Below, in pieces: positions 1 through 64,000 of a DNA stretch of 64,000 nt (positions are counted from its first letter, which is position 1; every line of letters starts with the position of its first letter). This stretch comes from a bacterium (GTDB taxonomy: Bacteria > RBG-13-61-14 > DATKZS01). Where the stretch lies: contig CAXXFL010000007.1 of NCBI GenBank assembly GCA_963674965.2, positions 345,034 through 409,033 of the forward strand. Direction: 5' to 3'. Below the pieces are notes generated by a model that saw only the letters and a program-made list of their open reading frames with translations, had not been told where the DNA came from and made no database searches. A program made the position numbers and the translations under genes.

Positions 1-487
1 TGTAGGTCTTGGGGTCATAGGAGACGTAGTCCTTTTCCGAAAGCGGCGGGGGGGTCTCGCATAGGGCCACCAGGAAATATCCCTCGGCCCCGGACTCGGG
101 GTCCTTGACGGAGACGACCGCGTTCTTTGGGCACCCCTCCGGCGCCGCGGGCCTGACCGAGCCGGCGTCGGCGGCCATCATGACCAGTTCGTCGCTCGGG
201 TCGAAATTCCCGTCAAGCTTGTCATGGTCGGCCCCGTTCTCGATGAGGATGACGCCGTTTGCATCCCTCTCCTCGATCTGGAAAGGGACCGCCAGGGTCC
301 CGGCTCCGTAGTCGGCGAAGGCCCGATAGGAACCCTTTTTCTCGCCCAACAAGTCCCCGGGCAGTACCGACCCGCTTACGACGACCGGGTCCTCCCGGCC
401 GGCCAGCGGCCTGGAACCGTCTTCCGTAGAGGCCAATAGCGGCGCAAATAATAAAACCAAAGCGGCAATAAGGAAATATTTTTTCAT
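1..487 (-). CDS. Secreted protein of unknown function, N-terminal part (gene runs off the left edge); paralog of 5764..7095
   Basis: Not in the ORF track because no stop lies in the window. ATG at 487..485 reads MKKYFLIAALVLLFAPLLAS... (signal-peptide-like) and stays open to the edge. By-eye alignment to the 5764..7095 product: PFQIEE/PFQVDE, DELVMMA/DELVIMA, VSVKDPESGAEGY/VVVKDPVDGGEGF. Confidence 0.7.
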   Translation of the reverse strand, partial: MKKYFLIAALVLLFAPLLASTEDGSRPLAGREDPVVVSGSVLPGDLLGEKKGSYRAFADYGAGTLAVPFQIEERDANGVILIENGADHDKLDGNFDPSDELVMMAADAGSVRPAAPEGCPKNAVVSVKDPESGAEGYFLVALCETPPPLSEKDYVSYDPKTY

Positions 488-509
488 GACGTTTACTCCG
501 CCTGATTCA

Positions 510-1340
510 TCATGTCCGTCCCGTTTCTTCCAGGGTCAGCGCCGCGACGTCCTTATAAAATATCCCGCCGGGCCTGAGCAGCGCGAGGTAAGCCAGGACC
601 GCGAAGAGGGGAACTCCCCACCACCATCCCAGCCAGTGGACCAGGAGGCTGGCGACGATGGCCGCGCCCAGGACCTCGATGAATATCATCTTGCACAGAT
701 GCTTGATCAGCCCGCCAAGGGTCGCGCTGGCCGCCTTCTCCCGGTCCACGTCGGCCAGCTCGTATCCCCTCTTGACCCAGTCCGCCAGCCAGAAGAAAAG
801 CAAGGGCAGCATGACCAGGCCCATGGCGTAGAGGGTCCAGGCCACGGGGCTCAAGAAGACCCACCTTAATACCTCGTAAGTACCGGGCGTCCAGGGAGTG
901 CATTCCCGTCCGCCGCCCCACCAAGAGCACGAGTAGAAAAAGCGCTGGTAGCCCATGCCGTCCCAGCCGTGGACCAATATAAAGAACATCAGGAAATAAC
1001 CCAGGGCCCACATGAGATGGGCGGCGTAGAGCTTTCCGGCCCGGATGAACCTGTAGGCAATCCAGAACCCCAGAATCCCTTGCGTCAAGTTGGTCAGGGT
1101 AAAGGCCCCGACCAACCAGGCTGGAATCGTTTTATACGTACCCGCCTGCATGGTCTCCCATTCAGGAAATCCCCATAGAAGTATCGCGCCGGAGGGCACG
1201 AAAAAGATGGAAAGGTACAAAAGGGTCTTGACGAAAAACGGGCTCTCGAAAGGCTTGTCCTCCTTCTCCAACTGGCGGGCCGCCGAGGCCGCGAAACCGG
1301 CGCCCAGCGCGAAACTCCAAAAAACGTCTACCTGTACCAT
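510..1340 (-). CDS. Polytopic integral membrane protein, unknown function
   Basis: The track ORF is 510..1403. The internal ATG at 1340 (MVQVDVFWSF...) follows GGGAGGG. Multiple hydrophobic Trp/Phe-rich segments; no family recognised. Confidence 0.65.
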   Translation of the reverse strand: MVQVDVFWSFALGAGFAASAARQLEKEDKPFESPFFVKTLLYLSIFFVPSGAILLWGFPEWETMQAGTYKTIPAWLVGAFTLTNLTQGILGFWIAYRFIRAGKLYAAHLMWALGYFLMFFILVHGWDGMGYQRFFYSCSWWGGGRECTPWTPGTYEVLRWVFLSPVAWTLYAMGLVMLPLLFFWLADWVKRGYELADVDREKAASATLGGLIKHLCKMIFIEVLGAAIVASLLVHWLGWWWGVPLFAVLAYLALLRPGGIFYKDVAALTLEETGRT

Positions 1341-1381
1341 GGTTCCCTCCCTTTTCCTGATCTGACAATAGGGGGAACGGG

Positions 1382-2515
1382 CTACCAGCCCGCCCCAATC
1401 CAATCCCGCGCGTGTCCGCCCAGGAGAACCTGAAGCGTCTTGGCGTCGCGCAGTCTTCTCTCGAGACCGTAGTCCTTCATGTACCCATAGCCGCCCAGCG
1501 CCTGGATGGCGTCAAGGCACACGCTCTCGCCGACTCCCGCGATGAATAGAAACGCCCGCCTGGTCCTGGCCTCTCCCGCGACCGGGTCCTCGACCGCCGC
1601 CGCGGTGAAAAGCATGTCCCGGGCCGCCTCGACGCGGACGTCCATGTCCTCGATAACTCGAGCCACGTCCTGATGCAGGATGATGGGACGTCCCGTCTGC
1701 TCGCGCTCGGAGGAGTATTGGCGGGCGTAACTCGCCGCGGCCGCCGCGTTGCCCACCACGATGGCCGCGAAGTTCGCGTATAGCTCGCGCTTTATCTCGA
1801 GAAGCGAGGCGCGGGCTTTTTCCGCCTCGGCTATGATATCCTCCGCGCCCGCGGCTTTCTCAGATATCTTCAGCCCGGCCATGGGCGTCTCCAGGAGTCC
1901 CGTACCCGGATAGGCCGGCTCGATATAGTCCAATAGGCCGCGTGCCTCGAGGCACAGGATCACCGGTTTTCGGTCTTCCCCGTAAGCCGGCGCCATCACC
2001 TTGGAGAGGACCCCGGGATGGACGGGACAAATGAAGCGACCCTTCAGGCGATATCCCGAATCTCTTTCCTCAAGCTCGGGCGTCACGGGGTCCCCATCGT
2101 CAACCACCTGGAGGGGAGAGGCCACCCCGCAAAGAGGCGGTTTTTCATCAGCGGACTTTGCCGCCGCCTCCGTGAGCCAGGAAAGAACGGCCTTATCGTC
2201 CGCGGCCCCAGCCAGCGCGCAAAGCCCGGCCCAGTGGACGCCAATGACCGCCGCGACCCCCGCCATGCCCATGCCCAGCCTCTCCAGGACCACGGCGCGG
2301 CCCAGGCGGCCAAGACCCGCTCCGCCCATTTCCTCGGGAAGCGGCGCCGCCGAAACTCCGGCTTGTCCGGCCCGCTCGATGATCTTCCAGTCGAAGTCCA
2401 AAGGCCCCGTCCGCTCGTGCATGGCCTCGCCGTCGATATGCTCGAGGGTGAAGTCGGCGAACTTTCGAGCCGTCTCGGCGAACATGGCCCTGTCTTCATT
2501 TTCGTACCACTCCAC
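1382..2515 (-). CDS. Acyl-CoA dehydrogenase family protein, small subunit-like, lacking the catalytic Glu
   Basis: ACAD-like C-terminus (LGGYGYMKDYGLERRLRDAKT), but the position of the usual YEGT motif reads VLLGG. GTG start lies 4 nt after the upstream stop, and the RBS GAGGAGGTGA overlaps the upstream gene's end. Confidence 0.8.
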   Translation of the reverse strand: MEWYENEDRAMFAETARKFADFTLEHIDGEAMHERTGPLDFDWKIIERAGQAGVSAAPLPEEMGGAGLGRLGRAVVLERLGMGMAGVAAVIGVHWAGLCALAGAADDKAVLSWLTEAAAKSADEKPPLCGVASPLQVVDDGDPVTPELEERDSGYRLKGRFICPVHPGVLSKVMAPAYGEDRKPVILCLEARGLLDYIEPAYPGTGLLETPMAGLKISEKAAGAEDIIAEAEKARASLLEIKRELYANFAAIVVGNAAAAASYARQYSSEREQTGRPIILHQDVARVIEDMDVRVEAARDMLFTAAAVEDPVAGEARTRRAFLFIAGVGESVCLDAIQALGGYGYMKDYGLERRLRDAKTLQVLLGGHARDWIGAGW

Positions 2516-2519
2516 GTCG

Positions 2520-4028
2520 TCACCTCCTCATGGTCCTGGCCATGTCCTTGAAGTGGGTAATGTCGTTGGCCTGGTTGGTCCCCTCATAGATCATGGTAAG
2601 CTTGGCGTCGCGATAGGCCTTTTCCACCGGCCACCGGGGGTCATAGGCGTCGGGGCCCATTACGCGGGCCACCTCGCCGCTCACCCGGACGCCGATCTCC
2701 GAACCCATCCGCTTGGCCGCCGTGGCCAGGCGGCTGATGTAGGCCAGGCGGTCGTCGGGAACGGTCCGGTCCAAAAGCCAGTCGCAGGCCCCCCGCCAGA
2801 GGCGGGATGAGAATATCCTTTTGGCCCCCTCGTTAAGGAGCAGGCCGTTTGGAGTCAATTTAAGCGCGGCTTTTTGCAGGGGACCTCCGATGATCTCGTG
2901 GAATATCTCGTCGCAGGCCAGGCAGGAAGCGACGTAAAGGCCGCGCGCCGCCGCTATGTCCCCGGACATGCGGGCAATGGTTATCTGGATCGCCTGCTGG
3001 TCGATCATCCTCCCGCCCCTCGACTTCTTTTGCTTGCTCCAGTCGATGAGGCACTCGAGGGAGCGGCGAGCGCACCCGACGCCTATGGCGCCCACCGGCC
3101 CGCGCGAGCCGGCCAGGTAAATGGAAACGTAGCGGGCGCCCTTGCCCTCTTCTCCTATCTGGCGCTCGTGGGGAACGAAAACGTCCTCCATGATCAACTC
3201 GGCCGCGGGGCTGGCCTTCTGGCCCATCTTGCGCTCGACCCGGCCCACGGAAAACCCCTCGGATTCCGAGTCGACCAGGAAAATAGTCCACGATTCCGCG
3301 GGCGACCTGGGGTCCGTTGCCGCCGCCGTCACGATCCACCGGGCCACGCTTCCATTGCTGATGAAGACCTTGCGGCCGTTTAAGCGATAGCCGCCCGGGA
3401 CCTTTTTGGCGAAGGTCACGATCTTGCCCTTCTTCAGAAAATCCTCGTCCCATATATCGGTCCCGGCGAAAGGCTCGGTGACCGCCCCGGCCCACAGCAC
3501 CGGCTCGCCTCGCTTCTCGGCCAGGGCCACGGGACGGATGTATTTCTCGAGTAGATAGGCGTCGATCGAAATCAGCCCACAGGAGATGCCCGCCGAGTGG
3601 ACCCCGATGGTGCTGGCCAGGCCCGCGCAGCCCACGGCCAACTCCTCGGCCATGGCCGCCATGTGCAGGACCCCCATGCCCAATCCGTCGAAGGCCTCGG
3701 GAATGATCATCGAAAAGAACCGCTCCTTACAGGCCTCCTCCATCACGTCCCAGGAGAAATAACCATGGTCCCGGGAAACCAGCTTCTCGATCTCGATTGC
3801 CCGGGGCCGGATCACCCGGTCGGAGAACGCCCGCGCCCTCTCGCGTATCCGGGTCAGGTTTCTAAAGTACGAGGAGGGGTATCTTCTGGCCAGGCGAAAA
3901 AGCCCGTCCACCTCGCCCCAGGAAAAGGGGAAGTCCGAGTAGATGGCGTCGGTCTCTTCCGCCGGGGTGATCGAGGAAAACAAGGTGGTCGGCCCGATCT
4001 CCCTAGCGTCAGCGTTTGGAGAGTTCAT
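2520..4028 (-). CDS. Acyl-CoA dehydrogenase family protein, large subunit-like
   Basis: ACAD architecture with the C-terminal RDAKLTMIYEGTNQAN motif (catalytic Glu present). The track starts at TTG 4031; ATG at 4028 follows AAGGAG with a 7-nt spacer. Confidence 0.85.
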   Translation of the reverse strand: MNSPNADAREIGPTTLFSSITPAEETDAIYSDFPFSWGEVDGLFRLARRYPSSYFRNLTRIRERARAFSDRVIRPRAIEIEKLVSRDHGYFSWDVMEEACKERFFSMIIPEAFDGLGMGVLHMAAMAEELAVGCAGLASTIGVHSAGISCGLISIDAYLLEKYIRPVALAEKRGEPVLWAGAVTEPFAGTDIWDEDFLKKGKIVTFAKKVPGGYRLNGRKVFISNGSVARWIVTAAATDPRSPAESWTIFLVDSESEGFSVGRVERKMGQKASPAAELIMEDVFVPHERQIGEEGKGARYVSIYLAGSRGPVGAIGVGCARRSLECLIDWSKQKKSRGGRMIDQQAIQITIARMSGDIAAARGLYVASCLACDEIFHEIIGGPLQKAALKLTPNGLLLNEGAKRIFSSRLWRGACDWLLDRTVPDDRLAYISRLATAAKRMGSEIGVRVSGEVARVMGPDAYDPRWPVEKAYRDAKLTMIYEGTNQANDITHFKDMARTMRR

Positions 4029-4097
4029 CAATAGTCTCCTTGGTCGATGGCTTGAGGCGCCGGCCCCGAGCGGGATTCCCCGCCCAGGGCCAACCGG

Positions 4098-5564
4098 TTA
4101 AATCTCGAAGTCCCTTTCCAACTCCCTTTCCCGCTCCATCAGGCGATTATGCAGCTCATTGCGCCTGGCGGCGTAGCCGGCGTCGTTGGCCAGGTTGGTC
4201 ATCTCCAGCGGGTCGTCCTTCAAGTTGTAAAGCTCGTAATCGGCCGAGTCGTCGCTTGGCTTGAAATAGTACGAATACTTCCACTCATGGTCCCGAACGC
4301 ACCGGATGTGGGCCGGGTTCTCGAAGTTCCCCGGCTCCCCGGGCTTTTTGCCGATGGTGAACTGCACTTCCCAGTCCTGGTGGAAGACGACGTGGTCCTG
4401 GACCGCCCCCCCCTCCGGGTCCATGAGCACGGGCGAGAGGTCCTTGCCCGGCATGTAGTGACTCACCCCGGTAATTCCCGTCATGGAAACCAGCGTGGGC
4501 ATGACGTCCACGTTGGAGGCGAGGGCGTCCGTGGTCACCCCCTCCGGTATGCGGGTGGGGGCGGAGATTATCAGGGGCACGTTAATCTCCTCCTCATAGG
4601 CGAAGCAGCCCTTGGTCCGGAGCCGGTGCGATCCCGCCATCTCGCCGTGGTCCGCCGTAAACACAACGACCGTATTGTCCCGCTGACCCGACTTGTCCAG
4701 GGCGTCGAGCACGCGGCCGATGTTGGCGTCGGCGTCCTCCACGCAGAACATGTAGTAATCCAGGTAACGGCGCCAGGCGTCGCCGCTCGAGTAATCCATG
4801 GGGCCGCCCACGGAGTTGTAGATTTTCTGGTATTCCCTCTGGCAGCCGGGCTTTCCCGAAAGGTCGTCGGTCCAGTTGGGGGGCGGCGCGTCGGTCTTTA
4901 TCTCGCGGAGCTTCCGCTGCGGATAATAACGGGGAAAGGCGCAAATGTCGTGGGGATTGACCAGGGAACAGACCATGAACCAGGGTTCTTTCCGGTTGTC
5001 CGGGTCCAGAATCCAACTCGTGGCCTGCCTCGTGTATGACGGGTCCTGCAGCGCCCCGCAATAGGGGGGACCGCCGAACATGGCGTCAGGGGCCTTCCAG
5101 CCGGTGAATCCATAATTTGAAAGGGGGTCCTTACGGTCGCGGTCGGACCTTCTGGTCAGGTGCCATTTGCCCCGGTAGGGCGTCCGATAACCGGCCTTGC
5201 CGAAGACGTGTCCGAAGGTCGGGATTCTCGGATCGAGGCTGGGCTGGAGGTCTCCCTCCACGAAGTCGCAGTTGGTGTACATCTGGTTTTGAGTGGTGTA
5301 GGTCCCGGTCACCAGGCAGGCCCGGGAAGGAGAACAGGGAGAGGCGCTCACGAAATGGTTGTTGAAAGTCACGCCCCGCGAGGACAGGAGGTCGATGTTT
5401 GGCGTCGAGAGCAGCGGGGTCCACTTCGGGTTCCTCCACTGATCGACCAATATGACCAGGACATTCGGCCGGTCCCCCTCCGCCGAGGCCGAGCCCGGCG
5501 CCAGCCCAAGACCCAGACCCGTCGCCGCCAGGGCGGATCCCTTGATAAATTCTCTTCTCTTCAT
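4098..5564 (-). CDS. Tat-exported Cys-type sulfatase (arylsulfatase family)
   Basis: Twin-arginine leader MKRREFIKGSALAATGLG...ASA. Formylglycine signature SPCSPSRACLVTGTY (C-x-P-S-R). Sulfatase core motifs (VILVDQWR, FTADHGEMAG). RBS GGGAGG. Confidence 0.9.
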   Translation of the reverse strand: MKRREFIKGSALAATGLGLGLAPGSASAEGDRPNVLVILVDQWRNPKWTPLLSTPNIDLLSSRGVTFNNHFVSASPCSPSRACLVTGTYTTQNQMYTNCDFVEGDLQPSLDPRIPTFGHVFGKAGYRTPYRGKWHLTRRSDRDRKDPLSNYGFTGWKAPDAMFGGPPYCGALQDPSYTRQATSWILDPDNRKEPWFMVCSLVNPHDICAFPRYYPQRKLREIKTDAPPPNWTDDLSGKPGCQREYQKIYNSVGGPMDYSSGDAWRRYLDYYMFCVEDADANIGRVLDALDKSGQRDNTVVVFTADHGEMAGSHRLRTKGCFAYEEEINVPLIISAPTRIPEGVTTDALASNVDVMPTLVSMTGITGVSHYMPGKDLSPVLMDPEGGAVQDHVVFHQDWEVQFTIGKKPGEPGNFENPAHIRCVRDHEWKYSYYFKPSDDSADYELYNLKDDPLEMTNLANDAGYAARRNELHNRLMERERELERDFEI

Positions 5565-5674
5565 GATATGCCTCCCATTCGGTTCGTCTCCGGTCCGGGC
5601 CGCCCCACCGCTATCGGCGCCAAACCCGGGGAGAAATTTTCCTTCGCTTTAATTAACTAAATAGTTAGTTAGCA

Positions 5675-5703
5675 ATCCTAGCGCCGGGAATCGACTTTGT
5701 CAA
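5675..5703 (-). promoter_or_regulatory. Sigma-70-like promoter for the sulfatase gene (TTGACA-N17-TAGGAT)
   Basis: Minus strand reads TTGACAaagtcgattcccggcgcTAGGAT about 110 nt upstream of the ATG. An AACTAA-N4-TTAGTT inverted repeat lies just downstream of the -10. Confidence 0.45.
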
Positions 5704-5763
5704 GAAAAAAATTTCCCAAGTAAGCGAAAAATGAAATGGCTGATAATTTCGAGATTTTATCGG

Positions 5764-7095
5764 CTAGTTAATTTCTCGGGCAAAAACCTCGAGGGGATGG
5801 TCAAGTATCCTCATAAAGACCTCCGCCATGGCCGGCTCGAAAACGGGAGAGCTGTACATGACGGACTCCAGGTGGTAGGTACCCTTCGATAGATTGGTGA
5901 TGCCCTCGATCATGTAGCCGCCGTTACCAAAGGAGCCGGGCTCGAGATCGGGCGGGTCCATGTGGTTCTCGTCGTCAATATAAAATACCTTGGGCTTCCA
6001 GTCGGGATTGTCGCTCTCCACGATAAGTCGGTTGAACCAGGCCCCATGGTCCTTCCCGTCCGGCCCCACCGTTCCCGTCGAGGACCAGTTGAAAGGACGC
6101 TCGTCGGCGGCCATCTTTTTCTCGAGGTCGCTCATTTTCCCGTCCTGGATCACGCCCTCGGGATACAATGAGTTACGGTAGCGGCGCTCGCCCGCCAAGC
6201 GGGGACTGTCCACGCTCACCCGGAAGGTGGGATCCTTGACCACGAACCCCACGTCGATGGGGAGGTATACCTCGGTGGGAAAGCTGAAGGAATTATAGTA
6301 GTAGATATTGTCTAACCTGGCGGAAGGACTGGGAATATTCCACAAAAGGATCAGGCGTGACCTGGTGCGACGAATCACCCTGACCGGACCGTCAATCCAG
6401 GCCACTATCTGGTCGTCAAAGTCCTCCTCCGTCTTGTCGACCGATATCCCCGCCACCTCCGCGTGCAAACGGGCCTTGAGCCGGTCGCAATAATCCACCC
6501 CATCGCCTCCGCCGGCCTCAGTAACCACCAGGTAGTCCATGGCCATGGGGGCCTCCGCCGAGAAACCAAGCTCGTAAGTAAGGGTCTTGATCCGGTTCTT
6601 TTCCGGGTCGATGGTCGCGTAGTCCACTTCCGACCTCGCCGGCGCGTCCTTTTCGAAATAGTACAAATAGGCGAACCCCTCGCCTCCGTCCACCGGGTCT
6701 TTGACTACAATAATCGACTTCTTTACCGCGCCGGGAAGATTCGCGCCTTCATCCGTCTCGTCGCCCAGGTCCCTGGCCATGATTACCAACTCGTCCAGGC
6801 CGTTAAACAGGCCGTCGCCGTCCTCGGGGTTTTTCTCCTTTCCGTTAGGGAAGACGAAGTCGCCCTTGCGCGTCTTCTCGTCCACCTGGAAGGGTATGGG
6901 TTGAAGACTTCCATCTCGAGCGGCGTATACCCTGATCCCCGGGATCGCGACCCCGTCAAACGTCTTTGCCTCGCCGGGCGTGAGAATAACCGCGTCGCTT
7001 TCGCGGACAAGGGTCCTTGACTTACCCGCCGGAAGCGCTGATGGGATTGATAGAATGACAAGGAGAAATAAAAGGATCGGTCGTTTCATGTCCAT
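5764..7095 (-). CDS. Secreted protein of unknown function (paralog of 1..487)
   Basis: Signal peptide MDMKRPILLFLLVILSIPSALPA. RBS AAGGAGG. No family recognised. N-terminal about 170 aa aligns with the edge gene. Confidence 0.8.
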   Translation of the reverse strand: MDMKRPILLFLLVILSIPSALPAGKSRTLVRESDAVILTPGEAKTFDGVAIPGIRVYAARDGSLQPIPFQVDEKTRKGDFVFPNGKEKNPEDGDGLFNGLDELVIMARDLGDETDEGANLPGAVKKSIIVVKDPVDGGEGFAYLYYFEKDAPARSEVDYATIDPEKNRIKTLTYELGFSAEAPMAMDYLVVTEAGGGDGVDYCDRLKARLHAEVAGISVDKTEEDFDDQIVAWIDGPVRVIRRTRSRLILLWNIPSPSARLDNIYYYNSFSFPTEVYLPIDVGFVVKDPTFRVSVDSPRLAGERRYRNSLYPEGVIQDGKMSDLEKKMAADERPFNWSSTGTVGPDGKDHGAWFNRLIVESDNPDWKPKVFYIDDENHMDPPDLEPGSFGNGGYMIEGITNLSKGTYHLESVMYSSPVFEPAMAEVFMRILDHPLEVFAREIN

Positions 7096-7128
7096 GCTCT
7101 CCTCCTTGAATCCGGCCCGACGCGAAGT

Positions 7129-8346
7129 TCACGTCCAGTAGTGCTCGACCTTGGGCGTCTTGCCCCGGTAGCATTTAAGCCCCTTTACCTGGATGTGGGC
7201 GAGGCAGATGTTGCAGTTGACGCACTTCGAGGGCGACAGGTCTCCCGCCTCCACCCGGCTCGGGAAATTGGGCTCGGCGATGAGGGGTCTTCCCAGGCTG
7301 ATCATGTCGGCCCATCCCTCGCTTACGAACTCCTCCATTTTGGCCGGGTCGCGAAGTCCTCCCACCGATATGACCGGAACGCCGACTTTTTTCTTCACTT
7401 CCCTGGAGTACTCGATGTTGTAGTTCTCGCGGAAGGGGAAGAGCCGCATGGCGATGGGGTCGGTCAGGCCCAGGAGCCACTTGAGCGGGGCCGGCAAAGT
7501 GGCAAGCTCCTTGGCCGTGCGCATGACCAGCTTGAGGGGCAGCGGGCCCCGGATCAGGGTCATGCCCGCCTCGTAGCAGCCGCAGCTTACCTCGAGGGCG
7601 TCGAACCCCAGGCCGCCAAGCATCTCCGCCGTGCGCAGGGCCTCGTTGAAGCGGACCCCTATGGGGATCGGAAAGCAGTCCGTGGCGTTTATCTTGATAA
7701 TGAGAGGATAATCGTCGCCAACTTCCCGCCGGGCCGCGGCGTAAAGTTCCTGGACGAAGCGCCAGCGGTTCTCGAGCTTTCCCCCGTACTCGTCCTTCCT
7801 GCGGTTCAAGGTGGGAGAGAGGAACTGGTTAACCATGTAGCCGTGGGCGCCGTGAATCTCGACGCCGTCGTAACCGGCTTCCCTGGCGCGGGCGCAGGCG
7901 CGGGCCCAGCTCGCGATGGTTTTTTCTATGTCCTCCCCGGTCATCTCGCGAGGGATATGGAGGAATATCGTGTGAGGAACCCGGGAAGGACCGCGAGGCT
8001 TGATCCCGCCGTTATAGTCCTCCTTGGCCTCCCGGCCGCAGTCGTTGATTTGAGCGAAGACCTTGCAGTCGCTCTCATGCACGGCGTCGGTCAACTCCTT
8101 GTGACCTTTGATCTGGAAGTCCTCGTCAATTCCCAGTTGGAGGGGCCAGTTATGCCCGTCCCAGCTATGGAACATGTTGCCCACCAGGGCCATGCCCACG
8201 CCGCCCTTGCCCAGGCGCCGGAAGAACTCGACCGCCTGGGGCGTGACTTCGCCTTTGGGCCCGGCCATGCTCTCGTGGGTGGCGGCCTTGACCAGCCTGT
8301 TTTTTATCTCGAGGTTCCCGATCTTAATCGGTTCGAACAGTTTCAT
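7129..8346 (-). CDS. NADH:flavin oxidoreductase (Old Yellow Enzyme / 2,4-dienoyl-CoA reductase N-domain family) with a C-terminal Cys cluster
   Basis: MKLFEPIKIGNLEIKNRLVKAATHE... and GYDGVEIHGAHGYMVNQFLSP are OYE hallmarks. C-terminal CVNCNICLAHIQVKGLKC resembles the FadH-type 4Fe-4S motif. No FAD/NAD C-domain is present. RBS AAGGAG. Confidence 0.85.
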   Translation of the reverse strand: MKLFEPIKIGNLEIKNRLVKAATHESMAGPKGEVTPQAVEFFRRLGKGGVGMALVGNMFHSWDGHNWPLQLGIDEDFQIKGHKELTDAVHESDCKVFAQINDCGREAKEDYNGGIKPRGPSRVPHTIFLHIPREMTGEDIEKTIASWARACARAREAGYDGVEIHGAHGYMVNQFLSPTLNRRKDEYGGKLENRWRFVQELYAAARREVGDDYPLIIKINATDCFPIPIGVRFNEALRTAEMLGGLGFDALEVSCGCYEAGMTLIRGPLPLKLVMRTAKELATLPAPLKWLLGLTDPIAMRLFPFRENYNIEYSREVKKKVGVPVISVGGLRDPAKMEEFVSEGWADMISLGRPLIAEPNFPSRVEAGDLSPSKCVNCNICLAHIQVKGLKCYRGKTPKVEHYWT

Positions 8347-8384
8347 GCCATCTCCTTTTTCGTGGACCCTTGTCGCGAAATTAT

Positions 8385-8398
8385 ATAACGATCGTTAT
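8385..8398. promoter_or_regulatory. Perfect 14-bp palindrome ATAACGATCGTTAT, putative operator
   Basis: Read directly. Lies about 39 bp upstream of the OYE ATG in the divergent region shared with the TonB-receptor gene. Confidence 0.4.
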
Positions 8399-8538
8399 TA
8401 AAGGGCAAGAAGTAATTGGAACATGAAAACAAACGGCGCCGGCTCCTTCCAGCCGCGCGGGCTTTCCCAGTTGAAGATAGTATCGCTCCGGGCGTTTTTG
8501 GCCCCTCAAAAATTTCTCCAATTTTTTCGATGCATCGG

Positions 8539-8567
8539 TTGACCGCTTTATCGGTCTCGGTTAGATT
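8539..8567 (+). promoter_or_regulatory. Sigma-70-like promoter (TTGACC-N17-TAGATT) for the TonB-dependent receptor
   Basis: ggTTGACCgctttatcggtctcggtTAGATTgaaagtgggaAGGAGaaagaaATG. Confidence 0.5.
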
Positions 8568-8588
8568 GAAAGTGGGAAGGAGAAAGAA

Positions 8589-10691
8589 ATGTCCGCAAAG
8601 AAGTATATCCAGATAATTGGCCTAATTTTTGGGTCCGTCTTTTTTCCTTTGGCGCCTTACGCCGAGGAATTTGAAGAAAGCGGCGAGAACGGCGCGGAAG
8701 TACCGGCAATAGTGGTGGAGGGGAACAGGATATGTCTTCCCGGCGAGGCCATGCTCGATCCGGACGACCCGGAGCTGGGCGCGCCCATTGACAGCGGCGA
8801 CCTTCTTCGGTGCGTTCCCGGCGTCTCCGGCTCCAGGATGGGCGGCCACGGCGTCGATCCCGTGATACGGGGCCAGTCCGGTTCCCGGGTGAACGTTATT
8901 TTGGACGGGGCCTTACTTTACGGCGGCTGTCCCAACCGCATGGACCCGCCTGGGGCTTACGCGCCTTACCAGAGTTACGACCGTATCCAGGTGCTGAAGG
9001 GCCCAAGGTCCCTGATCTATAGCGGAGGAAGCGGCGGCGCGATAATTTTCGACAGGAACTCGAGGCCCCTGAGCGGGGACGAAAAATGGCGAGCCAGGCT
9101 CTCGACCCTGTACGCGGACAATGGCGAGAGAAAGGGAGCGTCGGCGGACGCGGCGGGAGGGGTTTCCTCTGCCTACGTCCGCGCCATCTACGATTATCTC
9201 GAGGCCGGCGATTATAAGGACGGCGAGGGCGAGGAGGTCCCCTCCAGCTTCGTTTCCAGTCACGCCGCCTTCATGGGAGGATGGACCCCCGAGTCGGGCT
9301 TCGGGGTCCACGTGGGATGGGAGACCATGAACGTGGACGACGTCCTCTACCCGGGGGCGGGCATGGACGCTCCCGTCAGCGACGCCGATATCTATCGGGC
9401 GAAGATCGAGTGGCGCGACCCCTCGGCGCCGTCCTCCGGCGTCAAGGCGGAGTTTTTTCAAAGCCAGGTCGATCATGTCATGGACAACTACTCGTTAAGG
9501 GAGCGAACGGCCCCAAGCCCCCTGCTGGCGGTGACCAGTTCGGACGCCCATGGAGGCAGGGTCGTCGTCGACCTGGCCAGGCGATCGACCCTTTTCACGG
9601 TGGGGGCCGATTTCCAGCAAAGCGAAAAAAACGCCCTGCGCTACGTGGGGCCGGATGAAGACCACGTCGATATCGTGCAGTCCGTTCTCTGGCCGGACGC
9701 TACTATTTCCCAATACGGCGCGTTCGGGATTCTCGAGGTCGGGCATGGACAAGACCTCAGCCTCTCCGTAGGCGCCCGCTACGACCGGGTCGAGGCCTCG
9801 GCGGGGGACGCCGACCTCGATCCGCCCGGCGGTCCCATGAGCCCGGAGGACCTTTACGCCCTGTATTACGGGACCGGCGCCAATGACGCCGAGGAGGACA
9901 ACGTGGGCGCTCTGGTTCGCCTCGCGGCCAGGCCCGGTGAGGACGGCCCTCTCCTCTCGGTCGACCTGAGCCGTACCGTCCGCTCGGCCGACGCGACCGA
10001 GCGATTCATGGCGTCCAACGGCATGACGCCGTCCGCTCGGTGGGTGGGGAACCCGGGGATAGAACCGGAGGTCCATTACCAGGCCGAAATCGGCTTTCTG
10101 GAAGAGGAGGAAGACTGGAGCCTTGCGGCGGCGGCTTATTACGATTGGGCGGAAAATTACATCATCCGGGACCGGGCGCGCGGGCAAGAAGGAATAATGC
10201 GAATTGACGGGGCCAATATCTATCGGAACGTTGACGCCGTTCTTTGGGGGGGAGAAGTCGAGGCCGGTTGGGACTGGACCCCGAGCCTTTCCAGCCGGGT
10301 GGCCCTGGCCTACGTTTACGGCAACGACGAAACCGACGACAGACCCCTGCCGCAAATACCGCCGCTCACGGTCGACGCCTTGGTCGATTATAAAAGAGAT
10401 AAATGGAGGGCCGGCGCCAGGCTTCGACACGCGGCCACGCAGACGCGAGTGGACGACGACCCCGCCTCGGGAAGCGGACTGGACGCGGGCAGGACCCCGG
10501 CCCATAGCGTGATCGACCTCTACGCCGCGGCGTTCCCGACTAAAAACCTGGAACTGCAAGTCGGAATCGAAAACCTGTTCGACAAAACCTACGCCGACCA
10601 CCTGAACAAGCCCAACGCCTTCGATCCCGAGCAAATCCAGGTGAACGAACCCGGAAGAACGGTATGGATAAAGCTCGTGGCCGGACATTAA
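8589..10691 (+). CDS. oprC: TonB-dependent copper receptor (OprC/NosA-like)
   Basis: Signal peptide, TonB-box-like PAIVVEG and plug motifs (RGQSGSRVNVILDG). GGCPNRMDPP (C114-x3-M118) plus QVDHVMDNY (H296-x-M298) match the OprC CxxxM-HxM copper site. C-terminal beta-barrel ends in ...VWIKLVAGH. Confidence 0.85.
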   Translation: MSAKKYIQIIGLIFGSVFFPLAPYAEEFEESGENGAEVPAIVVEGNRICLPGEAMLDPDDPELGAPIDSGDLLRCVPGVSGSRMGGHGVDPVIRGQSGSRVNVILDGALLYGGCPNRMDPPGAYAPYQSYDRIQVLKGPRSLIYSGGSGGAIIFDRNSRPLSGDEKWRARLSTLYADNGERKGASADAAGGVSSAYVRAIYDYLEAGDYKDGEGEEVPSSFVSSHAAFMGGWTPESGFGVHVGWETMNVDDVLYPGAGMDAPVSDADIYRAKIEWRDPSAPSSGVKAEFFQSQVDHVMDNYSLRERTAPSPLLAVTSSDAHGGRVVVDLARRSTLFTVGADFQQSEKNALRYVGPDEDHVDIVQSVLWPDATISQYGAFGILEVGHGQDLSLSVGARYDRVEASAGDADLDPPGGPMSPEDLYALYYGTGANDAEEDNVGALVRLAARPGEDGPLLSVDLSRTVRSADATERFMASNGMTPSARWVGNPGIEPEVHYQAEIGFLEEEEDWSLAAAAYYDWAENYIIRDRARGQEGIMRIDGANIYRNVDAVLWGGEVEAGWDWTPSLSSRVALAYVYGNDETDDRPLPQIPPLTVDALVDYKRDKWRAGARLRHAATQTRVDDDPASGSGLDAGRTPAHSVIDLYAAAFPTKNLELQVGIENLFDKTYADHLNKPNAFDPEQIQVNEPGRTVWIKLVAGH

Positions 10692-10864
10692 TAGGCGCCG
10701 AGAGTGAAGGAAAGGCCATAGGTCGTCTTCCTTCCCATTGGCCATGCTTTGACTTTTACCCACCCAGCGGCGGCAAGATGGAGAACGGCGGAATTATATG
10801 ATATTCATAGCCGTCGGGGGTTCGGCGGGCAAAAGAGCCGGCCGGCCGCTCGGAAAGGATCACC

Positions 10865-12454
10865 ATGGCGCCACGCGTTCTTTTATCATCCGTTTTCAAG
10901 CCCTTCGCGGTCGACGACGCGTACTCGAGAAAAGAGTGCATTATGGAACTATGCCGCAACCAGCTCACCAAGTCCCAGGGGCCGTTCTGCATCCGCACTT
11001 ACCATAATACTTACGGGCTTCACGCCATCGCCAACAACGTCAGCGCGCCCACGACGGTGCTTGATTTTCCCACCCTCGATCGTTTCCGGAGGGAGTTGAA
11101 AAAAGGCTACGACATTATCGGTATCGGGGCGATCATGCCGAATTTTCTCAAGGTCAAGAAGATGGTGGAGGAGGCCCGGGAGCTGTCACCTCGCTCGACC
11201 GTCGTGGTGGGGGGCTTTTGCGCCACCATTCCCGACCTGGACAAGACGCTTGACGCCGACTATATCTGCTTGGGCGACGGCGTGAGCTTCATGCGTGACC
11301 TTCTGGGCGACCCTCCCGAGTTTCAGTTCAAGAACCCCAACGTGTTCGCCGAAAGCCGCCAGATATTCGGCGTGCCCCTTTTCGGTTTCCAGCAGAACCC
11401 CCATCTTATCGTGGGGCTGGGGTGTTCCTACGGGTGCGATTTCTGCTCGGTCACTCATTTCTTCGGACGAAAGCACATTAAGTTCTTCAAGACCGGCAAG
11501 GCCCTTTTCGACGAGATGATCCGCCTGGAAAAGATATACCGCTCCAACGTCATCGTCTTCATCGGGGACGACAACTTCTTTCTCGACCTCGGCCGGGCGG
11601 AGGAACTTCGCCAAGAAGTGGTGAAAAGCGGAAGGTTCTTTAAAATAATGGCCTTCGGATCGGCCGACCGGCTGACCAGGTTCGGCGTCGAGCGCCTGGC
11701 TGAAATGGGCCTTGACACGGTATGGGTCGGAAGGGAAGGCAAGTTTTCAAACTACGGCAAAAACCGGGGCATGGACATGAAATCCCTGGTGGGAGACTTA
11801 AGGTCATACGGCATAAAAACCATTCTCAGCTCGATATTGTTGCTCGAGGAACACGACAAGGATAATATATGGGAGGACGTGGACGACCACCTGTCCTGCA
11901 ATCCGGCGTTCAGCCAGTTCGCCCATTATTCTCCCGCTCCCAACACCCCCCTCTGGGACAAAATGAAGGAGGAAGGCCGCCTGCTCGAGCATATCCCCCT
12001 CGAGGAGTGTCACGCCTTTAAGCAGCCCTGGTTCGTTCATCCTCACTTCAGTCTCGCCGAGGCCGAGAAGGTCCAGGACCTCGCCTATACTCGCGACTTC
12101 CTCGAGCTGGGTCCCGCGGTCCTCCGTTACGCCGAGGCCGAGTACCAGGGCTGGAAAAACTTGAAGGATTCTCCCAAAGCGCATTTCAGGAAAAGAGCCG
12201 GGGCCTACGCTCGAGACATGTGGAAATACAGGGTCATATGCCGGCTCACTGAAGAACTGTCTCCCTCCGAGCGCGTGGCCGAGCTGGCCCGTGACCTGCG
12301 GTCCCGAATCGAGGCGTCCTTCGGCAAGACCTCGGCGGTCGAGAAGGCCATGGCCAGGGGTCTTTACTTCACCAGCCGGCTGTGGGAGGCAAGGACCAGA
12401 AGATGGGGAGACGCCATTCAACCAAGAACGAGACTGGTCAAGTACAATCAATGA
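10865..12454 (+). CDS. B12-binding-domain radical SAM protein (class B)
   Basis: N-terminal Rossmann-like B12 domain (DIIGIGAIMPNF...VVVGGFCAT). Radical SAM CxxxCxxC motif in GLGCSYGCDFCS. Confidence 0.8.
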   Translation: MAPRVLLSSVFKPFAVDDAYSRKECIMELCRNQLTKSQGPFCIRTYHNTYGLHAIANNVSAPTTVLDFPTLDRFRRELKKGYDIIGIGAIMPNFLKVKKMVEEARELSPRSTVVVGGFCATIPDLDKTLDADYICLGDGVSFMRDLLGDPPEFQFKNPNVFAESRQIFGVPLFGFQQNPHLIVGLGCSYGCDFCSVTHFFGRKHIKFFKTGKALFDEMIRLEKIYRSNVIVFIGDDNFFLDLGRAEELRQEVVKSGRFFKIMAFGSADRLTRFGVERLAEMGLDTVWVGREGKFSNYGKNRGMDMKSLVGDLRSYGIKTILSSILLLEEHDKDNIWEDVDDHLSCNPAFSQFAHYSPAPNTPLWDKMKEEGRLLEHIPLEECHAFKQPWFVHPHFSLAEAEKVQDLAYTRDFLELGPAVLRYAEAEYQGWKNLKDSPKAHFRKRAGAYARDMWKYRVICRLTEELSPSERVAELARDLRSRIEASFGKTSAVEKAMARGLYFTSRLWEARTRRWGDAIQPRTRLVKYNQ

Positions 12455-12523
12455 AGTAATGGGACTTTAAACGTGTCCGCCCCCCGGAATGGAACCTCCC
12501 CGGGGATGGGCGGGTCTAAAGAT

Positions 12524-12552
12524 TTGACACCATATGCCTGGTGGCGTATAAA
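12524..12552 (+). promoter_or_regulatory. Sigma-70-like promoter (TTGACA-N17-TATAAA)
   Basis: gatTTGACAccatatgcctggtggcgTATAAAtaatc, about 100 nt upstream of the PPIase ATG. Confidence 0.4.
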
Positions 12553-12588
12553 TAATCTTGCGCGAAAGCGGCTAAATAGCGCGAAAAA

Positions 12589-12615
12589 GCCGGGGAAGGA
12601 AAGCCGGCGTTTTTT
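12589..12615 (+). terminator. Weak terminator/attenuator-like hairpin (GCCGG-N10-CCGGC followed by GTTTTTT)
   Basis: aaaaaGCCGGggaaggaaagCCGGCgttttttat. Lies downstream of the radical SAM stop and between the putative promoter and the PPIase start. Confidence 0.35.
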
Positions 12616-12649
12616 ATGCCTTCAGGCGCATATTGAAAAGGAGACAATC

Positions 12650-13900
12650 ATGGAGTTTATCAAGCGCGCCGCGCCGGCGGCGCTGGCGGCGTTATTGGCG
12701 ATTATGTCGTTCGCCGGATGCGACAAGGATAAAGACAATAGCGTCAAGACGGGAGGCGACTTAGTCCCCTCCGCGGGGGCCACGGTCGCCAAACCCGGAG
12801 AAGACCCGGTTTGGATTCGAGTTAACGGCAAGGAAATAAAAAAGTCCGACGTGGACGACAAGCTGGCCAAGATAAAGATGCAGATTTCCTCGCAGGTCCC
12901 TCCCGACCAGATGGCGGGCCTCGAGCCCCGGCTCCTGAGGGACACCATGATGATGCTGGTCGAGGTTAACGTGCTCGACGAGGCCGTGGCCGCGAACGGA
13001 ATCACGGTGGGCGACACGGCGATCGACAAGGAAATGGAAGACCTCAAATCCCGCTACCCGGACGAGGCGACCTTCCAGGAGCAGATGACCATGGTGGGCG
13101 TGACCGAGGACCAGATCAGGGAGGACATCCGCCTTAACTTCGGACGCATGAAGTACCTCGAGGAACACGTCGATATCCCCGACCCTCCCGAGGAGGACGT
13201 GAAAAAGATATACGAAATGACCAAGGACAGGAACCTCATCCCCGCCTCGGCCAAGACCGTCCATATCTTCTTCCAGTTCCCCAACATGGCGGCCCCGGAG
13301 GTAAAAACCGAAAAGCTCGAGCTGGCCAAGAGCGTTCTGGAACAGATTAAAAACGGCGCCGACATGGGAGAGCTGGCGAAGAAATACTCGGACGCGCCCA
13401 GCAAGTCCGACGGCGGTACCGAGACCTTCGAGCAAGGAAGGCTCATGCCGCCGGACTTCGACAACGCCCTTTTCGCCTTAAAGGCCGGGGAAGTGAGCGA
13501 CGTAATCGAGTCTCCCATCGGCTATCATATCGTAAAGATGGTCGAGCTAACCCCCGAGAAACCCCATGAGTTCGAGGAGGTCAAGGAGGAAATAGTCGAG
13601 TTCCTCAAAGACCAGAAACGCAAATCCGCCATGCAGCAACACATCGACGAGTTGGTCAAGAAAGCCAAGGTCGAGTATCTCGAGCCCCTGCCCAAGGTGG
13701 AGGACGACTTTGTCGATCAGATGAACGGGCTTCCCCCGCCCGAGGTCCCGGAGGGGGAGGGAGAAGAAGCGTCCGAGGCGCCCATGGAAAGCGAGGCCGA
13801 CGGTAGCGAGGCCGACGGCGGCGCACCGCCCGAGATCAAGGAAGCGGCGCCGCCCGAGGCCGAGGACGGCAAGCCGACCCTGCCGCCTCCCGGGGAGTGA
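12650..13900 (+). CDS. Parvulin-type peptidyl-prolyl isomerase lipoprotein (PrsA/SurA-like) with an acidic/Pro-rich tail
   Basis: The track ORF starts at 12473, but ATG 12650 follows AAAAGGAGAC and gives MEFIKRAAPAALAALLAIMSFAGC (lipobox). Parvulin motif ESPIGYHIVKM. The C-terminus is Glu/Pro/Ala low complexity. Confidence 0.85.
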   Translation: MEFIKRAAPAALAALLAIMSFAGCDKDKDNSVKTGGDLVPSAGATVAKPGEDPVWIRVNGKEIKKSDVDDKLAKIKMQISSQVPPDQMAGLEPRLLRDTMMMLVEVNVLDEAVAANGITVGDTAIDKEMEDLKSRYPDEATFQEQMTMVGVTEDQIREDIRLNFGRMKYLEEHVDIPDPPEEDVKKIYEMTKDRNLIPASAKTVHIFFQFPNMAAPEVKTEKLELAKSVLEQIKNGADMGELAKKYSDAPSKSDGGTETFEQGRLMPPDFDNALFALKAGEVSDVIESPIGYHIVKMVELTPEKPHEFEEVKEEIVEFLKDQKRKSAMQQHIDELVKKAKVEYLEPLPKVEDDFVDQMNGLPPPEVPEGEGEEASEAPMESEADGSEADGGAPPEIKEAAPPEAEDGKPTLPPPGE

Positions 13901-13926
13901 ATAAATATAGTTTGAATTAAACCCAG

Positions 13927-13958
13927 GCGGACGGGGTCTTTTCCTCGTCCGCTTTTTT
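13927..13958 (+). terminator. Rho-independent terminator
   Basis: GCGGACGGGG-tctttt-CCTCGTCCGC (about 10 bp including one G-U) followed by TTTTTT, 27 nt after the PPIase stop. Confidence 0.75.
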
Positions 13959-14646
13959 ATCGGCCGAGGATTTTTCCGGCGAGCTCGTCATATATCTTGG
14001 CCCCGAACATCTTCACCATTATGCCCTTGGACTTGATCAAAGCGTGGTCGTCCCTTTTTCCCTTCTTGGCCACGCAAGGGTGGGTCGCGCCTCCGCAGTC
14101 CAGGATTGTCTCCGACTCCCGGTTAACGGTGGTCACCACCACGTCGTCCCCGATGATAATGACCACGACCGGGTAAAGGGAGCACACGTACGGCTTGACG
14201 TCGATGGGGTCCAGGCCTCGATCGAGAGCGTACCTGTGAAGGTAACATCCCTTGCCCCCGGGTATGGAGAGAACGCACTCGTCCGAGCTTTTCTTGCGCC
14301 TCATCATAAGCTCGAAGCCGTCCCCATACTTCCAGTAGCCTTGCCCGTCGAGGGTGGTTTTCAGGCGGGGCCATTTCTCCAAAATGGGCGGCAGGACCTT
14401 GTCCACGGCCTCGAGGTCCCGCCTGGTCAGCTCGAGGTCGTGTCCCCTGCAGCAAAAGGCCTTGGGCTTTCTCTCCCGGCAACCCTCGCACCGGAAGTAC
14501 CCGTCCAGGTGGAGTCCGTCGAAAATAAGGTTGTCGATCACGATGGTCTCGGGCCGGGCCTTTAAGAACTCCTTGTACCTGTCGTCGGTGTCCATGGACA
14601 GATCGTCGATCATGTCCTCATACTTCTTCTTGATGTTTCTCGTCAT
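13957..14646 (-). CDS. Cysteine-cluster protein (YkgJ/DUF3109-like, tentative)
   Basis: CEGCRERKPKAFCCRGHD plus further conserved Cys (GKGCYLH, PYVCSLYP, HPCVAK). The family assignment is from memory only. Confidence 0.55.
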   Translation of the reverse strand: MTRNIKKKYEDMIDDLSMDTDDRYKEFLKARPETIVIDNLIFDGLHLDGYFRCEGCRERKPKAFCCRGHDLELTRRDLEAVDKVLPPILEKWPRLKTTLDGQGYWKYGDGFELMMRRKKSSDECVLSIPGGKGCYLHRYALDRGLDPIDVKPYVCSLYPVVVIIIGDDVVVTTVNRESETILDCGGATHPCVAKKGKRDDHALIKSKGIMVKMFGAKIYDELAGKILGR

Positions 14647-14713
14647 GCTTGTCTCCGGCGGGAACTCGGCGGGCGCCGGTCCAGGTCAAGGCGTCGTCTC
14701 GCGACGAACTCGG

Positions 14714-15871
14714 TCATCCCTTTTTAAGGTCCCTTAAGTATTTCCCGAGCCTCTCGAGTCCCCTCTCGATATTCTCCTCCGAGGTCGCGTAGGAAAAGCG
14801 AATGTAACCCTCGGCGTTGTCGCCAAAATCTATGCCCGGCGCCACCCCCACGTGGGTCTTGTCCAGGATATCCATGCAGAACTTAAGCGAGTCGTCCGTA
14901 TACTCGCGGGCGTTGGCCAGAACGTAAAAAGCGCCCGTGGGCTCGACCGTGACCCCCAGGCCCAGGTCCTTGATCCCCGCCAGCATGGTGAGCCGCCGAC
15001 GGTTGTAAATCTCCCGCATCCTCTCCACGTCCGGCTCGGCCTCGCGGATGGCCGCGATCGCCGCCCATTGCACGAAGTCGCCCGTCGAGATGAAGAAGTT
15101 CTGCTGCACCTTCTGGAGCGGGCGGACCATGGGCCGGGGAAGGATGCAGTAGCCTATCCGCCAGCCCGTCATGGCGTAGCGCTTGGAAAATCCGTTCAAG
15201 ACTATGGCGTCGTCGGTATACTCGAGGATCGAGTGCTCCTCGCCCTCGTAAACCAGCCCGTGATATATCTCGTCCGAGATCACCGTCTTGCCAAGCTCGG
15301 CCGCGGCGCGGGTCCTCTCCTCGGAGAGAAGGTTGCCCGTCGGGTTCGAGGGAGAGTTGATCAATATGGCCCTGGTCTTGTCCGTGAGTTTTTCAGCGAT
15401 CGTCTCGGGACGGTATTGAAAGCCGTCCTCCTCGAAGACCGGGACGCGAACCGGAGTGCCGCCAACGTACTCGATCATGTTCGGATAACAGGCGTAGGAG
15501 GGGTCAGAAAGGATCACCTCGTCGCCCCGCTCCAGTATCCCGGAGAAAACCAGGAACATGGCCGGCGACGTGCCCGGCGTGACGATGATCTGGTCGGGAT
15601 GGACATGGACCCCGTAACGCGACTCGTAATCCTCGCAAATGGCCTCGCGAAGCTCGATCACGCCCAGGCTGTGAGTATAATGGGTCCGGTGGCTGGACAT
15701 GGCCCGGTGGGCAGCCTTCACTATGCACTCGGGCGTGTCGAAGTCGGGCTCGCCGACCGCGAGAACGATCACGTCCTCCCCCGCCTTGACAAGCTCCTGG
15801 GCCCGGTCTATAACGTCAACCACTAAAAACGGCGGCATCGCCTCCGCCCGTCTGGACACTCTCGCGTCCAT
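14714..15871 (-). CDS. Class I/II PLP-dependent aminotransferase (AspC-like)
   Basis: INSPSNPTGN, FSKRYAMTGWRIGY (PLP lysine context), IRFSYATS. RBS GGAGGTGA. Confidence 0.9.
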   Translation of the reverse strand: MDARVSRRAEAMPPFLVVDVIDRAQELVKAGEDVIVLAVGEPDFDTPECIVKAAHRAMSSHRTHYTHSLGVIELREAICEDYESRYGVHVHPDQIIVTPGTSPAMFLVFSGILERGDEVILSDPSYACYPNMIEYVGGTPVRVPVFEEDGFQYRPETIAEKLTDKTRAILINSPSNPTGNLLSEERTRAAAELGKTVISDEIYHGLVYEGEEHSILEYTDDAIVLNGFSKRYAMTGWRIGYCILPRPMVRPLQKVQQNFFISTGDFVQWAAIAAIREAEPDVERMREIYNRRRLTMLAGIKDLGLGVTVEPTGAFYVLANAREYTDDSLKFCMDILDKTHVGVAPGIDFGDNAEGYIRFSYATSEENIERGLERLGKYLRDLKKG

Positions 15872-15943
15872 GATTCACCTCCATGGAGCGCCCGCCGGCG
15901 CATGGCTTATTATCGGGGCATTTGGCGTCGGGGTCAAAGAAGG

Positions 15944-17491
15944 TCACTTTTTCTTCTCGAAACGATATACGAAAAGCCAGTCGTATCTTCTTTTTCGAGC
16001 GACGATATAACCCGGACCGGGATATTTCTCCGGCTCCAAAAAGGGATCTCCCGCGCTGGGCCGATACACCAGCCAGTACCCGCCGGCCACCTCAATCTGG
16101 TCGAAGAAGCTCAGGTCGATCCTCTTGCCGACGATCGCCTCGAGAGGGACGCCAAGCGTGGCCAAGTCTTCTCGCGTCTCGTAATAGTCGTAAATATGAT
16201 CGCGGCAATAATCCGGGTACACCAGCACCACGTCGCCGGCCGCGGCTGCCGACTCGAGATCGGACACGGCCTCGCGCCAGGGCAGCTTCTCCGTATCCCT
16301 GAAATAGACGTAAACGTTCGGCAAGGAAAGAGCTATTATGGCCCCGGCCGCGAACCACCTGAGAGACGGCCGGGACAGGCCGGCCACCCCTCCTCCCGCC
16401 AGGATGAAAAGGGGAAACGCCGCCGCGATGGCGTTCCTGGCCATGAATATGGGAGTAGTTAAAAGAGAGGCCGCGAAGGGTACCAGGACCGGCAAGATGA
16501 GCCAGAGGACCAGGAGGGAGACGTCTCCCGATAAAAGCCGGAGGAGGCAATGAACAAAAGAGTCCCCGGGAAGGACGCCGTCTTGTCCGCCGTCCCTTTC
16601 GCCATCTCCACGCTCTCTTCTCCAAACGGCCGCGGCGGTCAAGGCCAAAAGCGCGAGGAGGTATTTGCCTCCGGCGAATTTGATATAGGCGTCCAAGAGG
16701 GTTAGAGGGGACGGACGCCCGATCCAGAACCCCTTGGAAACGCGAGCCGCCTGCTCGATCTGCACGAGCGCCCAGGGCAGGAAAACCAGGGCCAGCGCGA
16801 TCTGTAAGGTTATCCAGGTTTTAAGCGATGAGCGCGCCTTGTCCCTCCCGGCGATAAGCGCCAAGAAATAATGGAGGTCCTGAAATAACACCGTGAATAT
16901 GGAAAAGGGATGGGCGTACAAAAGAAGCGCCGTCGAGACAAGGTAGGCGCCGGCCGAGGCTCGCCCTCCCCCTTTGACCGTCCTTATGTAATAAAAGGTC
17001 GAGACCAGGCAAAGGAGCGCCATCAGGGAATAGCTCCTGGTTTCCTGCGCGAAATAGATCAGGAAATAGGAAAAGGTCGCGAAGGCCGCGCCGAGCAGGC
17101 CGGCCGTTTTGCCCAGGGTTTCCTTGCCGACCAGGTAGATCATGGGAATGGAGAGCGTCCCGAAAATGGCCGAGAGCGACCTGGCCGCCGCCTCCGATGC
17201 CCCGAAAAGCCCGATCCAGTAGTGAAGCAAAAGATAGTAAAGGGGAGGATGAACGTCGGCCGCCGAGGTCCGGATTATTTCCAGGGGCGAAAGCCCCGCC
17301 ACGTCGAGGGAGAAGCCCTCGTCCAGCCAAAGGCTCTCGCCGCCGAGGTCGTGAAACCTTATCCCCGCCGCCATAAGAACGAGCGGCGCCAGAAGAAGGA
17401 TATGCCCTGGAATTCTTTTCAACGATTCGATTCCCATGCGCCCTTTCCGGACGGCCACCGCGAGGCCCGGAGGCCGCCGTTGAATAATCAT
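15944..17491 (-). CDS. Glycosyltransferase family 39 (ArnT/PMT_2-like membrane glycosyltransferase)
   Basis: The track ORF runs to 17917, but that extension overlaps the rhomboid gene. ATG 17491 (MIIQRRPP...) follows AGGAG; ATG 17437 is an alternative start. DEGFSL...HPPLYYLLLHYWIGLFG with many TM segments is typical of GT39. Confidence 0.75.
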   Translation of the reverse strand: MIIQRRPPGLAVAVRKGRMGIESLKRIPGHILLLAPLVLMAAGIRFHDLGGESLWLDEGFSLDVAGLSPLEIIRTSAADVHPPLYYLLLHYWIGLFGASEAAARSLSAIFGTLSIPMIYLVGKETLGKTAGLLGAAFATFSYFLIYFAQETRSYSLMALLCLVSTFYYIRTVKGGGRASAGAYLVSTALLLYAHPFSIFTVLFQDLHYFLALIAGRDKARSSLKTWITLQIALALVFLPWALVQIEQAARVSKGFWIGRPSPLTLLDAYIKFAGGKYLLALLALTAAAVWRRERGDGERDGGQDGVLPGDSFVHCLLRLLSGDVSLLVLWLILPVLVPFAASLLTTPIFMARNAIAAAFPLFILAGGGVAGLSRPSLRWFAAGAIIALSLPNVYVYFRDTEKLPWREAVSDLESAAAAGDVVLVYPDYCRDHIYDYYETREDLATLGVPLEAIVGKRIDLSFFDQIEVAGGYWLVYRPSAGDPFLEPEKYPGPGYIVARKRRYDWLFVYRFEKKK

Positions 17492-17524
17492 GGCTCCTGT
17501 CCTAACATATTTCAACTTTTCATC

Positions 17525-18562
17525 ATGACCAAAAGGGAAGAAAGAGACGAGTACGACTGGATAGAAACGGTCGTCAAGCTGGGCGAGTTTATCGGCCTTA
17601 ACCCCGTTCGTACGCGCTGGAAGCTCCGGGCCTGGCAGGACCGGATGGCCAGGAAACGCGAGGGACTGGCGGAGGAGGCCCACCAGGTTACGCGCAGGCA
17701 TAAGACCTGCTCCCGCTGCAACGCGATCAACGCGGTGGAGGACAAGCGCTGCCACAATTGCGGGGCCCGGCTTCACTCGAGGCCGGTGGACGTGTCGCTC
17801 CGTTTCCTTCGCCGTTTCGACGTGGGTCTCAGCGCCGAGACCTTCCTGGCCCTGGCCTTTATCGCCGTTTACGCGCTGGTGGCGATCAAGGGCCCAGGCT
17901 CGGGATGGATATCCCAATCGTCAAGAGACCTCATCGCCATGGGCGGCAATTACGGTCCCGCGGTATTCGACGGGCAATGGTATCGGCTCTGGACGTCGGT
18001 CCTGATGCACGGCGGCATATGGCACGTCGGGTTCAACGTCTACGCCCTGCTGTACATAGCTCCCCTCGTCCGTGAGGTCTATGGCTCCAATAAAACGGTC
18101 TTTTCCTTCGTGGTTACGGGCGTTCTCGCCTCGTGCGTTTCCCTGGCCTATAACTATTTCGACCCCTCCGCCGTGGTACCGATTCAGACGGAGGCGGGCG
18201 TCTTCCTTCATAAGTCCTATCCCGTCGGCATCGGGGCGTCGGGGGCCATCTGCGGACTGATAGGAATGGCCGCGGCCTGGGGCCACAGGGACGGAACGTC
18301 GAGCGGGATCAACGTAAGGAACTCCCTCATCCGGTGGATATTTTACATACTGGTGTTCGGTTATTTCATCGGGGCGGACAACGCCGCCCATATTGGCGGA
18401 CTGGCGGCGGGGGCCGCCTTGTCTTTCGCCCTTCCCGCGAGTTGGAACGACAGGCAAAGCAATCTCGAGTTGGTCCTGGGCGCGGCCTCATGGCTGGCCG
18501 TTGCCGCCGGGGTGGCCATGGTTGCCTACCTGGCATTTACCGCCTTCCCCATTCCTCAATAA
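17525..18562 (+). CDS. Rhomboid-family intramembrane serine protease with an N-terminal zinc ribbon
   Basis: The track ORF 16910..18562 has an Arg/Gly-rich N-terminus antisense to GT39; the real start is probably MTKREERDEY. CSRCN...CHNCG zinc ribbon. Rhomboid motifs HVGFN, GASGAICGLIG, AAHIGGLAAG. Confidence 0.8.
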   Translation: MTKREERDEYDWIETVVKLGEFIGLNPVRTRWKLRAWQDRMARKREGLAEEAHQVTRRHKTCSRCNAINAVEDKRCHNCGARLHSRPVDVSLRFLRRFDVGLSAETFLALAFIAVYALVAIKGPGSGWISQSSRDLIAMGGNYGPAVFDGQWYRLWTSVLMHGGIWHVGFNVYALLYIAPLVREVYGSNKTVFSFVVTGVLASCVSLAYNYFDPSAVVPIQTEAGVFLHKSYPVGIGASGAICGLIGMAAAWGHRDGTSSGINVRNSLIRWIFYILVFGYFIGADNAAHIGGLAAGAALSFALPASWNDRQSNLELVLGAASWLAVAAGVAMVAYLAFTAFPIPQ

Positions 18563-18748
18563 TATTGCTATATGAGATATCCGCTCGCTCTTGTTATTTT
18601 TTTCCAAAGGCGTGGCCGCGTCCTTGCCCGTTTCTCCATATGTCCGAAACATAAGCAAATTTAGTCATTAACGTCTGGCCCGGATCATTCAATTATCTTC
18701 CTGGCCCGGTTTGTGGGGGAACTTTGGCCGTGCTAGAATGCTCCAATT

Positions 18749-19438
18749 ATGAACATGAAAGAAGCACTGGAAACCATCAATAATTTGTTCCCGCTCGCCG
18801 AAAAGGGCGGGATTGTCATGTGGCCCATCGCCATCCTCTCGATGTTCGCCCTGGCCATCATTCTGGAGCGGTTCTGGGTCCTGGTCCTGCGCGCCGACCG
18901 CATAATGTCCAAGGCCTTCATGCGCGAAATCGAGGCCATGCTGGACAAGGGAGAAATCGAGGAAACCGTGGTCGCCTGCCGCAAGCGCGACTCGATGATG
19001 TCCCGGGTCCTTCTCGCCGGCCTGGCCCTTCGCGGGGCCCCGCGCGGGATCATCCGGGAAGCCCTGGAGGACGAGGGACGAAAGGAAGCCCGGGAGTTGG
19101 AAAGATACCTGGGCGGCCTGGCCGCCATCGCCGGCGTCAGCCCTCTCCTGGGTCTTCTGGGCACGGTCTTCGGCATGATCGAGATATTCCAGAAAATCGA
19201 GAGCAACCCGGTGGGAAAGTTCGAGTCCCTGGCCGGGGGCATTTACGTGGCGCTTTACACCACCGCCGCCGGACTGGTCGTGGCGATTCCCACATATCTT
19301 GCCTACCGGGCCTTTTTAGGCATCGCCACCTACAGGACCAACGAGATGGAGGAGCAGGCCGTGAGCCTGTTGAACCATCTGGACCGTCCCGGAGGGGTAT
19401 TCAACGGCGGCCCGGCGGAAGAACAAGATGAGGTTTAA
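18749..19438 (+). CDS. exbB: MotA/TolQ/ExbB proton-channel protein
   Basis: GGIVMWPIAILSMFALAIILERFW and C-terminal TM pairs (GLLGTVFGMI, TTAAGLVVAIP). Confidence 0.85.
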   Translation: MNMKEALETINNLFPLAEKGGIVMWPIAILSMFALAIILERFWVLVLRADRIMSKAFMREIEAMLDKGEIEETVVACRKRDSMMSRVLLAGLALRGAPRGIIREALEDEGRKEARELERYLGGLAAIAGVSPLLGLLGTVFGMIEIFQKIESNPVGKFESLAGGIYVALYTTAAGLVVAIPTYLAYRAFLGIATYRTNEMEEQAVSLLNHLDRPGGVFNGGPAEEQDEV

Positions 19439-20057
19439 AACCAGCCCCCCGCCCGACGACCCGAGGCCCAATATCACCTCGCTGGTGGACGTGCTTTTCC
19501 TGCTCATCATATTTTTCACCGTCACCACCACCTTCGTCACCTCGGGGGGGATCGACGTGAACCTGCCCCAGGCCTCGACCCAGCGCCAGATTGAAAAAGT
19601 CGAGAAGCTCTTCGTCGTGGTGAACAAGAAGGGCGTCGCCTTCGTGCAGGGACAGAAAAAGTCCGACGCCGAGCTGGCCGACCAGTTCAGTTCGCTTAAG
19701 ACCGGCAACTCCGAGGCCATCGTGGTCATACAGGCTGACCAGGCCACCCACCACGGACGCGTGGTGGAAATAATGGACATGGCCCAGGCGGCCGGGCTCT
19801 CGCGGCTGGCCATAGCCACCGAGGCCAAAAGGGAACCGGCGCCGATAAAGATGGACGAGCCGGACAAGTCCGCGCCCGACGATCAAGCGGCGAGCGAAGA
19901 CGAAAAAGACGACAAGGCGGATGAATCAACCGATGAAGCCGGAGCGTCAACCGAGGCGGACGAGACTTCCATGTCCCCCGACCCCGAAGCCGACTCGAAT
20001 AAAAACGATACCGAGTCAAACCCCGACGAAAAAGAGACAAGCAATCCTCACGAATAA
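19428..20057 (+). CDS. exbD: ExbD/TolR biopolymer transport protein with a roughly 70-aa acidic C-terminal extension
   Basis: NITSLVDVLFLLIIFF...GIDVNLPQAS, IQADQATHHGRVVEIMD. Overlaps exbB by 11 nt. The tail is Asp/Glu/Ser-rich. Confidence 0.85.
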   Translation: MRFKTSPPPDDPRPNITSLVDVLFLLIIFFTVTTTFVTSGGIDVNLPQASTQRQIEKVEKLFVVVNKKGVAFVQGQKKSDAELADQFSSLKTGNSEAIVVIQADQATHHGRVVEIMDMAQAAGLSRLAIATEAKREPAPIKMDEPDKSAPDDQAASEDEKDDKADESTDEAGASTEADETSMSPDPEADSNKNDTESNPDEKETSNPHE

Positions 20058-20120
20058 ATGATATAATGAAATGGTAGCGGCGGGACCACCGCCGCGCGGC
20101 AAGCTGAAGCGGAGGTCGAG

Positions 20121-20417
20121 ATGAAGCTGAAAGTGGTCGTTGGCTTGTTGGTCCTATTAATCCTCGGATACACCGTCCTGGGCGAGCACGGTCTCGTGCG
20201 CCTCGTCAGGTCTCAAAAACAAAAAAACGCCCTGCTCGAGGACAAGCAAAGGCTCGAGAGCGAGAACGCCGAGTTGAAAAAGGAGATAGACCGTCTCCAA
20301 AACGATCCCGACTACATCGAGAGGGTGGCCCGCGAGGAACTGGGCATGGTCAAAAAGGGCGAGTTGGTCATCCAGTTCGCCGATCCCGACGAGTCCGGGG
20401 CGCCCACGTCGCCATGA
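20121..20417 (+). CDS. ftsB: Cell division protein FtsB (septum formation initiator, DivIC family)
   Basis: Single TM, then a coiled coil (LLEDKQRLESENAELKKEIDRLQNDPDYIERVAREELGMV). RBS GGAGG. Confidence 0.85.
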   Translation: MKLKVVVGLLVLLILGYTVLGEHGLVRLVRSQKQKNALLEDKQRLESENAELKKEIDRLQNDPDYIERVAREELGMVKKGELVIQFADPDESGAPTSP

Positions 20418-22510
20418 CCTCCGCCCCGGCAAGGTCCGGCGTCCTCGCGGCCGTGGCCCTGGCCGTCAGGGTATGTTGCCCATTGGCCTTCGGCGCTTTA
20501 CTGGCCCTTGGCCGCTTTTCCGATATCGGCGCTTATGGCCCGCTTCAATGGGGCGGACTGGCGCTCATGGCCGCTTTGTTCGGGTTCGAGCTTTTCCTTG
20601 CCTTTTCATTAAGGACCATCACCAGGGCGTCCGGATTCTCTCTCGCTCTGGTGACCACGCTGGCGGTAAAGGCCGCGGCCCTGGCCGGGTTGGCGGCCGA
20701 GACCGACCTTTTTCCCCTGGTTCTTCTCGCCTTCACCGCCGCCGCCGGCTACGCGGGGATTTTACGCGCCGCCGCTCTATTGGCGATTTACGCGGGACTC
20801 GAGACCGCCTCGGCTTTCCTCGGGTCCGGCTCGCCTCCGGACTGGACCGTCCTTGCCCTCCGCGCCGCGGCCATGGCCGGGTTCGGAATCATGGTCACCG
20901 GGCTGGTCCGTCTCGAGCGCATAAAAGGTAGCCTGGCCGAGGACAAGCTGGCGAAAATCCAAAAAGGCGCCACCGAGTTCCAGCGGGACGACACGGTCCA
21001 TCGCCTTTCCGGCTTGTCGGACAAGGGCAGGCACAAGGAGTCCATCCGCCGCGTCATCGACCTGGACCAGAAGTTCTACTCCGAGCTCGAGGAGGCCAGG
21101 GCCGCGCTCAAGGCCGACGCCTGCGTCCTTTACTGGCGCGCCGAGCCGGACGAGGACTTCCATTTCCGGGAGGCGTCCTCCCAGCGGGAGGAGCTTAGCG
21201 ACGCGGCCATGCTCCCCAAAGACGGAGGGACCCTGGCCCGAGCGGCGCTGGATGGAAAGACCATCTCCTTTTCCGGCGCGAAAAACCTGAAGGGTAAAAT
21301 CCCCTATCTTTCATCCGGGAATTCCGCCGAGCACTTTATCGCCGGGCCAGTTATTGACGAGGACTGGGTCCAGGGGGTACTGGCGGCCGACCGCTCCTCG
21401 GGAGGGCCCTTCACCAGGAACGACGAAAAAGTCCTGGCCGCCATCGCCCGGAACGTGAAGGAAATCCACTCCCACGCCCTGCTCATCAAGCGCAGCGAGG
21501 TCGAGGCGGCGCAGTTTAAAAGCCTGGCCCAGCTTGGCGGCCGTCTCAGCCGCTCCCTCGACCTGGCCGAGATCATGGAGGCGGTTGAAAGGACCGCCGG
21601 GGCCATAACCAATCAGGACGCGCTGGTGGTGATCGAGGGGTCCCTGGAGGGGGAACCGCGCGTGATCCACGCCGCCGGCGAGGTCGGGGAGGGCCTGGCC
21701 GGGGGAACCATCGATCAGGACCTTTCCCTGGCGGGCGAGGTGATCAGAAAGTCGCGTTACAAGGTCGTCAAGGACCTCGAGGCTTTTTCGCCGGTAAGGC
21801 CGGTGCTGGGTCCGGGCATGGACCCTCCTGGAATGAGGTCAGCCCTTATCCATCCCCTGCCCTTCGCCTCCGGCAAGCCCGGGGCGCTGGCTCTTTTCTC
21901 GAAACGGCCCGACGCCTTCGGGGCCTACGTGGCGGGGGTGACCGGCGTTCTGGCCGACATGGCCTCGGTCAGCGTCCGCAACGCGGCCCTTTATCGCGAG
22001 ATGGCCAAGAAGGCGGTGACCGACGGGCTGACGGGCCTTCACAACCACCGCTGGTTCCAGGAGAGGCTCGAGGAGGAAATCGAGCGTGCCGAGCGCCTGG
22101 GCTCTCGCCTGGCCGTGGTGATGGCGGACGTGGACCACTTCAAGAAGGTCAACGACGCCCACGGGCACCCGGTGGGCGACGAGGTGCTCAAGGCCGTGTC
22201 GGGCCTCCTTAAAAGGACGGCGCGCAAAGTGGACGCGGCCGCGAGGTACGGCGGCGAGGAGTTCGTGGTCATCCTGGTGGGCACGGACGGCCAGGGCGCC
22301 CTCGAGTTCGCCGAGCGGGTGAGGAAAGGCGTTTCCAAGCTGGCCTTCGACACCGGCGAGACCAGGTTCAAGGTCACCCTCTCCCTCGGCGTCTCCGTCT
22401 ACCCCGACGACGCCCAGGCCAAGGACCGCCTCATCGAACTGGCCGACCAGGCCCTCTACCAGGCCAAGGAGTCCGGAAGGAACAGGACCATAAGGACGGG
22501 TAAAGGCTGA
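20414..22510 (+). CDS. Membrane-bound diguanylate cyclase (multi-TM N-terminus, GAF-like middle, GGDEF domain)
   Basis: GLTGLHNHRWF...DVDHFKKVNDAHGHPVGD...RYGGEEFVVIL. I-site RKVD lies 5 residues before GGEEF. ATGA overlap with the ftsB stop. Confidence 0.9.
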   Translation: MTSAPARSGVLAAVALAVRVCCPLAFGALLALGRFSDIGAYGPLQWGGLALMAALFGFELFLAFSLRTITRASGFSLALVTTLAVKAAALAGLAAETDLFPLVLLAFTAAAGYAGILRAAALLAIYAGLETASAFLGSGSPPDWTVLALRAAAMAGFGIMVTGLVRLERIKGSLAEDKLAKIQKGATEFQRDDTVHRLSGLSDKGRHKESIRRVIDLDQKFYSELEEARAALKADACVLYWRAEPDEDFHFREASSQREELSDAAMLPKDGGTLARAALDGKTISFSGAKNLKGKIPYLSSGNSAEHFIAGPVIDEDWVQGVLAADRSSGGPFTRNDEKVLAAIARNVKEIHSHALLIKRSEVEAAQFKSLAQLGGRLSRSLDLAEIMEAVERTAGAITNQDALVVIEGSLEGEPRVIHAAGEVGEGLAGGTIDQDLSLAGEVIRKSRYKVVKDLEAFSPVRPVLGPGMDPPGMRSALIHPLPFASGKPGALALFSKRPDAFGAYVAGVTGVLADMASVSVRNAALYREMAKKAVTDGLTGLHNHRWFQERLEEEIERAERLGSRLAVVMADVDHFKKVNDAHGHPVGDEVLKAVSGLLKRTARKVDAAARYGGEEFVVILVGTDGQGALEFAERVRKGVSKLAFDTGETRFKVTLSLGVSVYPDDAQAKDRLIELADQALYQAKESGRNRTIRTGKG

Positions 22511-22768
22511 AACGTCTCCGGATTAGCGGCTTAATAAAGCCCGGGGTTGGCCTTTGGATGGGAAGAAAATGGTGCAAGGAGTTCAAGCTAACGTCACTGC
22601 AAAGGCCAAACGCGAGACCCAGCTTCGCTGGACCAGGACTTTTTTTAAACCGGCCGGGCCACGCCCGCGCGCGAAACAAATAATACTTTACCCTGGCGCG
22701 CTCGTGAGCTACCCTAGTTGGAGGAAACTGGGACCGCGCCATGGAGCGCGTGAAAGGGGGCGAATGAG

Positions 22769-23284
22769 ATGAGTAACAAGAATCACCTGCGGGTTGTATA
22801 TGACGACGACGCCTATCAGGCCGTTCGTCGCCGGGTTAAGAGGTGGGCCGAGGGAAAAGGCCGGGGCCATAAATATCTCGAGTACGTTCTATTGGCGCCG
22901 GACATGCTTCACCTTCTCGGCAAGCTGGTCATGGACAAGCGCGTTCCCTTCCGCTCGAAGGTTTCCCTGGGCATGGCGATCACCTATTTCGTCTCTCCCC
23001 TGGACCTTTTGCCCGAGGCCGTGTTCGGACCCATCGGATACCTGGACGATATAGTGGTGGCGGCCTGGGCCATTGACGACCTGATCTCGGCGACGGGCCC
23101 CGAGGTCGTTCGCGAGCACTGGGCGGGAGACGAGGACGTCCTTTTAACCATCGCCAAGATCAGCGCGGCCACGAACGAGATGCTGGGCACGGGCCTTGTG
23201 CGGCGTCTTCAGGAGGCCTTCCGGAGTCAGAGGACCTCGCTCGGCGGTCCGGGCGCGGCTCACAAGCTGCCGGCCGGGAAATAG
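22769..23284 (+). CDS. DUF1232 (YkvA-family) membrane protein
   Basis: SPLDLLPEAVFGPIGYLDDIVVAAWAI matches the DUF1232 signature. RBS GAAAGGGGG. Confidence 0.75.
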   Translation: MSNKNHLRVVYDDDAYQAVRRRVKRWAEGKGRGHKYLEYVLLAPDMLHLLGKLVMDKRVPFRSKVSLGMAITYFVSPLDLLPEAVFGPIGYLDDIVVAAWAIDDLISATGPEVVREHWAGDEDVLLTIAKISAATNEMLGTGLVRRLQEAFRSQRTSLGGPGAAHKLPAGK

Positions 23285-23303
23285 CGGTCCAGGGCGGGCG
23301 GGG

Positions 23304-23639
23304 TCAGTCGGGGTCTTCCTCCATCTCGTCCTCGTCTTCCTCCTCCAGGTCGCGATAGGGCTGCATGGACTCGTACCTTTCGGCCCAGAACTCGATGAAG
23401 AACTCCATGAGCTTTAAGTAGGCCTCGACGACCTCCTCGCCTTCCAGGTCCTCGACGGAGTTAAAGGCCACCTGGTACATGGTCCCCGGGTCCACCTCCA
23501 TAATGCCACGCCCCCCGAGCCGGTCGAGGAAAAAGTCGAAGTACTCCTCGTAGGCCTCGAGGTGCTCGGCCGTGAACCCCTGCCTCTCGAGGTGCTTGAA
23601 AAAGGCGGTCTTGATAAACCGGTTGTCGTCTTTCTCCAT
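23304..23639 (-). CDS. Small acidic hypothetical protein
   Basis: 111-aa ORF with sensible composition and an acidic tail (EEEDEDEMEEDPD). No family recognised. Confidence 0.5.
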   Translation of the reverse strand: MEKDDNRFIKTAFFKHLERQGFTAEHLEAYEEYFDFFLDRLGGRGIMEVDPGTMYQVAFNSVEDLEGEEVVEAYLKLMEFFIEFWAERYESMQPYRDLEEEDEDEMEEDPD

Positions 23640-23694
23640 GGAAATTCCCGCTTCCTGAAGGGGCCGTTGGCCGCGCCGCCTCGGGCCCCCAACT

Positions 23695-23718
23695 AAAAAG
23701 GGGCGCCTTGACGCCCCC
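23695..23718 (-). terminator. Rho-independent terminator after the EF-G paralog
   Basis: Minus strand: GGGGGCG-tcaagg-CGCCCC followed by TTTTT, about 25 nt after the TAA stop. Confidence 0.7.
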
Positions 23719-23743
23719 TTTATTATTTATCTCTCGGCGGTCC

Positions 23744-25837
23744 TTATACTTCCTCGTCCTCGACCATCTTGGACTCGGCCACGATTTTTTCCTGGATGTT
23801 GGCCGGGACTTCCTCGTAGTGATCGAACTCCATGGTGAACATGCCGCGGCCCGAGGTGATCGAGTCCAGGTCCGGGGAGTACCTCAGCATCTCGGCCAGG
23901 GGCACGTTGGCCTTAATGATCTGGTTGGCCCCGACCGAGTCGGTGCCCAAAAGCCTTCCGCGCCTTCTGTTCAGGTCTCCTATCACGTCTCCGGCGCTAT
24001 CGGAGGGGACGGTGACCTCGGAGAGCATGATGGGCTCGAGGAGGGTGGGGCTGGCCTGCTCGGCTCCGTTCTTGAAGCCCAGTGACCCCGCTATCTGGAA
24101 GGCCATGTCCGAGCTGTCCACGTCGTGGTACTTACCGTCGTAAAGCTTGACCTTGACGTATTTGACCGGGTAACCGGCCAGAACGCCCTTTTTCATGCGG
24201 TCGATAACGCCCTTCTCGACCGATGGGATGTAGGTGTTGGGGATGGCCCCGCCCTTGATGGCGTCCTCGAACTCGAACTCGACTCCGGCCGAGATATCCA
24301 GAGGCGACAGCTCGATCCAGCACCATCCGTACTGGCCCCTGCCGCCGGCCTGTTTCCTGTATTTGCCCTCGGCCTTCACGGTCTTCCGTATGGTCTCGAG
24401 GTAGGGCACCTTGGGAGCGGACAGGTTGACCTCGACCCCCGACTTGCGCTTCATCTTCTCGAGGGTGGTCTCGATATGGACCTGGCCCATGCCCTCGATG
24501 ATGAACTCGCCCGTCTGCTCGTCGCGGCGCACGTTAAGGGTGACGTCCTCCTCGAGGAGTCTGTTGAGGGCGGTCATGAGCTTGTCCTCATCTCCCTTGC
24601 TCTTGGGGGTGAGGGCGAAGCTGATGACGGGCGAGGCCTTGGGCAGGGCGGAAAGCTGGAACCCGTCCGCCTCCGCCGAGAGGGTGTCGCCCGTGGTGGT
24701 TTCCTTGAGCTTGGCCACGGCCACGATATCGCCCACCCCCGCGGGGTTGATCGACTCCGTGTTCTCGCCCGTGATCATTAGAAGCTGCCCAATCCTCTCC
24801 TTGCTCTCCTTGGTCGAGTTGAACACGTTCGAGTCGCCGTGAAGCTTGCCGGACATGATCCTCATGACCGAGAGCTTGCCCCGGAAGGGATCGGAGATGG
24901 TCTTGAAAACCAGGGCCGAAAAAGGCGCGTCCTCCGCGCTCGCCCGCTCGGTCTCTTTGCCGTCCTTGTCCACGCCCTTGGCCGGGGCCCTGTCCAGGGG
25001 CGAGGGGCCGGCGTTGGCGATGACGTCGAGCAGGGGCTTGATCCCCACGTTGCGGATGGAGGAGCCCGTGAGCACGGGCACGATGGACCCGGACTTGACT
25101 CCCTCCCTGAGGGCGTCGGTGATCTCCTGGGGGCTGATTTCCTGCTCCTCCAGGTACTTCTCGAGAAGCTCGTCGTTGGACTCCGCCACCGCCTCCACCA
25201 ACTGGCGCCGGGCGTCCTCCGCCGCCTCGGCCATGTCCGCCGGGACGTCCTGCTCGTTATATTTACCCGAGCCGTCCATTTCGTAGACCAGGGCCTTCAT
25301 TTTAAGGAGGTCCACCACGCCCTTGAAGGCGGACTCGAGACCGATGGGGATAGTTATGGGGCAGGGCTGGACCCCCAGCACGGTCTGGATGTTCGAGAGG
25401 GTCTCCTCGAAGTTGGCCCGCTCCCTGTCCACTTTCGAGACGAAAATGAACCTGGCCTGAAGGCAGTCCTCACTCTCTTTCCACAGCTTGTCCGTCAGCA
25501 CCTTGACCCCGTCGATGGCGTCAACCACGAACATGCCTATGTCCACGGCCCTGGTGGCGTTCCTGGCCTCGGCCACGAAGTTGGGATCGCCGGGAGTGTC
25601 GATCACCTCGAAGAGGCACTTGGCGTGCTCGAAGTGACAAAAGCCGGTGCTTACCGAGCTGACGCGCTTTTTTTCCTCGGGCTCGAAGTCGAGCACCGAG
25701 GTCCCCTCGTCAACCTTTCCCAGCCTCGTCACGGCGCCGGAAGAAAAAAGCATCGCCTCGGCGAGGGACGTTTTACCCGCTCCACCGTGAGCGAAAAGTC
25801 CCACCGTCCGCACGTTACCACGCTCGAATTCCTTCAT
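23744..25837 (-). CDS. Elongation factor G paralog (EF-G2-like translational GTPase)
   Basis: Full five-domain EF-G length (697 aa). G1 reads AHGGAGKTS rather than the AHIDAGKTT I recall for canonical EF-G. DTPGDPNF. Not embedded in an rpsL-rpsG-fusA-tuf context. Confidence 0.85.
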   Translation of the reverse strand: MKEFERGNVRTVGLFAHGGAGKTSLAEAMLFSSGAVTRLGKVDEGTSVLDFEPEEKKRVSSVSTGFCHFEHAKCLFEVIDTPGDPNFVAEARNATRAVDIGMFVVDAIDGVKVLTDKLWKESEDCLQARFIFVSKVDRERANFEETLSNIQTVLGVQPCPITIPIGLESAFKGVVDLLKMKALVYEMDGSGKYNEQDVPADMAEAAEDARRQLVEAVAESNDELLEKYLEEQEISPQEITDALREGVKSGSIVPVLTGSSIRNVGIKPLLDVIANAGPSPLDRAPAKGVDKDGKETERASAEDAPFSALVFKTISDPFRGKLSVMRIMSGKLHGDSNVFNSTKESKERIGQLLMITGENTESINPAGVGDIVAVAKLKETTTGDTLSAEADGFQLSALPKASPVISFALTPKSKGDEDKLMTALNRLLEEDVTLNVRRDEQTGEFIIEGMGQVHIETTLEKMKRKSGVEVNLSAPKVPYLETIRKTVKAEGKYRKQAGGRGQYGWCWIELSPLDISAGVEFEFEDAIKGGAIPNTYIPSVEKGVIDRMKKGVLAGYPVKYVKVKLYDGKYHDVDSSDMAFQIAGSLGFKNGAEQASPTLLEPIMLSEVTVPSDSAGDVIGDLNRRRGRLLGTDSVGANQIIKANVPLAEMLRYSPDLDSITSGRGMFTMEFDHYEEVPANIQEKIVAESKMVEDEEV

Positions 25838-25882
25838 ATCTTGAAGCTCCTTTTTGGAAATTGCCGATTCGCTGAAATTTTT

Positions 25883-25911
25883 ATATTAAATCTCCCCTCC
25901 CCCGGTGTCAA
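25883..25911 (-). promoter_or_regulatory. Sigma-70-like promoter (TTGACA-N17-TAATAT) for the EF-G paralog
   Basis: Minus strand: cccggTTGACAccgggggaggggagattTAATATaa, about 45 nt upstream of the ATG; RBS AAAGGAG. Confidence 0.55.
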
Positions 25912-25988
25912 CCGGGAAGAAGAAAAATGAAGGCGAGGTCCCTTTCAGCCGGGCCTTGCTTAATGCGTTCTCACTCGATCGAGGAAAA

Positions 25989-27304
25989 TCAGACGCTGAC
26001 GTTGATCGCCACCAGCCGCCAAGTGGACCGCTCGTAGATGTATTTCAACGTGAATTCCACCGTGTAAATCGAGGCTCGACAGTTCCCTTGCAGCGTCAGC
26101 CACCCGTTTTCGTCCAAGCCCGCGGGCTCGGTAAAAACCGGCGTCGCCGACTCCACTCCCCCAGATCAATCTTCTTGTCGATAAACTCCTGGAAGATATC
26201 CTCGAGCGTCCAGGGACTTATCTGGGCTTTCCAGGTGTTGGAAATTCCCTGGTAAAAGGACTCGAAGCTTCCGCTGGTAATGGCTCGGTTAAAGGCCGTA
26301 AGGTCCCGGGCGACCATTTTTTCCATCTCGGCGCGGCTAGGCATTGGCCCGCCCATTTCCGCCGACTTGTCCGCCGGATTCACGTTTATGGCCACCAGCT
26401 TCCACTTCTCATCCTCATAAGCGTATTTAAACTGGGCCATCACCTTGTAAATAGGCGTAACGAAATGGCATCTTACGCGCAGCCATCCGTCCTCGTCCAT
26501 GTAAGGCTCCTCGTCGAGGACCGGCTCGGCCGTACCCATGCCCGTGAAATCCACGCCGTGATCGATAAAGCTTTGGAATATCGCTTTAAGCTGGGCGGGA
26601 GAGGTCTCCCTTTGCCAAAGGTTGGCCGTGTTTTGAAAAAACTCCGTGAAGTCCCTTGCGGCCATGGCCTTCTCGAACAAAAGAGCGCTCTGCCTGGCCA
26701 TCCGCTTTATCTCCATTTCATCGGGCAGATAACCTTCCCCGGACTCACCCACCGGCACGGCGTGAATACCGAAATAGGTGAGCTTCCATCTTCCCTCTTC
26801 CGCCGCGTATTGAAGGTCGAACTTGACCTTGTAGTCTGGAGTAGGGAAATAGCCCTCCAATGAAAGCCTGTCCCCGTCCGCGAGATAGGGGTCGCGCGTG
26901 AAACTGGCCGCCGCGCCGGAAACGCCTGTAAGGTCCATTTTTTTCTCCATAAACTCCTTAAACGCGTTCTCCAGATCGGCGGCGGAGGTCCGGGCTTTCC
27001 AGGCGTCGGAAATCCCCGCGTAAAACATGGAGAAATTCCCGGCGTTGACGGCGCTCGCGAAGCTCATGACGCTCATCCGGGCCAGGACCTCGGCTTCCTC
27101 GGTCGTCGGGACCCGGCCCGGGTCGGCGGGAATTGAAACGGAATCGCTAATATCCACCGGCGTGGCGGCCGCGGTAGTGGTCACTTCCGCTTCCCTCATG
27201 TAATAAAAATACCCTATGCCCGCGGCCCCTCCCACAAGGCCGATCAGAGCGACGACCGCTATCCCAATTATCGCCGCGATAATGCATCCCGATTTATTAT
27301 CCAA
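25989..27304 (-). pseudogene. Membrane-anchored triple-repeat protein with the reading frame broken in a G5 run (C5 on the plus strand, about 26158-26162); a frameshifted gene or a homopolymer sequencing error
   Basis: Track ORF 26096..27304 ends ...IDLGEWSRRRRFLPSPRAWTKTGG*. The -1 frame from the G-run reads GGVESATPVFTEPAGLDENGWLTLQGNCRASIYTVEFTLKYIYERSTWRLVAINVSV* (stop 25989-25991). This aligns with the ends of repeats 1 and 2 (e.g. ...DEDGWLRVRCHFVTPIYKVMAQFKYAYEDEKWKLVAINVNP). Confidence 0.7.
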
Positions 27305-27436
27305 GTTCCCGTCCTCCCTGATAATCTTATATCTAATGGGAAGTATAGCACGGTCGGGGCTTCATTCATTATTTTCGGCTCGCGTGATATCATGTCCACG
27401 TCCGATGGAAAAAACTTTATCGCGGGAGATGATCGC

Positions 27437-27949
27437 ATGCCTTCATTCGACGACTGGAGCAGGGAAGACCTTATAAAGCTTATCGAGATTCACGCCAAGA
27501 ACTGGCTCGCCCACGACGGCTGCTGGTTCCTGGCGGCTGAGAAGACCCACGGTCTGGAGGCGGCCATCCGGCTGGACGAGCTTTCGTGGGAGAAGTTCAC
27601 GGTGGTTGAGGCCCGCCGGATCATGGAGACCTTCTCGATCCAGGAGGGAGGAGGTCTCGATTCTCTGGCCAGGGCCCTGGAGTACCGGCTTTACGCCACT
27701 ATCAACGTCCAGGAGATCGAGCGTCCATCCCCGGACAAGCTGATCTTCACCATGGTGGACTGCCGGGTGCAAACGGCCAGGAGGAGGAAGAAGCTTGCCG
27801 ACTTCCCCTGCAAGTCGGTGGGAATTATCGAATACTCCGGTTTCGCTCGGACGATCGACCCCAGGATCGAGACGCGCTGCCTGCACTGCCCGCCCGACGA
27901 GGGGGACAAGTCCATAGGATGCCGCTGGGAATTTACCCTTTCCGGCTGA
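27437..27949 (+). CDS. Hypothetical cytoplasmic protein (possibly DUF6125/ATC-hydrolase-like, tentative)
   Basis: The longest ORF starts at 27392, but ATG 27437 follows GGGAGA. AKNWLAHDGCWFLAAEK and a Cys-containing C-terminus (CLHCPPDEG...GCRWEF). The family call is from memory and weak. Confidence 0.55.
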   Translation: MPSFDDWSREDLIKLIEIHAKNWLAHDGCWFLAAEKTHGLEAAIRLDELSWEKFTVVEARRIMETFSIQEGGGLDSLARALEYRLYATINVQEIERPSPDKLIFTMVDCRVQTARRRKKLADFPCKSVGIIEYSGFARTIDPRIETRCLHCPPDEGDKSIGCRWEFTLSG

Positions 27950-27958
27950 GGCCCGGGA

Positions 27959-28591
27959 TTAAATCCATTTCAGCCCGAAGGCGAAAAGGAGAAACAAAAA
28001 GGCGTCCACGCCGAGGATGGCCGACACGGCGATGATTTTATTCTTCATCTTCTCCATGTCGTGAACGAAGAAGGCGGCGGCCATGAAGGGCATGTAGCCC
28101 ACCACCACTATGGGCAAGACAAAGGGGAAATTCCACCACCAGTAGTCCCAGACCAGGGCGTCGGCCCGGTTGAGTATGACCTCGATGGCGACGCACATAA
28201 TGGAGTTGACCACTATCAGGAAGGGCCGGTTTGGAATCCCGAGTATTTTGGTCTTTTTATCCTTGGGCAGGGTCTTGAGGAAAGAGGGGCCCAGAACGGC
28301 GAACATGAGGCATATCTCGATATTGAGACCGCACAAAATAAGATAAGCCGTTTTGCCGGGCGCGAGCCAGCAGGCGGAGTATCGGGTGAAATGGAGCACG
28401 AGGCCGTTCCATATCTCGTTGAACCAATCCATGCCCCAGAAGGCCAGTCCGCCCAGGACGACGCTCCAGTTCCTTTTTCCGATCTCGGCTGAGTATATAT
28501 AAAAGACGATCACGAAAATGGGTATGACGTACCATTGGAAAAGGGACGGGTCCCTGAGGATAGCGAGGGACTGTTTGGCCGACTCGGTCAT
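27959..28591 (-). CDS. Polytopic membrane protein, unknown function (sits where pilA would be expected)
   Basis: 210 aa, about 6 hydrophobic segments, Trp-rich (VWDYWWWNFPF). Strong RBS AAGGAGG, 35 nt downstream of the pilR stop. No prepilin motif. Confidence 0.7.
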   Translation of the reverse strand: MTESAKQSLAILRDPSLFQWYVIPIFVIVFYIYSAEIGKRNWSVVLGGLAFWGMDWFNEIWNGLVLHFTRYSACWLAPGKTAYLILCGLNIEICLMFAVLGPSFLKTLPKDKKTKILGIPNRPFLIVVNSIMCVAIEVILNRADALVWDYWWWNFPFVLPIVVVGYMPFMAAAFFVHDMEKMKNKIIAVSAILGVDAFLFLLFAFGLKWI

Positions 28592-28626
28592 GACGTAACT
28601 CCTCCTTGCTTCATCGGGCGGCGTCT

Positions 28627-30036
28627 TTAGAAATCGTCTTCCCCGTAGTCCTCGGTCTCCTCTTCCTGGGCAATGCCCAGTTTTTCCATCCTATAGCGCA
28701 GCGACCGAAAGGAAAGGCCCAAGAGCTTGGCCGCCTTGTTTTTGACGTTCCTGGATCTGCGCAGGGCCTCCTCGATGTATTCTCTTTCCATGCCGGCCAG
28801 CAAGAGGTCGAGGTCGACGCCTTCCTCGGGGAATTCCAGGCCCGCGAAGTCGCCGCAAAAGCCGCCGCCGGTCTTGATTCTCTCCGGCAGGTTCTCCGCC
28901 GCTATGGTCTCGGCGGTGGTCAGGCTCACGGCCCTCTCGATGGCGTTCTCCAGTTCCCTCACGTTTCCGGGCCATTTGTATTCCACCAGCAGCCGCTCGG
29001 CCTCGGGGGAAATATCGATAACTTTTTTTCCTATCTCGGCGGCAAACCTCTTGATGAAATGTCGGACCAGCATGGGGATATCCTCTTGCCTGTCCCGGAG
29101 AGGAGGCATACGGAGCATGATCACGTTCAACCTGTAATAAAGGTCCTCCCGGAACTCGCCCGTCCGGATGGCCTTTTCCATGTCCCGGTTGCTGGCGGCG
29201 ATGACCCGCGCGTCCACGTTCACGTCCTCGACGCCGCCAATGGGCTTGAAGGCCTTTTCCTGAATGGCTCGGAGCAATTTGACCTGTATGGACAGGGGCG
29301 TGTCTCCAATCTCGTCCAGAAAGATAGTCCCTTTGTGGGCGACCTCGAAGAGCCCGCGCTTGTCGTTGTAGGCCCCCGTGAACGATCCCTTTTTATGCCC
29401 GAAAAGCTCGCTCTCGAGCAGCTCGGAAGGTATGGCGCCGCAGTTGACGGTAACGAAAGGCTTGTCTCTTCTGGGGCTGTTATAGTGGACGGCCTTGGCC
29501 ACGAGTTCCTTTCCCGTGCCCGATTCTCCCAAGAGAAGCACGTTCGACCTGGTGGGGGCGATTTTCCTGATGAGATCGAACATCTCCTTCATGGGTGGAC
29601 TGGCGCCCACGATATTGTCGAACATATACTTATGCTCGACTTCCTTTTGGAGCCTTATATTGTCCCTTACAAGGTATACCTTCTCGAGGGCCTTGCTGAC
29701 GATGAGCTTTATCTCGTCCACCTGGAAGGGCTTGGTGATGTAATCGTAGGCGCCCATTTTCATGGCCTCGACCGCGCTTTCGGTCGAGGCGAAGGCGGTT
29801 ATCATTATCACCGGCGTCAAGGGGTTAACTTTTTTCGAGCTTTTAAGTACCTCCATGCCGTTTCCCTTCGGCATCATGACGTCACAGACAATGAGGTCGT
29901 ACTCGGAGTTTTTTATCCTCTCGATGGCCTCCTCTCCGTTCTTGACGGTCTCGACCGCGTAGCCTTCCTTTTGCAGGAGTATTTCCAGAAACTCCCGCAT
30001 GCTCAGTTCGTCATCGGCGACTAAAATCCTTTCCAA
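28627..30036 (-). CDS. pilR: Sigma-54-dependent response regulator (NtrC family), PilR by context
   Basis: REC (LVADDE...DLIVCDVMMP), AAA+ (GESGTGKELVAKAVH, GSFTGA, ESELFGH) and Fis-type HTH (AAKLLGLSFRSLRYRMEKLGI). TTG start after AAGGAGGAG. Confidence 0.85.
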   Translation of the reverse strand: MERILVADDELSMREFLEILLQKEGYAVETVKNGEEAIERIKNSEYDLIVCDVMMPKGNGMEVLKSSKKVNPLTPVIMITAFASTESAVEAMKMGAYDYITKPFQVDEIKLIVSKALEKVYLVRDNIRLQKEVEHKYMFDNIVGASPPMKEMFDLIRKIAPTRSNVLLLGESGTGKELVAKAVHYNSPRRDKPFVTVNCGAIPSELLESELFGHKKGSFTGAYNDKRGLFEVAHKGTIFLDEIGDTPLSIQVKLLRAIQEKAFKPIGGVEDVNVDARVIAASNRDMEKAIRTGEFREDLYYRLNVIMLRMPPLRDRQEDIPMLVRHFIKRFAAEIGKKVIDISPEAERLLVEYKWPGNVRELENAIERAVSLTTAETIAAENLPERIKTGGGFCGDFAGLEFPEEGVDLDLLLAGMEREYIEEALRRSRNVKNKAAKLLGLSFRSLRYRMEKLGIAQEEETEDYGEDDF

Positions 30037-30080
30037 TCCCGCTCCTCCTTGGCCTATCCTATCTGGTTAGCGCTCGTGTT

Positions 30081-31832
30081 TCAATCCTGGACTCCCCGGT
30101 CCGCGGCGAGATTTTTCGGTATTTCGACAATGAACCTCGCCCCCCCCCGGCTTCCTTCCTCTACCGTTATCTGTCCCTCCAGGGCCTCGACCACGCGATA
30201 GACCACGCTAAGTCCCAGTCCGGTCCCGCCGTCCCTCGTGGTGAAGAAAGGATCGAAGATTTTATCCTTGTTTTCGGGCGGGATACCCGGTCCATTGTCC
30301 TCGATCTCGAGCCGGACCATCTCTTTTTTCTCCTGATTTGTATTTATCCCCTCCAGTTCATCTTCCTTCATGAAGGAGGAGGCCCGCAAAAAAAGGTCGC
30401 CGCCCTCGGGCATGACCTGCACGGCGTTGTTCACGATATTCCACACGATCTGTTCCAGGAGCTTGGGGTCGGTCCGGACCACCAGGCCGGCCTCGACCTC
30501 CATGCCGCACTCGATATATTGAGGCACGTCCTTCCTGTTCTTGTAAACGTCCATGATCTCGAGCAGCAGGCCGCCCAGGTCCACGTTCTCGATGGTTTTG
30601 GGCGAAGGCCGCGCGAAAAGCAAAAAGTCCGTTATCAAACCGTCAAGCCTGTAAGTTTCCCGCAGCACGATTCCCATCAGCCTGGCGCTGGTATCGTCCA
30701 GGCTGAGGTCGTGGGACAGCATCTGTATGGAGCCGCTCATCGAGGCCAGCGGGTTCCTGATCTCGTGAGCGATGCCGGCCGCCAGTTGTCCGACGGCCGC
30801 TAGTTTGTCCGTCCTTCTAAGTCTTTCCTCCATCTCGCGCAGGTCCGTGATGTCGTTGAGAATCACCAGGGTACCCAGCCTTTCTTTATCGGCGCCTCGC
30901 AACATGGAAAGACGAAACTCGAGGTATTTCTTTTTCCCGCCGGGGTCTATCCAGACGGCGTCGTTTCTGCTTGGAAGCCAATCGGAGTCGGAAGGAGAGT
31001 GCTTCATGAACTCATCGGCGTCCACAAAAAGCTCGGCGATTTTCTTGCCTCGGGCCTTTTGCCCTCCGATCCCGGTGATGGCCTCGGCGGCGGCGTTGAA
31101 AGAAGTCACTCGATCGTCAAGATCAAGAGTAATTATTCCGGACGAGAGCGAGCGCACGATGTTGTCGTTGAACGCCTCGAGCACGTCGCGGTCCCGGAGG
31201 GTCTCCTTGAGTTCTACTCCCGTGACCCGGAGCTTCTCCGTCAGATAACTGGTAAGGACGGCCATGCCGAACATGGCCGCGAGGTTGATAAAAAAGTTAT
31301 ATAAGGTGGTCCTGCCGCCCGGTTCGTACTCCCTCAAAAGATCGGGGAACCAACCCAGTTCCAGTCCAGCCAACAGCAACCCGTAGGCCAGGCTTCCAAG
31401 GGTCGCGGCCAGAAAAGCCCCCTTCCTGTATTGGAGTATCCCGCCCACGATAATCATGATCAGGTAAAGAAAAGAAAAGATGGACTCGAATTTCCCCGTG
31501 GTTATGTAAATAAGGGCGGTAACGAAAATGGTTTCCCAGGCTATATGGAAATAGGAGATGAAGTTAAGGCGCCGCGTCCATCTGAGGAGCAGCGCCGAGC
31601 CAAGGGTGATAAAATAGGTCGTTCCAGTAAGGAAATAAAGGGCCAACAGGGGAAGGGTGTAAAAGGTCTGGGACCTGGTAACGTGAATCACGATGGTCGC
31701 GGCGAGCAGGAAAGTGACCAGAATGACCCGCAACAATAGAGAAAGCTGCAGCCGCCGGTATAGTTCCTCCCCGGCGGCCGCTTTTTCGCGGGCCATCGGC
31801 TCGACGGCCCAGTCGATCTTTCTCTTCGTCAC
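30081..31832 (-). CDS. pilS: Sensor histidine kinase (multi-TM, PAS, HisKA, HATPase), PilS by context
   Basis: About 6 N-terminal TM segments, H-box AAGIAHEIRNPL and G-boxes (DNGPGI, GGTGLGLSVV). GTG start overlaps the pilC stop (GTGA). Confidence 0.8.
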   Translation of the reverse strand: MTKRKIDWAVEPMAREKAAAGEELYRRLQLSLLLRVILVTFLLAATIVIHVTRSQTFYTLPLLALYFLTGTTYFITLGSALLLRWTRRLNFISYFHIAWETIFVTALIYITTGKFESIFSFLYLIMIIVGGILQYRKGAFLAATLGSLAYGLLLAGLELGWFPDLLREYEPGGRTTLYNFFINLAAMFGMAVLTSYLTEKLRVTGVELKETLRDRDVLEAFNDNIVRSLSSGIITLDLDDRVTSFNAAAEAITGIGGQKARGKKIAELFVDADEFMKHSPSDSDWLPSRNDAVWIDPGGKKKYLEFRLSMLRGADKERLGTLVILNDITDLREMEERLRRTDKLAAVGQLAAGIAHEIRNPLASMSGSIQMLSHDLSLDDTSARLMGIVLRETYRLDGLITDFLLFARPSPKTIENVDLGGLLLEIMDVYKNRKDVPQYIECGMEVEAGLVVRTDPKLLEQIVWNIVNNAVQVMPEGGDLFLRASSFMKEDELEGINTNQEKKEMVRLEIEDNGPGIPPENKDKIFDPFFTTRDGGTGLGLSVVYRVVEALEGQITVEEGSRGGARFIVEIPKNLAADRGVQD

Positions 31833-33064
31833 GAGGAAGCGAACTTGCCCGCCATCGAGAATATCGGCAAGTACATGGCGATGGCCACGCCGCCGACGCT
31901 TACGCCCAGGAAGACCATGAGCAGAGGCTCGATCATCGAGGTCAGCGCCTCGACGGCGTCGTCCACCTCCTCCTCGTAGAAGTCGGCGATCTTGCCCAGC
32001 ATGGTGTCCAGGGCCCCCGTTTGTTCTCCAACGCCTATCATCTGCGTAACCATGTGGGGAAAGACCTTGCTTTCCTTCATGGGATCGGACAGGGTCTTGC
32101 CCTCGGCGATGGCGCTTCTCACCTTCTGGAGTTCCTCCTCGACGACCATGTTGCCGGCGACCTTGGCCACGATCTCCAGGCCGTCCATAATGGGAACGCC
32201 CGAGCTTATCAAGGTGCCCAGGGTGCGCGAGAAGCCGGCCACCGTCGTTTTCCTGATCAGGTCTCCGACAATAGGAATTTTAAGGAAAACGCTGTGGAAG
32301 AAATACTTCCCCTTGGGCTGGGAATTGATAAGGTAATAAGACACGATCAAAACGGCGACCGTGCCGATGATGATGGCCCATCCGAATTTAATCACCAGCC
32401 AGTTGCTAAGGTCCACCACCAACTGGGTAAGGGTGGGCAGGGTGGCGCCCATGTCCTCGAACATCTTGGCGAAAGTCGGGATAACGAAGATAAGCAAAAT
32501 GGCCACGACGGCTATGGCGACGGTCATAACGATCGACGGGTAAATCATGGCGCTTTTAATCTGCTTTTTGAGCCTGGCCGTTTTTTCCATCGATAAGGCC
32601 AGACGGTTCAGAATCGTGTCCAGGATACCGCCGATCTCGCCCGCCTTGACCATCTGCACGTAGAGGTCGTTGAAGACCTTGGGATACTTGGCCAGCGAAT
32701 CGGCGAAGGTCTGGCCCGACTCGACGCTTTCCTTGACGCCGAAAAGCACCTTCTTGAAAGTCTTGTTCTCCTGTTCGGTGCCCAGAAGGTCCAGGCACTG
32801 GACCAGCGGCAGGCCGGCGTCGATCATGGTCGCGAACTGTCTGGTGAAAATTATAAGGTCCTTGTCGCCCACGCCCGGCTCCATGCCTGGAATGTTGAGT
32901 TCCATGTCCATGCTGAAGCCGGCCTTTTCCTTAACCGAACCCTCAAGGGGCGAGATGTCCTCGGACCGAAGCCTGGCGTAGACGGCGTCAACGCTGTTGG
33001 CCTCCATGACGCCGGTTTCAACCTTGCCGGCCCTCGTCCTTCCCTTCCACTCGAACTTTGGCAT
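31829..33064 (-). CDS. pilC: Type IV pilus platform protein PilC (GspF family)
   Basis: Two GspF repeats (FTRQFATMIDAGLPL...; FSRTLGTLISSGVPI...) and 3 TM segments. Confidence 0.9.
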   Translation of the reverse strand: MPKFEWKGRTRAGKVETGVMEANSVDAVYARLRSEDISPLEGSVKEKAGFSMDMELNIPGMEPGVGDKDLIIFTRQFATMIDAGLPLVQCLDLLGTEQENKTFKKVLFGVKESVESGQTFADSLAKYPKVFNDLYVQMVKAGEIGGILDTILNRLALSMEKTARLKKQIKSAMIYPSIVMTVAIAVVAILLIFVIPTFAKMFEDMGATLPTLTQLVVDLSNWLVIKFGWAIIIGTVAVLIVSYYLINSQPKGKYFFHSVFLKIPIVGDLIRKTTVAGFSRTLGTLISSGVPIMDGLEIVAKVAGNMVVEEELQKVRSAIAEGKTLSDPMKESKVFPHMVTQMIGVGEQTGALDTMLGKIADFYEEEVDDAVEALTSMIEPLLMVFLGVSVGGVAIAMYLPIFSMAGKFASS

Positions 33065-33126
33065 TGTAAACCCCCTTAATTATCAACTCGCGGCGCGGCC
33101 CGGCGGCGGGCGGCGCGTCTGCCCGC

Positions 33127-34221
33127 TTACTTGGCGCCGGGAGCCTTGCCCGGCGTTCCTCCCCTCTCGATGATCTGCTTTAGCTCTTCCACGTCGGAAC
33201 TCCTACCCAGCGCGTCCTCCAAGGTTATCAGCCGCTTGAAATAAAGGTTCGCCAACGACTGGTTGAACGTGAGCATGCCGAACTTTTCCTGTCCAACCTG
33301 CATCGAGGAATATATCTGATGGATCCTGTCCTCACGGATCAGGTTCCTGATCGCCGGGTTGGGTACCATGACCTCCAGGGCCAGCGCCCGGCCGTGGCCG
33401 CTGGCCTTGGGAATAAGGTTCTGACAAAGCACGCCCTCCAGAACGAAGGAAAGCTGGGCCCTGACCTGCGACTGCTGGTAGGACGGGAAAACGTCGATGA
33501 TGCGGTTCATGGTCTGCACCGCCGAGTTGGTGTGAAGGGTGGCGAAGACCAAGTGGCCCGTTTCCGAGCAGACGAGGGCCGCCTCGATCGTCTCCAGGTC
33601 CCGCATCTCGCCGATGAGCACCACGTCCGGGTCCTGCCGCAGAATGTACTTGAGCGCCGTTTTGAAGCTCTTGGTGTCGGCGTTTACCTCCCTCTGGTTG
33701 ACGATGCAGTTCTTGTGGGGATGGAGGTACTCGATGGGGTCCTCGATGGTTATTATGTGCTCGTGCCGGTCGGTGTTGATTTTGTCCAGAATGGCCGCCA
33801 GGGTCGTGGACTTGCCCGAGCCCGTGGGTCCAGTTATCAGCACCAGTCCCCGGGGTTTTTTCGCCAGCGCCTCGACGACCGGGGGAAGACCGAGCTCATG
33901 GAAACCCATTATCTTGAAGGGAATGGTACGGAAGGCCCCCGCCACGGCGCCCCTTTGCATGAAGATGTTGGACCTGAATCGGGATAAGCCCTTGACGCCG
34001 AAACTGAGGTCGAGCTCGCTGTTTTCCTCGAACCTGTGCTTCTGGCTGTCCGTTAAAATGGAATAGCAAAGCTGTTTGGTCTCCGGCGCGGTTAGCGGCG
34101 GCGACTTGAGAGGATTGAGACGCCCGTCGATCCTGAGCTGGGGCGCGGCGCCGGTGGTTATGTGGAGGTCCGAGGCCCCCTTCTCGATCATGGCCTTGAG
34201 CAACTGGTGAAGATTGGGCAT
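33127..34221 (-). CDS. pilT: Twitching-motility retraction ATPase PilT
   Basis: GASDLHITTGAAPQLRIDG, Walker A GPTGSGKST, ITIEDPIE, GHLVFATLHT; length 364 aa. Confidence 0.9.
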   Translation of the reverse strand: MPNLHQLLKAMIEKGASDLHITTGAAPQLRIDGRLNPLKSPPLTAPETKQLCYSILTDSQKHRFEENSELDLSFGVKGLSRFRSNIFMQRGAVAGAFRTIPFKIMGFHELGLPPVVEALAKKPRGLVLITGPTGSGKSTTLAAILDKINTDRHEHIITIEDPIEYLHPHKNCIVNQREVNADTKSFKTALKYILRQDPDVVLIGEMRDLETIEAALVCSETGHLVFATLHTNSAVQTMNRIIDVFPSYQQSQVRAQLSFVLEGVLCQNLIPKASGHGRALALEVMVPNPAIRNLIREDRIHQIYSSMQVGQEKFGMLTFNQSLANLYFKRLITLEDALGRSSDVEELKQIIERGGTPGKAPGAK

Positions 34222-34248
34222 GGCAGATACCTGGTTCCTTCCTTATTT

Positions 34249-35949
34249 TTAGTCCGCCGCGGTCGAGCGCAGCACTTCCTCGACCGTCGTGGTTCCCTCG
34301 GCGAGCCTCCTTAAGCCGGCCTTCCGAAGGGACAGCATTCCCAGACGCTGGGCCTCGGCCTTGAGCTCGGACGTGGAGGCCCCGTTTAAAATGAATTCCT
34401 TGATCTCGTCGTAAATGTACATGACCTCGGAGAGCGCTATCCTGCCCTTGTATCCGGTTTCCGAGCACACGTGGCATCCCTCGCCCTTGTAGCACTGCAT
34501 CGACTCGGCCTCCTCGGAGCTCAGTCCAAGGTCGATGAGGGCCGAGGGCTCGACGTCGATGGGTATCTTGCAGTCCTCGTGTATTTTCCTGGCCAGACGC
34601 TGCGCCTGGATGATGTTCACGGCGCTGGCCACGAGGAAGGGCTCGACGCCCATGTTAAGAAGCCTGTTGACCGTTCCCGGCGCGTCGTTGGTGTGGAGGG
34701 TGGAGAGGACCAAGTGGCCGGTAAGGGCCGCCTTGACCGCTATCTCGGCCGTCTCGAAGTCTCGAATCTCTCCCACCATGATGATGTCCGGGTCCTGCCG
34801 GAGGAAGGACCGGAGGGCGGCGGCGAAGTTAAGTCCGATCTCCTCCTTCATTTGCACCTGGTTGATGCCCATGAGGTTGAACTCGACCGGGTCCTCGGCG
34901 GTGGAGATGTTGGTCGTCGTCTTGTTGAGGTCCGAAAGAGCTGAGTAAAGCGTGGTCGTCTTTCCCGACCCCGTGGGCCCCGTGACCAGGACCATGCCGT
35001 AGGGCTGGTGGATGGCCTTGAGAAACAGGTCCAACTGCTCGGGAAAGAAGCCCAGCTTGGTCATGTCGAGTTGGAGGTTGGACTTGTCCAAAAGCCGGCA
35101 GACCACCTTCTCGCCGAAGAGGGTGGGAAGGACCGAGACGCGGTAGTCCATTTCCTTTCCCTTGCCCAGCTTGATCTTGATGCGGCCGTCCTGGGGAAGA
35201 CGCCTCTCGGCGATGTCCAGGTTGCTCATGATTTTTATCCTGGCCACGATGGGGTTCTTCAACTTCATGGGGGGCTTCATCACCTCGTAGAGGACCCCGT
35301 CAATGCGGTAGCGCACCCTGAAGCTCTTCTCGTAGGGCTCGACGTGAATATCGGAGGCGTTCTTTTTGATGGCGTCGGTGAGAATCAGGTTGACCAGCCT
35401 GATGACGGGGGCGTCGTCGGACGCCCTCTCCAGGTCGTTGATATTGACGTCGTCCTCGTCGTCGTCGCCCAGGGCGATGTCCAGGTCCTCGAAGTCTCCC
35501 AGCATGTCGTCGAGACTTTCGGATGATTGCGAGTAATATCCCTCGATGGCGTCGTTGATGGTATTCTCGGGGGCAACCACCACCTCGACCTTGTAGCCGG
35601 TCAGAAACTCGATGTCGCTGATGGCGAACATGTTCGAGGGATCGGCCATGGCCACCACCAATGTGCTCCCCGCCCGGTTGATCGGGATCAGCATGTGCTT
35701 CTTGGCCTGTTCTTCAGGGACGAGCTTGATAACTTCCTGGTCGATCTCGAACTCCGCCAGATTGATGGAGGGCACCCCGAACTGCTTGCTTAAAAAATCG
35801 GCCAACTCCTCTTCTTTAAGAAAGCCCAGGCGAGTCAGGTTCGCCCCCAGACGGCCTCCCCGCTTCTTTTGTTCCTCCAGCGCCTGCTGGAGCTCAGCCG
35901 GCGTAATCAGGTTCTCCCTGACTAACAACTCCCCCAATTTTTGGGCCAT
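34249..35949 (-). CDS. pilB: Type IV pilus assembly ATPase PilB (GspE family)
   Basis: N-terminal T2SSE_N (LGELLVRENLITPAELQQALEEQ), Walker A GPTGSGKTTT and a tetracysteine region (CYKGEGCHVCSETGYKGR). Confidence 0.9.
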   Translation of the reverse strand: MAQKLGELLVRENLITPAELQQALEEQKKRGGRLGANLTRLGFLKEEELADFLSKQFGVPSINLAEFEIDQEVIKLVPEEQAKKHMLIPINRAGSTLVVAMADPSNMFAISDIEFLTGYKVEVVVAPENTINDAIEGYYSQSSESLDDMLGDFEDLDIALGDDDEDDVNINDLERASDDAPVIRLVNLILTDAIKKNASDIHVEPYEKSFRVRYRIDGVLYEVMKPPMKLKNPIVARIKIMSNLDIAERRLPQDGRIKIKLGKGKEMDYRVSVLPTLFGEKVVCRLLDKSNLQLDMTKLGFFPEQLDLFLKAIHQPYGMVLVTGPTGSGKTTTLYSALSDLNKTTTNISTAEDPVEFNLMGINQVQMKEEIGLNFAAALRSFLRQDPDIIMVGEIRDFETAEIAVKAALTGHLVLSTLHTNDAPGTVNRLLNMGVEPFLVASAVNIIQAQRLARKIHEDCKIPIDVEPSALIDLGLSSEEAESMQCYKGEGCHVCSETGYKGRIALSEVMYIYDEIKEFILNGASTSELKAEAQRLGMLSLRKAGLRRLAEGTTTVEEVLRSTAAD

Positions 35950-36016
35950 TACATTCCCCCTAAACGATTTCAGTTCGCAAGAAACCCATCCTAGGATAAT
36001 GGTTTCCAGATTATCT

Positions 36017-36046
36017 ATTGTAATTAATTATATATAGCCGTGTCAA
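36017..36046 (-). promoter_or_regulatory. Sigma-70-like promoter (TTGACA-N18-TACAAT) upstream of pilB
   Basis: Minus strand: gccTTGACAcggctatatataattaatTACAATagataa, about 70 nt upstream of the pilB ATG in an AT-rich spacer. Confidence 0.4.
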
Positions 36047-36327
36047 GGCGGTCTTTAATTTGTTTTTAATAATAACGCCCATAAGCGGCAAAATCGCGAT
36101 TTCCAACCACTCCCGAAAGGCACTAAGCCCTCCAGGACTCCACTCTTGCAACTCGGAAAATACGCCTTCCACGTCCGCGTTACTAAACGAGAGCGGCCGC
36201 CGCCGACCTCAAGGTCCTTAAACGACTCGAGCTATGCTGGCTCGATCTTTCGTTAACGCTTATTAGATGATTTCAGTTCCAATAGGGATTCTACATTGAG
36301 GAAGCGTTTTGTTCCCCCCGACAATAA

Positions 36328-37596
36328 CTACGGGGAGCGGCCATCTCCATTCGCCTTTTCCTTATCCTCCTCAACTAGCACCTCAGTGATGGTCCTTTCG
36401 TTAGATTCCGAGATCGTGAAAACCAAATCCTTGTACCTTACGCGCTCGTCCTTGCGGGGAACGCGGCGGAAAAGGCTAAGCAGGAACCCGCCCATGGTTT
36501 CGTAATTGCCCTCGGGCAGGTCCCAGCCGAAAAGCTCGTTCAGGTCCCAGATCTCCATGCGGGCGCTGATGACCAGGCGCCCGTCCTCGAGACGTCGGTA
36601 AAGCACCACGTGGTCGTCGTGCTCATCCTCGATTTCACCGACGATTTCCTCGACTACGTCCTCCCTGGTTATTACCCCGACGCATCCGCCGAACTCGTCG
36701 ACCACCACGGCGAAATCGTAAGAATCGCGGCGCATTGACATCAGCAGTTCATCTATCGGTTTATTGTAAGGAACGTATCTTGCCGATTTTATTATTTGCG
36801 AGATACTCGCCGACCGATCCTCCAGGTCGAGAAGGTCCCTGGTGCGAAGCACGCCGGTAACGTTGTCCACCCGGTCCCGAAAAGCCGGGTATCTGCTGTA
36901 CATTCCGTTCGAGACCCGCCGCAGGGCCTCCCCCGCCGTGGCCGACTCGGAGATGGCCTCGACTTCTATTAAAGGAATCATGACGTCCTCGACCACCGTC
37001 TCGTTAAAGGCGAATATCCTGTCGATTAAATGCCGGTCATCCTCGCTGAACGCGATCTGAGCGCTGGGGTCGGTGAGCATTATTTTCAACTCGTCCCTCG
37101 TGTACCACAGGGCGTCCAGGTTCCTGCCCCCGCTCAGGACGGCCTTTAAGAGAAGCGAAAGGACCGTCAAGGGAAGAACGACGGGAAAGAGGAGGAAAAG
37201 AAATATCCGCAGGGCCGAGAGCATGGGAAGAGCAAGGTCGTTGGCTCGCGGACGAGCGTACACCTTGGGCAGCACGTTGCCGAAAAGAATAAACAGAGGC
37301 CATGCCCCGGCTAAAGCGGCCGCCGGCCCCCATGGTCCCAGCCTGGCGCTCAGCCAGATGAAGGAGGGGATAACCGCCAGCACGACGCACAGGGTGGACC
37401 CGACGATGGTGGTGGCTAAAAACCACTGAGGCCTTTTGAGAAATCCCTCCGTGAGCGGCCGGGGGGAGCGCTCGGTCTCGGCCCTCCTTACGATAAGGGC
37501 CCAGTCCGCCGATAATATAGCTATTTCCGCCCCCGCGAAAAAGGAGGAGAAAAGCAGGCAAAAGAACACGAGCGCGGCTACCTCGAGGCCGCTCAT
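36328..37596 (-). CDS. CNNM/DUF21-CBS-CorC_HlyC family protein (CorB/TlyC-like divalent-cation transporter), copy 2
   Basis: N-terminal DUF21 (FFAGAEIAILS), a CBS pair and a CorC_HlyC C-domain (YETMGGFLLSLFRRVPRKDERV). ATGA overlap with the upstream paralog. Confidence 0.85.
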   Translation of the reverse strand: MSGLEVAALVFFCLLFSSFFAGAEIAILSADWALIVRRAETERSPRPLTEGFLKRPQWFLATTIVGSTLCVVLAVIPSFIWLSARLGPWGPAAALAGAWPLFILFGNVLPKVYARPRANDLALPMLSALRIFLFLLFPVVLPLTVLSLLLKAVLSGGRNLDALWYTRDELKIMLTDPSAQIAFSEDDRHLIDRIFAFNETVVEDVMIPLIEVEAISESATAGEALRRVSNGMYSRYPAFRDRVDNVTGVLRTRDLLDLEDRSASISQIIKSARYVPYNKPIDELLMSMRRDSYDFAVVVDEFGGCVGVITREDVVEEIVGEIEDEHDDHVVLYRRLEDGRLVISARMEIWDLNELFGWDLPEGNYETMGGFLLSLFRRVPRKDERVRYKDLVFTISESNERTITEVLVEEDKEKANGDGRSP

Positions 37597-38879
37597 TGGC
37601 CTGGCCCCCTTTTTATTTCGATTTTATTGACGATGATCCCCTTGGCCTCGACTATTTTGAAGACCAGGCCCTCGATGGTCACTTCCTGGCCGGGCCGCGG
37701 CCTTTTTCCCAGCCTGGATATGACCAGCCCCGCCAGGGTGGCGTTGCCGTTCGCGGGAAGCGAGGCCCCCGTCCTGGCGTTGAATTCCTCCACGTCCATG
37801 CTTCCAAGCGCCATCCAATGGCTGTCGCCCAAGTTCAAGAGCTCGGGCTGGCCCGAGTGGGCCACCTCGCCGAATATCTCCTCGAGCACGTCCTCCAACG
37901 TGACCAGGCCGGCAAGGGCGCCGAACTCGTCCATCACGAAGGCGATGTGGGTCCTCTCCCGCCTGAAATCCACCAAGAGGTCGCGAACGCGGCGGCTCTC
38001 GGGGGCGAAAAGAGGGATCCGCGTTACGTCCCTCAAGGTCAAGGGATGATCGGAGTCCTCGGAAAGCTTGAGACGGATAAGGTCCTTGGCCGTGACCACT
38101 CCCACTATCTCGTCCCGGTCGTTCTCGAAAACGGGGTACCTGGTATAGCCCTCCTCCCGCAGGACACGGCGAGCCTCGTCCGCGCCCGAGGAGACCCGGA
38201 TGGCCTTGATCTCGTGGCGGGGAGTCATCACGTCAAAGGCCGTCTTGTCACCGGAGGAAATTATGTTGGCCAACAGCTCCCGCTCGGTCAGGTCGAGAAG
38301 GCCCTCTCGTGACCCCTCCTCCACGATCCGCCTGATGTCATCCTCCTCCAGCACTTCAGCGGCCCCTGAGGGAACGCCAAGCGCAAGAAGAAACAATTCC
38401 GACCCCTTGAGGAAGGCCCATCGTAATGGAAAAAACAGGCGAGAGAAAAAAAAGACGGGATAGGAAAAAACCGGGGCCAGGGCGCTGGAAAAATAAACCC
38501 CCAGGGCCTTGGGCAGCGTCTGAGCGAAAACGAGAATCAATATCGTCGACGCGGCCATGGCGGAAACGAGGGGGGCCGCCCCCTCGCTCACGGCCCCGCC
38601 CCAGGAAAAGGCTTTTTCCGGAAAACGAGCGACGTAAACCCAGGCGATGAGAATAACGCAGGCCAGGTCCGCCGTTTCGCTGCCCAGCGCCAGGGTGGCC
38701 AAAAGCCGGCGGGGATGGTCGAGCAGGGCCTTTATTAACGAGGCCGACCTTTTGCCCGAGCTTTCGAGTTTGGCCAGCCTGGCCGAGTTAAGCGAGAAGA
38801 GCGCGGCCTCGGCGGCGGAGAAAAATCCGCTGATAAACACCAGCGCGGCGACGATCGCCCACGCGGCCGGCCAGCTCAT
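37593..38879 (-). CDS. CNNM/DUF21-CBS-CorC_HlyC family protein, copy 1
   Basis: FFSAAEAALFSLN, a CBS pair and C-terminal NATLAGLVISRLGKRPRPGQEV. ATGA overlap with the thiL stop. Confidence 0.85.
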   Translation of the reverse strand: MSWPAAWAIVAALVFISGFFSAAEAALFSLNSARLAKLESSGKRSASLIKALLDHPRRLLATLALGSETADLACVILIAWVYVARFPEKAFSWGGAVSEGAAPLVSAMAASTILILVFAQTLPKALGVYFSSALAPVFSYPVFFFSRLFFPLRWAFLKGSELFLLALGVPSGAAEVLEEDDIRRIVEEGSREGLLDLTERELLANIISSGDKTAFDVMTPRHEIKAIRVSSGADEARRVLREEGYTRYPVFENDRDEIVGVVTAKDLIRLKLSEDSDHPLTLRDVTRIPLFAPESRRVRDLLVDFRRERTHIAFVMDEFGALAGLVTLEDVLEEIFGEVAHSGQPELLNLGDSHWMALGSMDVEEFNARTGASLPANGNATLAGLVISRLGKRPRPGQEVTIEGLVFKIVEAKGIIVNKIEIKRGPGQ

Positions 38880-39967
38880 TTGGACGCCCCCCCCGCCTCG
38901 GGCTCGAAATGCATGAAGATGGGGCGAGGCGGCTCGATTTCCTCGCCCTTACCGTTTAGTATCCTGACCCCTTCCCCACCCGTGATCTCCCCGATCCTGG
39001 TTATCCGGGTACCCAGGCTCGACGATATTTTAGCGACGGCCTTCTCCGCGGATAATGGAGCGGTGAATAATAGCTCGTAATCCTCGCCGCCCGTCAGCGC
39101 GGCGGCCAGGGCTTTTTCCCCGAGTCGATCCCTTACGTGAAAATATTCCTTGAAAGCGTCGGACAAGGGAAGGGAATCCGCGTAAACGTTGACGCCGACC
39201 CGGCGGGACTCCTCCGCTATCCGCGCCACGTCGTGGAACAGGCCGTCCGACACGTCGATCATCGAGGTGGCCGGACCGGCCAGGGCCTTTCCCTCCTCCA
39301 CCCTGGCGGGAGGGTCCAGATGCCTGAGCAGAGGACCGCCAAGCTTGTCGGTCCCGACCATATCCTCCGTTACGGGAGCGGGGATTTCCATTAGCCGGAT
39401 AAAGCCAAGGGCCGAGTCGCCCACGGTCCCCGTCACGAAAAGCCCGTCGCCCGGCCTCGCCCCGGAGCGGTAAACGGGAGAAGACTTCGCGGCCGATCCC
39501 ATGGCGGTGATCGAGATTACCATTTTTTCCGACCGGCACGTGTCGCCGCCCGCAAGGGAAACGCCAAGGTCCAGGGCCCGTTCCATGACCCCCTCCAGAA
39601 AAAGCTCCAGGTCTCGTTGGGGGTAGCTCGGCGGAAGGCCCGCCGCCAGGAAGATGAACCTCGGGTCGCAGCCCATGGCCGAAAGGTCCGAGACGTTCAC
39701 GGCCACGGATTTCCGGCCGAGAAGGCGGGGCGGGGTTCGATCGAGCTTGAAATGGACGTCCTCGATGAGAAGGTCGGTGGTGACGACCGTTTTTCCGTCC
39801 CCGGCCAACACGGCGGCGTCGTCCCCAATGCCCCTGATAAGGAAGGGATCGGGCCTCCCGGCGGCCAGCCGGGCCATGGAGACAATGCCCGACTCGCCAA
39901 GCGCCGCGATGGAACGCGTTCGGTCGGGGCCGGTACGGGAACCAGGGTCCTCGTCGCTATTCATCAT
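38876..39967 (-). CDS. thiL: Thiamine-monophosphate kinase
   Basis: AIR-synthase-related fold: GIGDDAAVL, TTDLLIEDVHF, AVNVSDLSAMG, GGDT. Confidence 0.85.
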   Translation of the reverse strand: MMNSDEDPGSRTGPDRTRSIAALGESGIVSMARLAAGRPDPFLIRGIGDDAAVLAGDGKTVVTTDLLIEDVHFKLDRTPPRLLGRKSVAVNVSDLSAMGCDPRFIFLAAGLPPSYPQRDLELFLEGVMERALDLGVSLAGGDTCRSEKMVISITAMGSAAKSSPVYRSGARPGDGLFVTGTVGDSALGFIRLMEIPAPVTEDMVGTDKLGGPLLRHLDPPARVEEGKALAGPATSMIDVSDGLFHDVARIAEESRRVGVNVYADSLPLSDAFKEYFHVRDRLGEKALAAALTGGEDYELLFTAPLSAEKAVAKISSSLGTRITRIGEITGGEGVRILNGKGEEIEPPRPIFMHFEPEAGGASK

Positions 39968-40072
39968 TTTCCGTGGAATTCATTTTCCGATAAGACACGA
40001 GCCATAAAACCCTACCGTTAATTGTAAGCACATCGAGGGGTTAAAATCAACGAGCAAGGCCGGAAATCGAGA

Positions 40073-40095
40073 GGGCGGGGAAATTTCCCCCGCCC
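40073..40095 (-). terminator. GC-rich hairpin after lon (terminator-like, weak T-tract)
   Basis: GGGCGGGGAAA/TTTCCCC(C)GCCC near-perfect palindrome 16 nt downstream of the lon stop. Flanking T-runs are short on both strands. Confidence 0.45.
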
Positions 40096-40110
40096 CCGAC
40101 CTTTTGCGCG

Positions 40111-42696
40111 TCAACTTCTTCGCGAGGAAGATTTTTTCGTTCCAGCCGCGACCTTTTTCTTGCCCGATATTTTGACGCCGGCTTTTTTAGCGGCTTTTTT
40201 CTTTTTGGACGCCTTTTCCGCCGGTTTTTTCGCATTGGCCTTGCCCGCCGACTTCTTCTTGCCGGGCGCCCCGCCGACCAGGGCGGCCTCGAGCACGTCG
40301 TCCACGGTCCTGGCGAAGATAAAGTTGATCTGTTTTCTCAGTTCCTCGGGGATGTCCTCGAGGTCCTTCTTGTTCCTTTCCGGGGCGATGATGTTGGTGA
40401 TGTTGTTACGGAGGGCCGCCAGCGACTTCTCCTTCAGCCCGCCGATGGGCAGGACCCTTCCCCTCAGGGTTATCTCTCCGGTCATGGCCACGTCCTTGCG
40501 GATGGGCCTGGCGCTCATGGCGCTTATAAGGGAGGTGGCCATGGTGACCCCCGCCGAGGGCCCATCCTTGGGGATGGCCCCCGCGGGCACGTGGACGTGG
40601 ACCGAGTGCTTGTCGAAAAAGTCGTCGGGCTTGCCGAAGTCGGCCAGTTTCCTCTTGGCGTAGCTGAGCGCGGCCTGGGCCGACTCCCGCATAACGTCCC
40701 CCAGGTGTCCGGTCAGGGTCAGGGATTTGGCCCCCTTGGTGATGCTGGACTCGACCATCAGAATCTCGCCGCCCGTGGCGGTCCAGGCCAGTCCCGTGGC
40801 CACTCCCACCTCGTCGGTATCCAGTTCCTCCTCCCCCAGGAAGCGGGGAACGCCCAGGTAGCTGGAGACGCCGTCCGCGTCGATTATCTTCTTTTTCTTC
40901 TCGCCCTCGGCCACCTTCCTGGCGACCTTGCGGGACACGTTGCCTATCTCCCGCTCGAGGTTTCGAAGCCCGGCCTCCCTGGTGTACTGCTCGATGATGG
41001 TCCTGATCCCGGCGTCGGTGAACTCGACGTCCTTTTTGGTGATCCCGTTTTCCTTGGTCTGCTTGGGAATAAGGTACCGCTTGGCGATATGCACCTTCTC
41101 CTCGAGGATATAGCCCGGAAGCTCGAGGAACTCCATCCTGTCGCGCAGAGCGCTGGGGATGGGATCGGCCAGGTTGGCCGTGGTGATGAACATGACCTTG
41201 GACAGGTCGAAGGGCAGGTTCACGTAGTGGTCCCGGAAGGAGTTGTTCTGCTCGGGATCGAGCACCTCGAGGAGCGCCGAGCTGGGATCGCCCCTGAAGT
41301 CGGAGCCCAGCTTGTCGATCTCGTCGAGCATGAACACGGGGTTGTTCGAGCCGGCCGTCTTCATGCCCTGGATGATGCGCCCGGGCAAAGCCCCCACGTA
41401 GGTGCGGCGGTGCCCCCTGATCTCGGCCTCGTCCCGGACCCCGCCCAGGCTCATGCGGATGAACTCCCGGCCCATGGCGCGGGCGATGCTGCGTCCCAGG
41501 CTGGTCTTGCCCACGCCCGGAGGCCCCACGAAGCAAAGGATGGGGCCCTTCATGTCCTTGTTGAGTTTCCTGACCGCCAGGTACTCGAGTATCCTTTCCT
41601 TGACCTTGTCGAGGTCATAGTGGTCCTCGTCCAGTATCTTCTTGGCCTTCTTTAAATCGAGCCTGTCCTTGGTGCTTGTAGACCAGGGAAGCTCGACCAG
41701 CCACTCGAGGTAACTCCGGACCTGCCCCGCCTCGATGGCCTCGGAGTGCATCATCTCGAGTTTCTTAAGCTGCTTTAACGCCTCCTTTTCCACCTCCTCG
41801 GGCATCTTGGACTTGGCGATCTTTTCCTTGAGTTCCTCTATCTCGGCCGCCTTCTCGTCCACCTCGCCCAGCTCCTGCTGAATCTGCCGGAGCTGCTCCC
41901 GCAGGTAATATTCCTTCTGGGTCTTGTTCATTTCCTCCTTGGCCTGGTTTTGAATCTGGGCCTGGACCTCGATCAGCTCGAGTTCCTTTTGCACCAGTTC
42001 GTTGACTCTTCTCAGCCTGCTCACGGGATCGATCATCTCGAGGAGGGACTCGGCGTCCTTGACCCCGAGCCCCATGTTTGCGGCCACCAGGTCGGCGAAG
42101 CGGCCCGGGTCGGTGAGGCTTTCGAGGACCATGACCAGGTCGGGTGGAATCATCTTTCCGAACTGGATGATCTTGTCCAGGCTCTCCCTGATGTTACGCA
42201 TGAGGGCCTCGACCTCGAGGGTCGCCTCGGTTGGTCCCTCCTCCTGGACCTCGACCTGGACCGAGTAATGGGGGTCCGTCTTCGAGTATTGAACGATCTT
42301 GCCCCGGGCCAGGCCCTGGACCAGTATCTTCACTCTCCCGTCCGGGAGCTTGAGCATGCGCATGATCATGGCCACCGTGCCCATGTCGAAAATGTCGTCG
42401 GGGGCGGGGTCCTCCTGGGCCACCTCCCGCTGGGAGGCCAGGAGGATGATCCTGTCCCTGGAGAGGGCCTCGTTGACCGCGTTGACCGAGTTCTCCCGGC
42501 CCACGAAAAGAGGAAGTATCATAAAGGGAAAAATAACCACGTCCCTCACCGGCAATAGCGGCATCTCCGTGGGTATCTTGAGCTGCTGAGGCTCGGCTGG
42601 AATGCGGGGGTCTGGGTCCTCGCCTCCCGTCCCTTCGCCGGGTTTTATCTGCTCGACTTTAATCTCGTCATTATTATTGTTGTTATTATCTTCCAT
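40111..42696 (-). CDS. lon: ATP-dependent Lon protease (LonA) with a Lys-rich C-terminal tail
   Basis: LON N-domain, GPPGVGKTSLGRSIA, PKDGPSAGVTMATSLISA (catalytic Ser). 861 aa; the last roughly 55 aa are KKxAxK repeats. Confidence 0.95.
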   Translation of the reverse strand: MEDNNNNNNDEIKVEQIKPGEGTGGEDPDPRIPAEPQQLKIPTEMPLLPVRDVVIFPFMILPLFVGRENSVNAVNEALSRDRIILLASQREVAQEDPAPDDIFDMGTVAMIMRMLKLPDGRVKILVQGLARGKIVQYSKTDPHYSVQVEVQEEGPTEATLEVEALMRNIRESLDKIIQFGKMIPPDLVMVLESLTDPGRFADLVAANMGLGVKDAESLLEMIDPVSRLRRVNELVQKELELIEVQAQIQNQAKEEMNKTQKEYYLREQLRQIQQELGEVDEKAAEIEELKEKIAKSKMPEEVEKEALKQLKKLEMMHSEAIEAGQVRSYLEWLVELPWSTSTKDRLDLKKAKKILDEDHYDLDKVKERILEYLAVRKLNKDMKGPILCFVGPPGVGKTSLGRSIARAMGREFIRMSLGGVRDEAEIRGHRRTYVGALPGRIIQGMKTAGSNNPVFMLDEIDKLGSDFRGDPSSALLEVLDPEQNNSFRDHYVNLPFDLSKVMFITTANLADPIPSALRDRMEFLELPGYILEEKVHIAKRYLIPKQTKENGITKKDVEFTDAGIRTIIEQYTREAGLRNLEREIGNVSRKVARKVAEGEKKKKIIDADGVSSYLGVPRFLGEEELDTDEVGVATGLAWTATGGEILMVESSITKGAKSLTLTGHLGDVMRESAQAALSYAKRKLADFGKPDDFFDKHSVHVHVPAGAIPKDGPSAGVTMATSLISAMSARPIRKDVAMTGEITLRGRVLPIGGLKEKSLAALRNNITNIIAPERNKKDLEDIPEELRKQINFIFARTVDDVLEAALVGGAPGKKKSAGKANAKKPAEKASKKKKAAKKAGVKISGKKKVAAGTKKSSSRRS

Positions 42697-42810
42697 GACC
42701 GCCTCCGCGAGTCCGCTGTATTTTCATTTCCCGCCTTAGCTCCAAACCGTTCCTACCTTCTCGTTATAGACGCGGGAGGCCCCGGTTCGATTCATTTTTC
42801 GGGCCAGGCC

Positions 42811-43266
42811 CTACTCGATCCTGACCCTTCTTTTTTCCTCGGGCTCCTTTTTTTGCGCGTCCACCGTGATTAATAGTACGCCGTTACGGAACCTGGCCAC
42901 CGGCGTGGAAGGGTCGAAATGCTCGGGCAGCTTGATGCTCCTTTGAAACCTTCCGAATTTTCGCTCGATTTGAAGATAAGAGATACGCTCGCCCCGAGAC
43001 CCCTCGGCGCGGGCTATATCTCCTTTAATGCCCTCGATGGTAAGGACGTGACCGGTGACGAACACGGCGATGTTGTCTTTCTTCATGCCCGGAAGCTCGA
43101 GCTCGATAGTGAGCTTTCCGCCCTGCTCGTATACGTCCATGGAGGGAAGATAGGCCTCCGTGTCGGCGCTGGGAAGATTGGCCGACCACATGGCGCGAAT
43201 TCTTGGGCGGGAACCAATTCCGGACTTCCCTCCCCCTCCGCTTTTCGGATTGTTCGAAGAGCTCAT
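42811..43266 (-). CDS. Hsp20/alpha-crystallin small heat-shock protein
   Basis: ACD: DVYEQGGKLTIELELPGMKKDNI...ERKFGRFQRSIKLPE...ARFRNGVLLITV. The track starts at 43296; ATG 43266 follows GGAAGGGA. Confidence 0.85.
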   Translation of the reverse strand: MSSSNNPKSGGGGKSGIGSRPRIRAMWSANLPSADTEAYLPSMDVYEQGGKLTIELELPGMKKDNIAVFVTGHVLTIEGIKGDIARAEGSRGERISYLQIERKFGRFQRSIKLPEHFDPSTPVARFRNGVLLITVDAQKKEPEEKRRVRIE

Positions 43267-43327
43267 GACTTGTCCCTTCCAGCCGGACTGTTTCATCCGT
43301 CTCGTAATCTAATTCCGACTATAAGAA

Positions 43328-43356
43328 AATGTAAGCTTTATCGAGCGCGCTGTCAA
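43328..43356 (-). promoter_or_regulatory. Sigma-70-like promoter (TTGACA-N17-TACATT) upstream of hsp20
   Basis: Minus strand: atccTTGACAgcgcgctcgataaagctTACATTttc. Confidence 0.45.
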
Positions 43357-43474
43357 GGATTTATTGGGAAAGGTTCGGCGGACTGGGCCATCGCCTTTCG
43401 CCACGAAAGAGAAGCGCGCGAATAACGGCTTTAGTAACGGCATGTTAGTACTGATATGCGCCTTTCGCCGCAAG

Positions 43475-43526
43475 GAAAACAAAAAAGAAGCGCGAAGGCC
43501 AATTTCCGGTTATCAGCCCTCGCGCT
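43475..43526 (-). terminator. Terminator after the 43572..44489 gene
   Basis: Minus strand: AGCGCGAGG-(19-nt loop)-CC(T)TCGCGCT followed by TCTTTTTTGTTTTCC. Confidence 0.5.
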
Positions 43527-43571
43527 CCTGCATTCTTGTATTTACTAAACGCTTTTAATCACATGGATTAT

Positions 43572-44489
43572 TTAAAATGGAAGCCCACCCGTATAGGGCA
43601 GCCTGAGGAGCATTCCCTCCGGCTCGGCGATCACCACGTCGCCGGGTTTTACCTCCTCGCAGACTTTTTTCTTGAGCTTGGCGCTTGACATTTCCGCCTG
43701 GACCTCGTTGACCTTGTCCGAGGCTATCTTTTCGTTGTTGGCCAGGGGCTCGCCCGTAACCGGGTGAGTCATGGTCTCTCCCGCCCTGTAGATGGTGAAC
43801 TTTCTGCCGGGCTTTATTCCCAGGTCCGATCCGAAATCGATCCAGGCGATCCTGTCCTCGACCTTAATGATGTAGCCGGTAAGGGGGAATTCGGCCTGGA
43901 CCTTGCGATATAGTCCGTCCACCGCGCTTATGGTCGCCCGGTCGATGGCGGGCCCGACGTGGGGGTCGGTGACGCATACCAGGCTCTGGTTGGGGCTATA
44001 GCTTTCCGAGTCGTAACCTACAAGGGTATCGGTCATGGCCACCGACCCCGTCTCGACGTCCACTATCTTCACGTTCACGCTCACGCTGGCCCTGCCCGCG
44101 CAGTTGTGGACGATAACTCCCTTAACGTTGGTCTTGCTCTGCTCGACCGCGTAATCGGCCTTGGTTACCGATCCCACCACCACCAGGTTGGCTCCGAGCT
44201 TCTTGCCTATCTGGGAGGCCGCCGACTCGCATAACTCCGCCGAGGCGCCGCCCGCGTCCTGGTAGGCCTTGTCCGCCGCGCCGGAGTCCACCAGGTTGAA
44301 GTATTTCAGTTCCGCGAATATGTCCCGCGCGATCTTCGTCGCCTTCGGGCCAAGCCCCTTGCCGGTCTGGTCGTAAAATCCGGCCACCGCCACCGTACGC
44401 TTCTCATGGGCCCGCGCAATCCTCGGCGGGGCCGCCGCGGCCAATACAAAGACCACCGTCATGAAAAAGGAAAAAAACCTCACCTTCAT
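43572..44489 (-). CDS. Secreted/periplasmic protein with a CsgG/LpoB-like N-domain (tentative)
   Basis: Signal peptide. TVAVAGFYDQTGKG...LGANLVVVGSV...VKIVDVETGS follows the CsgG-family pattern as I recall it. RBS AAGGAGGAG. Confidence 0.55.
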   Translation of the reverse strand: MKVRFFSFFMTVVFVLAAAAPPRIARAHEKRTVAVAGFYDQTGKGLGPKATKIARDIFAELKYFNLVDSGAADKAYQDAGGASAELCESAASQIGKKLGANLVVVGSVTKADYAVEQSKTNVKGVIVHNCAGRASVSVNVKIVDVETGSVAMTDTLVGYDSESYSPNQSLVCVTDPHVGPAIDRATISAVDGLYRKVQAEFPLTGYIIKVEDRIAWIDFGSDLGIKPGRKFTIYRAGETMTHPVTGEPLANNEKIASDKVNEVQAEMSSAKLKKKVCEEVKPGDVVIAEPEGMLLRLPYTGGLPF

Positions 44490-44643
44490 TTTCGTCTCCT
44501 CCTTGTGCTGGGTTGCATACTATGATCGAAAAGCCGCGAACCGATTCAATTACAACTTTATCCTTACATTTACACCTCCCCGCCATTTCGCCCGACGCTT
44601 TAGCGACGTACTTTTTTGGCCCTAAATCTCCATATCACTATTT

Positions 44644-45384
44644 TCAGTACCTGAGATTCATCCCGCTCTCCTTTGCCTTCCATTTGCCCTCTTCCTTGAC
44701 AAGGAGCGCAAAACCACTATGCCCGCACAATTCGCCGCAAACCGCGCCGCCATGGAGCAAGGCGGATTTTTTATCTTTGCTTAGCCCAACGCGGGTAAAG
44801 TACCAAATCCGGTCAGCACCCGGATAATCCTCACGAAAACTTCGCCATCCTTCCATTCCGCTTGAAAAATATCTATCTCTTTCAAACTCTCCCATGACGT
44901 GGTAGTCAAAGGATAAATCGAAATGACGGCCCAGGGCGTAGCCTTGACGGTTCTTTTCCTCATAGTCTGAAAGAATCTCGGGCGTGAGGCTGGGCATCTC
45001 CTCGAACAATCGTTTTTTTAGTTCCTCCGAGGTCGGCTCCGGGTCCCCCTTGCCCGTGTTGCCTCCTATAATGATCATTGCCCGCTGACTTTCGGGCGTG
45101 GATGAATTAAGCAAATCGGAGATCACGGCGTAGTCCACGGAGCCCGGCGGGAGAAGAGGATACTTATCCACGTCGGAAAGACAAAGGAGTTCCAGTTCTC
45201 CTTTGCCTTCTTCATCCTGACTGGTCCCGTCGTCGAGCTTCCTGGCCACGATGCAGTCGGACGCGCCCGAATCATCCCGGGGGCCTTTCGATAAATGACG
45301 TCGGACGGCCGCCAAGCCGCCAAGTATGAAAGCCGCGGCAAGGAATATCGAAAGTAACCCGCTCCTCTTTGATCGCCTAATCAT
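44644..45384 (-). CDS. Signal-anchored hypothetical protein
   Basis: 246-aa ORF with N-terminal TM (LLSIFLAAAFILGGLAAV). GC visibly lower than its neighbours. No family recognised. Confidence 0.5.
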   Translation of the reverse strand: MIRRSKRSGLLSIFLAAAFILGGLAAVRRHLSKGPRDDSGASDCIVARKLDDGTSQDEEGKGELELLCLSDVDKYPLLPPGSVDYAVISDLLNSSTPESQRAMIIIGGNTGKGDPEPTSEELKKRLFEEMPSLTPEILSDYEEKNRQGYALGRHFDLSFDYHVMGEFERDRYFSSGMEGWRSFREDYPGADRIWYFTRVGLSKDKKSALLHGGAVCGELCGHSGFALLVKEEGKWKAKESGMNLRY

Positions 45385-45803
45385 TTTCTATCAAAATGGA
45401 AATATCAGTCCCAAGTTTGTAAATGGCACGGTCGCTCATCTGGATTCATCCCGACTCGCGCTTTGGCGCCTCGCGTCGCCTTCTCGAGACTTGAGCGTCG
45501 CTTCCCAGCCTGGCGGATGAATAATATCACGTTCCTCGCGCGGCGTTCAAGCCGCTTAAAAGAATCCCTCGCGGGTTATCGGATATGGCTGGATTTACCA
45601 TTTGGCCGCGGGTGATAAATCGCGCTTTGTCAGTTCGACGTTTGAAATGCCTGTCGCGCTTGGATATGCGCGCCTCACTTCCCATCGCTTTCTTCAGGCT
45701 TCACGTCGCCGTGACGCCCTCGCGATTCTGATTGTCTTCCCCCTGGCCGGGGCGACGCTTGCTTCTTCCAGCAAGCCGGGTTTGCCCGCTTCGCCGGGCT
45801 GAC

Positions 45804-45831
45804 GAAAATGGGCGGACGTTTCCGTCCGCCC
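45804..45831 (-). terminator. Rho-independent terminator
   Basis: Minus strand: GGGCGGACG-gaaa-CGTCCGCCC (9-bp perfect stem) followed by ATTTTCGTC, 22 nt after the stop at 45853. Confidence 0.7.
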
Positions 45832-45852
45832 AAGTTTGGCAGTCGCCTATTT

Positions 45853-46950
45853 TCAGGGCGCGGTTTCAGTATAAAAGCATTGATAGAGTAAATCTATCCC
45901 CACGTCATCTCCTCCTATGAGATCTGACATGTCTCCATCGTCCATGTAAGCCCCCTGATCGATCGGGTTCCCGCTTAAATCCTGAGAAAGAGCGACGTCA
46001 GGCGGAATAAGGCCAAAATTGTCTTCATCGATGGTCAAATCGTCTCCGTTTTTATCGAAAATGACGAGTTGATATTGAGAGTTATAATCCAGTTCTATAT
46101 TAGTCAGGGAAAAGTCCGTTCCGAGCGAGAAAGTGTAAGTATAATTCCCGCTTGACTCGGAAACGGCGCTGTTGGTAAGAGGAATTGGCGTCGAGTTCGT
46201 CACGTCCCATAACAAGGCGTATAACACGCCCATCTTTTCGTTGAAAGTAACCTGTGGCGAAAAAGTCGTGCTCACTCGATAAGCCACGTCCGGATCGCAG
46301 GTAAAGTTCAAACCGGTAATTTCCGGTTCGGCGTCATCGCTATTGTCTCCCGCCCTGAAGTGAAACTGCTTTTCATCGCTCATATACCAGTTGTTTGCTC
46401 CGCCGTTTACTCTCCAGATCGAGTGGCCATATTCATCCGTGGGATGGACGAAGGCGGTGTAGATCGTCTGGTCATATCCGGTCGTGTTTTCAATGTCCTC
46501 CACGCTGATGCAAAGCTGAGGCGTTTTTGTATTGTAGTATACCCATGACATATAGGCCATTGAATAATCGACCGCGGGCTTAAACGTGACGTATTCGTTG
46601 TCCGCTATGGCGTCGAGAGCGTCGGCGGCTTCCGTGCCATCCGTTACGTTCAGCCAGTCCGATCCGTCCCATACCAGAAGATCACGATCGCCCGTGCCCC
46701 CGATATCCAGATTAAGGCAAAACAGGTCCTCAGGTTTCTGAGCGCCCTGGTTCATTATGCCGTTAATCATGTACTTGCTGGTGAAGTCCCCGTGAGATCC
46801 TGAAATATACTGGGGCCCAGGCCCTACTTCCAAGGGCGACTCGGCCGACGTGCTCACGAAAAACGCCGGCGTACAAGCGAACGCCGCGATTCCCACCAGA
46901 ATCGTTAGAGCTATAAAATTGACGTACTTAGTGACTTTTTGTTTCTTCAT
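45853..46950 (-). CDS. Secreted protein of unknown function, compositionally atypical (lower GC)
   Basis: The track ORF extends to 47160; ATG 46950 gives MKKQKVTKYVNFIALTILVGIAAFACTPA (signal or lipoprotein-like). Asp/Asn/Thr/Tyr-rich beta-type sequence. Confidence 0.65.
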   Translation of the reverse strand: MKKQKVTKYVNFIALTILVGIAAFACTPAFFVSTSAESPLEVGPGPQYISGSHGDFTSKYMINGIMNQGAQKPEDLFCLNLDIGGTGDRDLLVWDGSDWLNVTDGTEAADALDAIADNEYVTFKPAVDYSMAYMSWVYYNTKTPQLCISVEDIENTTGYDQTIYTAFVHPTDEYGHSIWRVNGGANNWYMSDEKQFHFRAGDNSDDAEPEITGLNFTCDPDVAYRVSTTFSPQVTFNEKMGVLYALLWDVTNSTPIPLTNSAVSESSGNYTYTFSLGTDFSLTNIELDYNSQYQLVIFDKNGDDLTIDEDNFGLIPPDVALSQDLSGNPIDQGAYMDDGDMSDLIGGDDVGIDLLYQCFYTETAP

Positions 46951-47884
46951 CGAAAAATCCCCTTTCTTCAAGAGTGTTATGAAATCGCTCCTAAGCCTTT
47001 GATAATTTATTGGCCAACATGGTTGACGCCACTCTTTGCGCGCGCACCTTCTCCACTCCAGACTGAAAGCCCGGAGAAATTTGATAAATGATTGCCGTGT
47101 CAGTACTACCTTAATCTCAAGCGCTTTATAGAATCCGCGGCGGATACCCCCAGAAAGCATTGTAGTGATTAATGAGCGCTATTAGTAAATTTTATTATAA
47201 TGAATGTTATTATATTATATTTTACTGATTCTTATGTTTTATATATCTCATTTCGATAATGTTGTCAAGGATATTTTTTATAGTTATTAATTAAATTTGT
47301 TATGATTATCATTATTAATCATATAGATCAATTTCAAACCACTTGGTCAAGCCCCTGACAGGAGGCCAAGCAAGACGCAAGACGGCCGGTAATACTATGA
47401 TATCATACATTTTATTATTTTATTGAGCGCGCTTTTCCTCGCGCGAGCGCATGGATTCGATATTATAAATAATATAATCATATCATTTCTTTACAATTTT
47501 CGATCCTTGCCTTTAGCTCTCCACAAATCCCTCTATCCATTTCAAGCATTTCAATATAACTACCATTAATAGATAGTGATTTCATTACTCCGAACAAACT
47601 CTTCGCGTTAAGATAAAAATACATTTGTTTTACTATTATCCTGACCGTCTTCTCATGCGCCATAGACTTAAAAAGCGAATGTCAACGATCATTTCCTTTA
47701 CTAATCGCGTTATTTATCCAAAATTTCTAAAATACAATATATCAAAACTAAAACATGGATACTCTCCGCCCTTACGGCCTTTTATCAACGCGTTTTAAAA
47801 GTCGACCCAATTAAAAAGGCCCAGCCGGACTTTTGCGCTTGTCAGGCGTTATTGTACGGGTTAATCTTTATCAGGAGACACATT

Positions 47885-49306
47885 ATGCTTGACAAGGACA
47901 TGTTTCCCATAATCCTGGACAGCGTGGCGGAGGGCGTATTCACGGTGGACCTTGATTTCATCGTGACTTACTTCAACCGGGCGGCCGAGCGCATAACCGG
48001 CTTCACGTCCGAGGAGGCCGTTGGTCAGAGCTGCCACAACGTTTTCCGGGGCTCGGTCTGCCAGGGCGGCTGCGTCCTGAGGCGGACCCTTTCCACGGGG
48101 GAGACCATCAAGGGCATGGAGATCACCATCCTTAACCGGGAGAACAAGGAGATACCCATCAGCGTCTCGACCGCCCTTCTTCGCGACCGCCTTGGCCGGG
48201 TGGTCGGGGGCGTCGAGACCTTCCGGGACCTGTCGGACCTGGCGGCCCTTCGCGCCGAGGTGGGCCGGTCCTATCGCCTGGGTGACATGGTCAGCAAGAA
48301 CCACCGGGTGCAGGAGATATTCGCCCTGGCCCCGGACGTGGCCGAGAGTTCGGCCTCGGTCATGCTGCTGGGCGAGACGGGCTCGGGCAAGGAGGTCCTG
48401 GCCAGGGCCCTCCACGGCGAGGGCCCCAGGGCGGACAAGGCATTCGTGCCCGTGAACTGCGCGGCCCTTCCCGACGCCCTGCTCGAGGCCGAGCTTTTCG
48501 GCCACGCCGCGGGGGCCTTCACGGACGCTCGCCGGGCCAGGAAGGGCAGGTTCGCCGCGGCCCACGGCGGGACCCTATTCCTGGACGAGGTGGGCGACCT
48601 CTCGCCCGCCATGCAGGTCAAGCTCCTCCGCGTCCTGGAGGACAAGGCGGTCGAGCCGCTGGGATCGAACGAGCCGGAGCCGGCCGACGCCCGGATAATT
48701 TCGGCCACCCATCGGGACCCTCGCGAGCTTATGCGGCTCGGCCTTTTCAGGGAGGACCTCTTTTATCGGCTGAACACGGTGGTAATCGAAATCCCTCCCC
48801 TCCGGAAGAGGAGGGAGGACGTGCCGCTGCTGGTCGAGCGCTTTATCGAGCTTTTCAACTCGAGGACCGGCAAGACCATCGCGACCGCTTCCCCCGAGGC
48901 CATGGAGATACTTCTTCGCTACGCCTGGCCCGGCAACGTAAGGGAACTCAAGCACGCCATCGAGCACGCCTTCGTGCTCGCGAAGGGACAGACCATCGAG
49001 GCGTCCAATTTGCCCCGCGAGGTCGTGGCCGGAGACGCGACCCCCGACTTTTGCCGGCCGGCCGCGGTGGATAAAGAAGAGCCAGTCCGGGAATTCGCGC
49101 GGCCGACAACTTCCGTTCAAAAGAATAACGCGCCCCCTGGCCTGTCGGCCCTCGAGCTTGCCGAGCGTCCGGTCGTTTTAGCGGCCCTTGAAAGGAACCA
49201 CTGGAAGCGGGACGCGGCGGCAAAAGAGCTTGGTCTTTCCCGGGCCACTCTCTGGCGGAAGATGAAGAGGCTCGGGATCGACGACCCGAGGAGAAAAGAG
49301 AAATAG
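47885..49306 (+). CDS. Sigma-54-dependent transcriptional activator (PAS, AAA+, Fis HTH)
   Basis: ATG 47885 follows CAGGAGAC. PAS ([27 protein letters not shown]) with [60 protein letters not shown]. Confidence 0.9.
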
Positions 49307-49350
49307 AAAGACGCCCGGGGCCGCCGGGCGCCATGATAAGTCTTAATCCG

Positions 49351-50694
49351 TTATTTTTGCGCCCGGGCTTTTTTCCTTAGTTTTCGCATGATCATGAATT
49401 CCTTGACCACTCTTGGAAAGTTGACGTGGTTTTCGGTGGGCGCGATCTTGTGGCCCGAGATGATCTTGCCCGCCCGCCACAGGTTGTGCCCGGCGTAGCC
49501 CCGCATGACGTCGGTCAGCGCCATGTCCACCTCCACGGGTCCGAGAAGCCGCTGGAGCACCAGTCCCACGTCCAGGGGCCGGGGCATGCAGCCGGGAACG
49601 AACGTTCCCCTGTTCTTGTAGGGCTCGGCGCAGTCGCCCAGCACGATGGTGATCTCGGGGTCCAGGTCGTCGGGCACGTGCCCGATGGGTTTTCCCACGA
49701 TGAGGTTCATGGGCTGAAGGTTATCGGCCCCGTAGCGGTCAACGTAGGCGTCGACGGCCCCCTGCACCAGCCCGGCGCAGCCCCAGGGGCAGCAGAACTC
49801 GGCCCCCTCGAATACGCGCAGCCTGGGACTGAGGTCCTTTAAGGAAACCACGGGCCGCTTGAAGGGCCGGGCCCGGCCGAGCAACTCGGCCCCGTCGATA
49901 TCGATGCCCTCCATCTCGCCCGGGCCGTACCCGGCCTCGATGAGCAGCTTAAGGTGCTCGACCTCGTGGGGCTCGTAGCCGGTAAGGTGGCAGGCCACGC
50001 GGTCCACGGCCACGGCGTTGGTCCCGCCCAGAATCAGTCCCAGGTCGACGGGGTCGGCCATGAGCGGTCCCTGTCCCTCTCCCGCCACCACGCAGTCGGA
50101 GATTACCAGGTCCGGCGGCCTGACCTTGTAAAGGTCGGCCAGCTTCTTGTGCAGGTTGTGGTTGTGATGGAGGAGCCGGTCTCGCTGGCGGAGCATGCCC
50201 AGGTTGTTCTTGACGCTGAGGGTGACCTCGGCGAACATGTTGGTCTTTATCTTGGGCAGGCTGACGTAAAGGTCGGCGTCAAGCCACAGCCTCGGCACGG
50301 GGAACCTGGCCTGGATGAACGGGTCCTTGACCTCGACCTCGACGGTCTCGCGCTCGTCGAGGAAAACCGGCTCGGCCAGTCCCTTGAGCATGCCCATGAT
50401 GCCCACCGAGTAAAAGGACACCCGGCTGGGCCCGATCACGCTCGACTCGCACATGAGCACGCGCCTGGCCCCCAGCTCGCGCAGGGCCATGCACACGCCC
50501 ACGGCGAAGCGGGGCTGGGTGATGATGCCCCTCACGATCTCGCTCCGGGATGGATAGACGAAGCTGGGCTTGACCAGCACCGTCTTGCCGCCCGGGTCGA
50601 CGCCCGAGGCCTTGAAAATCTCCAAGGCGGTCGAGGCGATCTCCTTCTCGTCGTAGTCCTTTTGGTCCCTTAGAAAAACCCTGGGCTTATCCAT
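49351..50694 (-). CDS. DUF362 domain protein with a Cys-containing C-terminal extension
   Basis: The track ORF extends to 50922 and overlaps the gamma subunit. ATG 50694 (MDKPRVFL) follows GGAGG. VLVKPSF..., LPKIKTNMFAEVTLSVKNNLG, ISDCVVAGEGQGP are DUF362-like. CCPWGC lies in the extension. Confidence 0.7.
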   Translation of the reverse strand: MDKPRVFLRDQKDYDEKEIASTALEIFKASGVDPGGKTVLVKPSFVYPSRSEIVRGIITQPRFAVGVCMALRELGARRVLMCESSVIGPSRVSFYSVGIMGMLKGLAEPVFLDERETVEVEVKDPFIQARFPVPRLWLDADLYVSLPKIKTNMFAEVTLSVKNNLGMLRQRDRLLHHNHNLHKKLADLYKVRPPDLVISDCVVAGEGQGPLMADPVDLGLILGGTNAVAVDRVACHLTGYEPHEVEHLKLLIEAGYGPGEMEGIDIDGAELLGRARPFKRPVVSLKDLSPRLRVFEGAEFCCPWGCAGLVQGAVDAYVDRYGADNLQPMNLIVGKPIGHVPDDLDPEITIVLGDCAEPYKNRGTFVPGCMPRPLDVGLVLQRLLGPVEVDMALTDVMRGYAGHNLWRAGKIISGHKIAPTENHVNFPRVVKEFMIMRKLRKKARAQK

Positions 50695-50785
50695 CCTGAC
50701 CTCCACGCGCCCCTCCCGGGGGTCATGAAGCCTTAGTGGGGGCGCCTCGAACGAGCGGCGCCGGTTATGTATTTTCGCTTGGAGG

Positions 50786-51340
50786 TCAGACCATGCCGTT
50801 ATTGACGGCGTAGGCCTTGCCCTTCTCGAAGGCCTCCTTGGCCACGGCGAAGCGGTCCTCCCCCGAGTCCTTCTCCATGGCCTTGAACACCAGCTCCTCC
50901 GTGAGCACGCCGGAAATTTCACGGTAGGCCCCCAGCATGATCATGTTGGCCATCTGGGGTTTTCCCATCTCCTGGGCCAGGTCCGTTACCGGTATCCGTA
51001 AGGTCTTGTACTCGTCGGTCTCGGTCAGCTTGGTCACTATCGAGGAGTTGACCAGCAGCCGTCCCCCCGGGTTGACCTCCTTTTTCAGGCGGTTGTAGGC
51101 CCCCGACTCCATGGCGATGGCGTTGTCCGAGCTCGAGAGGATGGGAGCCGGTATCTCCTCGTCGGAGAAGATGACCGTGGCCAGGGCCGGTCCTCCCCTC
51201 TGGGTGGCCATGTAAATGGGGAAACGGGTGACGTACTTGTATTTCTCCGAGGCCGCCGCGGCGATGGCGTAGGCGATGGTAATGACGCCCTGCCCTCCGG
51301 TGCCCCCGACAATCAACTCGTGTCTTTTTTCTTCGCTCAT
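50786..51340 (-). CDS. 2-oxoacid:ferredoxin oxidoreductase, gamma subunit
   Basis: ELIVGGTGGQGVITIAYAIAAAA... is typical of POR/KOR/VOR gamma. Confidence 0.85.
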   Translation of the reverse strand: MSEEKRHELIVGGTGGQGVITIAYAIAAAASEKYKYVTRFPIYMATQRGGPALATVIFSDEEIPAPILSSSDNAIAMESGAYNRLKKEVNPGGRLLVNSSIVTKLTETDEYKTLRIPVTDLAQEMGKPQMANMIMLGAYREISGVLTEELVFKAMEKDSGEDRFAVAKEAFEKGKAYAVNNGMV

Positions 51341-51358
51341 GATCGCGTCTCCAGTCCG

Positions 51359-52120
51359 TCACGCTGGACGGTCGGTATTTTTGAACTCGCCGAGGGGGAA
51401 CTCCCCGATCAGCTTGTCGACCAGGGCCAGGCTGTCCTTGGGCTTGACGTGGTGCCCGGGCGGACAGGCCGAGAGTATCTCGACGAAGGAGTAGCCGGCG
51501 TTTTCCTTGTTCTTCAGGATGGCCGTTACCAGGGCCTTCCTGGTCTGGTTGTAACGCTTGTGAGTGTTGACCGCGCCGCGGAAGGAATAGACCACTCCCT
51601 TGACGTTGGTCATGAGCTCGGCCATGTGGATGGGAAAGCCGGCCACGTCCGTGTCCTTGCCCAGGGGCGTGGTCGGCGTGACCTGCCCGGGCAGCGACGT
51701 GGGGGCCGCCTGTCCGCCGGTGGTACCGAAGTTGGCGTTGTTGAGGAAGATGGTCATCAGCTTCTCGAAGCGGTTGGCCGCCCCCATGATCTCGCCCATG
51801 CCGATGGCCGACAGGTCCCCGTCTCCCTGCATGGTTATGACCAGCTTGTCCTTGCCGAGTGAACGCTTGACGCCGGTGGCCACCGCGGGGGCCCGGCCGT
51901 GAAGCGCCACCACTCCCTCCAGCCCCTTGATGTAGTGCATGCTCACCATCGAGCAGCCGATGCCGGTGACCAGCACCGAGTCCTGCACCACTCCCGTTTC
52001 CTCGAGGGCCTCGGCGAAGCAGCGCAGGATGGTCCCGTAATGGCAGCCGGGGCAGAAATGCGGCTGCATCATGGCGTTGAACAGCGCCGGGTTGCCGTGT
52101 CTGACTTTTTTATCGGTCAT
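51359..52120 (-). CDS. 2-oxoacid:ferredoxin oxidoreductase, beta (TPP-binding) subunit
   Basis: The real start MTDKKVRHG at 52120 forms an ATGA overlap with the alpha stop. FCPGCHYG, GIGCS, GDGD...GMGE TPP motif. Confidence 0.85.
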   Translation of the reverse strand: MTDKKVRHGNPALFNAMMQPHFCPGCHYGTILRCFAEALEETGVVQDSVLVTGIGCSMVSMHYIKGLEGVVALHGRAPAVATGVKRSLGKDKLVITMQGDGDLSAIGMGEIMGAANRFEKLMTIFLNNANFGTTGGQAAPTSLPGQVTPTTPLGKDTDVAGFPIHMAELMTNVKGVVYSFRGAVNTHKRYNQTRKALVTAILKNKENAGYSFVEILSACPPGHHVKPKDSLALVDKLIGEFPLGEFKNTDRPA

Positions 52121-53196
52121 ATCTCGATCCTCCTCAATTCCTCGATGATCGGCTTCGGATAGAGGAGCCCCATGCCGCCGGGCTGGTCGCGCTTGTCGAT
52201 GCCCAAAAAGGAAATGGGCTTTTTGCCCTCGAGCGCCCACTCGACGTCCTGGAGCATCTGTCCCTGGTTGTCCTCGACCACCAGCACGTGTTTGACGTTG
52301 GACGCGGCCTTTTGCAGGGCCTCCTTGGGGAAGGGGTAGAGAGTGATGGGACGGAAAAGTCCCACCTTCAATCCCTCGGCCCTCGCCTTGGCGATGGCCT
52401 CGAGGGACGTGCGGGCCGTCGAGCCCCACGACGCGATCAGTATGTCCGCGTCCTGGGTCATCTTCTCCTCGTAGCGTATTTCGTTTTGCTCGATCTGGTC
52501 GGTCTTCCTCTTGATGATGGGGAAATAGGAGGCGTAATTAAAGGGCATGAAGGAGTCCAGCACCAGGCGGGCGCCCTTCTTCTCGCCCGAGGTGGCGATG
52601 GCCCAGGTCTTTTTCGGCAGTTCCTCCTCGAAGTCGATGGTCTTGACGGTCATCATCTCGGCGCTTTGTCCGACGATGGCGTCGGGCAGGACCACGCAGA
52701 GTATCCTGTACTTGTCGGCCAGGTGGAAGGCCAGCTGCACCAGGTCGTGGCATTCCTGGGGGGACGACGGGGCGAGCACGATGCTTTTGCATCCGCCGTG
52801 TCCGGCGCTTTTGACGGCGAAGTTGTAGTCCGTCTGGGCGGTGGCGATGGACCCCGACCCCGGCCCTCCCCTTTGCACGTCGACCACCACGGCGGGAAGC
52901 TGCATGGCGTGCATGCAGGAGATGCCCTCCTGCATGAGGCTGTAGCCCGGGCTCGAGGTGGTGGTTATTCCTCTTTTGCCGGTGGCCACGAAGCCCAGCA
53001 GCATGTTAATGGAAGATATCTCGCTTTCCACCTGGACGAAGGTCCCGCCGTGCTCGGGCAGGTTCTTGGCGAACCAGGCCGGGATTTCGTTCTGCGGGGT
53101 AATGGGATACCCGCAAAAGAACTCGCACCCCGCGGCCACGGCGCCCCATCCGATGGCGTCGTTGCCGGTGCATAACATCCTTTTTTCTTCAATCAT
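52117..53196 (-). CDS. 2-oxoacid:ferredoxin oxidoreductase, alpha subunit
   Basis: The track starts at TTG 53211; ATG 53196 follows GGAGGA. GNDAIGWGAVAAGCEFFCGYPITPQNEI, TTTSSPGYSLMQEG. Confidence 0.85.
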   Translation of the reverse strand: MIEEKRMLCTGNDAIGWGAVAAGCEFFCGYPITPQNEIPAWFAKNLPEHGGTFVQVESEISSINMLLGFVATGKRGITTTSSPGYSLMQEGISCMHAMQLPAVVVDVQRGGPGSGSIATAQTDYNFAVKSAGHGGCKSIVLAPSSPQECHDLVQLAFHLADKYRILCVVLPDAIVGQSAEMMTVKTIDFEEELPKKTWAIATSGEKKGARLVLDSFMPFNYASYFPIIKRKTDQIEQNEIRYEEKMTQDADILIASWGSTARTSLEAIAKARAEGLKVGLFRPITLYPFPKEALQKAASNVKHVLVVEDNQGQMLQDVEWALEGKKPISFLGIDKRDQPGGMGLLYPKPIIEELRRIEI

Positions 53197-53217
53197 TTTT
53201 TCCTCCAGCAACCGGCG

Positions 53218-53448
53218 TCAAGACCCGGTCTCCTCCAGCGGCTCGTAGACGGTGACGGCGAAGTCCGGACAGAGCTTCACGCAGGCCCCGCACCCGGTGC
53301 AGTCCTCCGCCTTGACCATGGCCGGGTAGTAGTAGCCGGCCTGGTTGAAGTTTGAAGAAATCTCGAGACAATCCTTGGGGCAAGATATGACGCATATGCC
53401 GCATCCCTTGCATCTCTTGTCGTCGATGACGACCTCATATACAGCCAT
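53218..53448 (-). CDS. 2x[4Fe-4S] ferredoxin (OFOR delta subunit)
   Basis: CKGCGICVISCP and CTGCGACVKLCP. ATG 53448 follows AAAGGAGGA (the track starts at TTG 53463). Confidence 0.85.
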   Translation of the reverse strand: MAVYEVVIDDKRCKGCGICVISCPKDCLEISSNFNQAGYYYPAMVKAEDCTGCGACVKLCPDFAVTVYEPLEETGS

Positions 53449-53469
53449 GAGTCCTCCTTTCAATCGAAT

Positions 53470-55236
53470 TCAAAGCCTGACGTTGCCGTTGATTATGTCC
53501 GCGTAAAGGTCCTCCTCCAGGGGCACGTACTTCTTCGCGTGCCGGTCCCAGAAGTAAACCGGGTCCTTGATCTTGCCCGGGTCGAAGCCGTCCTTTCTCA
53601 GCCCGTACTTGATGTGCTTCATGGTCACCGTGGTGGGAAGCTCCTTGCAAAGGCGGATGAAAAGGGGACGGGCGTAATGGGGAAGACACTCGTCAACGTA
53701 CTCGGACACCGCGTCGCGGTCCCACTCGCAATCGAGCACCACCGCCGCCATGCCCGCCGCGCCCTCCTGGCCGGGAATCTGGACGCCGTAGACGTTAACG
53801 TCCGACACGCCCGGGCAGGAGTCCAGGATATACTCGACCTCCTTGGTGGCCACGTTCTCCGACTTCCAGCGGAAGGTGTCGCCCGACCGGTCCACGAAGC
53901 TTATCCAGTTGTCCTCATGCAGCTTGACCACGTCGCCGGTCACGAAGAACTCGTCCCACGAGTTGAAAACGCCCTTGACCAGTTTCTTCCTCGTCTCCTC
54001 GTCGTCGATGTATCCGTCAAAGCCAAGGAGGTTGAAGATGGAGTTGATGCGGCCGATGAGCATCCCTTCCTCGCCCTGCTCGACCTTGTCGCACCTTCCC
54101 TTTTCGTTCCTCATCAGGGCCTCGTTCTCCGGGTCCCATTTAACCACGTAGGCCTGGAGGGGCAGCAGCTTCCCCAGGAAACCGGGCCTGCCCTCGACGT
54201 TCATCACGCCCACGCTGGTCTCGGTGGCCCCGTAGAACTCGAATATCTTTTCGATCTCGAACCTCTTCTGGAAGGCCGTCCATATATTCGAGCGCAGGCC
54301 CACGGTGATGATCCTTTTGATCTTGTGCTTCTTCTCCTCGGGAGACTCGGGCTGGGCCATCAGGTACCTGGGCATCTCGCCGATAAATGTCGCGCCCGTG
54401 GCCCCGAAGCGGATGGCCTCCTTCCAGTAATCCGAGGCCGAGAACCAGCGCCGAAGGCCTATGGCCGCGCCCGTGGCCATGGACCCGCCCCATCCCACGA
54501 ACATGGCGATCGAGTGGTAAAGGGGAAGAGGAACGTAGATGACGTCGTCGTTCGAGAACTTGGACAGGGCGTAACCCAGGGCGTAGCCCGAGAAGAAAAC
54601 CCGGCGGTTGCTCACGCGCGCCGCCTTGGGAAGCCCCGTGGTGCCCGAGGTGTAGATGTTCATGATGTGGTCGTCGAACTTGGGCTTGACCTTGTTTTTC
54701 GGCTCCGAGGCGGCGGCGCAGGAAACGGCCTTGCCCAGGTCGCGCGCCGCGTAGTCGCCCTCCGCCTCGCCGTCCCAAATCCAGACGTCCGACTTGGCCA
54801 GGGGCACGTCGCTCATGACGGCGTCCACGTGCTCGATGAGCGAGCGGCCCGACACGATCCATTTGGGGCCGCAAATGGTAAAGGCGTGGACAAGGGTCTT
54901 CTGCCGCAGGTTGGTGTTGATAAGCGACGCGACCATGCCGATCTTGTTAAGGCCGATTATAAGGGCCAGGTACTCGGGGCAGTTCTCCATGTAGACCGCC
55001 GCCACGTCGCCCTTTTTTCCGCCCAGGGCCGTGAAGTGGTTGGCCACCTTGTTGGCCAGGACGTTGAGTTCCTTATAGGTGAGTTTCCGGTCCTCGAAGA
55101 ATATGGCCGTGTTGTCCGGCGTTTTGCTCGCCCACTTCTCGATGGTCGCGTACGTCGAGCACTCCCCTTTAATCAGGTGGTAAAAGGACACCAGAAGCCG
55201 CGCCCCTACCTTTACTTCCTCCCAACTAATAAACAT
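53470..55236 (-). CDS. AMP-forming acyl-CoA synthetase, FATP/very-long-chain type
   Basis: YTSGTTGLPKAARVSNRR, YGATE, GDV...DRSGDTFRWKSENV. The start MFISWEEV at 55236 was chosen over the Arg/Gly-rich extension. Confidence 0.85.
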   Translation of the reverse strand: MFISWEEVKVGARLLVSFYHLIKGECSTYATIEKWASKTPDNTAIFFEDRKLTYKELNVLANKVANHFTALGGKKGDVAAVYMENCPEYLALIIGLNKIGMVASLINTNLRQKTLVHAFTICGPKWIVSGRSLIEHVDAVMSDVPLAKSDVWIWDGEAEGDYAARDLGKAVSCAAASEPKNKVKPKFDDHIMNIYTSGTTGLPKAARVSNRRVFFSGYALGYALSKFSNDDVIYVPLPLYHSIAMFVGWGGSMATGAAIGLRRWFSASDYWKEAIRFGATGATFIGEMPRYLMAQPESPEEKKHKIKRIITVGLRSNIWTAFQKRFEIEKIFEFYGATETSVGVMNVEGRPGFLGKLLPLQAYVVKWDPENEALMRNEKGRCDKVEQGEEGMLIGRINSIFNLLGFDGYIDDEETRKKLVKGVFNSWDEFFVTGDVVKLHEDNWISFVDRSGDTFRWKSENVATKEVEYILDSCPGVSDVNVYGVQIPGQEGAAGMAAVVLDCEWDRDAVSEYVDECLPHYARPLFIRLCKELPTTVTMKHIKYGLRKDGFDPGKIKDPVYFWDRHAKKYVPLEEDLYADIINGNVRL

Positions 55237-55320
55237 GCCGACCGTCCTTTCATCGGCGCCCCGTTGGCGCCTTCTCCCGTTCTCCGCGCCGCTTTCGCGG
55301 CGGCCCATTCGGCCCCGATG

Positions 55321-56655
55321 CTAGAGTTGTTCCTTCATATAGGGGGTCCATTTCCTTTGTTTCGCCTTTTCGGCGACCACCTCGATAAACGCGTCTATCC
55401 TGCTCATGGTCTGGGCCTCGTTGAAGCTGGAGGGATCGACCATGTCGCTCTCGAGGAGGAGGCTGGGCGCTCCCAGTTCCTCCATCAAGGTATGCTGTAT
55501 CTCCATCTGGTTGACGTAAAGAGCCCGGCAGGTGGGCGTGTAGCTGAGGATGGCCCCGTCGCAGTTGTAGTCCACCACCGCCTTGACCACCGAGGCCACC
55601 ATGCCGTTCATGCCCCATTTCTCCGGCTCCCGGTTGGGGTTGCCGCTGGACTGGGCGGCGCAGCCGTAGGCCGTGTCGATGACCACTACCCCGCCCTTTT
55701 GCTCGAAGTAGTTGATCAGTCCCAGGTTGTACCAGAAGGGTATGCCGCTCCAGACCAGGCGGAACTTCTCATCCTCGACGATGCCGATCTTGTTATCCAT
55801 CCGCTCCTTGACCTCGGCCCGAAGCCGGGAGTAAAAGTCGTCGGCCAGGGGCGTGCCCGGCATGTACATCCCCGGAAACATGGCCGCGAAGGCGTCGGCC
55901 GACCCCATGGGCGTGGGAATGGCCTTCCTGTACTCGTTGATCTCCCGCCTGATTTTGCTGACCCTGCCGCTGGCCTTCTGAATCTCGGCCAGGCGCTTGG
56001 CGTCCATTTTTTTGCCGCACACGTCCTCGAGGAACTTGATATAGCCGGCGTAGTTCTGGCCGCCGAAGCCCATGGTATGGGGGGCGTCCTTCCTGCCTAT
56101 CTGGATGCCGGCCGTCTCCATGTCGCCGCCCGTGATGGTGGCGCCCTTCCTGCCGATGGGAGGCATCTCGGGGGCCTCGAGAACGTAAACGGGAACCTCC
56201 AGCATTTCGCCCATCAGCTCCCACCACTTGACCCGCGTGTCGCAAACGGCCGTGGTGGTGATGAGCATGTCGGGCCGCTTCATGCCGCCGAGGGGAGCGT
56301 CCTCGGGGAACCCCTCGAGGATGTAGCCGATGGTGATGCGGGCGTAGCCGCACATCTCGCGGGAAAGTCCCCACTCCTCGGCGCGGCTGATGAAGCGGAA
56401 CGGGTTGCCCCGGGTCGCCACCACCGTGCCGTACTGCTCCGGATAATAGGCCAGAACGTCCATGGCCTGCATGGGCTGCTTGGGCACCGCCACCCCGCAC
56501 CAGGCTATCTTCTGGCCCGGGTCCCCCACCTTCTCCGCCCGCTCGGCGTAATAGTCCTTGACTATCTGAGATATCTCCTGAGTGGTCTTAAGGTGCTTTT
56601 TGCCCCGCATGCGGTTGGCTTTTTTTACCTCTTCCGAGTCCTTTAATTCGCTCAT
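55321..56655 (-). CDS. 2-hydroxyacyl-CoA dehydratase / benzoyl-CoA reductase BcrC-BadD-HgdB family protein, larger subunit
   Basis: HGD-D-family pattern: KIAWCGVAVPKQPMQAMDVLAYYPEQYG, MCGYARITIGY, TTAVCDTRVKWWE, TPTCRALY. ATGA overlap with the upstream subunit. Confidence 0.8.
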   Translation of the reverse strand: MSELKDSEEVKKANRMRGKKHLKTTQEISQIVKDYYAERAEKVGDPGQKIAWCGVAVPKQPMQAMDVLAYYPEQYGTVVATRGNPFRFISRAEEWGLSREMCGYARITIGYILEGFPEDAPLGGMKRPDMLITTTAVCDTRVKWWELMGEMLEVPVYVLEAPEMPPIGRKGATITGGDMETAGIQIGRKDAPHTMGFGGQNYAGYIKFLEDVCGKKMDAKRLAEIQKASGRVSKIRREINEYRKAIPTPMGSADAFAAMFPGMYMPGTPLADDFYSRLRAEVKERMDNKIGIVEDEKFRLVWSGIPFWYNLGLINYFEQKGGVVVIDTAYGCAAQSSGNPNREPEKWGMNGMVASVVKAVVDYNCDGAILSYTPTCRALYVNQMEIQHTLMEELGAPSLLLESDMVDPSSFNEAQTMSRIDAFIEVVAEKAKQRKWTPYMKEQL

Positions 56656-57782
56656 TCCCCAAGTATCTCCGTGAACGCTTTTACGCGGTTGGTTATGGCC
56701 TCGTTAATCCCCGCCGTCTGGTCGCCCTGGATGTAGAGGACCTTGTGGCCCGCCTCCCGGGTCCGCTGGTTTAAAAGGGGATACTGGAACAACTGGGCGT
56801 CGCAGCAGCGCAGGATGTAGAAGATCACCCCGTCCACGGCGTAGTCGTCTCCCAGCGACAGGATATGCTCCCTCCTGGGCGCCATGGAGCCGACGCTTCG
56901 GGGACAGGGCAGCTTGTTAAGGTATCTTTTGGCCAGGGCGTCGATGGGCTTCTCGAGGTCTTCTCCCACCTCGTCCCAGAAATAGCGGCTGCCGGTGCAC
57001 ACGTCGTCGGCCACCACCCAGGCTCCCGAGTCCTCGATCGCCCCGATCAGGTCCAGGTCCTCGAGCATGCTGGCGGTCACGAGCACGCGGGGGCGTCTTT
57101 CCAGGCTCGACTCTTTCCCCTCCATTTCCGCCAGGTAATCCCTTGCCCATCGGTTGAAGTCTTCCCTCGGGGCCAGGATCGAGGCCAGGGCGACGGTAAA
57201 GGCGTCGCGGCCGCTGATGACGGGAGGGTTCGAGGCCCGGAGCCGGTAGACGCGCTTCATGAGCCTCCTGGTCTCGTCGTATATCTTGATGGCCTCCCGC
57301 AGGGAGTCGTCGGATATCTCAGTCCCCAGGTGGTTCTCGAGCTCCTTTTTCAGGCGCTTTATCTCGCCCACCATGACCGCCTGGGCGTTCTTGTCGAACA
57401 CCTTGTGGGGCACCCACACGTAATGTATGAAATCGGGCGATTCCATGCGGTAGGCCCACAGGTCGTACATCTTGGTTATCACGTCGCAGGCGTGAGGCAC
57501 GACCAGCCCGTCCAGGTAGTCGAAGACTCCCTGCAGGGCCTGCTCGAAACAGCGTCGGGAAAAGGAGCAGACGTTGGACTGGAGGTGGTTGTCCGCTTTT
57601 TCCACGTTGCCCACCCCGCCGGTTATACGGATGGTATCGTAGCCCGCCGCGTAAAGGACCTCCTCGGGCACGTAGTCGCAGAAGTAACCCGCCAGCTTGC
57701 GGCCGGTCTCCTTTTTACGCCCGGCTATCCACTCGTGACGATTGGACACGACCTCGCGAAAGGGCGCCATTTTGTCGCTCAT
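56652..57782 (-). CDS. 2-hydroxyacyl-CoA dehydratase family protein, smaller subunit
   Basis: KLAGYFCDYVPEEVLYAAGY, SNVCSFSRRC, VPHACDVITKMYDLW, DDVCTGSRYF, LRCCDAQ. ATG 57782 forms an ATGA overlap with the ligase stop (the track starts at GTG 57788). Confidence 0.8.
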   Translation of the reverse strand: MSDKMAPFREVVSNRHEWIAGRKKETGRKLAGYFCDYVPEEVLYAAGYDTIRITGGVGNVEKADNHLQSNVCSFSRRCFEQALQGVFDYLDGLVVPHACDVITKMYDLWAYRMESPDFIHYVWVPHKVFDKNAQAVMVGEIKRLKKELENHLGTEISDDSLREAIKIYDETRRLMKRVYRLRASNPPVISGRDAFTVALASILAPREDFNRWARDYLAEMEGKESSLERRPRVLVTASMLEDLDLIGAIEDSGAWVVADDVCTGSRYFWDEVGEDLEKPIDALAKRYLNKLPCPRSVGSMAPRREHILSLGDDYAVDGVIFYILRCCDAQLFQYPLLNQRTREAGHKVLYIQGDQTAGINEAITNRVKAFTEILGE

Positions 57783-59605
57783 CTCCACGTCTCCAATACC
57801 TGCTCCCTCCCGTTTTGCCTGAACTCGTTCACCAGCGATTCCAAGTCGGATTTCATAAAGGGCCTGTACCCGTCAAGGCCGCGCCTGGTGTGCCAAATGG
57901 TCCCCTCCGGCGCGTACTCGAGGTTGTAGTACTCGTGCTTGAGAGGACGGACCAGAATCTTCTGGGTGCGGGTGTACTCGAAATCGCTCACCACCCTGAC
58001 GAAGTCGGGTTTCCATTTTCTGTCCATGTCCCCGCCCGAGGCCTGTCTTTCCATGTAGTCGTTGAAGGCGGCGGGATCGAAGGATTTTCCCTCCTTCATC
58101 TGGAGGGCGACCATGACCCACTCGTCCGACACCGGGCAGGGCACTCCGAAGGCCACGGCCAGCTCGGCGTCGGGAAAGGCGGCCGCCACCGAGGCCACGT
58201 TCTCGGCCGAGAAGTTCTCTCCGTCCTTTCTGATCCAGTCGTCGGTCCTGCCGTCGAAATACAGATACCTTTTATTCGCCACCACCCTGATGTGGCCCAG
58301 GTCTCCCGAGTGGTAGACGCCGTCGCGTATTTTCGAGGAGGTGGCCTCGGGGTTGTTATGGTAGCCCTCGAAGGAGGGCAGGGCCCCGCCCTCCCTTACT
58401 ATCTCTCCCACCGCCTCCTGGTAGTTGAGGAAGCGGCCCTTCTCGTCGTACTCGGCGGGCGGGCACTCCCGGCCGTGCTCGTTGAAAATCTTCACGTTGC
58501 GGTCCATGATGAAGCCCACGCTTCCGGGCGGGTCTCCCAGCCTTCTCACGGTGGCGATGGCCATCTCGGTGGTGCCGTATCCCTCCATCATGTCCTCGAG
58601 CCCGAAGTAGCGGGTGAACTTTTCCTGGTCCACCTGGGAGGCCCCGTTGCCGTAGGCCACGCGGAGCTTGTTGGCCGGGCTTTGGGCCACGTTTCTTACG
58701 ATCTCCTCCTCGCTCCCGTACTTTTTCTCGAGGGCCAGGATAACGTAATGCACCGGCTGGCCCACGTAGTTCCAGTAGGTCACCCCGTATTTCAGGACGT
58801 CCTCGGAGAAGCCGCCGGCGCTGAAGCGGTCGCGGAGCACGGTCGAGGCGTTCCAGTGAAAGGCGCTCATCACGCCCAGGAACATGGCGTTCGAGTGGAA
58901 AAGGGGCATGCAGACGTAGCCCCGGTCGTTCTCCTTGAGCTGGAGGGCCACGCCCGTGGCCATGCCCAGGTTCATGAGCTTGCCTTGCGAGTTCCTGATG
59001 CCCTTGGGCAGCCCGGTGGTCCCCGAGGTGTAGATGATCATGAGGGTCGAGTCCATGGCCACCTCGGCCTCGGGCCGGACGAGGGCCTCGTCGCCCATCT
59101 CGCCTCTCAAGTCCGAAACCGCTTTGTCCAGGGGGGGAAGATCGGGGGGCACGAAGCCCTCCTTGCCCGTGTCCACCAGATAGGTCCGCTCGGGCGTTAT
59201 GTACTCGAGGTTGTCCATGACGTCCATTACGCGGTCCTGGTGGCGGTCGTCGGTGATGAGGCTCCTGGCCTCGGACTGGTTGAGGACGTCCGCCAGCACC
59301 TGCCCCCTCAGGCCGGCGTTGACCCCGAACAGGGTCCCGCCGTTCAGGGCGCAGCCTCCATAGGCGAAGATAAAGGAGGGGTGGTTGTCCATGAACACGG
59401 CGGCGCGGGGGGCCCGATTGCCTCCGCCCGCTTTATTATGGTCCCTCCTGAAGAGGTGGGCGAAGGTGGAGGACTCCCGGTAAAAGTCCGCGTAAGCGTA
59501 CTCCTTGTCCTGGAAGATGAAAAAGGTCTTGTCCTTTATTTTTTCGTCCAGGGCCTTGGCCTCCATCTGGTCGGCCACGGTCCTTTGAAACTTCTTTTCC
59601 GCCAT
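57779..59605 (-). CDS. AMP-forming acyl-CoA synthetase
   Basis: The track ORF extends to 60070, antisense-overlapping the panE-like gene. ATG 59605 (MAEKKFQ) follows GAAGGGA. IIYTSGTTGLPKGIRNSQ, GYGTTE. Confidence 0.85.
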   Translation of the reverse strand: MAEKKFQRTVADQMEAKALDEKIKDKTFFIFQDKEYAYADFYRESSTFAHLFRRDHNKAGGGNRAPRAAVFMDNHPSFIFAYGGCALNGGTLFGVNAGLRGQVLADVLNQSEARSLITDDRHQDRVMDVMDNLEYITPERTYLVDTGKEGFVPPDLPPLDKAVSDLRGEMGDEALVRPEAEVAMDSTLMIIYTSGTTGLPKGIRNSQGKLMNLGMATGVALQLKENDRGYVCMPLFHSNAMFLGVMSAFHWNASTVLRDRFSAGGFSEDVLKYGVTYWNYVGQPVHYVILALEKKYGSEEEIVRNVAQSPANKLRVAYGNGASQVDQEKFTRYFGLEDMMEGYGTTEMAIATVRRLGDPPGSVGFIMDRNVKIFNEHGRECPPAEYDEKGRFLNYQEAVGEIVREGGALPSFEGYHNNPEATSSKIRDGVYHSGDLGHIRVVANKRYLYFDGRTDDWIRKDGENFSAENVASVAAAFPDAELAVAFGVPCPVSDEWVMVALQMKEGKSFDPAAFNDYMERQASGGDMDRKWKPDFVRVVSDFEYTRTQKILVRPLKHEYYNLEYAPEGTIWHTRRGLDGYRPFMKSDLESLVNEFRQNGREQVLETWR

Positions 59606-59646
59606 GTCTGGTCCCTTCGCGGTTATTTTTATTGGGGGTGGGCCGT

Positions 59647-60624
59647 TCAGGCCTCGCCCTTTTCCCTGGCCACCTCGGCCAGGCGCTTGGCCTCGATGGT
59701 CTTGACCAGCCCATACATGGTCTCGTTGACCGGCGTGGGCACGCCGTGCTCCTGGCCCAGCTTGATGATGGCGCCGTTTATATAGTCGATCTCGGTGACG
59801 CGTCCGGCCTCGATATCCTGGAGCATGCTCGGCTTGGGGGGGGAGAAGGTCTTGACCTTGGCCGCCATCTTCGCGCCCATCATGATCATGTCGATGAAGT
59901 TGCGCTGGTGCTTGATCTTCACGCCCATGGCGTCGGACAGGGCGAAGTACTCGTTGGCCAGGCCCTTGAAGACGGGCCCGATGGACTCGGTGTTGGCCAT
60001 GTCGATGACGTTCATGCCCGTGACCGCGGCGGTGCAGTTGAGGACGGCGTTCCACAGTATCTTGTTCCACACCACCTCGTCGGCGGTGTCGTAAATCTTC
60101 ACCGGCAGCTTGAGGGCCTTGAGGGCCGCGGCCAACTCCTCGAGGCGGGGCGTCTTGCCGCCGGCCATGGGGCCCAGGTCCACGCCGTCGGCGCCGGGGA
60201 AATAGACGATGTGAGTGGGGGCCTCGACCAGGAAGTTATGGGCCGTGGTCACGGCCACAATGCGCTCGGGCTTGCCCACGGCCTCCTCGATGACCTTGAG
60301 GTTTCCGTAGCCGTTCTGGAAGCTGGCCACCATGGTATCGTCGCCGATCACGGACCTGGCGCCCTCAACGGCGGCCTTGGTGTGGTAGGCCTTGGTGCCC
60401 AGTATGACCACGTCCGGCTTGCCGGCGTCGGCCAGGTTGGCGGTGATGTTGACCTTGTACTCGCCGCTTTTACCGCCGGCCTGGCTGATGGTAAGGCCCT
60501 TTTCCTTTACCTGCCTGACGTAGTCCTCGCGCACGTCGTAAAGGGTCACGTCGGCCCCGGCCTCAGTTAAAAAGGCCCCGACGAAACCGCCCAAAGCTCC
60601 CGCGCCAACGATCAATAACTTCAT
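59647..60624 (-). CDS. Ketopantoate reductase (PanE/ApbA) family NAD(P)-dependent 2-oxoacid reductase
   Basis: MKLLIVGAGALGGFVGAFL Rossmann start, VILGTKAYHT, QNGYGN, ApbA_C-like C-terminus. RBS GGAGGT. Confidence 0.8.
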   Translation of the reverse strand: MKLLIVGAGALGGFVGAFLTEAGADVTLYDVREDYVRQVKEKGLTISQAGGKSGEYKVNITANLADAGKPDVVILGTKAYHTKAAVEGARSVIGDDTMVASFQNGYGNLKVIEEAVGKPERIVAVTTAHNFLVEAPTHIVYFPGADGVDLGPMAGGKTPRLEELAAALKALKLPVKIYDTADEVVWNKILWNAVLNCTAAVTGMNVIDMANTESIGPVFKGLANEYFALSDAMGVKIKHQRNFIDMIMMGAKMAAKVKTFSPPKPSMLQDIEAGRVTEIDYINGAIIKLGQEHGVPTPVNETMYGLVKTIEAKRLAEVAREKGEA

Positions 60625-60740
60625 GTTCTTACCTCCATGCGTCTGATGGATAATCGCGCCGTCCCGTGCCCTTTGGGCCTTGGAACGTTAGCCGGTTTTA
60701 ATTAATGTCCGGCTTATCTCAATTTTAAATATCTTAGCCT

Positions 60741-60928
60741 GGAGCCTCTTGCAAAATTCCCGCTTTGGAGTGCGGCGGCTCGACGCCGCTTTTCTTCCGA
60801 GCGGCTTGACGCGAGGCAAGCCGGTGTATTAATAGGCCTTGTCAAGCCAAAGCCCTCGAAAGCGGTCTCAAGCGACCGCACTCCAAAGCGGCTATGCCGC
60901 AAAGAAAAGGACTTTTGCAAGAAGCTCC
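60741..60928. repeat. Roughly 190-nt imperfect inverted repeat that folds as a long rod-like hairpin (candidate structured RNA or palindromic element)
   Basis: GGAGC/GCTCC (5 bp), CTTGCAAAA/TTTTGCAAG (9 bp) and GCTTTGGAGTGCGG/CCGCACTCCAAAGC (14 bp), all perfect. They enclose about 100 nt with further stems (GGCTTGAC/GTCAAGCC, GCCGCT/AGCGGC, GCGGTC/GACCGC). Confidence 0.6.
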
Positions 60929-60952
60929 CTAGTCTCGTATTTCTTATCCATA

Positions 60953-60981
60953 AATATATCAAACGTTATTTCCAGTTCAAC
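60953..60981 (+). repeat. Direct repeat copy 1 (AATATATCAAACGTTAT + tTccAgtTCAAC)
   Basis: 17 of 17 identical to copy 2 over AATATATCAAACGTTAT, then 7 of 12. Confidence 0.6.
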
Positions 60982-61092
60982 AAAAAAACGGCCCTTTCAA
61001 AACGACAATTAATGAGGCCTGTATTTTCCGATCCCGCCGCCGCGACTCGCGTTCTCCTCGTCCCGCAAGTTAGAGCCTTTTAATGAAGCATT

Positions 61093-61121
61093 AATATATC
61101 AAACGTTATCTGGATGTCAAC
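61093..61121 (+). repeat. Direct repeat copy 2 (AATATATCAAACGTTAT + cTggAtgTCAAC)
   Basis: Lies 140 bp from copy 1 in the same intergenic region. Confidence 0.6.
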
Positions 61122-61190
61122 CCCGAATAACAAGAAGCGAAAATATTATGCCCGCCGGAAACCAAAAACCAAAAAAACGCCGCGGCGGGG

Positions 61191-61670
61191 TCAAGGAAAC
61201 CAAAGATCGCGCTCCACGTTTTCCAGATTTCCCTTTTCGTCAATGGTCCAGACGTCGCATTGGAGGTCGGGGTCAACGTTGCCGACGCCGTATATGGGAA
61301 AGCCCGTCCTGGAAGGAGTGGGAGGATCGAAATCGCATACCCAAAATTTCCGCGTCGCCTCGATCATATCGGACCCGCAATAGTAGCTATAACTGATGTT
61401 TCCCTCAGGTCCCCAGCCCAAGGCGGAAAAACAATCCGGCCCCGAGGCGAAAACGCCGTTAGCCGCGTGATAATTTTCCTGGGCCTTGTAGATGTCCCGG
61501 AGAATGTGTTTAACCTCGGCTTGAACGGTCTTGGCGTTTTGATCCTCGGCCACCTTGACCACGAACATGATAACCAATACCCAGATTATGGGGGGAACCT
61601 GTATCGAAACGGCGATTATAAGATATCGCCTCTTTTTGGAAGGCGCCCGGTATTGCCCCATCTGGCCCAT
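61191..61670 (-). CDS. Pilin-like protein with a degenerate prepilin leader
   Basis: The track starts at TTG 61676; ATG 61670 lies 15 nt after the upstream stop. Basic leader and hydrophobic helix (KKRRYLIIAVSIQVPPIIWVLVIMFVV), then AKTVQAEVKHILRDIYKAQENYHAANGVFAS...LGWGPEGNISYSYY. This resembles the alpha1-C/alpha-beta loop of type IVa pilins such as M. xanthus PilA, as recalled. Confidence 0.55.
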   Translation of the reverse strand: MGQMGQYRAPSKKRRYLIIAVSIQVPPIIWVLVIMFVVKVAEDQNAKTVQAEVKHILRDIYKAQENYHAANGVFASGPDCFSALGWGPEGNISYSYYCGSDMIEATRKFWVCDFDPPTPSRTGFPIYGVGNVDPDLQCDVWTIDEKGNLENVERDLWFP

Positions 61671-61685
61671 CCGCAAAGGTCCTTG

Positions 61686-62567
61686 TTACAAGTCGGGATT
61701 GATAAGATACTCGTCGATGCCCACGCCCTTCTGGCCCGTCTCGAGGTTAACGAAGTCGGCGAAGTTCTCGTGGATCACCACGCCCTCTCCTTTTTCCTTC
61801 ATGGGCAGGAAGAGGCCGGAGAACTTTTTGCTCTCGAATTTCCAGGCCCCACCGTCCTCGTCAACCCCATGGTAGCGCGAGCCCGAGGGTACCCCGTTTT
61901 CGAAGTCCGTGTTCTCGACGTTCATGCGGACGATCCTCTTGTTGCCCTCGGCCGAGCTGATGAAGCCCGACCCAATAAAGGCCTTGCCGATGACCGCGCG
62001 GTAAAGATTGGCCGTCTTGTCCTCCATCTGGATGGCGACCCAGTTCCAGGCCGTGACCTTGCTCTCGTTCCTGTAGCCCCAGGAATGGTCGCGATGGCCC
62101 AGGCAGCTTATCTTGCGCTCCTTGCCGTCCTTCTCGATCGAGCCCTCGCAGGTAAGGGCCTGCTCGTAGTGCTCCATCGAGGCCGCCTTGCCCGGCTTGT
62201 GGCGCTTGGCCATGGCGTAGTCGAAGATGGGAAAACGGGCCGCGTAGTTAAGCTCGACCTTGTGGCGTGGGCCGTCGAAGGTAAGGCGGAATTTCTTGAA
62301 GGGCTCGAGGAACTCGAACTTGAGCTTGCCGTCCGTCAGCTCGTCCATTTTGTCCTCGATATCTATCATTTGGGAGTACATTAGGACTTCGCCGTCCACC
62401 ACGTGGAAGGCCGAGAACCTTCCCTGCCGCCGGTGGCGCATGAGGGACACGTGGTTGATGCCCCAGGCGTTATTTGGCTTGTCGATAAAATTGAAGTACC
62501 AGTTTTCCTTCCAGTGGGAATCCAGGGGCTTGGGATAATCGTGGATGTACTCGTCTCTTGCTTCCAT
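61686..62567 (-). CDS. Hypothetical beta-rich protein (motif GHRDHSWGYR; AttH/CrtC-like at best)
   Basis: 293-aa ORF with RBS AAGGAG and no signal peptide. The family guess is weak. Confidence 0.55.
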   Translation of the reverse strand: MEARDEYIHDYPKPLDSHWKENWYFNFIDKPNNAWGINHVSLMRHRRQGRFSAFHVVDGEVLMYSQMIDIEDKMDELTDGKLKFEFLEPFKKFRLTFDGPRHKVELNYAARFPIFDYAMAKRHKPGKAASMEHYEQALTCEGSIEKDGKERKISCLGHRDHSWGYRNESKVTAWNWVAIQMEDKTANLYRAVIGKAFIGSGFISSAEGNKRIVRMNVENTDFENGVPSGSRYHGVDEDGGAWKFESKKFSGLFLPMKEKGEGVVIHENFADFVNLETGQKGVGIDEYLINPDL

Positions 62568-62694
62568 GTCCGTCTCCTTCTCTCCGCCGACGCGGGTTAT
62601 TCTGGGCCATGACTCTCGGCCCCGCTTTAACGCCGCCGATTACAACATGGAATTATTTCGTTGTAAAGAAAGGGCACATAACGAAACGGGAGCC

Positions 62695-64000
62695 TCAGGG
62701 CTTGGCGACCGTTACTCCCTCGAATTTTCCCTCATCGATCTCGCAGACCCGGCCCCCGTCCAGGACCAGGCTTCCCTCCAGCTTGCCCAGGATGTTGCCC
62801 TCGTAGATCACGCCGAGACCTGCCGCCGCGGCCTCTCCGCCGTTGACGATGAAGCTGACGGTCATGAAGTCGCTCCGTACCATGCCGGTGAAGAAGTAAT
62901 TATTGCCGTGCTGGTCCGCGGGCGAGTCGGTAAGGGACGACTGAAAGATTATGCCCGACTGCTCGACCGTGATGGTGTCCCCCGTGGCGGTGGTCAGCTC
63001 GAGCTTGAAGCCGGGGTCTTCGCCGGCCCCGAGGGGCGGGTCGCAGGCGACGGCGTCCCCCGAGAAGGTCAAGGTCCAGAAGTCCTCTGAAAAGTCCGAG
63101 CCGTCGGTCTCGTGCCTTCCCGCCAGGAACTCTCCCTTTTCCTCGCAGTTGCCGTCCTTGCTGAGGCCGGTGAAAATCCCCGCGGCCGACCCGGGCCACT
63201 GCTCGGTGGCGGCGAAGGAGGTGTAGAAGTCCGTGTAGTTGGCCTCCCATATCTGGAAGTTGTAAATGGCCAGGTCGGGAAGATAGCCGGCGGTCCTGCC
63301 GTCCACCACGTCCTCGAGGCCGGTCTTGCCCTCCATGGAGATAATCATTCCCTTCATGCCGCGCCTGGCGCCTCCCGCGAACCGGGCCGAGTAGGAACCC
63401 TCGAGCGCCCCGTTGGCCGAGACGCAGAGGCTGCCCACCTCCCAGTCCGGCCCCCTGGCCTCGAAGAGCGCGGCGAGGGGCGCGGCGGGCCAGCACCCAC
63501 CGCCCGGGCCGGCCTCGAAGCCCTCGGTGAAAACGGTCGTTCCCGCCACCGCCAGCGAGACCTGGTCCACCACCGCGGACTCTCCAACCTCGGAGAGCCC
63601 GGCGATGAAGTCCACCCGGATGAACGGATATGACGCGGCAAAGGTCAGGCTAACCTCCCGGTCCCCCGAGCTCATGGCGTCTCCCCTCAGGTACTCGAGG
63701 TCCAGGTTGTCGGCCCCGTTTTGCGCGATGACCCGGAAGAAATCCCCTCCGTCCCCGTCGGCCGAGACGGACCTCCTATAGGACAGGGTGATAGTATCGC
63801 CCACGCCGATTACCGGCTGGGTAAGGTAGAGGCTGAGCGCGTGCTGCTCGGGTATGACGGCGCTGATGGAATTGGAGGACTGTTCTATGTCCACCGAGTA
63901 CAGATAGCCGTTCTGGCCCATGTTCATCTCGAGACCCAGGGAAGGGCCGTTAACGGCCCCCGCCAGGACGGAACCGTCGCAGGAGCCGCTTTGGCAAAGG
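62695..64000 (-). CDS. Large protein of unknown function, C-terminal part (gene runs off the right edge)
   Basis: The track lists 62695..63927 from an internal Met. The frame stays open from 63928 to 63999 (...LCQSGSCDGSVLAGAVNGPSLGLE-MNMGQ), so the start is outside the window. Gly/Asp/Ser-rich beta-type sequence. Confidence 0.65.
   Translation of the reverse strand, partial: LCQSGSCDGSVLAGAVNGPSLGLEMNMGQNGYLYSVDIEQSSNSISAVIPEQHALSLYLTQPVIGVGDTITLSYRRSVSADGDGGDFFRVIAQNGADNLDLEYLRGDAMSSGDREVSLTFAASYPFIRVDFIAGLSEVGESAVVDQVSLAVAGTTVFTEGFEAGPGGGCWPAAPLAALFEARGPDWEVGSLCVSANGALEGSYSARFAGGARRGMKGMIISMEGKTGLEDVVDGRTAGYLPDLAIYNFQIWEANYTDFYTSFAATEQWPGSAAGIFTGLSKDGNCEEKGEFLAGRHETDGSDFSEDFWTLTFSGDAVACDPPLGAGEDPGFKLELTTATGDTITVEQSGIIFQSSLTDSPADQHGNNYFFTGMVRSDFMTVSFIVNGGEAAAAGLGVIYEGNILGKLEGSLVLDGGRVCEIDEGKFEGVTVAKP

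Follow-up and report, generated by a model that had tools for sequence, protein, structure and literature searches.

A candidate ten-gene operon with a PanE-type reductase, two AMP-forming ligases, an unaffiliated HGD-D pair and a VOR-like oxidoreductase: a possible ligase-fed route for lipophilic 2-oxo and 2-hydroxy acids

Ten open reading frames occupy the minus strand at 49351-60624 of the 64,000-nucleotide stretch of bacterial DNA analysed here (the window). Their order falls into two sub-modules: a PanE/ApbA-family gene, an AMP-forming ligase (ligase 1) and an HGD-D pair, then a second ligase (ligase 2), a four-subunit 2-oxoacid:ferredoxin oxidoreductase (OFOR) and a DUF362 protein (Table 1). 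A previous sequence-only reading had named these families, their order, their tight spacing and three ATGA overlaps, all of which are borne out by the ORF coordinates and by Pfam, whose scores are well over the gathering threshold for each of the ten assignments. The overlaps are exact (ligase 1/HGD-D beta-like, beta-like/alpha-like, OFOR alpha/OFOR beta); the remaining intergenic gaps are 41, 12, 6, 6, 18 and 91 nt, and the ten genes have GC3 values of 0.77-0.90. (A technical note on gene starts: a look-up covering seven operon products, that is, all but OFOR delta, beta and gamma, found exact public-collection matches for six, on one and the same contig, which also carries an exact match to the DUF7065/DUF7064 neighbour; OFOR alpha, with its TTG start, has no exact match in the public protein collection.)

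Table 1. Features of the ten-gene locus and its flanks (window coordinates).
Feature	Position	Strand	Length or remark
DUF7065/DUF7064 protein	61686..62567	-	293 aa (Pfam); conserved HGD-D pair neighbour, operon link uncertain
Promoter-like site P1	61093..61120	-	TTGACA, 16 nt, TATATT, TG extended -10; 11/12 matches (consensus scan)
Promoter-like site P2	60953..60980	-	TTGAAC, 16 nt, TATATT; P1 core duplicate
Leader hairpin	60739..60928	-	~190 nt, near-perfect; between P2 and panE start
PanE/ApbA gene	59647-60624	-	325 aa
AMP ligase 1 gene	57779-59605	-	608 aa
HGD-D beta-like gene	56652-57782	-	376 aa
HGD-D alpha-like gene	55321-56655	-	444 aa
AMP ligase 2 gene	53470-55308	-	612 aa
OFOR delta gene	53218-53463	-	81 aa
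OFOR alpha gene	52117-53211	-	364 aa
OFOR beta gene	51359-52120	-	253 aa
OFOR gamma gene	50786-51340	-	184 aa
DUF362 gene	49351-50694	-	447 aa
Terminator-like hairpin and T-run	49310..49332	-	19 nt 3' of DUF362 stop codon

P1 is a predicted sigma-70-like promoter that appears to be conserved: its core, TTGAC-N-ATAAC(A/G)TTTG(A/T)TATA with an upstream T-run, also lies 5' of panE in two homologous loci, L005 and L001. The cores of P1 and P2 form a 21-nt repeat (61109-61089 / 60969-60949) of 95% identity. The leader hairpin downstream of P2, a putative attenuator or inserted palindromic element, gives self-complementary BLAST matches and an exceptionally stable predicted fold (-140.7 kcal/mol, z = -7.9, for 60625-60960); it matches no Rfam family and was not found in the homologous loci tested for it (L001-L010). 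At the other end, the terminator-like hairpin has a 9-bp stem with 8 GC pairs, followed by TTTCTATTTC. Shared promoter core and terminator-like hairpin enclose precisely the ten genes, which are best read as one transcription unit of an uncultured bacterium.

The complete order is found again in L001-L003, L005 and L015; L012 keeps it from ligase 1 onward up to the contig end, and L006, L016 and L017 keep it over whatever the contig covers, while L007, L018 and L019 are variant arrangements (L018 is without ligase 2). All homologues come from metagenomes or metagenome-assembled genomes, and because the order recurs, at protein identities of 53-85%, in several independent contigs, the ten-gene set can be regarded as a real unit. 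PanE adjoins the HGD-D pair in every locus of the "at least 73%" clade whose contig extends far enough upstream; in the divergent L013, alpha is flanked by ApbA and a LUD-domain (lactate-utilisation-type) protein; the "58-66%" clade wholly lacks OFOR. Recurrent neighbours are ACADs, crotonases, an APH kinase and, in a single contig lineage, SCP2; amino-acid genes are not among them. Homologues of the DUF7065/DUF7064 protein (54-69% identity) lie 2-7 kb from the pair in L001-L004, L006, L017 and L019. In the window itself the closest ACAD genes are ~45 kb from the operon. As the sequence-only reading had supposed, the combination is undescribed (none was found in the literature searched); its components are all of known kinds.

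The PanE product scores 113.8 bits with ApbA, 112.8 bits with ApbA_C and 230 with the TIGR00745 subfamily (cutoff 141), and passes none of the ketopantoate-reductase equivalogs. Its PDB matches are all labelled 2-dehydropantoate 2-reductase, among them 3wfi/3wfj, which we take to be the D-mandelate dehydrogenase of the PanE family. That family includes documented D-2-hydroxyacid dehydrogenases/alpha-keto-acid reductases, and members of it reduce 2-ketoisocaproate (bioRxiv 10.1101/2024.01.05.573888), which provides precedent for the 2-oxoacid reductase previously proposed: the product is probably an NAD(P)H oxidoreductase of the D-2-hydroxyacid dehydrogenase/2-oxoacid reductase kind. Ligase 1 (PF00501, 159 bits), translationally coupled through ATGA to the beta-like gene, has as best NCBIfam models the CasI steroid-22-oyl-CoA synthetase (328 bits) and FadD1/FadD17, none of which reaches its cutoff, and as best PDB match FATP2 (119.5 bits); it is proposed to be an AMP-forming 2-hydroxyacid-CoA ligase. 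Ligase 2, with PF00501 and AMP-binding_C, scores exactly the cutoff (625.0) of the long-chain-acyl-CoA synthetase model NF006134, 404 with FadD6, and 383 bits (E 2.6e-113) with human FATP2 in the PDB; by these matches it is an AMP-forming enzyme of the FATP/very-long-chain acyl-CoA synthetase type. Since both ligases fall into FATP/long-chain acyl-CoA synthetase groups, small amino-acid substrates are disfavoured.

Both HGD-D subunits carry PF06050 (beta-like, 298.6 bits; alpha-like, 182 bits) and share 23-28% identity with the Had, Bzd, Mbd and DCCP reference proteins; every HAD and BCR equivalog model scores far under its cutoff. For beta-like the NCBIfam scores are double_cubane 204, HadC 191, BzdN 190 and BcrC 168 bits, none of them reaching cutoff, and the best PDB match is BzdN (181 bits; HadC, 162). 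The ligand cysteines of the BzdN [8Fe-9S] cluster (36/73/100/263/293/327, as listed in PMC11971306) are all six kept in beta-like, and in 16 of the 16 clade sequences aligned. This double-cubane signature is common to beta-like, BzdN and DCCP, whereas HadC lacks two of the six cysteines; it has so far been documented only in reductases (BzdN, DCCP) and not in HADs. Yet two are missing as well from MbdN, which belongs to a genuine BCR, so that the double cubane is no marker of reductases as a class. Alpha-like, conversely, scores best with HadB (143 bits; BzdO 91, BcrB 69; in a second comparison, 116 vs 83 and 76). In the alignment the HadB and BzdO cluster cysteines match its C102, C138 and C376, and BzdO W46 and E65 match its invariant W52 and E73; it differs from BzdO in an invariant R141 in place of H131, and from HadB in a ~40-aa insertion (residues 160-203). 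Beta-like is proposed to be an electron-storage subunit with an [8Fe-9S] cluster, and alpha-like the catalytic one, holding a [4Fe-4S] cluster by three cysteines. NJ trees place the clade apart from HadBC, BzdNO and MbdNO. Judged by sequence, then, the pair is without clear affiliation to a characterised clade and is not the typical 2-hydroxyacyl-CoA dehydratase for which it had been taken.

Is it a reductase instead? A BzdNO-type pair might carry out a BCR-like two-electron reduction of an aromatic, alicyclic or unsaturated acyl-CoA made by the ligases, with OFOR and its delta subunit only regenerating the electron donor (as KGOR/ferredoxin do in Thauera aromatica) and PanE acting on a later intermediate or being unrelated. 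We consider this rather unlikely, although the double cubane, beta's top match and the conserved W46/E65 equivalents all point that way. So do the crotonase genes close by in L017 and L019, and donation of electrons from an OFOR to BCR is documented: the 2-oxoglutarate:ferredoxin oxidoreductase of T. aromatica re-reduces ferredoxin for benzoyl-CoA reductase (PMC6500515). Against it stand the low Bzd/Bcr equivalog scores, alpha's stronger match to HadB, the Arg that replaces His131, the cysteines missing from MbdN, and the tight linkage of PanE, for which it does not account.

The activating ATPase bears on the same question from both sides. The 64-kb window contains no BcrAD_BadFG ATPase gene, and none is present up to a distance of 10 kb in 27 clade loci, many of them short; a custom HMM recovers the ATPase in outgroup loci, where two genes (L034, L035) or one (L010) flank the pair. 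In the closest sampled outgroup clade (two loci, 38-40% identity) four genes, two of them for ATPases, form a BCR-like arrangement; class I BCRs likewise have two ATPase genes at the flanks, a point in favour of the reductase. To our knowledge all characterised class I BCRs have ATPase genes beside the catalytic genes, and the absence of such genes from all sampled clade loci speaks against a BCR-like pair; in favour of one, ATPase and catalytic modules of the BZD type form only transient complexes. Every characterised family member that we know of needs an ATP-driven "archerase"; by these rules the operon is not "self-contained", as had been proposed, the required ATPase being missing from each sampled neighbourhood.

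OFOR delta (Fer4 families; top NCBIfam match OGOR_delta, 63.5 bits) is by its domains a 2x[4Fe-4S] ferredoxin-like protein. OFOR alpha (POR_N 156 bits, PFOR_II 72 bits) comes close to the VorB subfamily model NF005507 (392.7, cutoff 399); OFOR beta (TPP_enzyme_C; 105-112 bits with 2-oxoacid ferredoxin oxidoreductase beta models) is predicted to bind thiamine-diphosphate, and gamma has PF01558 POR (109 bits). In the DUF362 protein PF04015 is limited to residues 39-236. The protein is of the long form, and its AF2 model (pLDDT 93.2) suggests a LarA-like two-domain fold: LarA-family racemases make up all of the top 18 Foldseek PDB matches (probability 0.99-1.00, E 1e-6 to 7e-4, TM ~0.4), and Pfam clan CL0471 contains both DUF362 and DUF2088 (PMC11770544). 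C355 and C369 are invariant, C302 and C306 at least 90% conserved, and there is a weak match to the motif 'GDC...PGCPP' of the [NiFe]-hydrogenase small subunit; the four-Cys motif of the C-terminal domain is a putative Fe-S site.

What might these genes do together? The reading we prefer, though tentatively and as something short of probable, is that lipophilic 2-oxo/2-hydroxy acids enter a ligase-fed route that draws low-potential electrons from OFOR and whose ATPase is encoded elsewhere. Each step is deduced from the protein families and the order of the genes. Acids delivered by ligases would be processed by a radical iron-sulfur enzyme belonging to the BCR/HAD family: 1) the PanE-type enzyme would make an (R)-2-hydroxy acid from the 2-oxo acid, and ligase 1 would turn it into the 2-hydroxyacyl-CoA. 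2) The alpha/beta enzyme, alpha with the three-Cys [4Fe-4S] active site and beta with the six-Cys [8Fe-9S] electron store, would remove the 2-hydroxyl by ketyl-radical chemistry, giving 2-enoyl-CoA, or saturated acyl-CoA should the two-electron store be drawn on stoichiometrically. 3) The VOR-like OFOR would turn 2-oxo acid into acyl-CoA and CO2, reducing the ferredoxin-like delta, which would supply the electrons. 4) The FATP-type ligase 2 would bring free acids into the CoA pool. 5) The LarA-fold, probably Fe-S, DUF362 protein might act on the 2-hydroxy/2-oxo acid or relay electrons. 6) The "archerase" would be encoded at another genomic place.

A 2-hydroxyacyl-CoA substrate is supported by the adjacency of PanE to the pair wherever contigs of the "at least 73%" clade, L013 included, reach far enough, by the D-2-hydroxyacid dehydrogenases of its family, by alpha's preference for HadB over BzdO and BcrB, by the absence of the ATPase genes expected beside a stoichiometric reductase, and by the fold that DUF362 shares with 2-hydroxyacid racemases. 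Lipophilic substrates are supported by the likeness of ligase 2 to FATP2 and of ligase 1 to the lipid ligases FadD1, FadD17 and CasI, and by the ACAD, crotonase, SCP2 and APH kinase neighbours. T. aromatica (PMC6500515) is precedent for OFOR as electron source, a role that had been suggested earlier. Several things weaken the preferred reading: a double-cubane signature known only from reductases, the BCR-like layout of the closest outgroup clade, the lack of an enoyl-CoA reductase/Etf or aminotransferase in the operon, and a second ligase for which the scheme has no need. Known HADs, moreover, usually have the activator gene beside the enzyme genes, and no ATPase is near this pair. Of the 2-oxoacid to enoyl-CoA module first envisaged, families and coupling survive; dehydratase type, amino-acid role and self-containment are unsupported or call for revision.

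That amino-acid role deserves a closer look. Taken literally, a Stickland-like fermentation would oxidise part of a transamination-derived 2-oxo acid through OFOR and reduce another part to enoyl-CoA, by way of PanE, a ligase and a HAD-type dehydratase. Alpha's top match, HadB, is of the leucine pathway, OFOR is closest to VorB, whose substrates are branched-chain 2-oxo acids, and 2-ketoisocaproate is a PanE-family substrate; the window even holds a class I/II aminotransferase (14714-15871), but it is 35 kb distant and unlinked. A CoA-transferase, an activator and an operon-linked Acd/Etf were looked for and not found, the first as the sequence-only reading had it, and AMP-forming ligases waste the energy that fermenters' CoA-transferases conserve. 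With FATP/FadD-type ligases of long-chain lipid groups, a beta subunit that is not HAD-type, and lipid and acyl-CoA genes as neighbours, the proposal is a weak one and, we think, improbable.

One can also read the ten genes as a single linear pathway of anaerobic one-carbon elongation, with OFOR as synthase: ligase 2 would make an acyl-CoA, which OFOR, with reduced ferredoxin and CO2, would convert to a 2-oxo acid longer by one carbon; PanE, ligase 1 and alpha/beta would then yield the (R)-2-hydroxy acid, the 2-hydroxyacyl-CoA and the 2-enoyl-CoA in turn. In its favour, every gene is used once, both ligases work in the direction that consumes ATP, and the gene order splits into two sub-modules. 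A 3-methyl branch that blocks beta-oxidation, as in phytanate-type isoprenoid acids, would move to position 4. VOR-type enzymes carry out reductive carboxylation of branched acyl-CoAs in methanogens and rumen bacteria, FATP2, which ligase 2 resembles, activates phytanic and pristanic acids, and beta-oxidation genes recur as neighbours. The case is nevertheless drawn from gene content, costs four ATP equivalents per added carbon, and would duplicate an existing oxygen-independent route, the methyl-branch carboxylation by which Atu/Liu pathways handle 3-methyl-branched acyl-CoAs; L018 dispenses with ligase 2 and the "58-66%" clade with OFOR. There is little likelihood that it is right.

The same genes can be read backwards, as anaerobic alpha-oxidation: alpha/beta would hydrate an enoyl-CoA at C2, ligase 1 in reverse would remove CoA, PanE would oxidise the 2-hydroxy acid, and OFOR would decarboxylate the 2-oxo acid to an acyl-CoA shorter by one carbon. 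HAD reactions are reversible, and ACAD genes lie nearby in L001 and L018. Thermodynamics, however, disfavours NAD(P)+ oxidation of a 2-hydroxy acid, the scheme requires an AMP-forming ligase to work in reverse, and by Pfam the operon contains neither thioesterase nor CoA-transferase; we hold this direction to be very improbable indeed. As to the host, its Lon protease shows greatest similarity to those of Geobacteraceae and other "Deltaproteobacteria".

The ten minus-strand reading frames described by the sequence-only reading were all recovered at exactly the positions assigned to them, and an HMM check of the proposed families placed every one of the ten far above its Pfam gathering score (coordinates are collected in the table; ribosome-binding sites and the coupling of neighboring genes guided the choice of start codons). 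Each of the three ATGA overlaps is likewise exact; the remaining intergenic gaps are 41, 12, 6, 6, 18 and 91 nt, GC3 lies between 0.77 and 0.90 in all ten genes, and we infer that the ten are co-transcribed. Exact called proteins are publicly available, on one 1.0-Mb contig, for six of the seven operon products tested (those other than OFOR delta, beta and gamma) and for the DUF7065/7064 neighbor; among these seven, the OFOR alpha product has no exact public match. A neighborhood survey of homologous metagenome and MAG loci (handles L001-L036) found the full ten-gene order again in L001-L003, L005 and L015, the order retained up to the contig ends in L006, L016 and L017, and the order retained from ligase 1 onward in L012, whose DUF362 protein is only 53% identical. 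Protein identities between the window operon and the conserved loci are 53-85%.

Features of the ten-gene operon and its flanks
Feature	Coordinates	Strand	Basis or detail
PanE/ApbA	59647-60624	minus	Pfam
AMP ligase 1	57779-59605	minus	Pfam
HGD-D beta-like	56652-57782	minus	Pfam
HGD-D alpha-like	55321-56655	minus	Pfam
AMP ligase 2	53470-55308	minus	Pfam
OFOR delta	53218-53463	minus	Pfam
OFOR alpha	52117-53211	minus	Pfam
OFOR beta	51359-52120	minus	Pfam
OFOR gamma	50786-51340	minus	Pfam
DUF362	49351-50694	minus	Pfam
P1, strong sigma-70-like extended -10 promoter	61120-61093	minus, 5' of panE	TTGACA, 16 nt, TATATT; 11/12 matches
P2, duplicate of P1 core	60980-60953	minus	consensus scan
Terminator-like hairpin	49332-49310	minus, after DUF362 stop codon	9-bp stem, 8 GC pairs, then T-run

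To which kind of radical enzyme do the two HGD-D subunits belong? They are adjacent paralogues whose genes overlap by ATGA, with PF06050 scores of 298.6 and 182.3 bits, and neither passes any of the curated models for 2-hydroxyacyl-CoA dehydratases (HADs), benzoyl-CoA reductases (BCRs) or double-cubane cluster proteins (DCCPs). Among the NCBIfam models, the alpha-like subunit (alpha) scores 142.6 bits against HadB (NF052455; cutoff 750), 90.8 against BzdO (448.6) and 68.8 against BcrB (486.6); the beta-like subunit (beta) scores 190.7 against HadC (NF052456; cutoff 700), 189.8 against BzdN (453.8) and 167.9 against BcrC (421.2), its top match being the double_cubane model (NF040772) at 203.8 against a cutoff of 350 (alpha, 67.9). 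Of the PDB sequences, HadB is the best-scoring characterized match of alpha (116 bits, followed by MbdO at 83 and BzdO at 76), and beta scores 181 bits with BzdN, 162 with HadC, 94 with MbdN and 92 with DCCP. In neighbor-joining trees (200 bootstraps; rough, since they combine sequences from fetched loci with partial references transcribed from HMMER alignments) the window's pair and its close relatives form a clade that is 100% monophyletic, from which the references separate at 94% in the alpha tree; identity of the clade to the references is 24-26% for alpha and 23-28% for beta. The sequence-only reading stood to lose by a firm grouping of the pair with BcrB/C. None was seen in these trees; grouping with HADs was likewise not obtained, and the clade has no supported affiliation to HAD or BCR references.

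The ligand cysteines of BzdN are a sharper diagnostic for the pair than models and trees. In the 2025 structure of BzdNO, Cys36, 73, 100, 263, 293 and 327 of BzdN ligate a double-cubane [8Fe-9S] cluster, of which HADs hold just a [4Fe-5S] remnant (PMC11971306). All six cysteines are present in beta of the window and in the 15 other aligned clade sequences (16/16), as are Arg53 and a Lys at the position of Arg290; Arg267 is retained except in L014 (an isolated homologous pair), and His330 except in the window and L001. Two of the six cysteine positions differ in HadC, with Pro at 36 and Ala at 263. A HAD would be expected to have a single [4Fe-5S]-type site without double-cubane ligands, and beta, with its six cysteines, does not conform. 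Alpha has only three cluster cysteines, those of the catalytic site: C102, C138 and C376 align with the catalytic [4Fe-4S] cysteines of HadB and do not vary among 11 clade members. Its W52 and E73, both conserved, correspond to BzdO Trp46 and Glu65 (both residues are also found in HadB), and the position of BzdO His131 is occupied by an invariant Arg141. With six cysteines in beta and three in alpha, the predicted cofactor complement is thus BzdNO-like rather than HadBC-like. MbdN is part of a bona fide class I reductase and likewise misses two of the six cysteines; the putative double-cubane site therefore sets the clade apart from known HADs and is, taken alone, no proof of reductase chemistry.

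The clade also stands out by what is missing. Every characterized member of the BCR/HAD family requires an ASKHA-type ATPase, or "archerase" (PMC7317905). An HMM built from four ATPases of the type found in L034 and L035 (a metagenome contig and a MAG contig that carry the nearest outgroup clade) recovers all five ATPases in L010, L034 and L035, and has no match in the 64-kb window or in the clade loci (27 loci, many of them short, with as much as 10 kb of flank on either side); nor did such an ATPase turn up when most of the larger ORFs of the window were scanned with Pfam. In the sampled neighborhoods the clade accordingly has neither the adjacent activator of a HAD nor the two co-encoded ATPases of a BCR: absence of a linked ATPase is a clade-wide feature. 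The L034 and L035 clusters are laid out as ATPase, HGD, HGD, ATPase, with alpha preceding beta and both ATPases of the BcrAD_BadFG type. Their alpha is 38-40% and their beta 35-38% identical to the window's; their beta lacks the Cys263 equivalent, and the clusters lack PanE, the ligases, OFOR and DUF362. In L010, another outgroup locus, a single ATPase lies downstream of the HGD pair. Either the ATPase of the clade is unlinked or electron delivery is different, and the steady absence of a linked gene makes one ask by what means the low-potential electron reaches the enzyme.

The company kept by the pair bears on its substrate. Ligase 2 is closely related to human FATP2 (383 bits, E 2.6e-113, residues 54-605) and scores 625.0 against the long-chain-acyl-CoA synthetase model NF006134, a borderline result equal to the cutoff of 625; ligase 1 is nearest to the lipid/steroid ligases CasI, FadD1 and FadD17, and to FATP2. 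The PanE homologue has both ApbA domains (N- and C-terminal, 113.8 and 112.8 bits) and passes only the subfamily model TIGR00745 (230 against a cutoff of 141.35). It passes none of the ketopantoate-reductase equivalogs (169 against 252, for example), so that physiological ketopantoate reduction is not implied; PanE-family proteins are documented as D-2-hydroxyacid dehydrogenases and as broad reductases of alpha-keto acids (bioRxiv 10.1101/2024.01.05.573888). The OFOR is a standard four-subunit enzyme, with adjacent delta (2x[4Fe-4S]), alpha (POR_N + PFOR_II), beta (ThDP-binding) and gamma (POR) subunits; it is closest to VorB (a score of 392.7 in the subfamily model, whose cutoff is 399). The sequence-only reading had seen in this assembly a Stickland-like module for amino acids, which, next to ligases whose nearest relatives handle lipids, we regard as improbable.

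The reading that we tentatively prefer, with a confidence somewhat short of even, is that the operon encodes a ligase-fed 2-hydroxyacyl-CoA route: the PanE-type enzyme would reduce a lipophilic 2-oxo acid, ligase 1 would turn the product into its thioester, the alpha/beta radical enzyme would take off the 2-hydroxyl, the OFOR would supply reduced ferredoxin, and an unlinked ATPase would provide the energy boost. The supply of ferredoxin to the BCR/HAD family by an OFOR is already known from Thauera aromatica (PMC6500515), where, as in the operon, the radical enzyme is accompanied by a CoA ligase and an OFOR that reduces ferredoxin. If the OFOR were a synthase instead, the operon could specify a one-carbon elongation pathway, a scheme with the attraction of using each gene once and accounting for both ligases; even so, we think it has little chance of being correct. 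Reverse alpha-oxidation by the same set of genes is very improbable.

The last gene of the operon adds an argument of its own. The confident AF2 model of the DUF362 protein (pLDDT 93.2) has a predicted two-domain fold that matches exclusively the LarA superfamily of nickel-pincer-nucleotide 2-hydroxyacid racemases/epimerases (PDB 5HUQ, 6C1W, 9EIA): the top 18 PDB matches in Foldseek are all LarA-family (probability 0.99-1.00, E 1e-6 to 7e-4), the likeness being at the level of the fold only (TM 0.31-0.40). LarA was found by fold search alone, and was not detected when the PDB was searched by single sequence and by profile. The result fits with the placement of DUF362 and DUF2088 in one Pfam clan, CL0471 (PMC11770544). 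Unlike LarA, the DUF362 protein has four conserved cysteines in its C-terminal domain (C302, C306, C355 and C369), in a motif that resembles the cluster motif of hydrogenase small subunits and NuoB; its second half, GDC...PGC-x-P, is a weak match to the proximal-cluster motif of the [NiFe]-hydrogenase small subunit, and we infer a putative Fe-S site in this domain. Among the window ORFs scanned (a part of the total) no Lar maturation gene (larB, larC or larE) was seen. Long-form DUF362 homologues (about 50% identity) occur in a second conserved cluster, at 2975-11389 in L011 and 3079-9878 in L036 (two further homologous loci), together with an aldehyde:ferredoxin oxidoreductase (AFOR), a FAD amine-oxidase-like protein, a 187-188-aa protein and an AMP ligase. 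The link of DUF362 to acid activation and to ferredoxin-dependent redox enzymes is thus recurrent, and the operon offers a concrete, assayable setting for this large family, represented here by a LarA fold joined to a cysteine motif.

Four considerations would favor a 2-hydroxyacyl-CoA substrate: 1) the tight linkage of PanE to the pair; 2) the better score of alpha against HadB; 3) the lack of stoichiometric ATPase genes; 4) the LarA fold of DUF362. Against it stand the BzdN-type cluster signature and the BCR-like gene layout seen in the nearest relatives, and these are what a BCR-like two-electron reductase, for which the OFOR would be purely an electron donor, has in its favor; we judge such a reductase unlikely, though deserving of serious attention. 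A more radical proposal takes the missing ATPase at face value. The clade would then be a third functional BCR/HAD type that dispenses with an archerase: the double-cubane subunit would be charged directly by the OFOR with its ferredoxin-like delta subunit, together with the LarA-fold Fe-S protein, and the 2-hydroxyl would be removed, possibly reductively, from long or branched 2-hydroxyacyl-CoAs. With the OFOR as synthase, the outcome would be an anaerobic one-carbon elongation, and beta-oxidation would bypass the 3-methyl branches of isoprenoid acids. Taken as a whole, we consider this proposal quite improbable.

Our preferred 2-hydroxyacyl-CoA route can be set beside three characterized systems. 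The HadBC system of Clostridioides difficile (LdhA, HadA, HadI, HadBC, AcdB/EtfBA; PDB 3O3M) likewise has two adjacent PF06050 paralogues; HadB shares the three cluster cysteines of alpha, and a D-2-hydroxyacid dehydrogenase function is encoded alongside, as is predicted for the operon. Identity is only about 26%, however, and HadC has a [4Fe-5S] site where beta has six double-cubane ligands. The operon lacks the HadI activator and Acd/Etf, its AMP ligases stand where C. difficile has the CoA-transferase HadA, its PanE-type enzyme stands where C. difficile has an LdhA-type dehydrogenase, and the OFOR and the DUF362 protein are extras. The predicted cofactors of the pair agree with those of BzdNOPQ from Aromatoleum sp. 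CIB (PDB 8S02; PMC11971306), with an N-type subunit of six cysteines for [8Fe-9S] and an O-type subunit of three for [4Fe-4S]. The operon pair is 24-28% identical to BzdNO, and the operon lacks BzdPQ-like ATPase genes as well as dienoyl-CoA hydratase, Had and Oah genes; PanE and DUF362 have no counterpart there. The DCCP of Carboxydothermus hydrogenoformans, with its reductase DCCP-R (PDB 6ENO; PMC7317905), has six coordinating cysteines in common with beta. It is a homodimer with a double-cubane cluster in each subunit, whereas in the operon the ligands are confined to beta, alpha having one three-Cys site; the operon pair has no adjacent ATPase, unlike DCCP, and while the CoA channel of DCCP is blocked (PMC7317905), the operon co-encodes two CoA ligases.

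All component families of the operon are already known. No description of the ten-gene combination was found in the literature searched, where DUF7064 and a link to anaerobic alpha-oxidation likewise drew a blank. The predicted features of the clade are not known to occur together in any described system: a double-cubane subunit of BzdN type, surroundings like those of a HAD, ligases where a transferase would stand, the lack of a linked ATPase, and a protein with the LarA fold. Three types of BCR/HAD radical enzyme are structurally characterized: HAD, class I BCR and DCCP. According to a recent structural study, the family may have evolved as double-cubane sub-clusters were lost step by step. 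The clade, which joins a BzdN-type double-cubane subunit to a HAD-like context of 2-oxoacid reduction and CoA-ester formation, could be an evolutionary intermediate or a new functional type. As far as the sequences of uncultured organisms allow one to say, it may also mark a way in which sediments turn over 2-hydroxy or branched lipid acids anaerobically, and the operon should interest specialists in radical Fe-S enzymes.

The clade is rare (about 55 protein clusters at >=58% identity among 5.8 billion) and its loci vary. Members at 58-66% identity, from Ca. Abyssobacteria, Chloroflexota and others, have the HGD pair without the rest of the operon; in L004, L009 and L014 unrelated genes surround the isolated pair. 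In L017 (11474-13119) and L019 (11358-12997) a D12-class adenine (Dam) methyltransferase and a second gene (242 aa) separate alpha from ligase 2, and in L019 three more small genes (15031-16573) come after ligase 2, ahead of OFOR delta; these insertions look like selfish elements tolerated by the operon. In L007 (6903-8922) and L019 (19705-21314), OFOR gamma is followed by a tandem pair of NMO/FabK-like genes for FMN oxidoreductases, at the place of DUF362 in the window: they may be its non-homologous replacement, and they hint at an enoyl-reducing role. L018 has a version of the operon without ligase 2. At 8757-11981 in L013, an alpha 79% identical to the window's is found without beta, with ApbA upstream and a LUD-domain (lactate-utilization-type) gene downstream, an arrangement that could be an assembly artifact. 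Neighbors of the operon in other loci include ACADs, crotonases, SCP2 and a thioesterase-like protein, as well as a trio made up of an APH kinase, a 162-169-aa protein and DUF7065/7064. The trio lies beside the HGD-D pair in L001 (3235-5693), L004 (1085-3539), L017 (2174-4655) and L019 (2012-5044), and about 5 kb from it in Ca. Abyssobacteria, where the pair has no other operon genes with it. The trio is reminiscent of the hydroxyacyl-CoA kinases LvaA and ACAD10/11. The window retains only its DUF7065/7064 member, at 61686-62567; the ORFs at 62695-63927 and 61191-61676, considered for the APH and 168-aa genes, are not homologous.

Upstream of panE, a 21-nt promoter core is doubled in the operon leader (61109-61089 and 60969-60949), and L005 and L001, both homologous loci, likewise have the P1 core with its T-run ahead of panE. 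Between P2 and panE, in the leader stretch 60739-61120, lies a near-perfect hairpin of about 190 nt (RNA fold z = -7.9), which has no Rfam match (nothing in the whole window reaches Rfam gathering thresholds) and was not found in those homologous loci that were tested; it may act as an attenuator or be a small palindromic insertion. An 82-aa ORF at 60714-60962, inside the hairpin and without a Pfam match, was treated as spurious. Downstream of the operon, and convergent with it, is a PAS/sigma-54 activator gene (47852-49306). No sigma-54 site (TGGCAC-N5-TTGC, <=2 mismatches) precedes the operon, the count of such sites in the whole window is at chance level, and the activator is not conserved among the loci compared, L001-L010; on these grounds it was ruled out as the operon's regulator. 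Adjoining it, the stretch 45800-47800 has a GC content of 0.435 (about 0.60 elsewhere), contains a minus-strand ORF of 435 aa (45853-47160) without a Pfam match, and is probably a foreign island.

The Lon protease of the uncultured host shares 63-67% identity with Lon of Geobacteraceae and 74-79% with MAG proteins. About 45 kb from the operon are the only ACADs of the window, two acyl-CoA-dehydrogenase-like genes (1382-2515 and 2520-4031) that adjoin a Tat-signal sulfatase gene (4098-5564). A radical SAM protein with a B12-binding domain (10865-12454) is encoded downstream of a TonB-dependent receptor (8589-10691).
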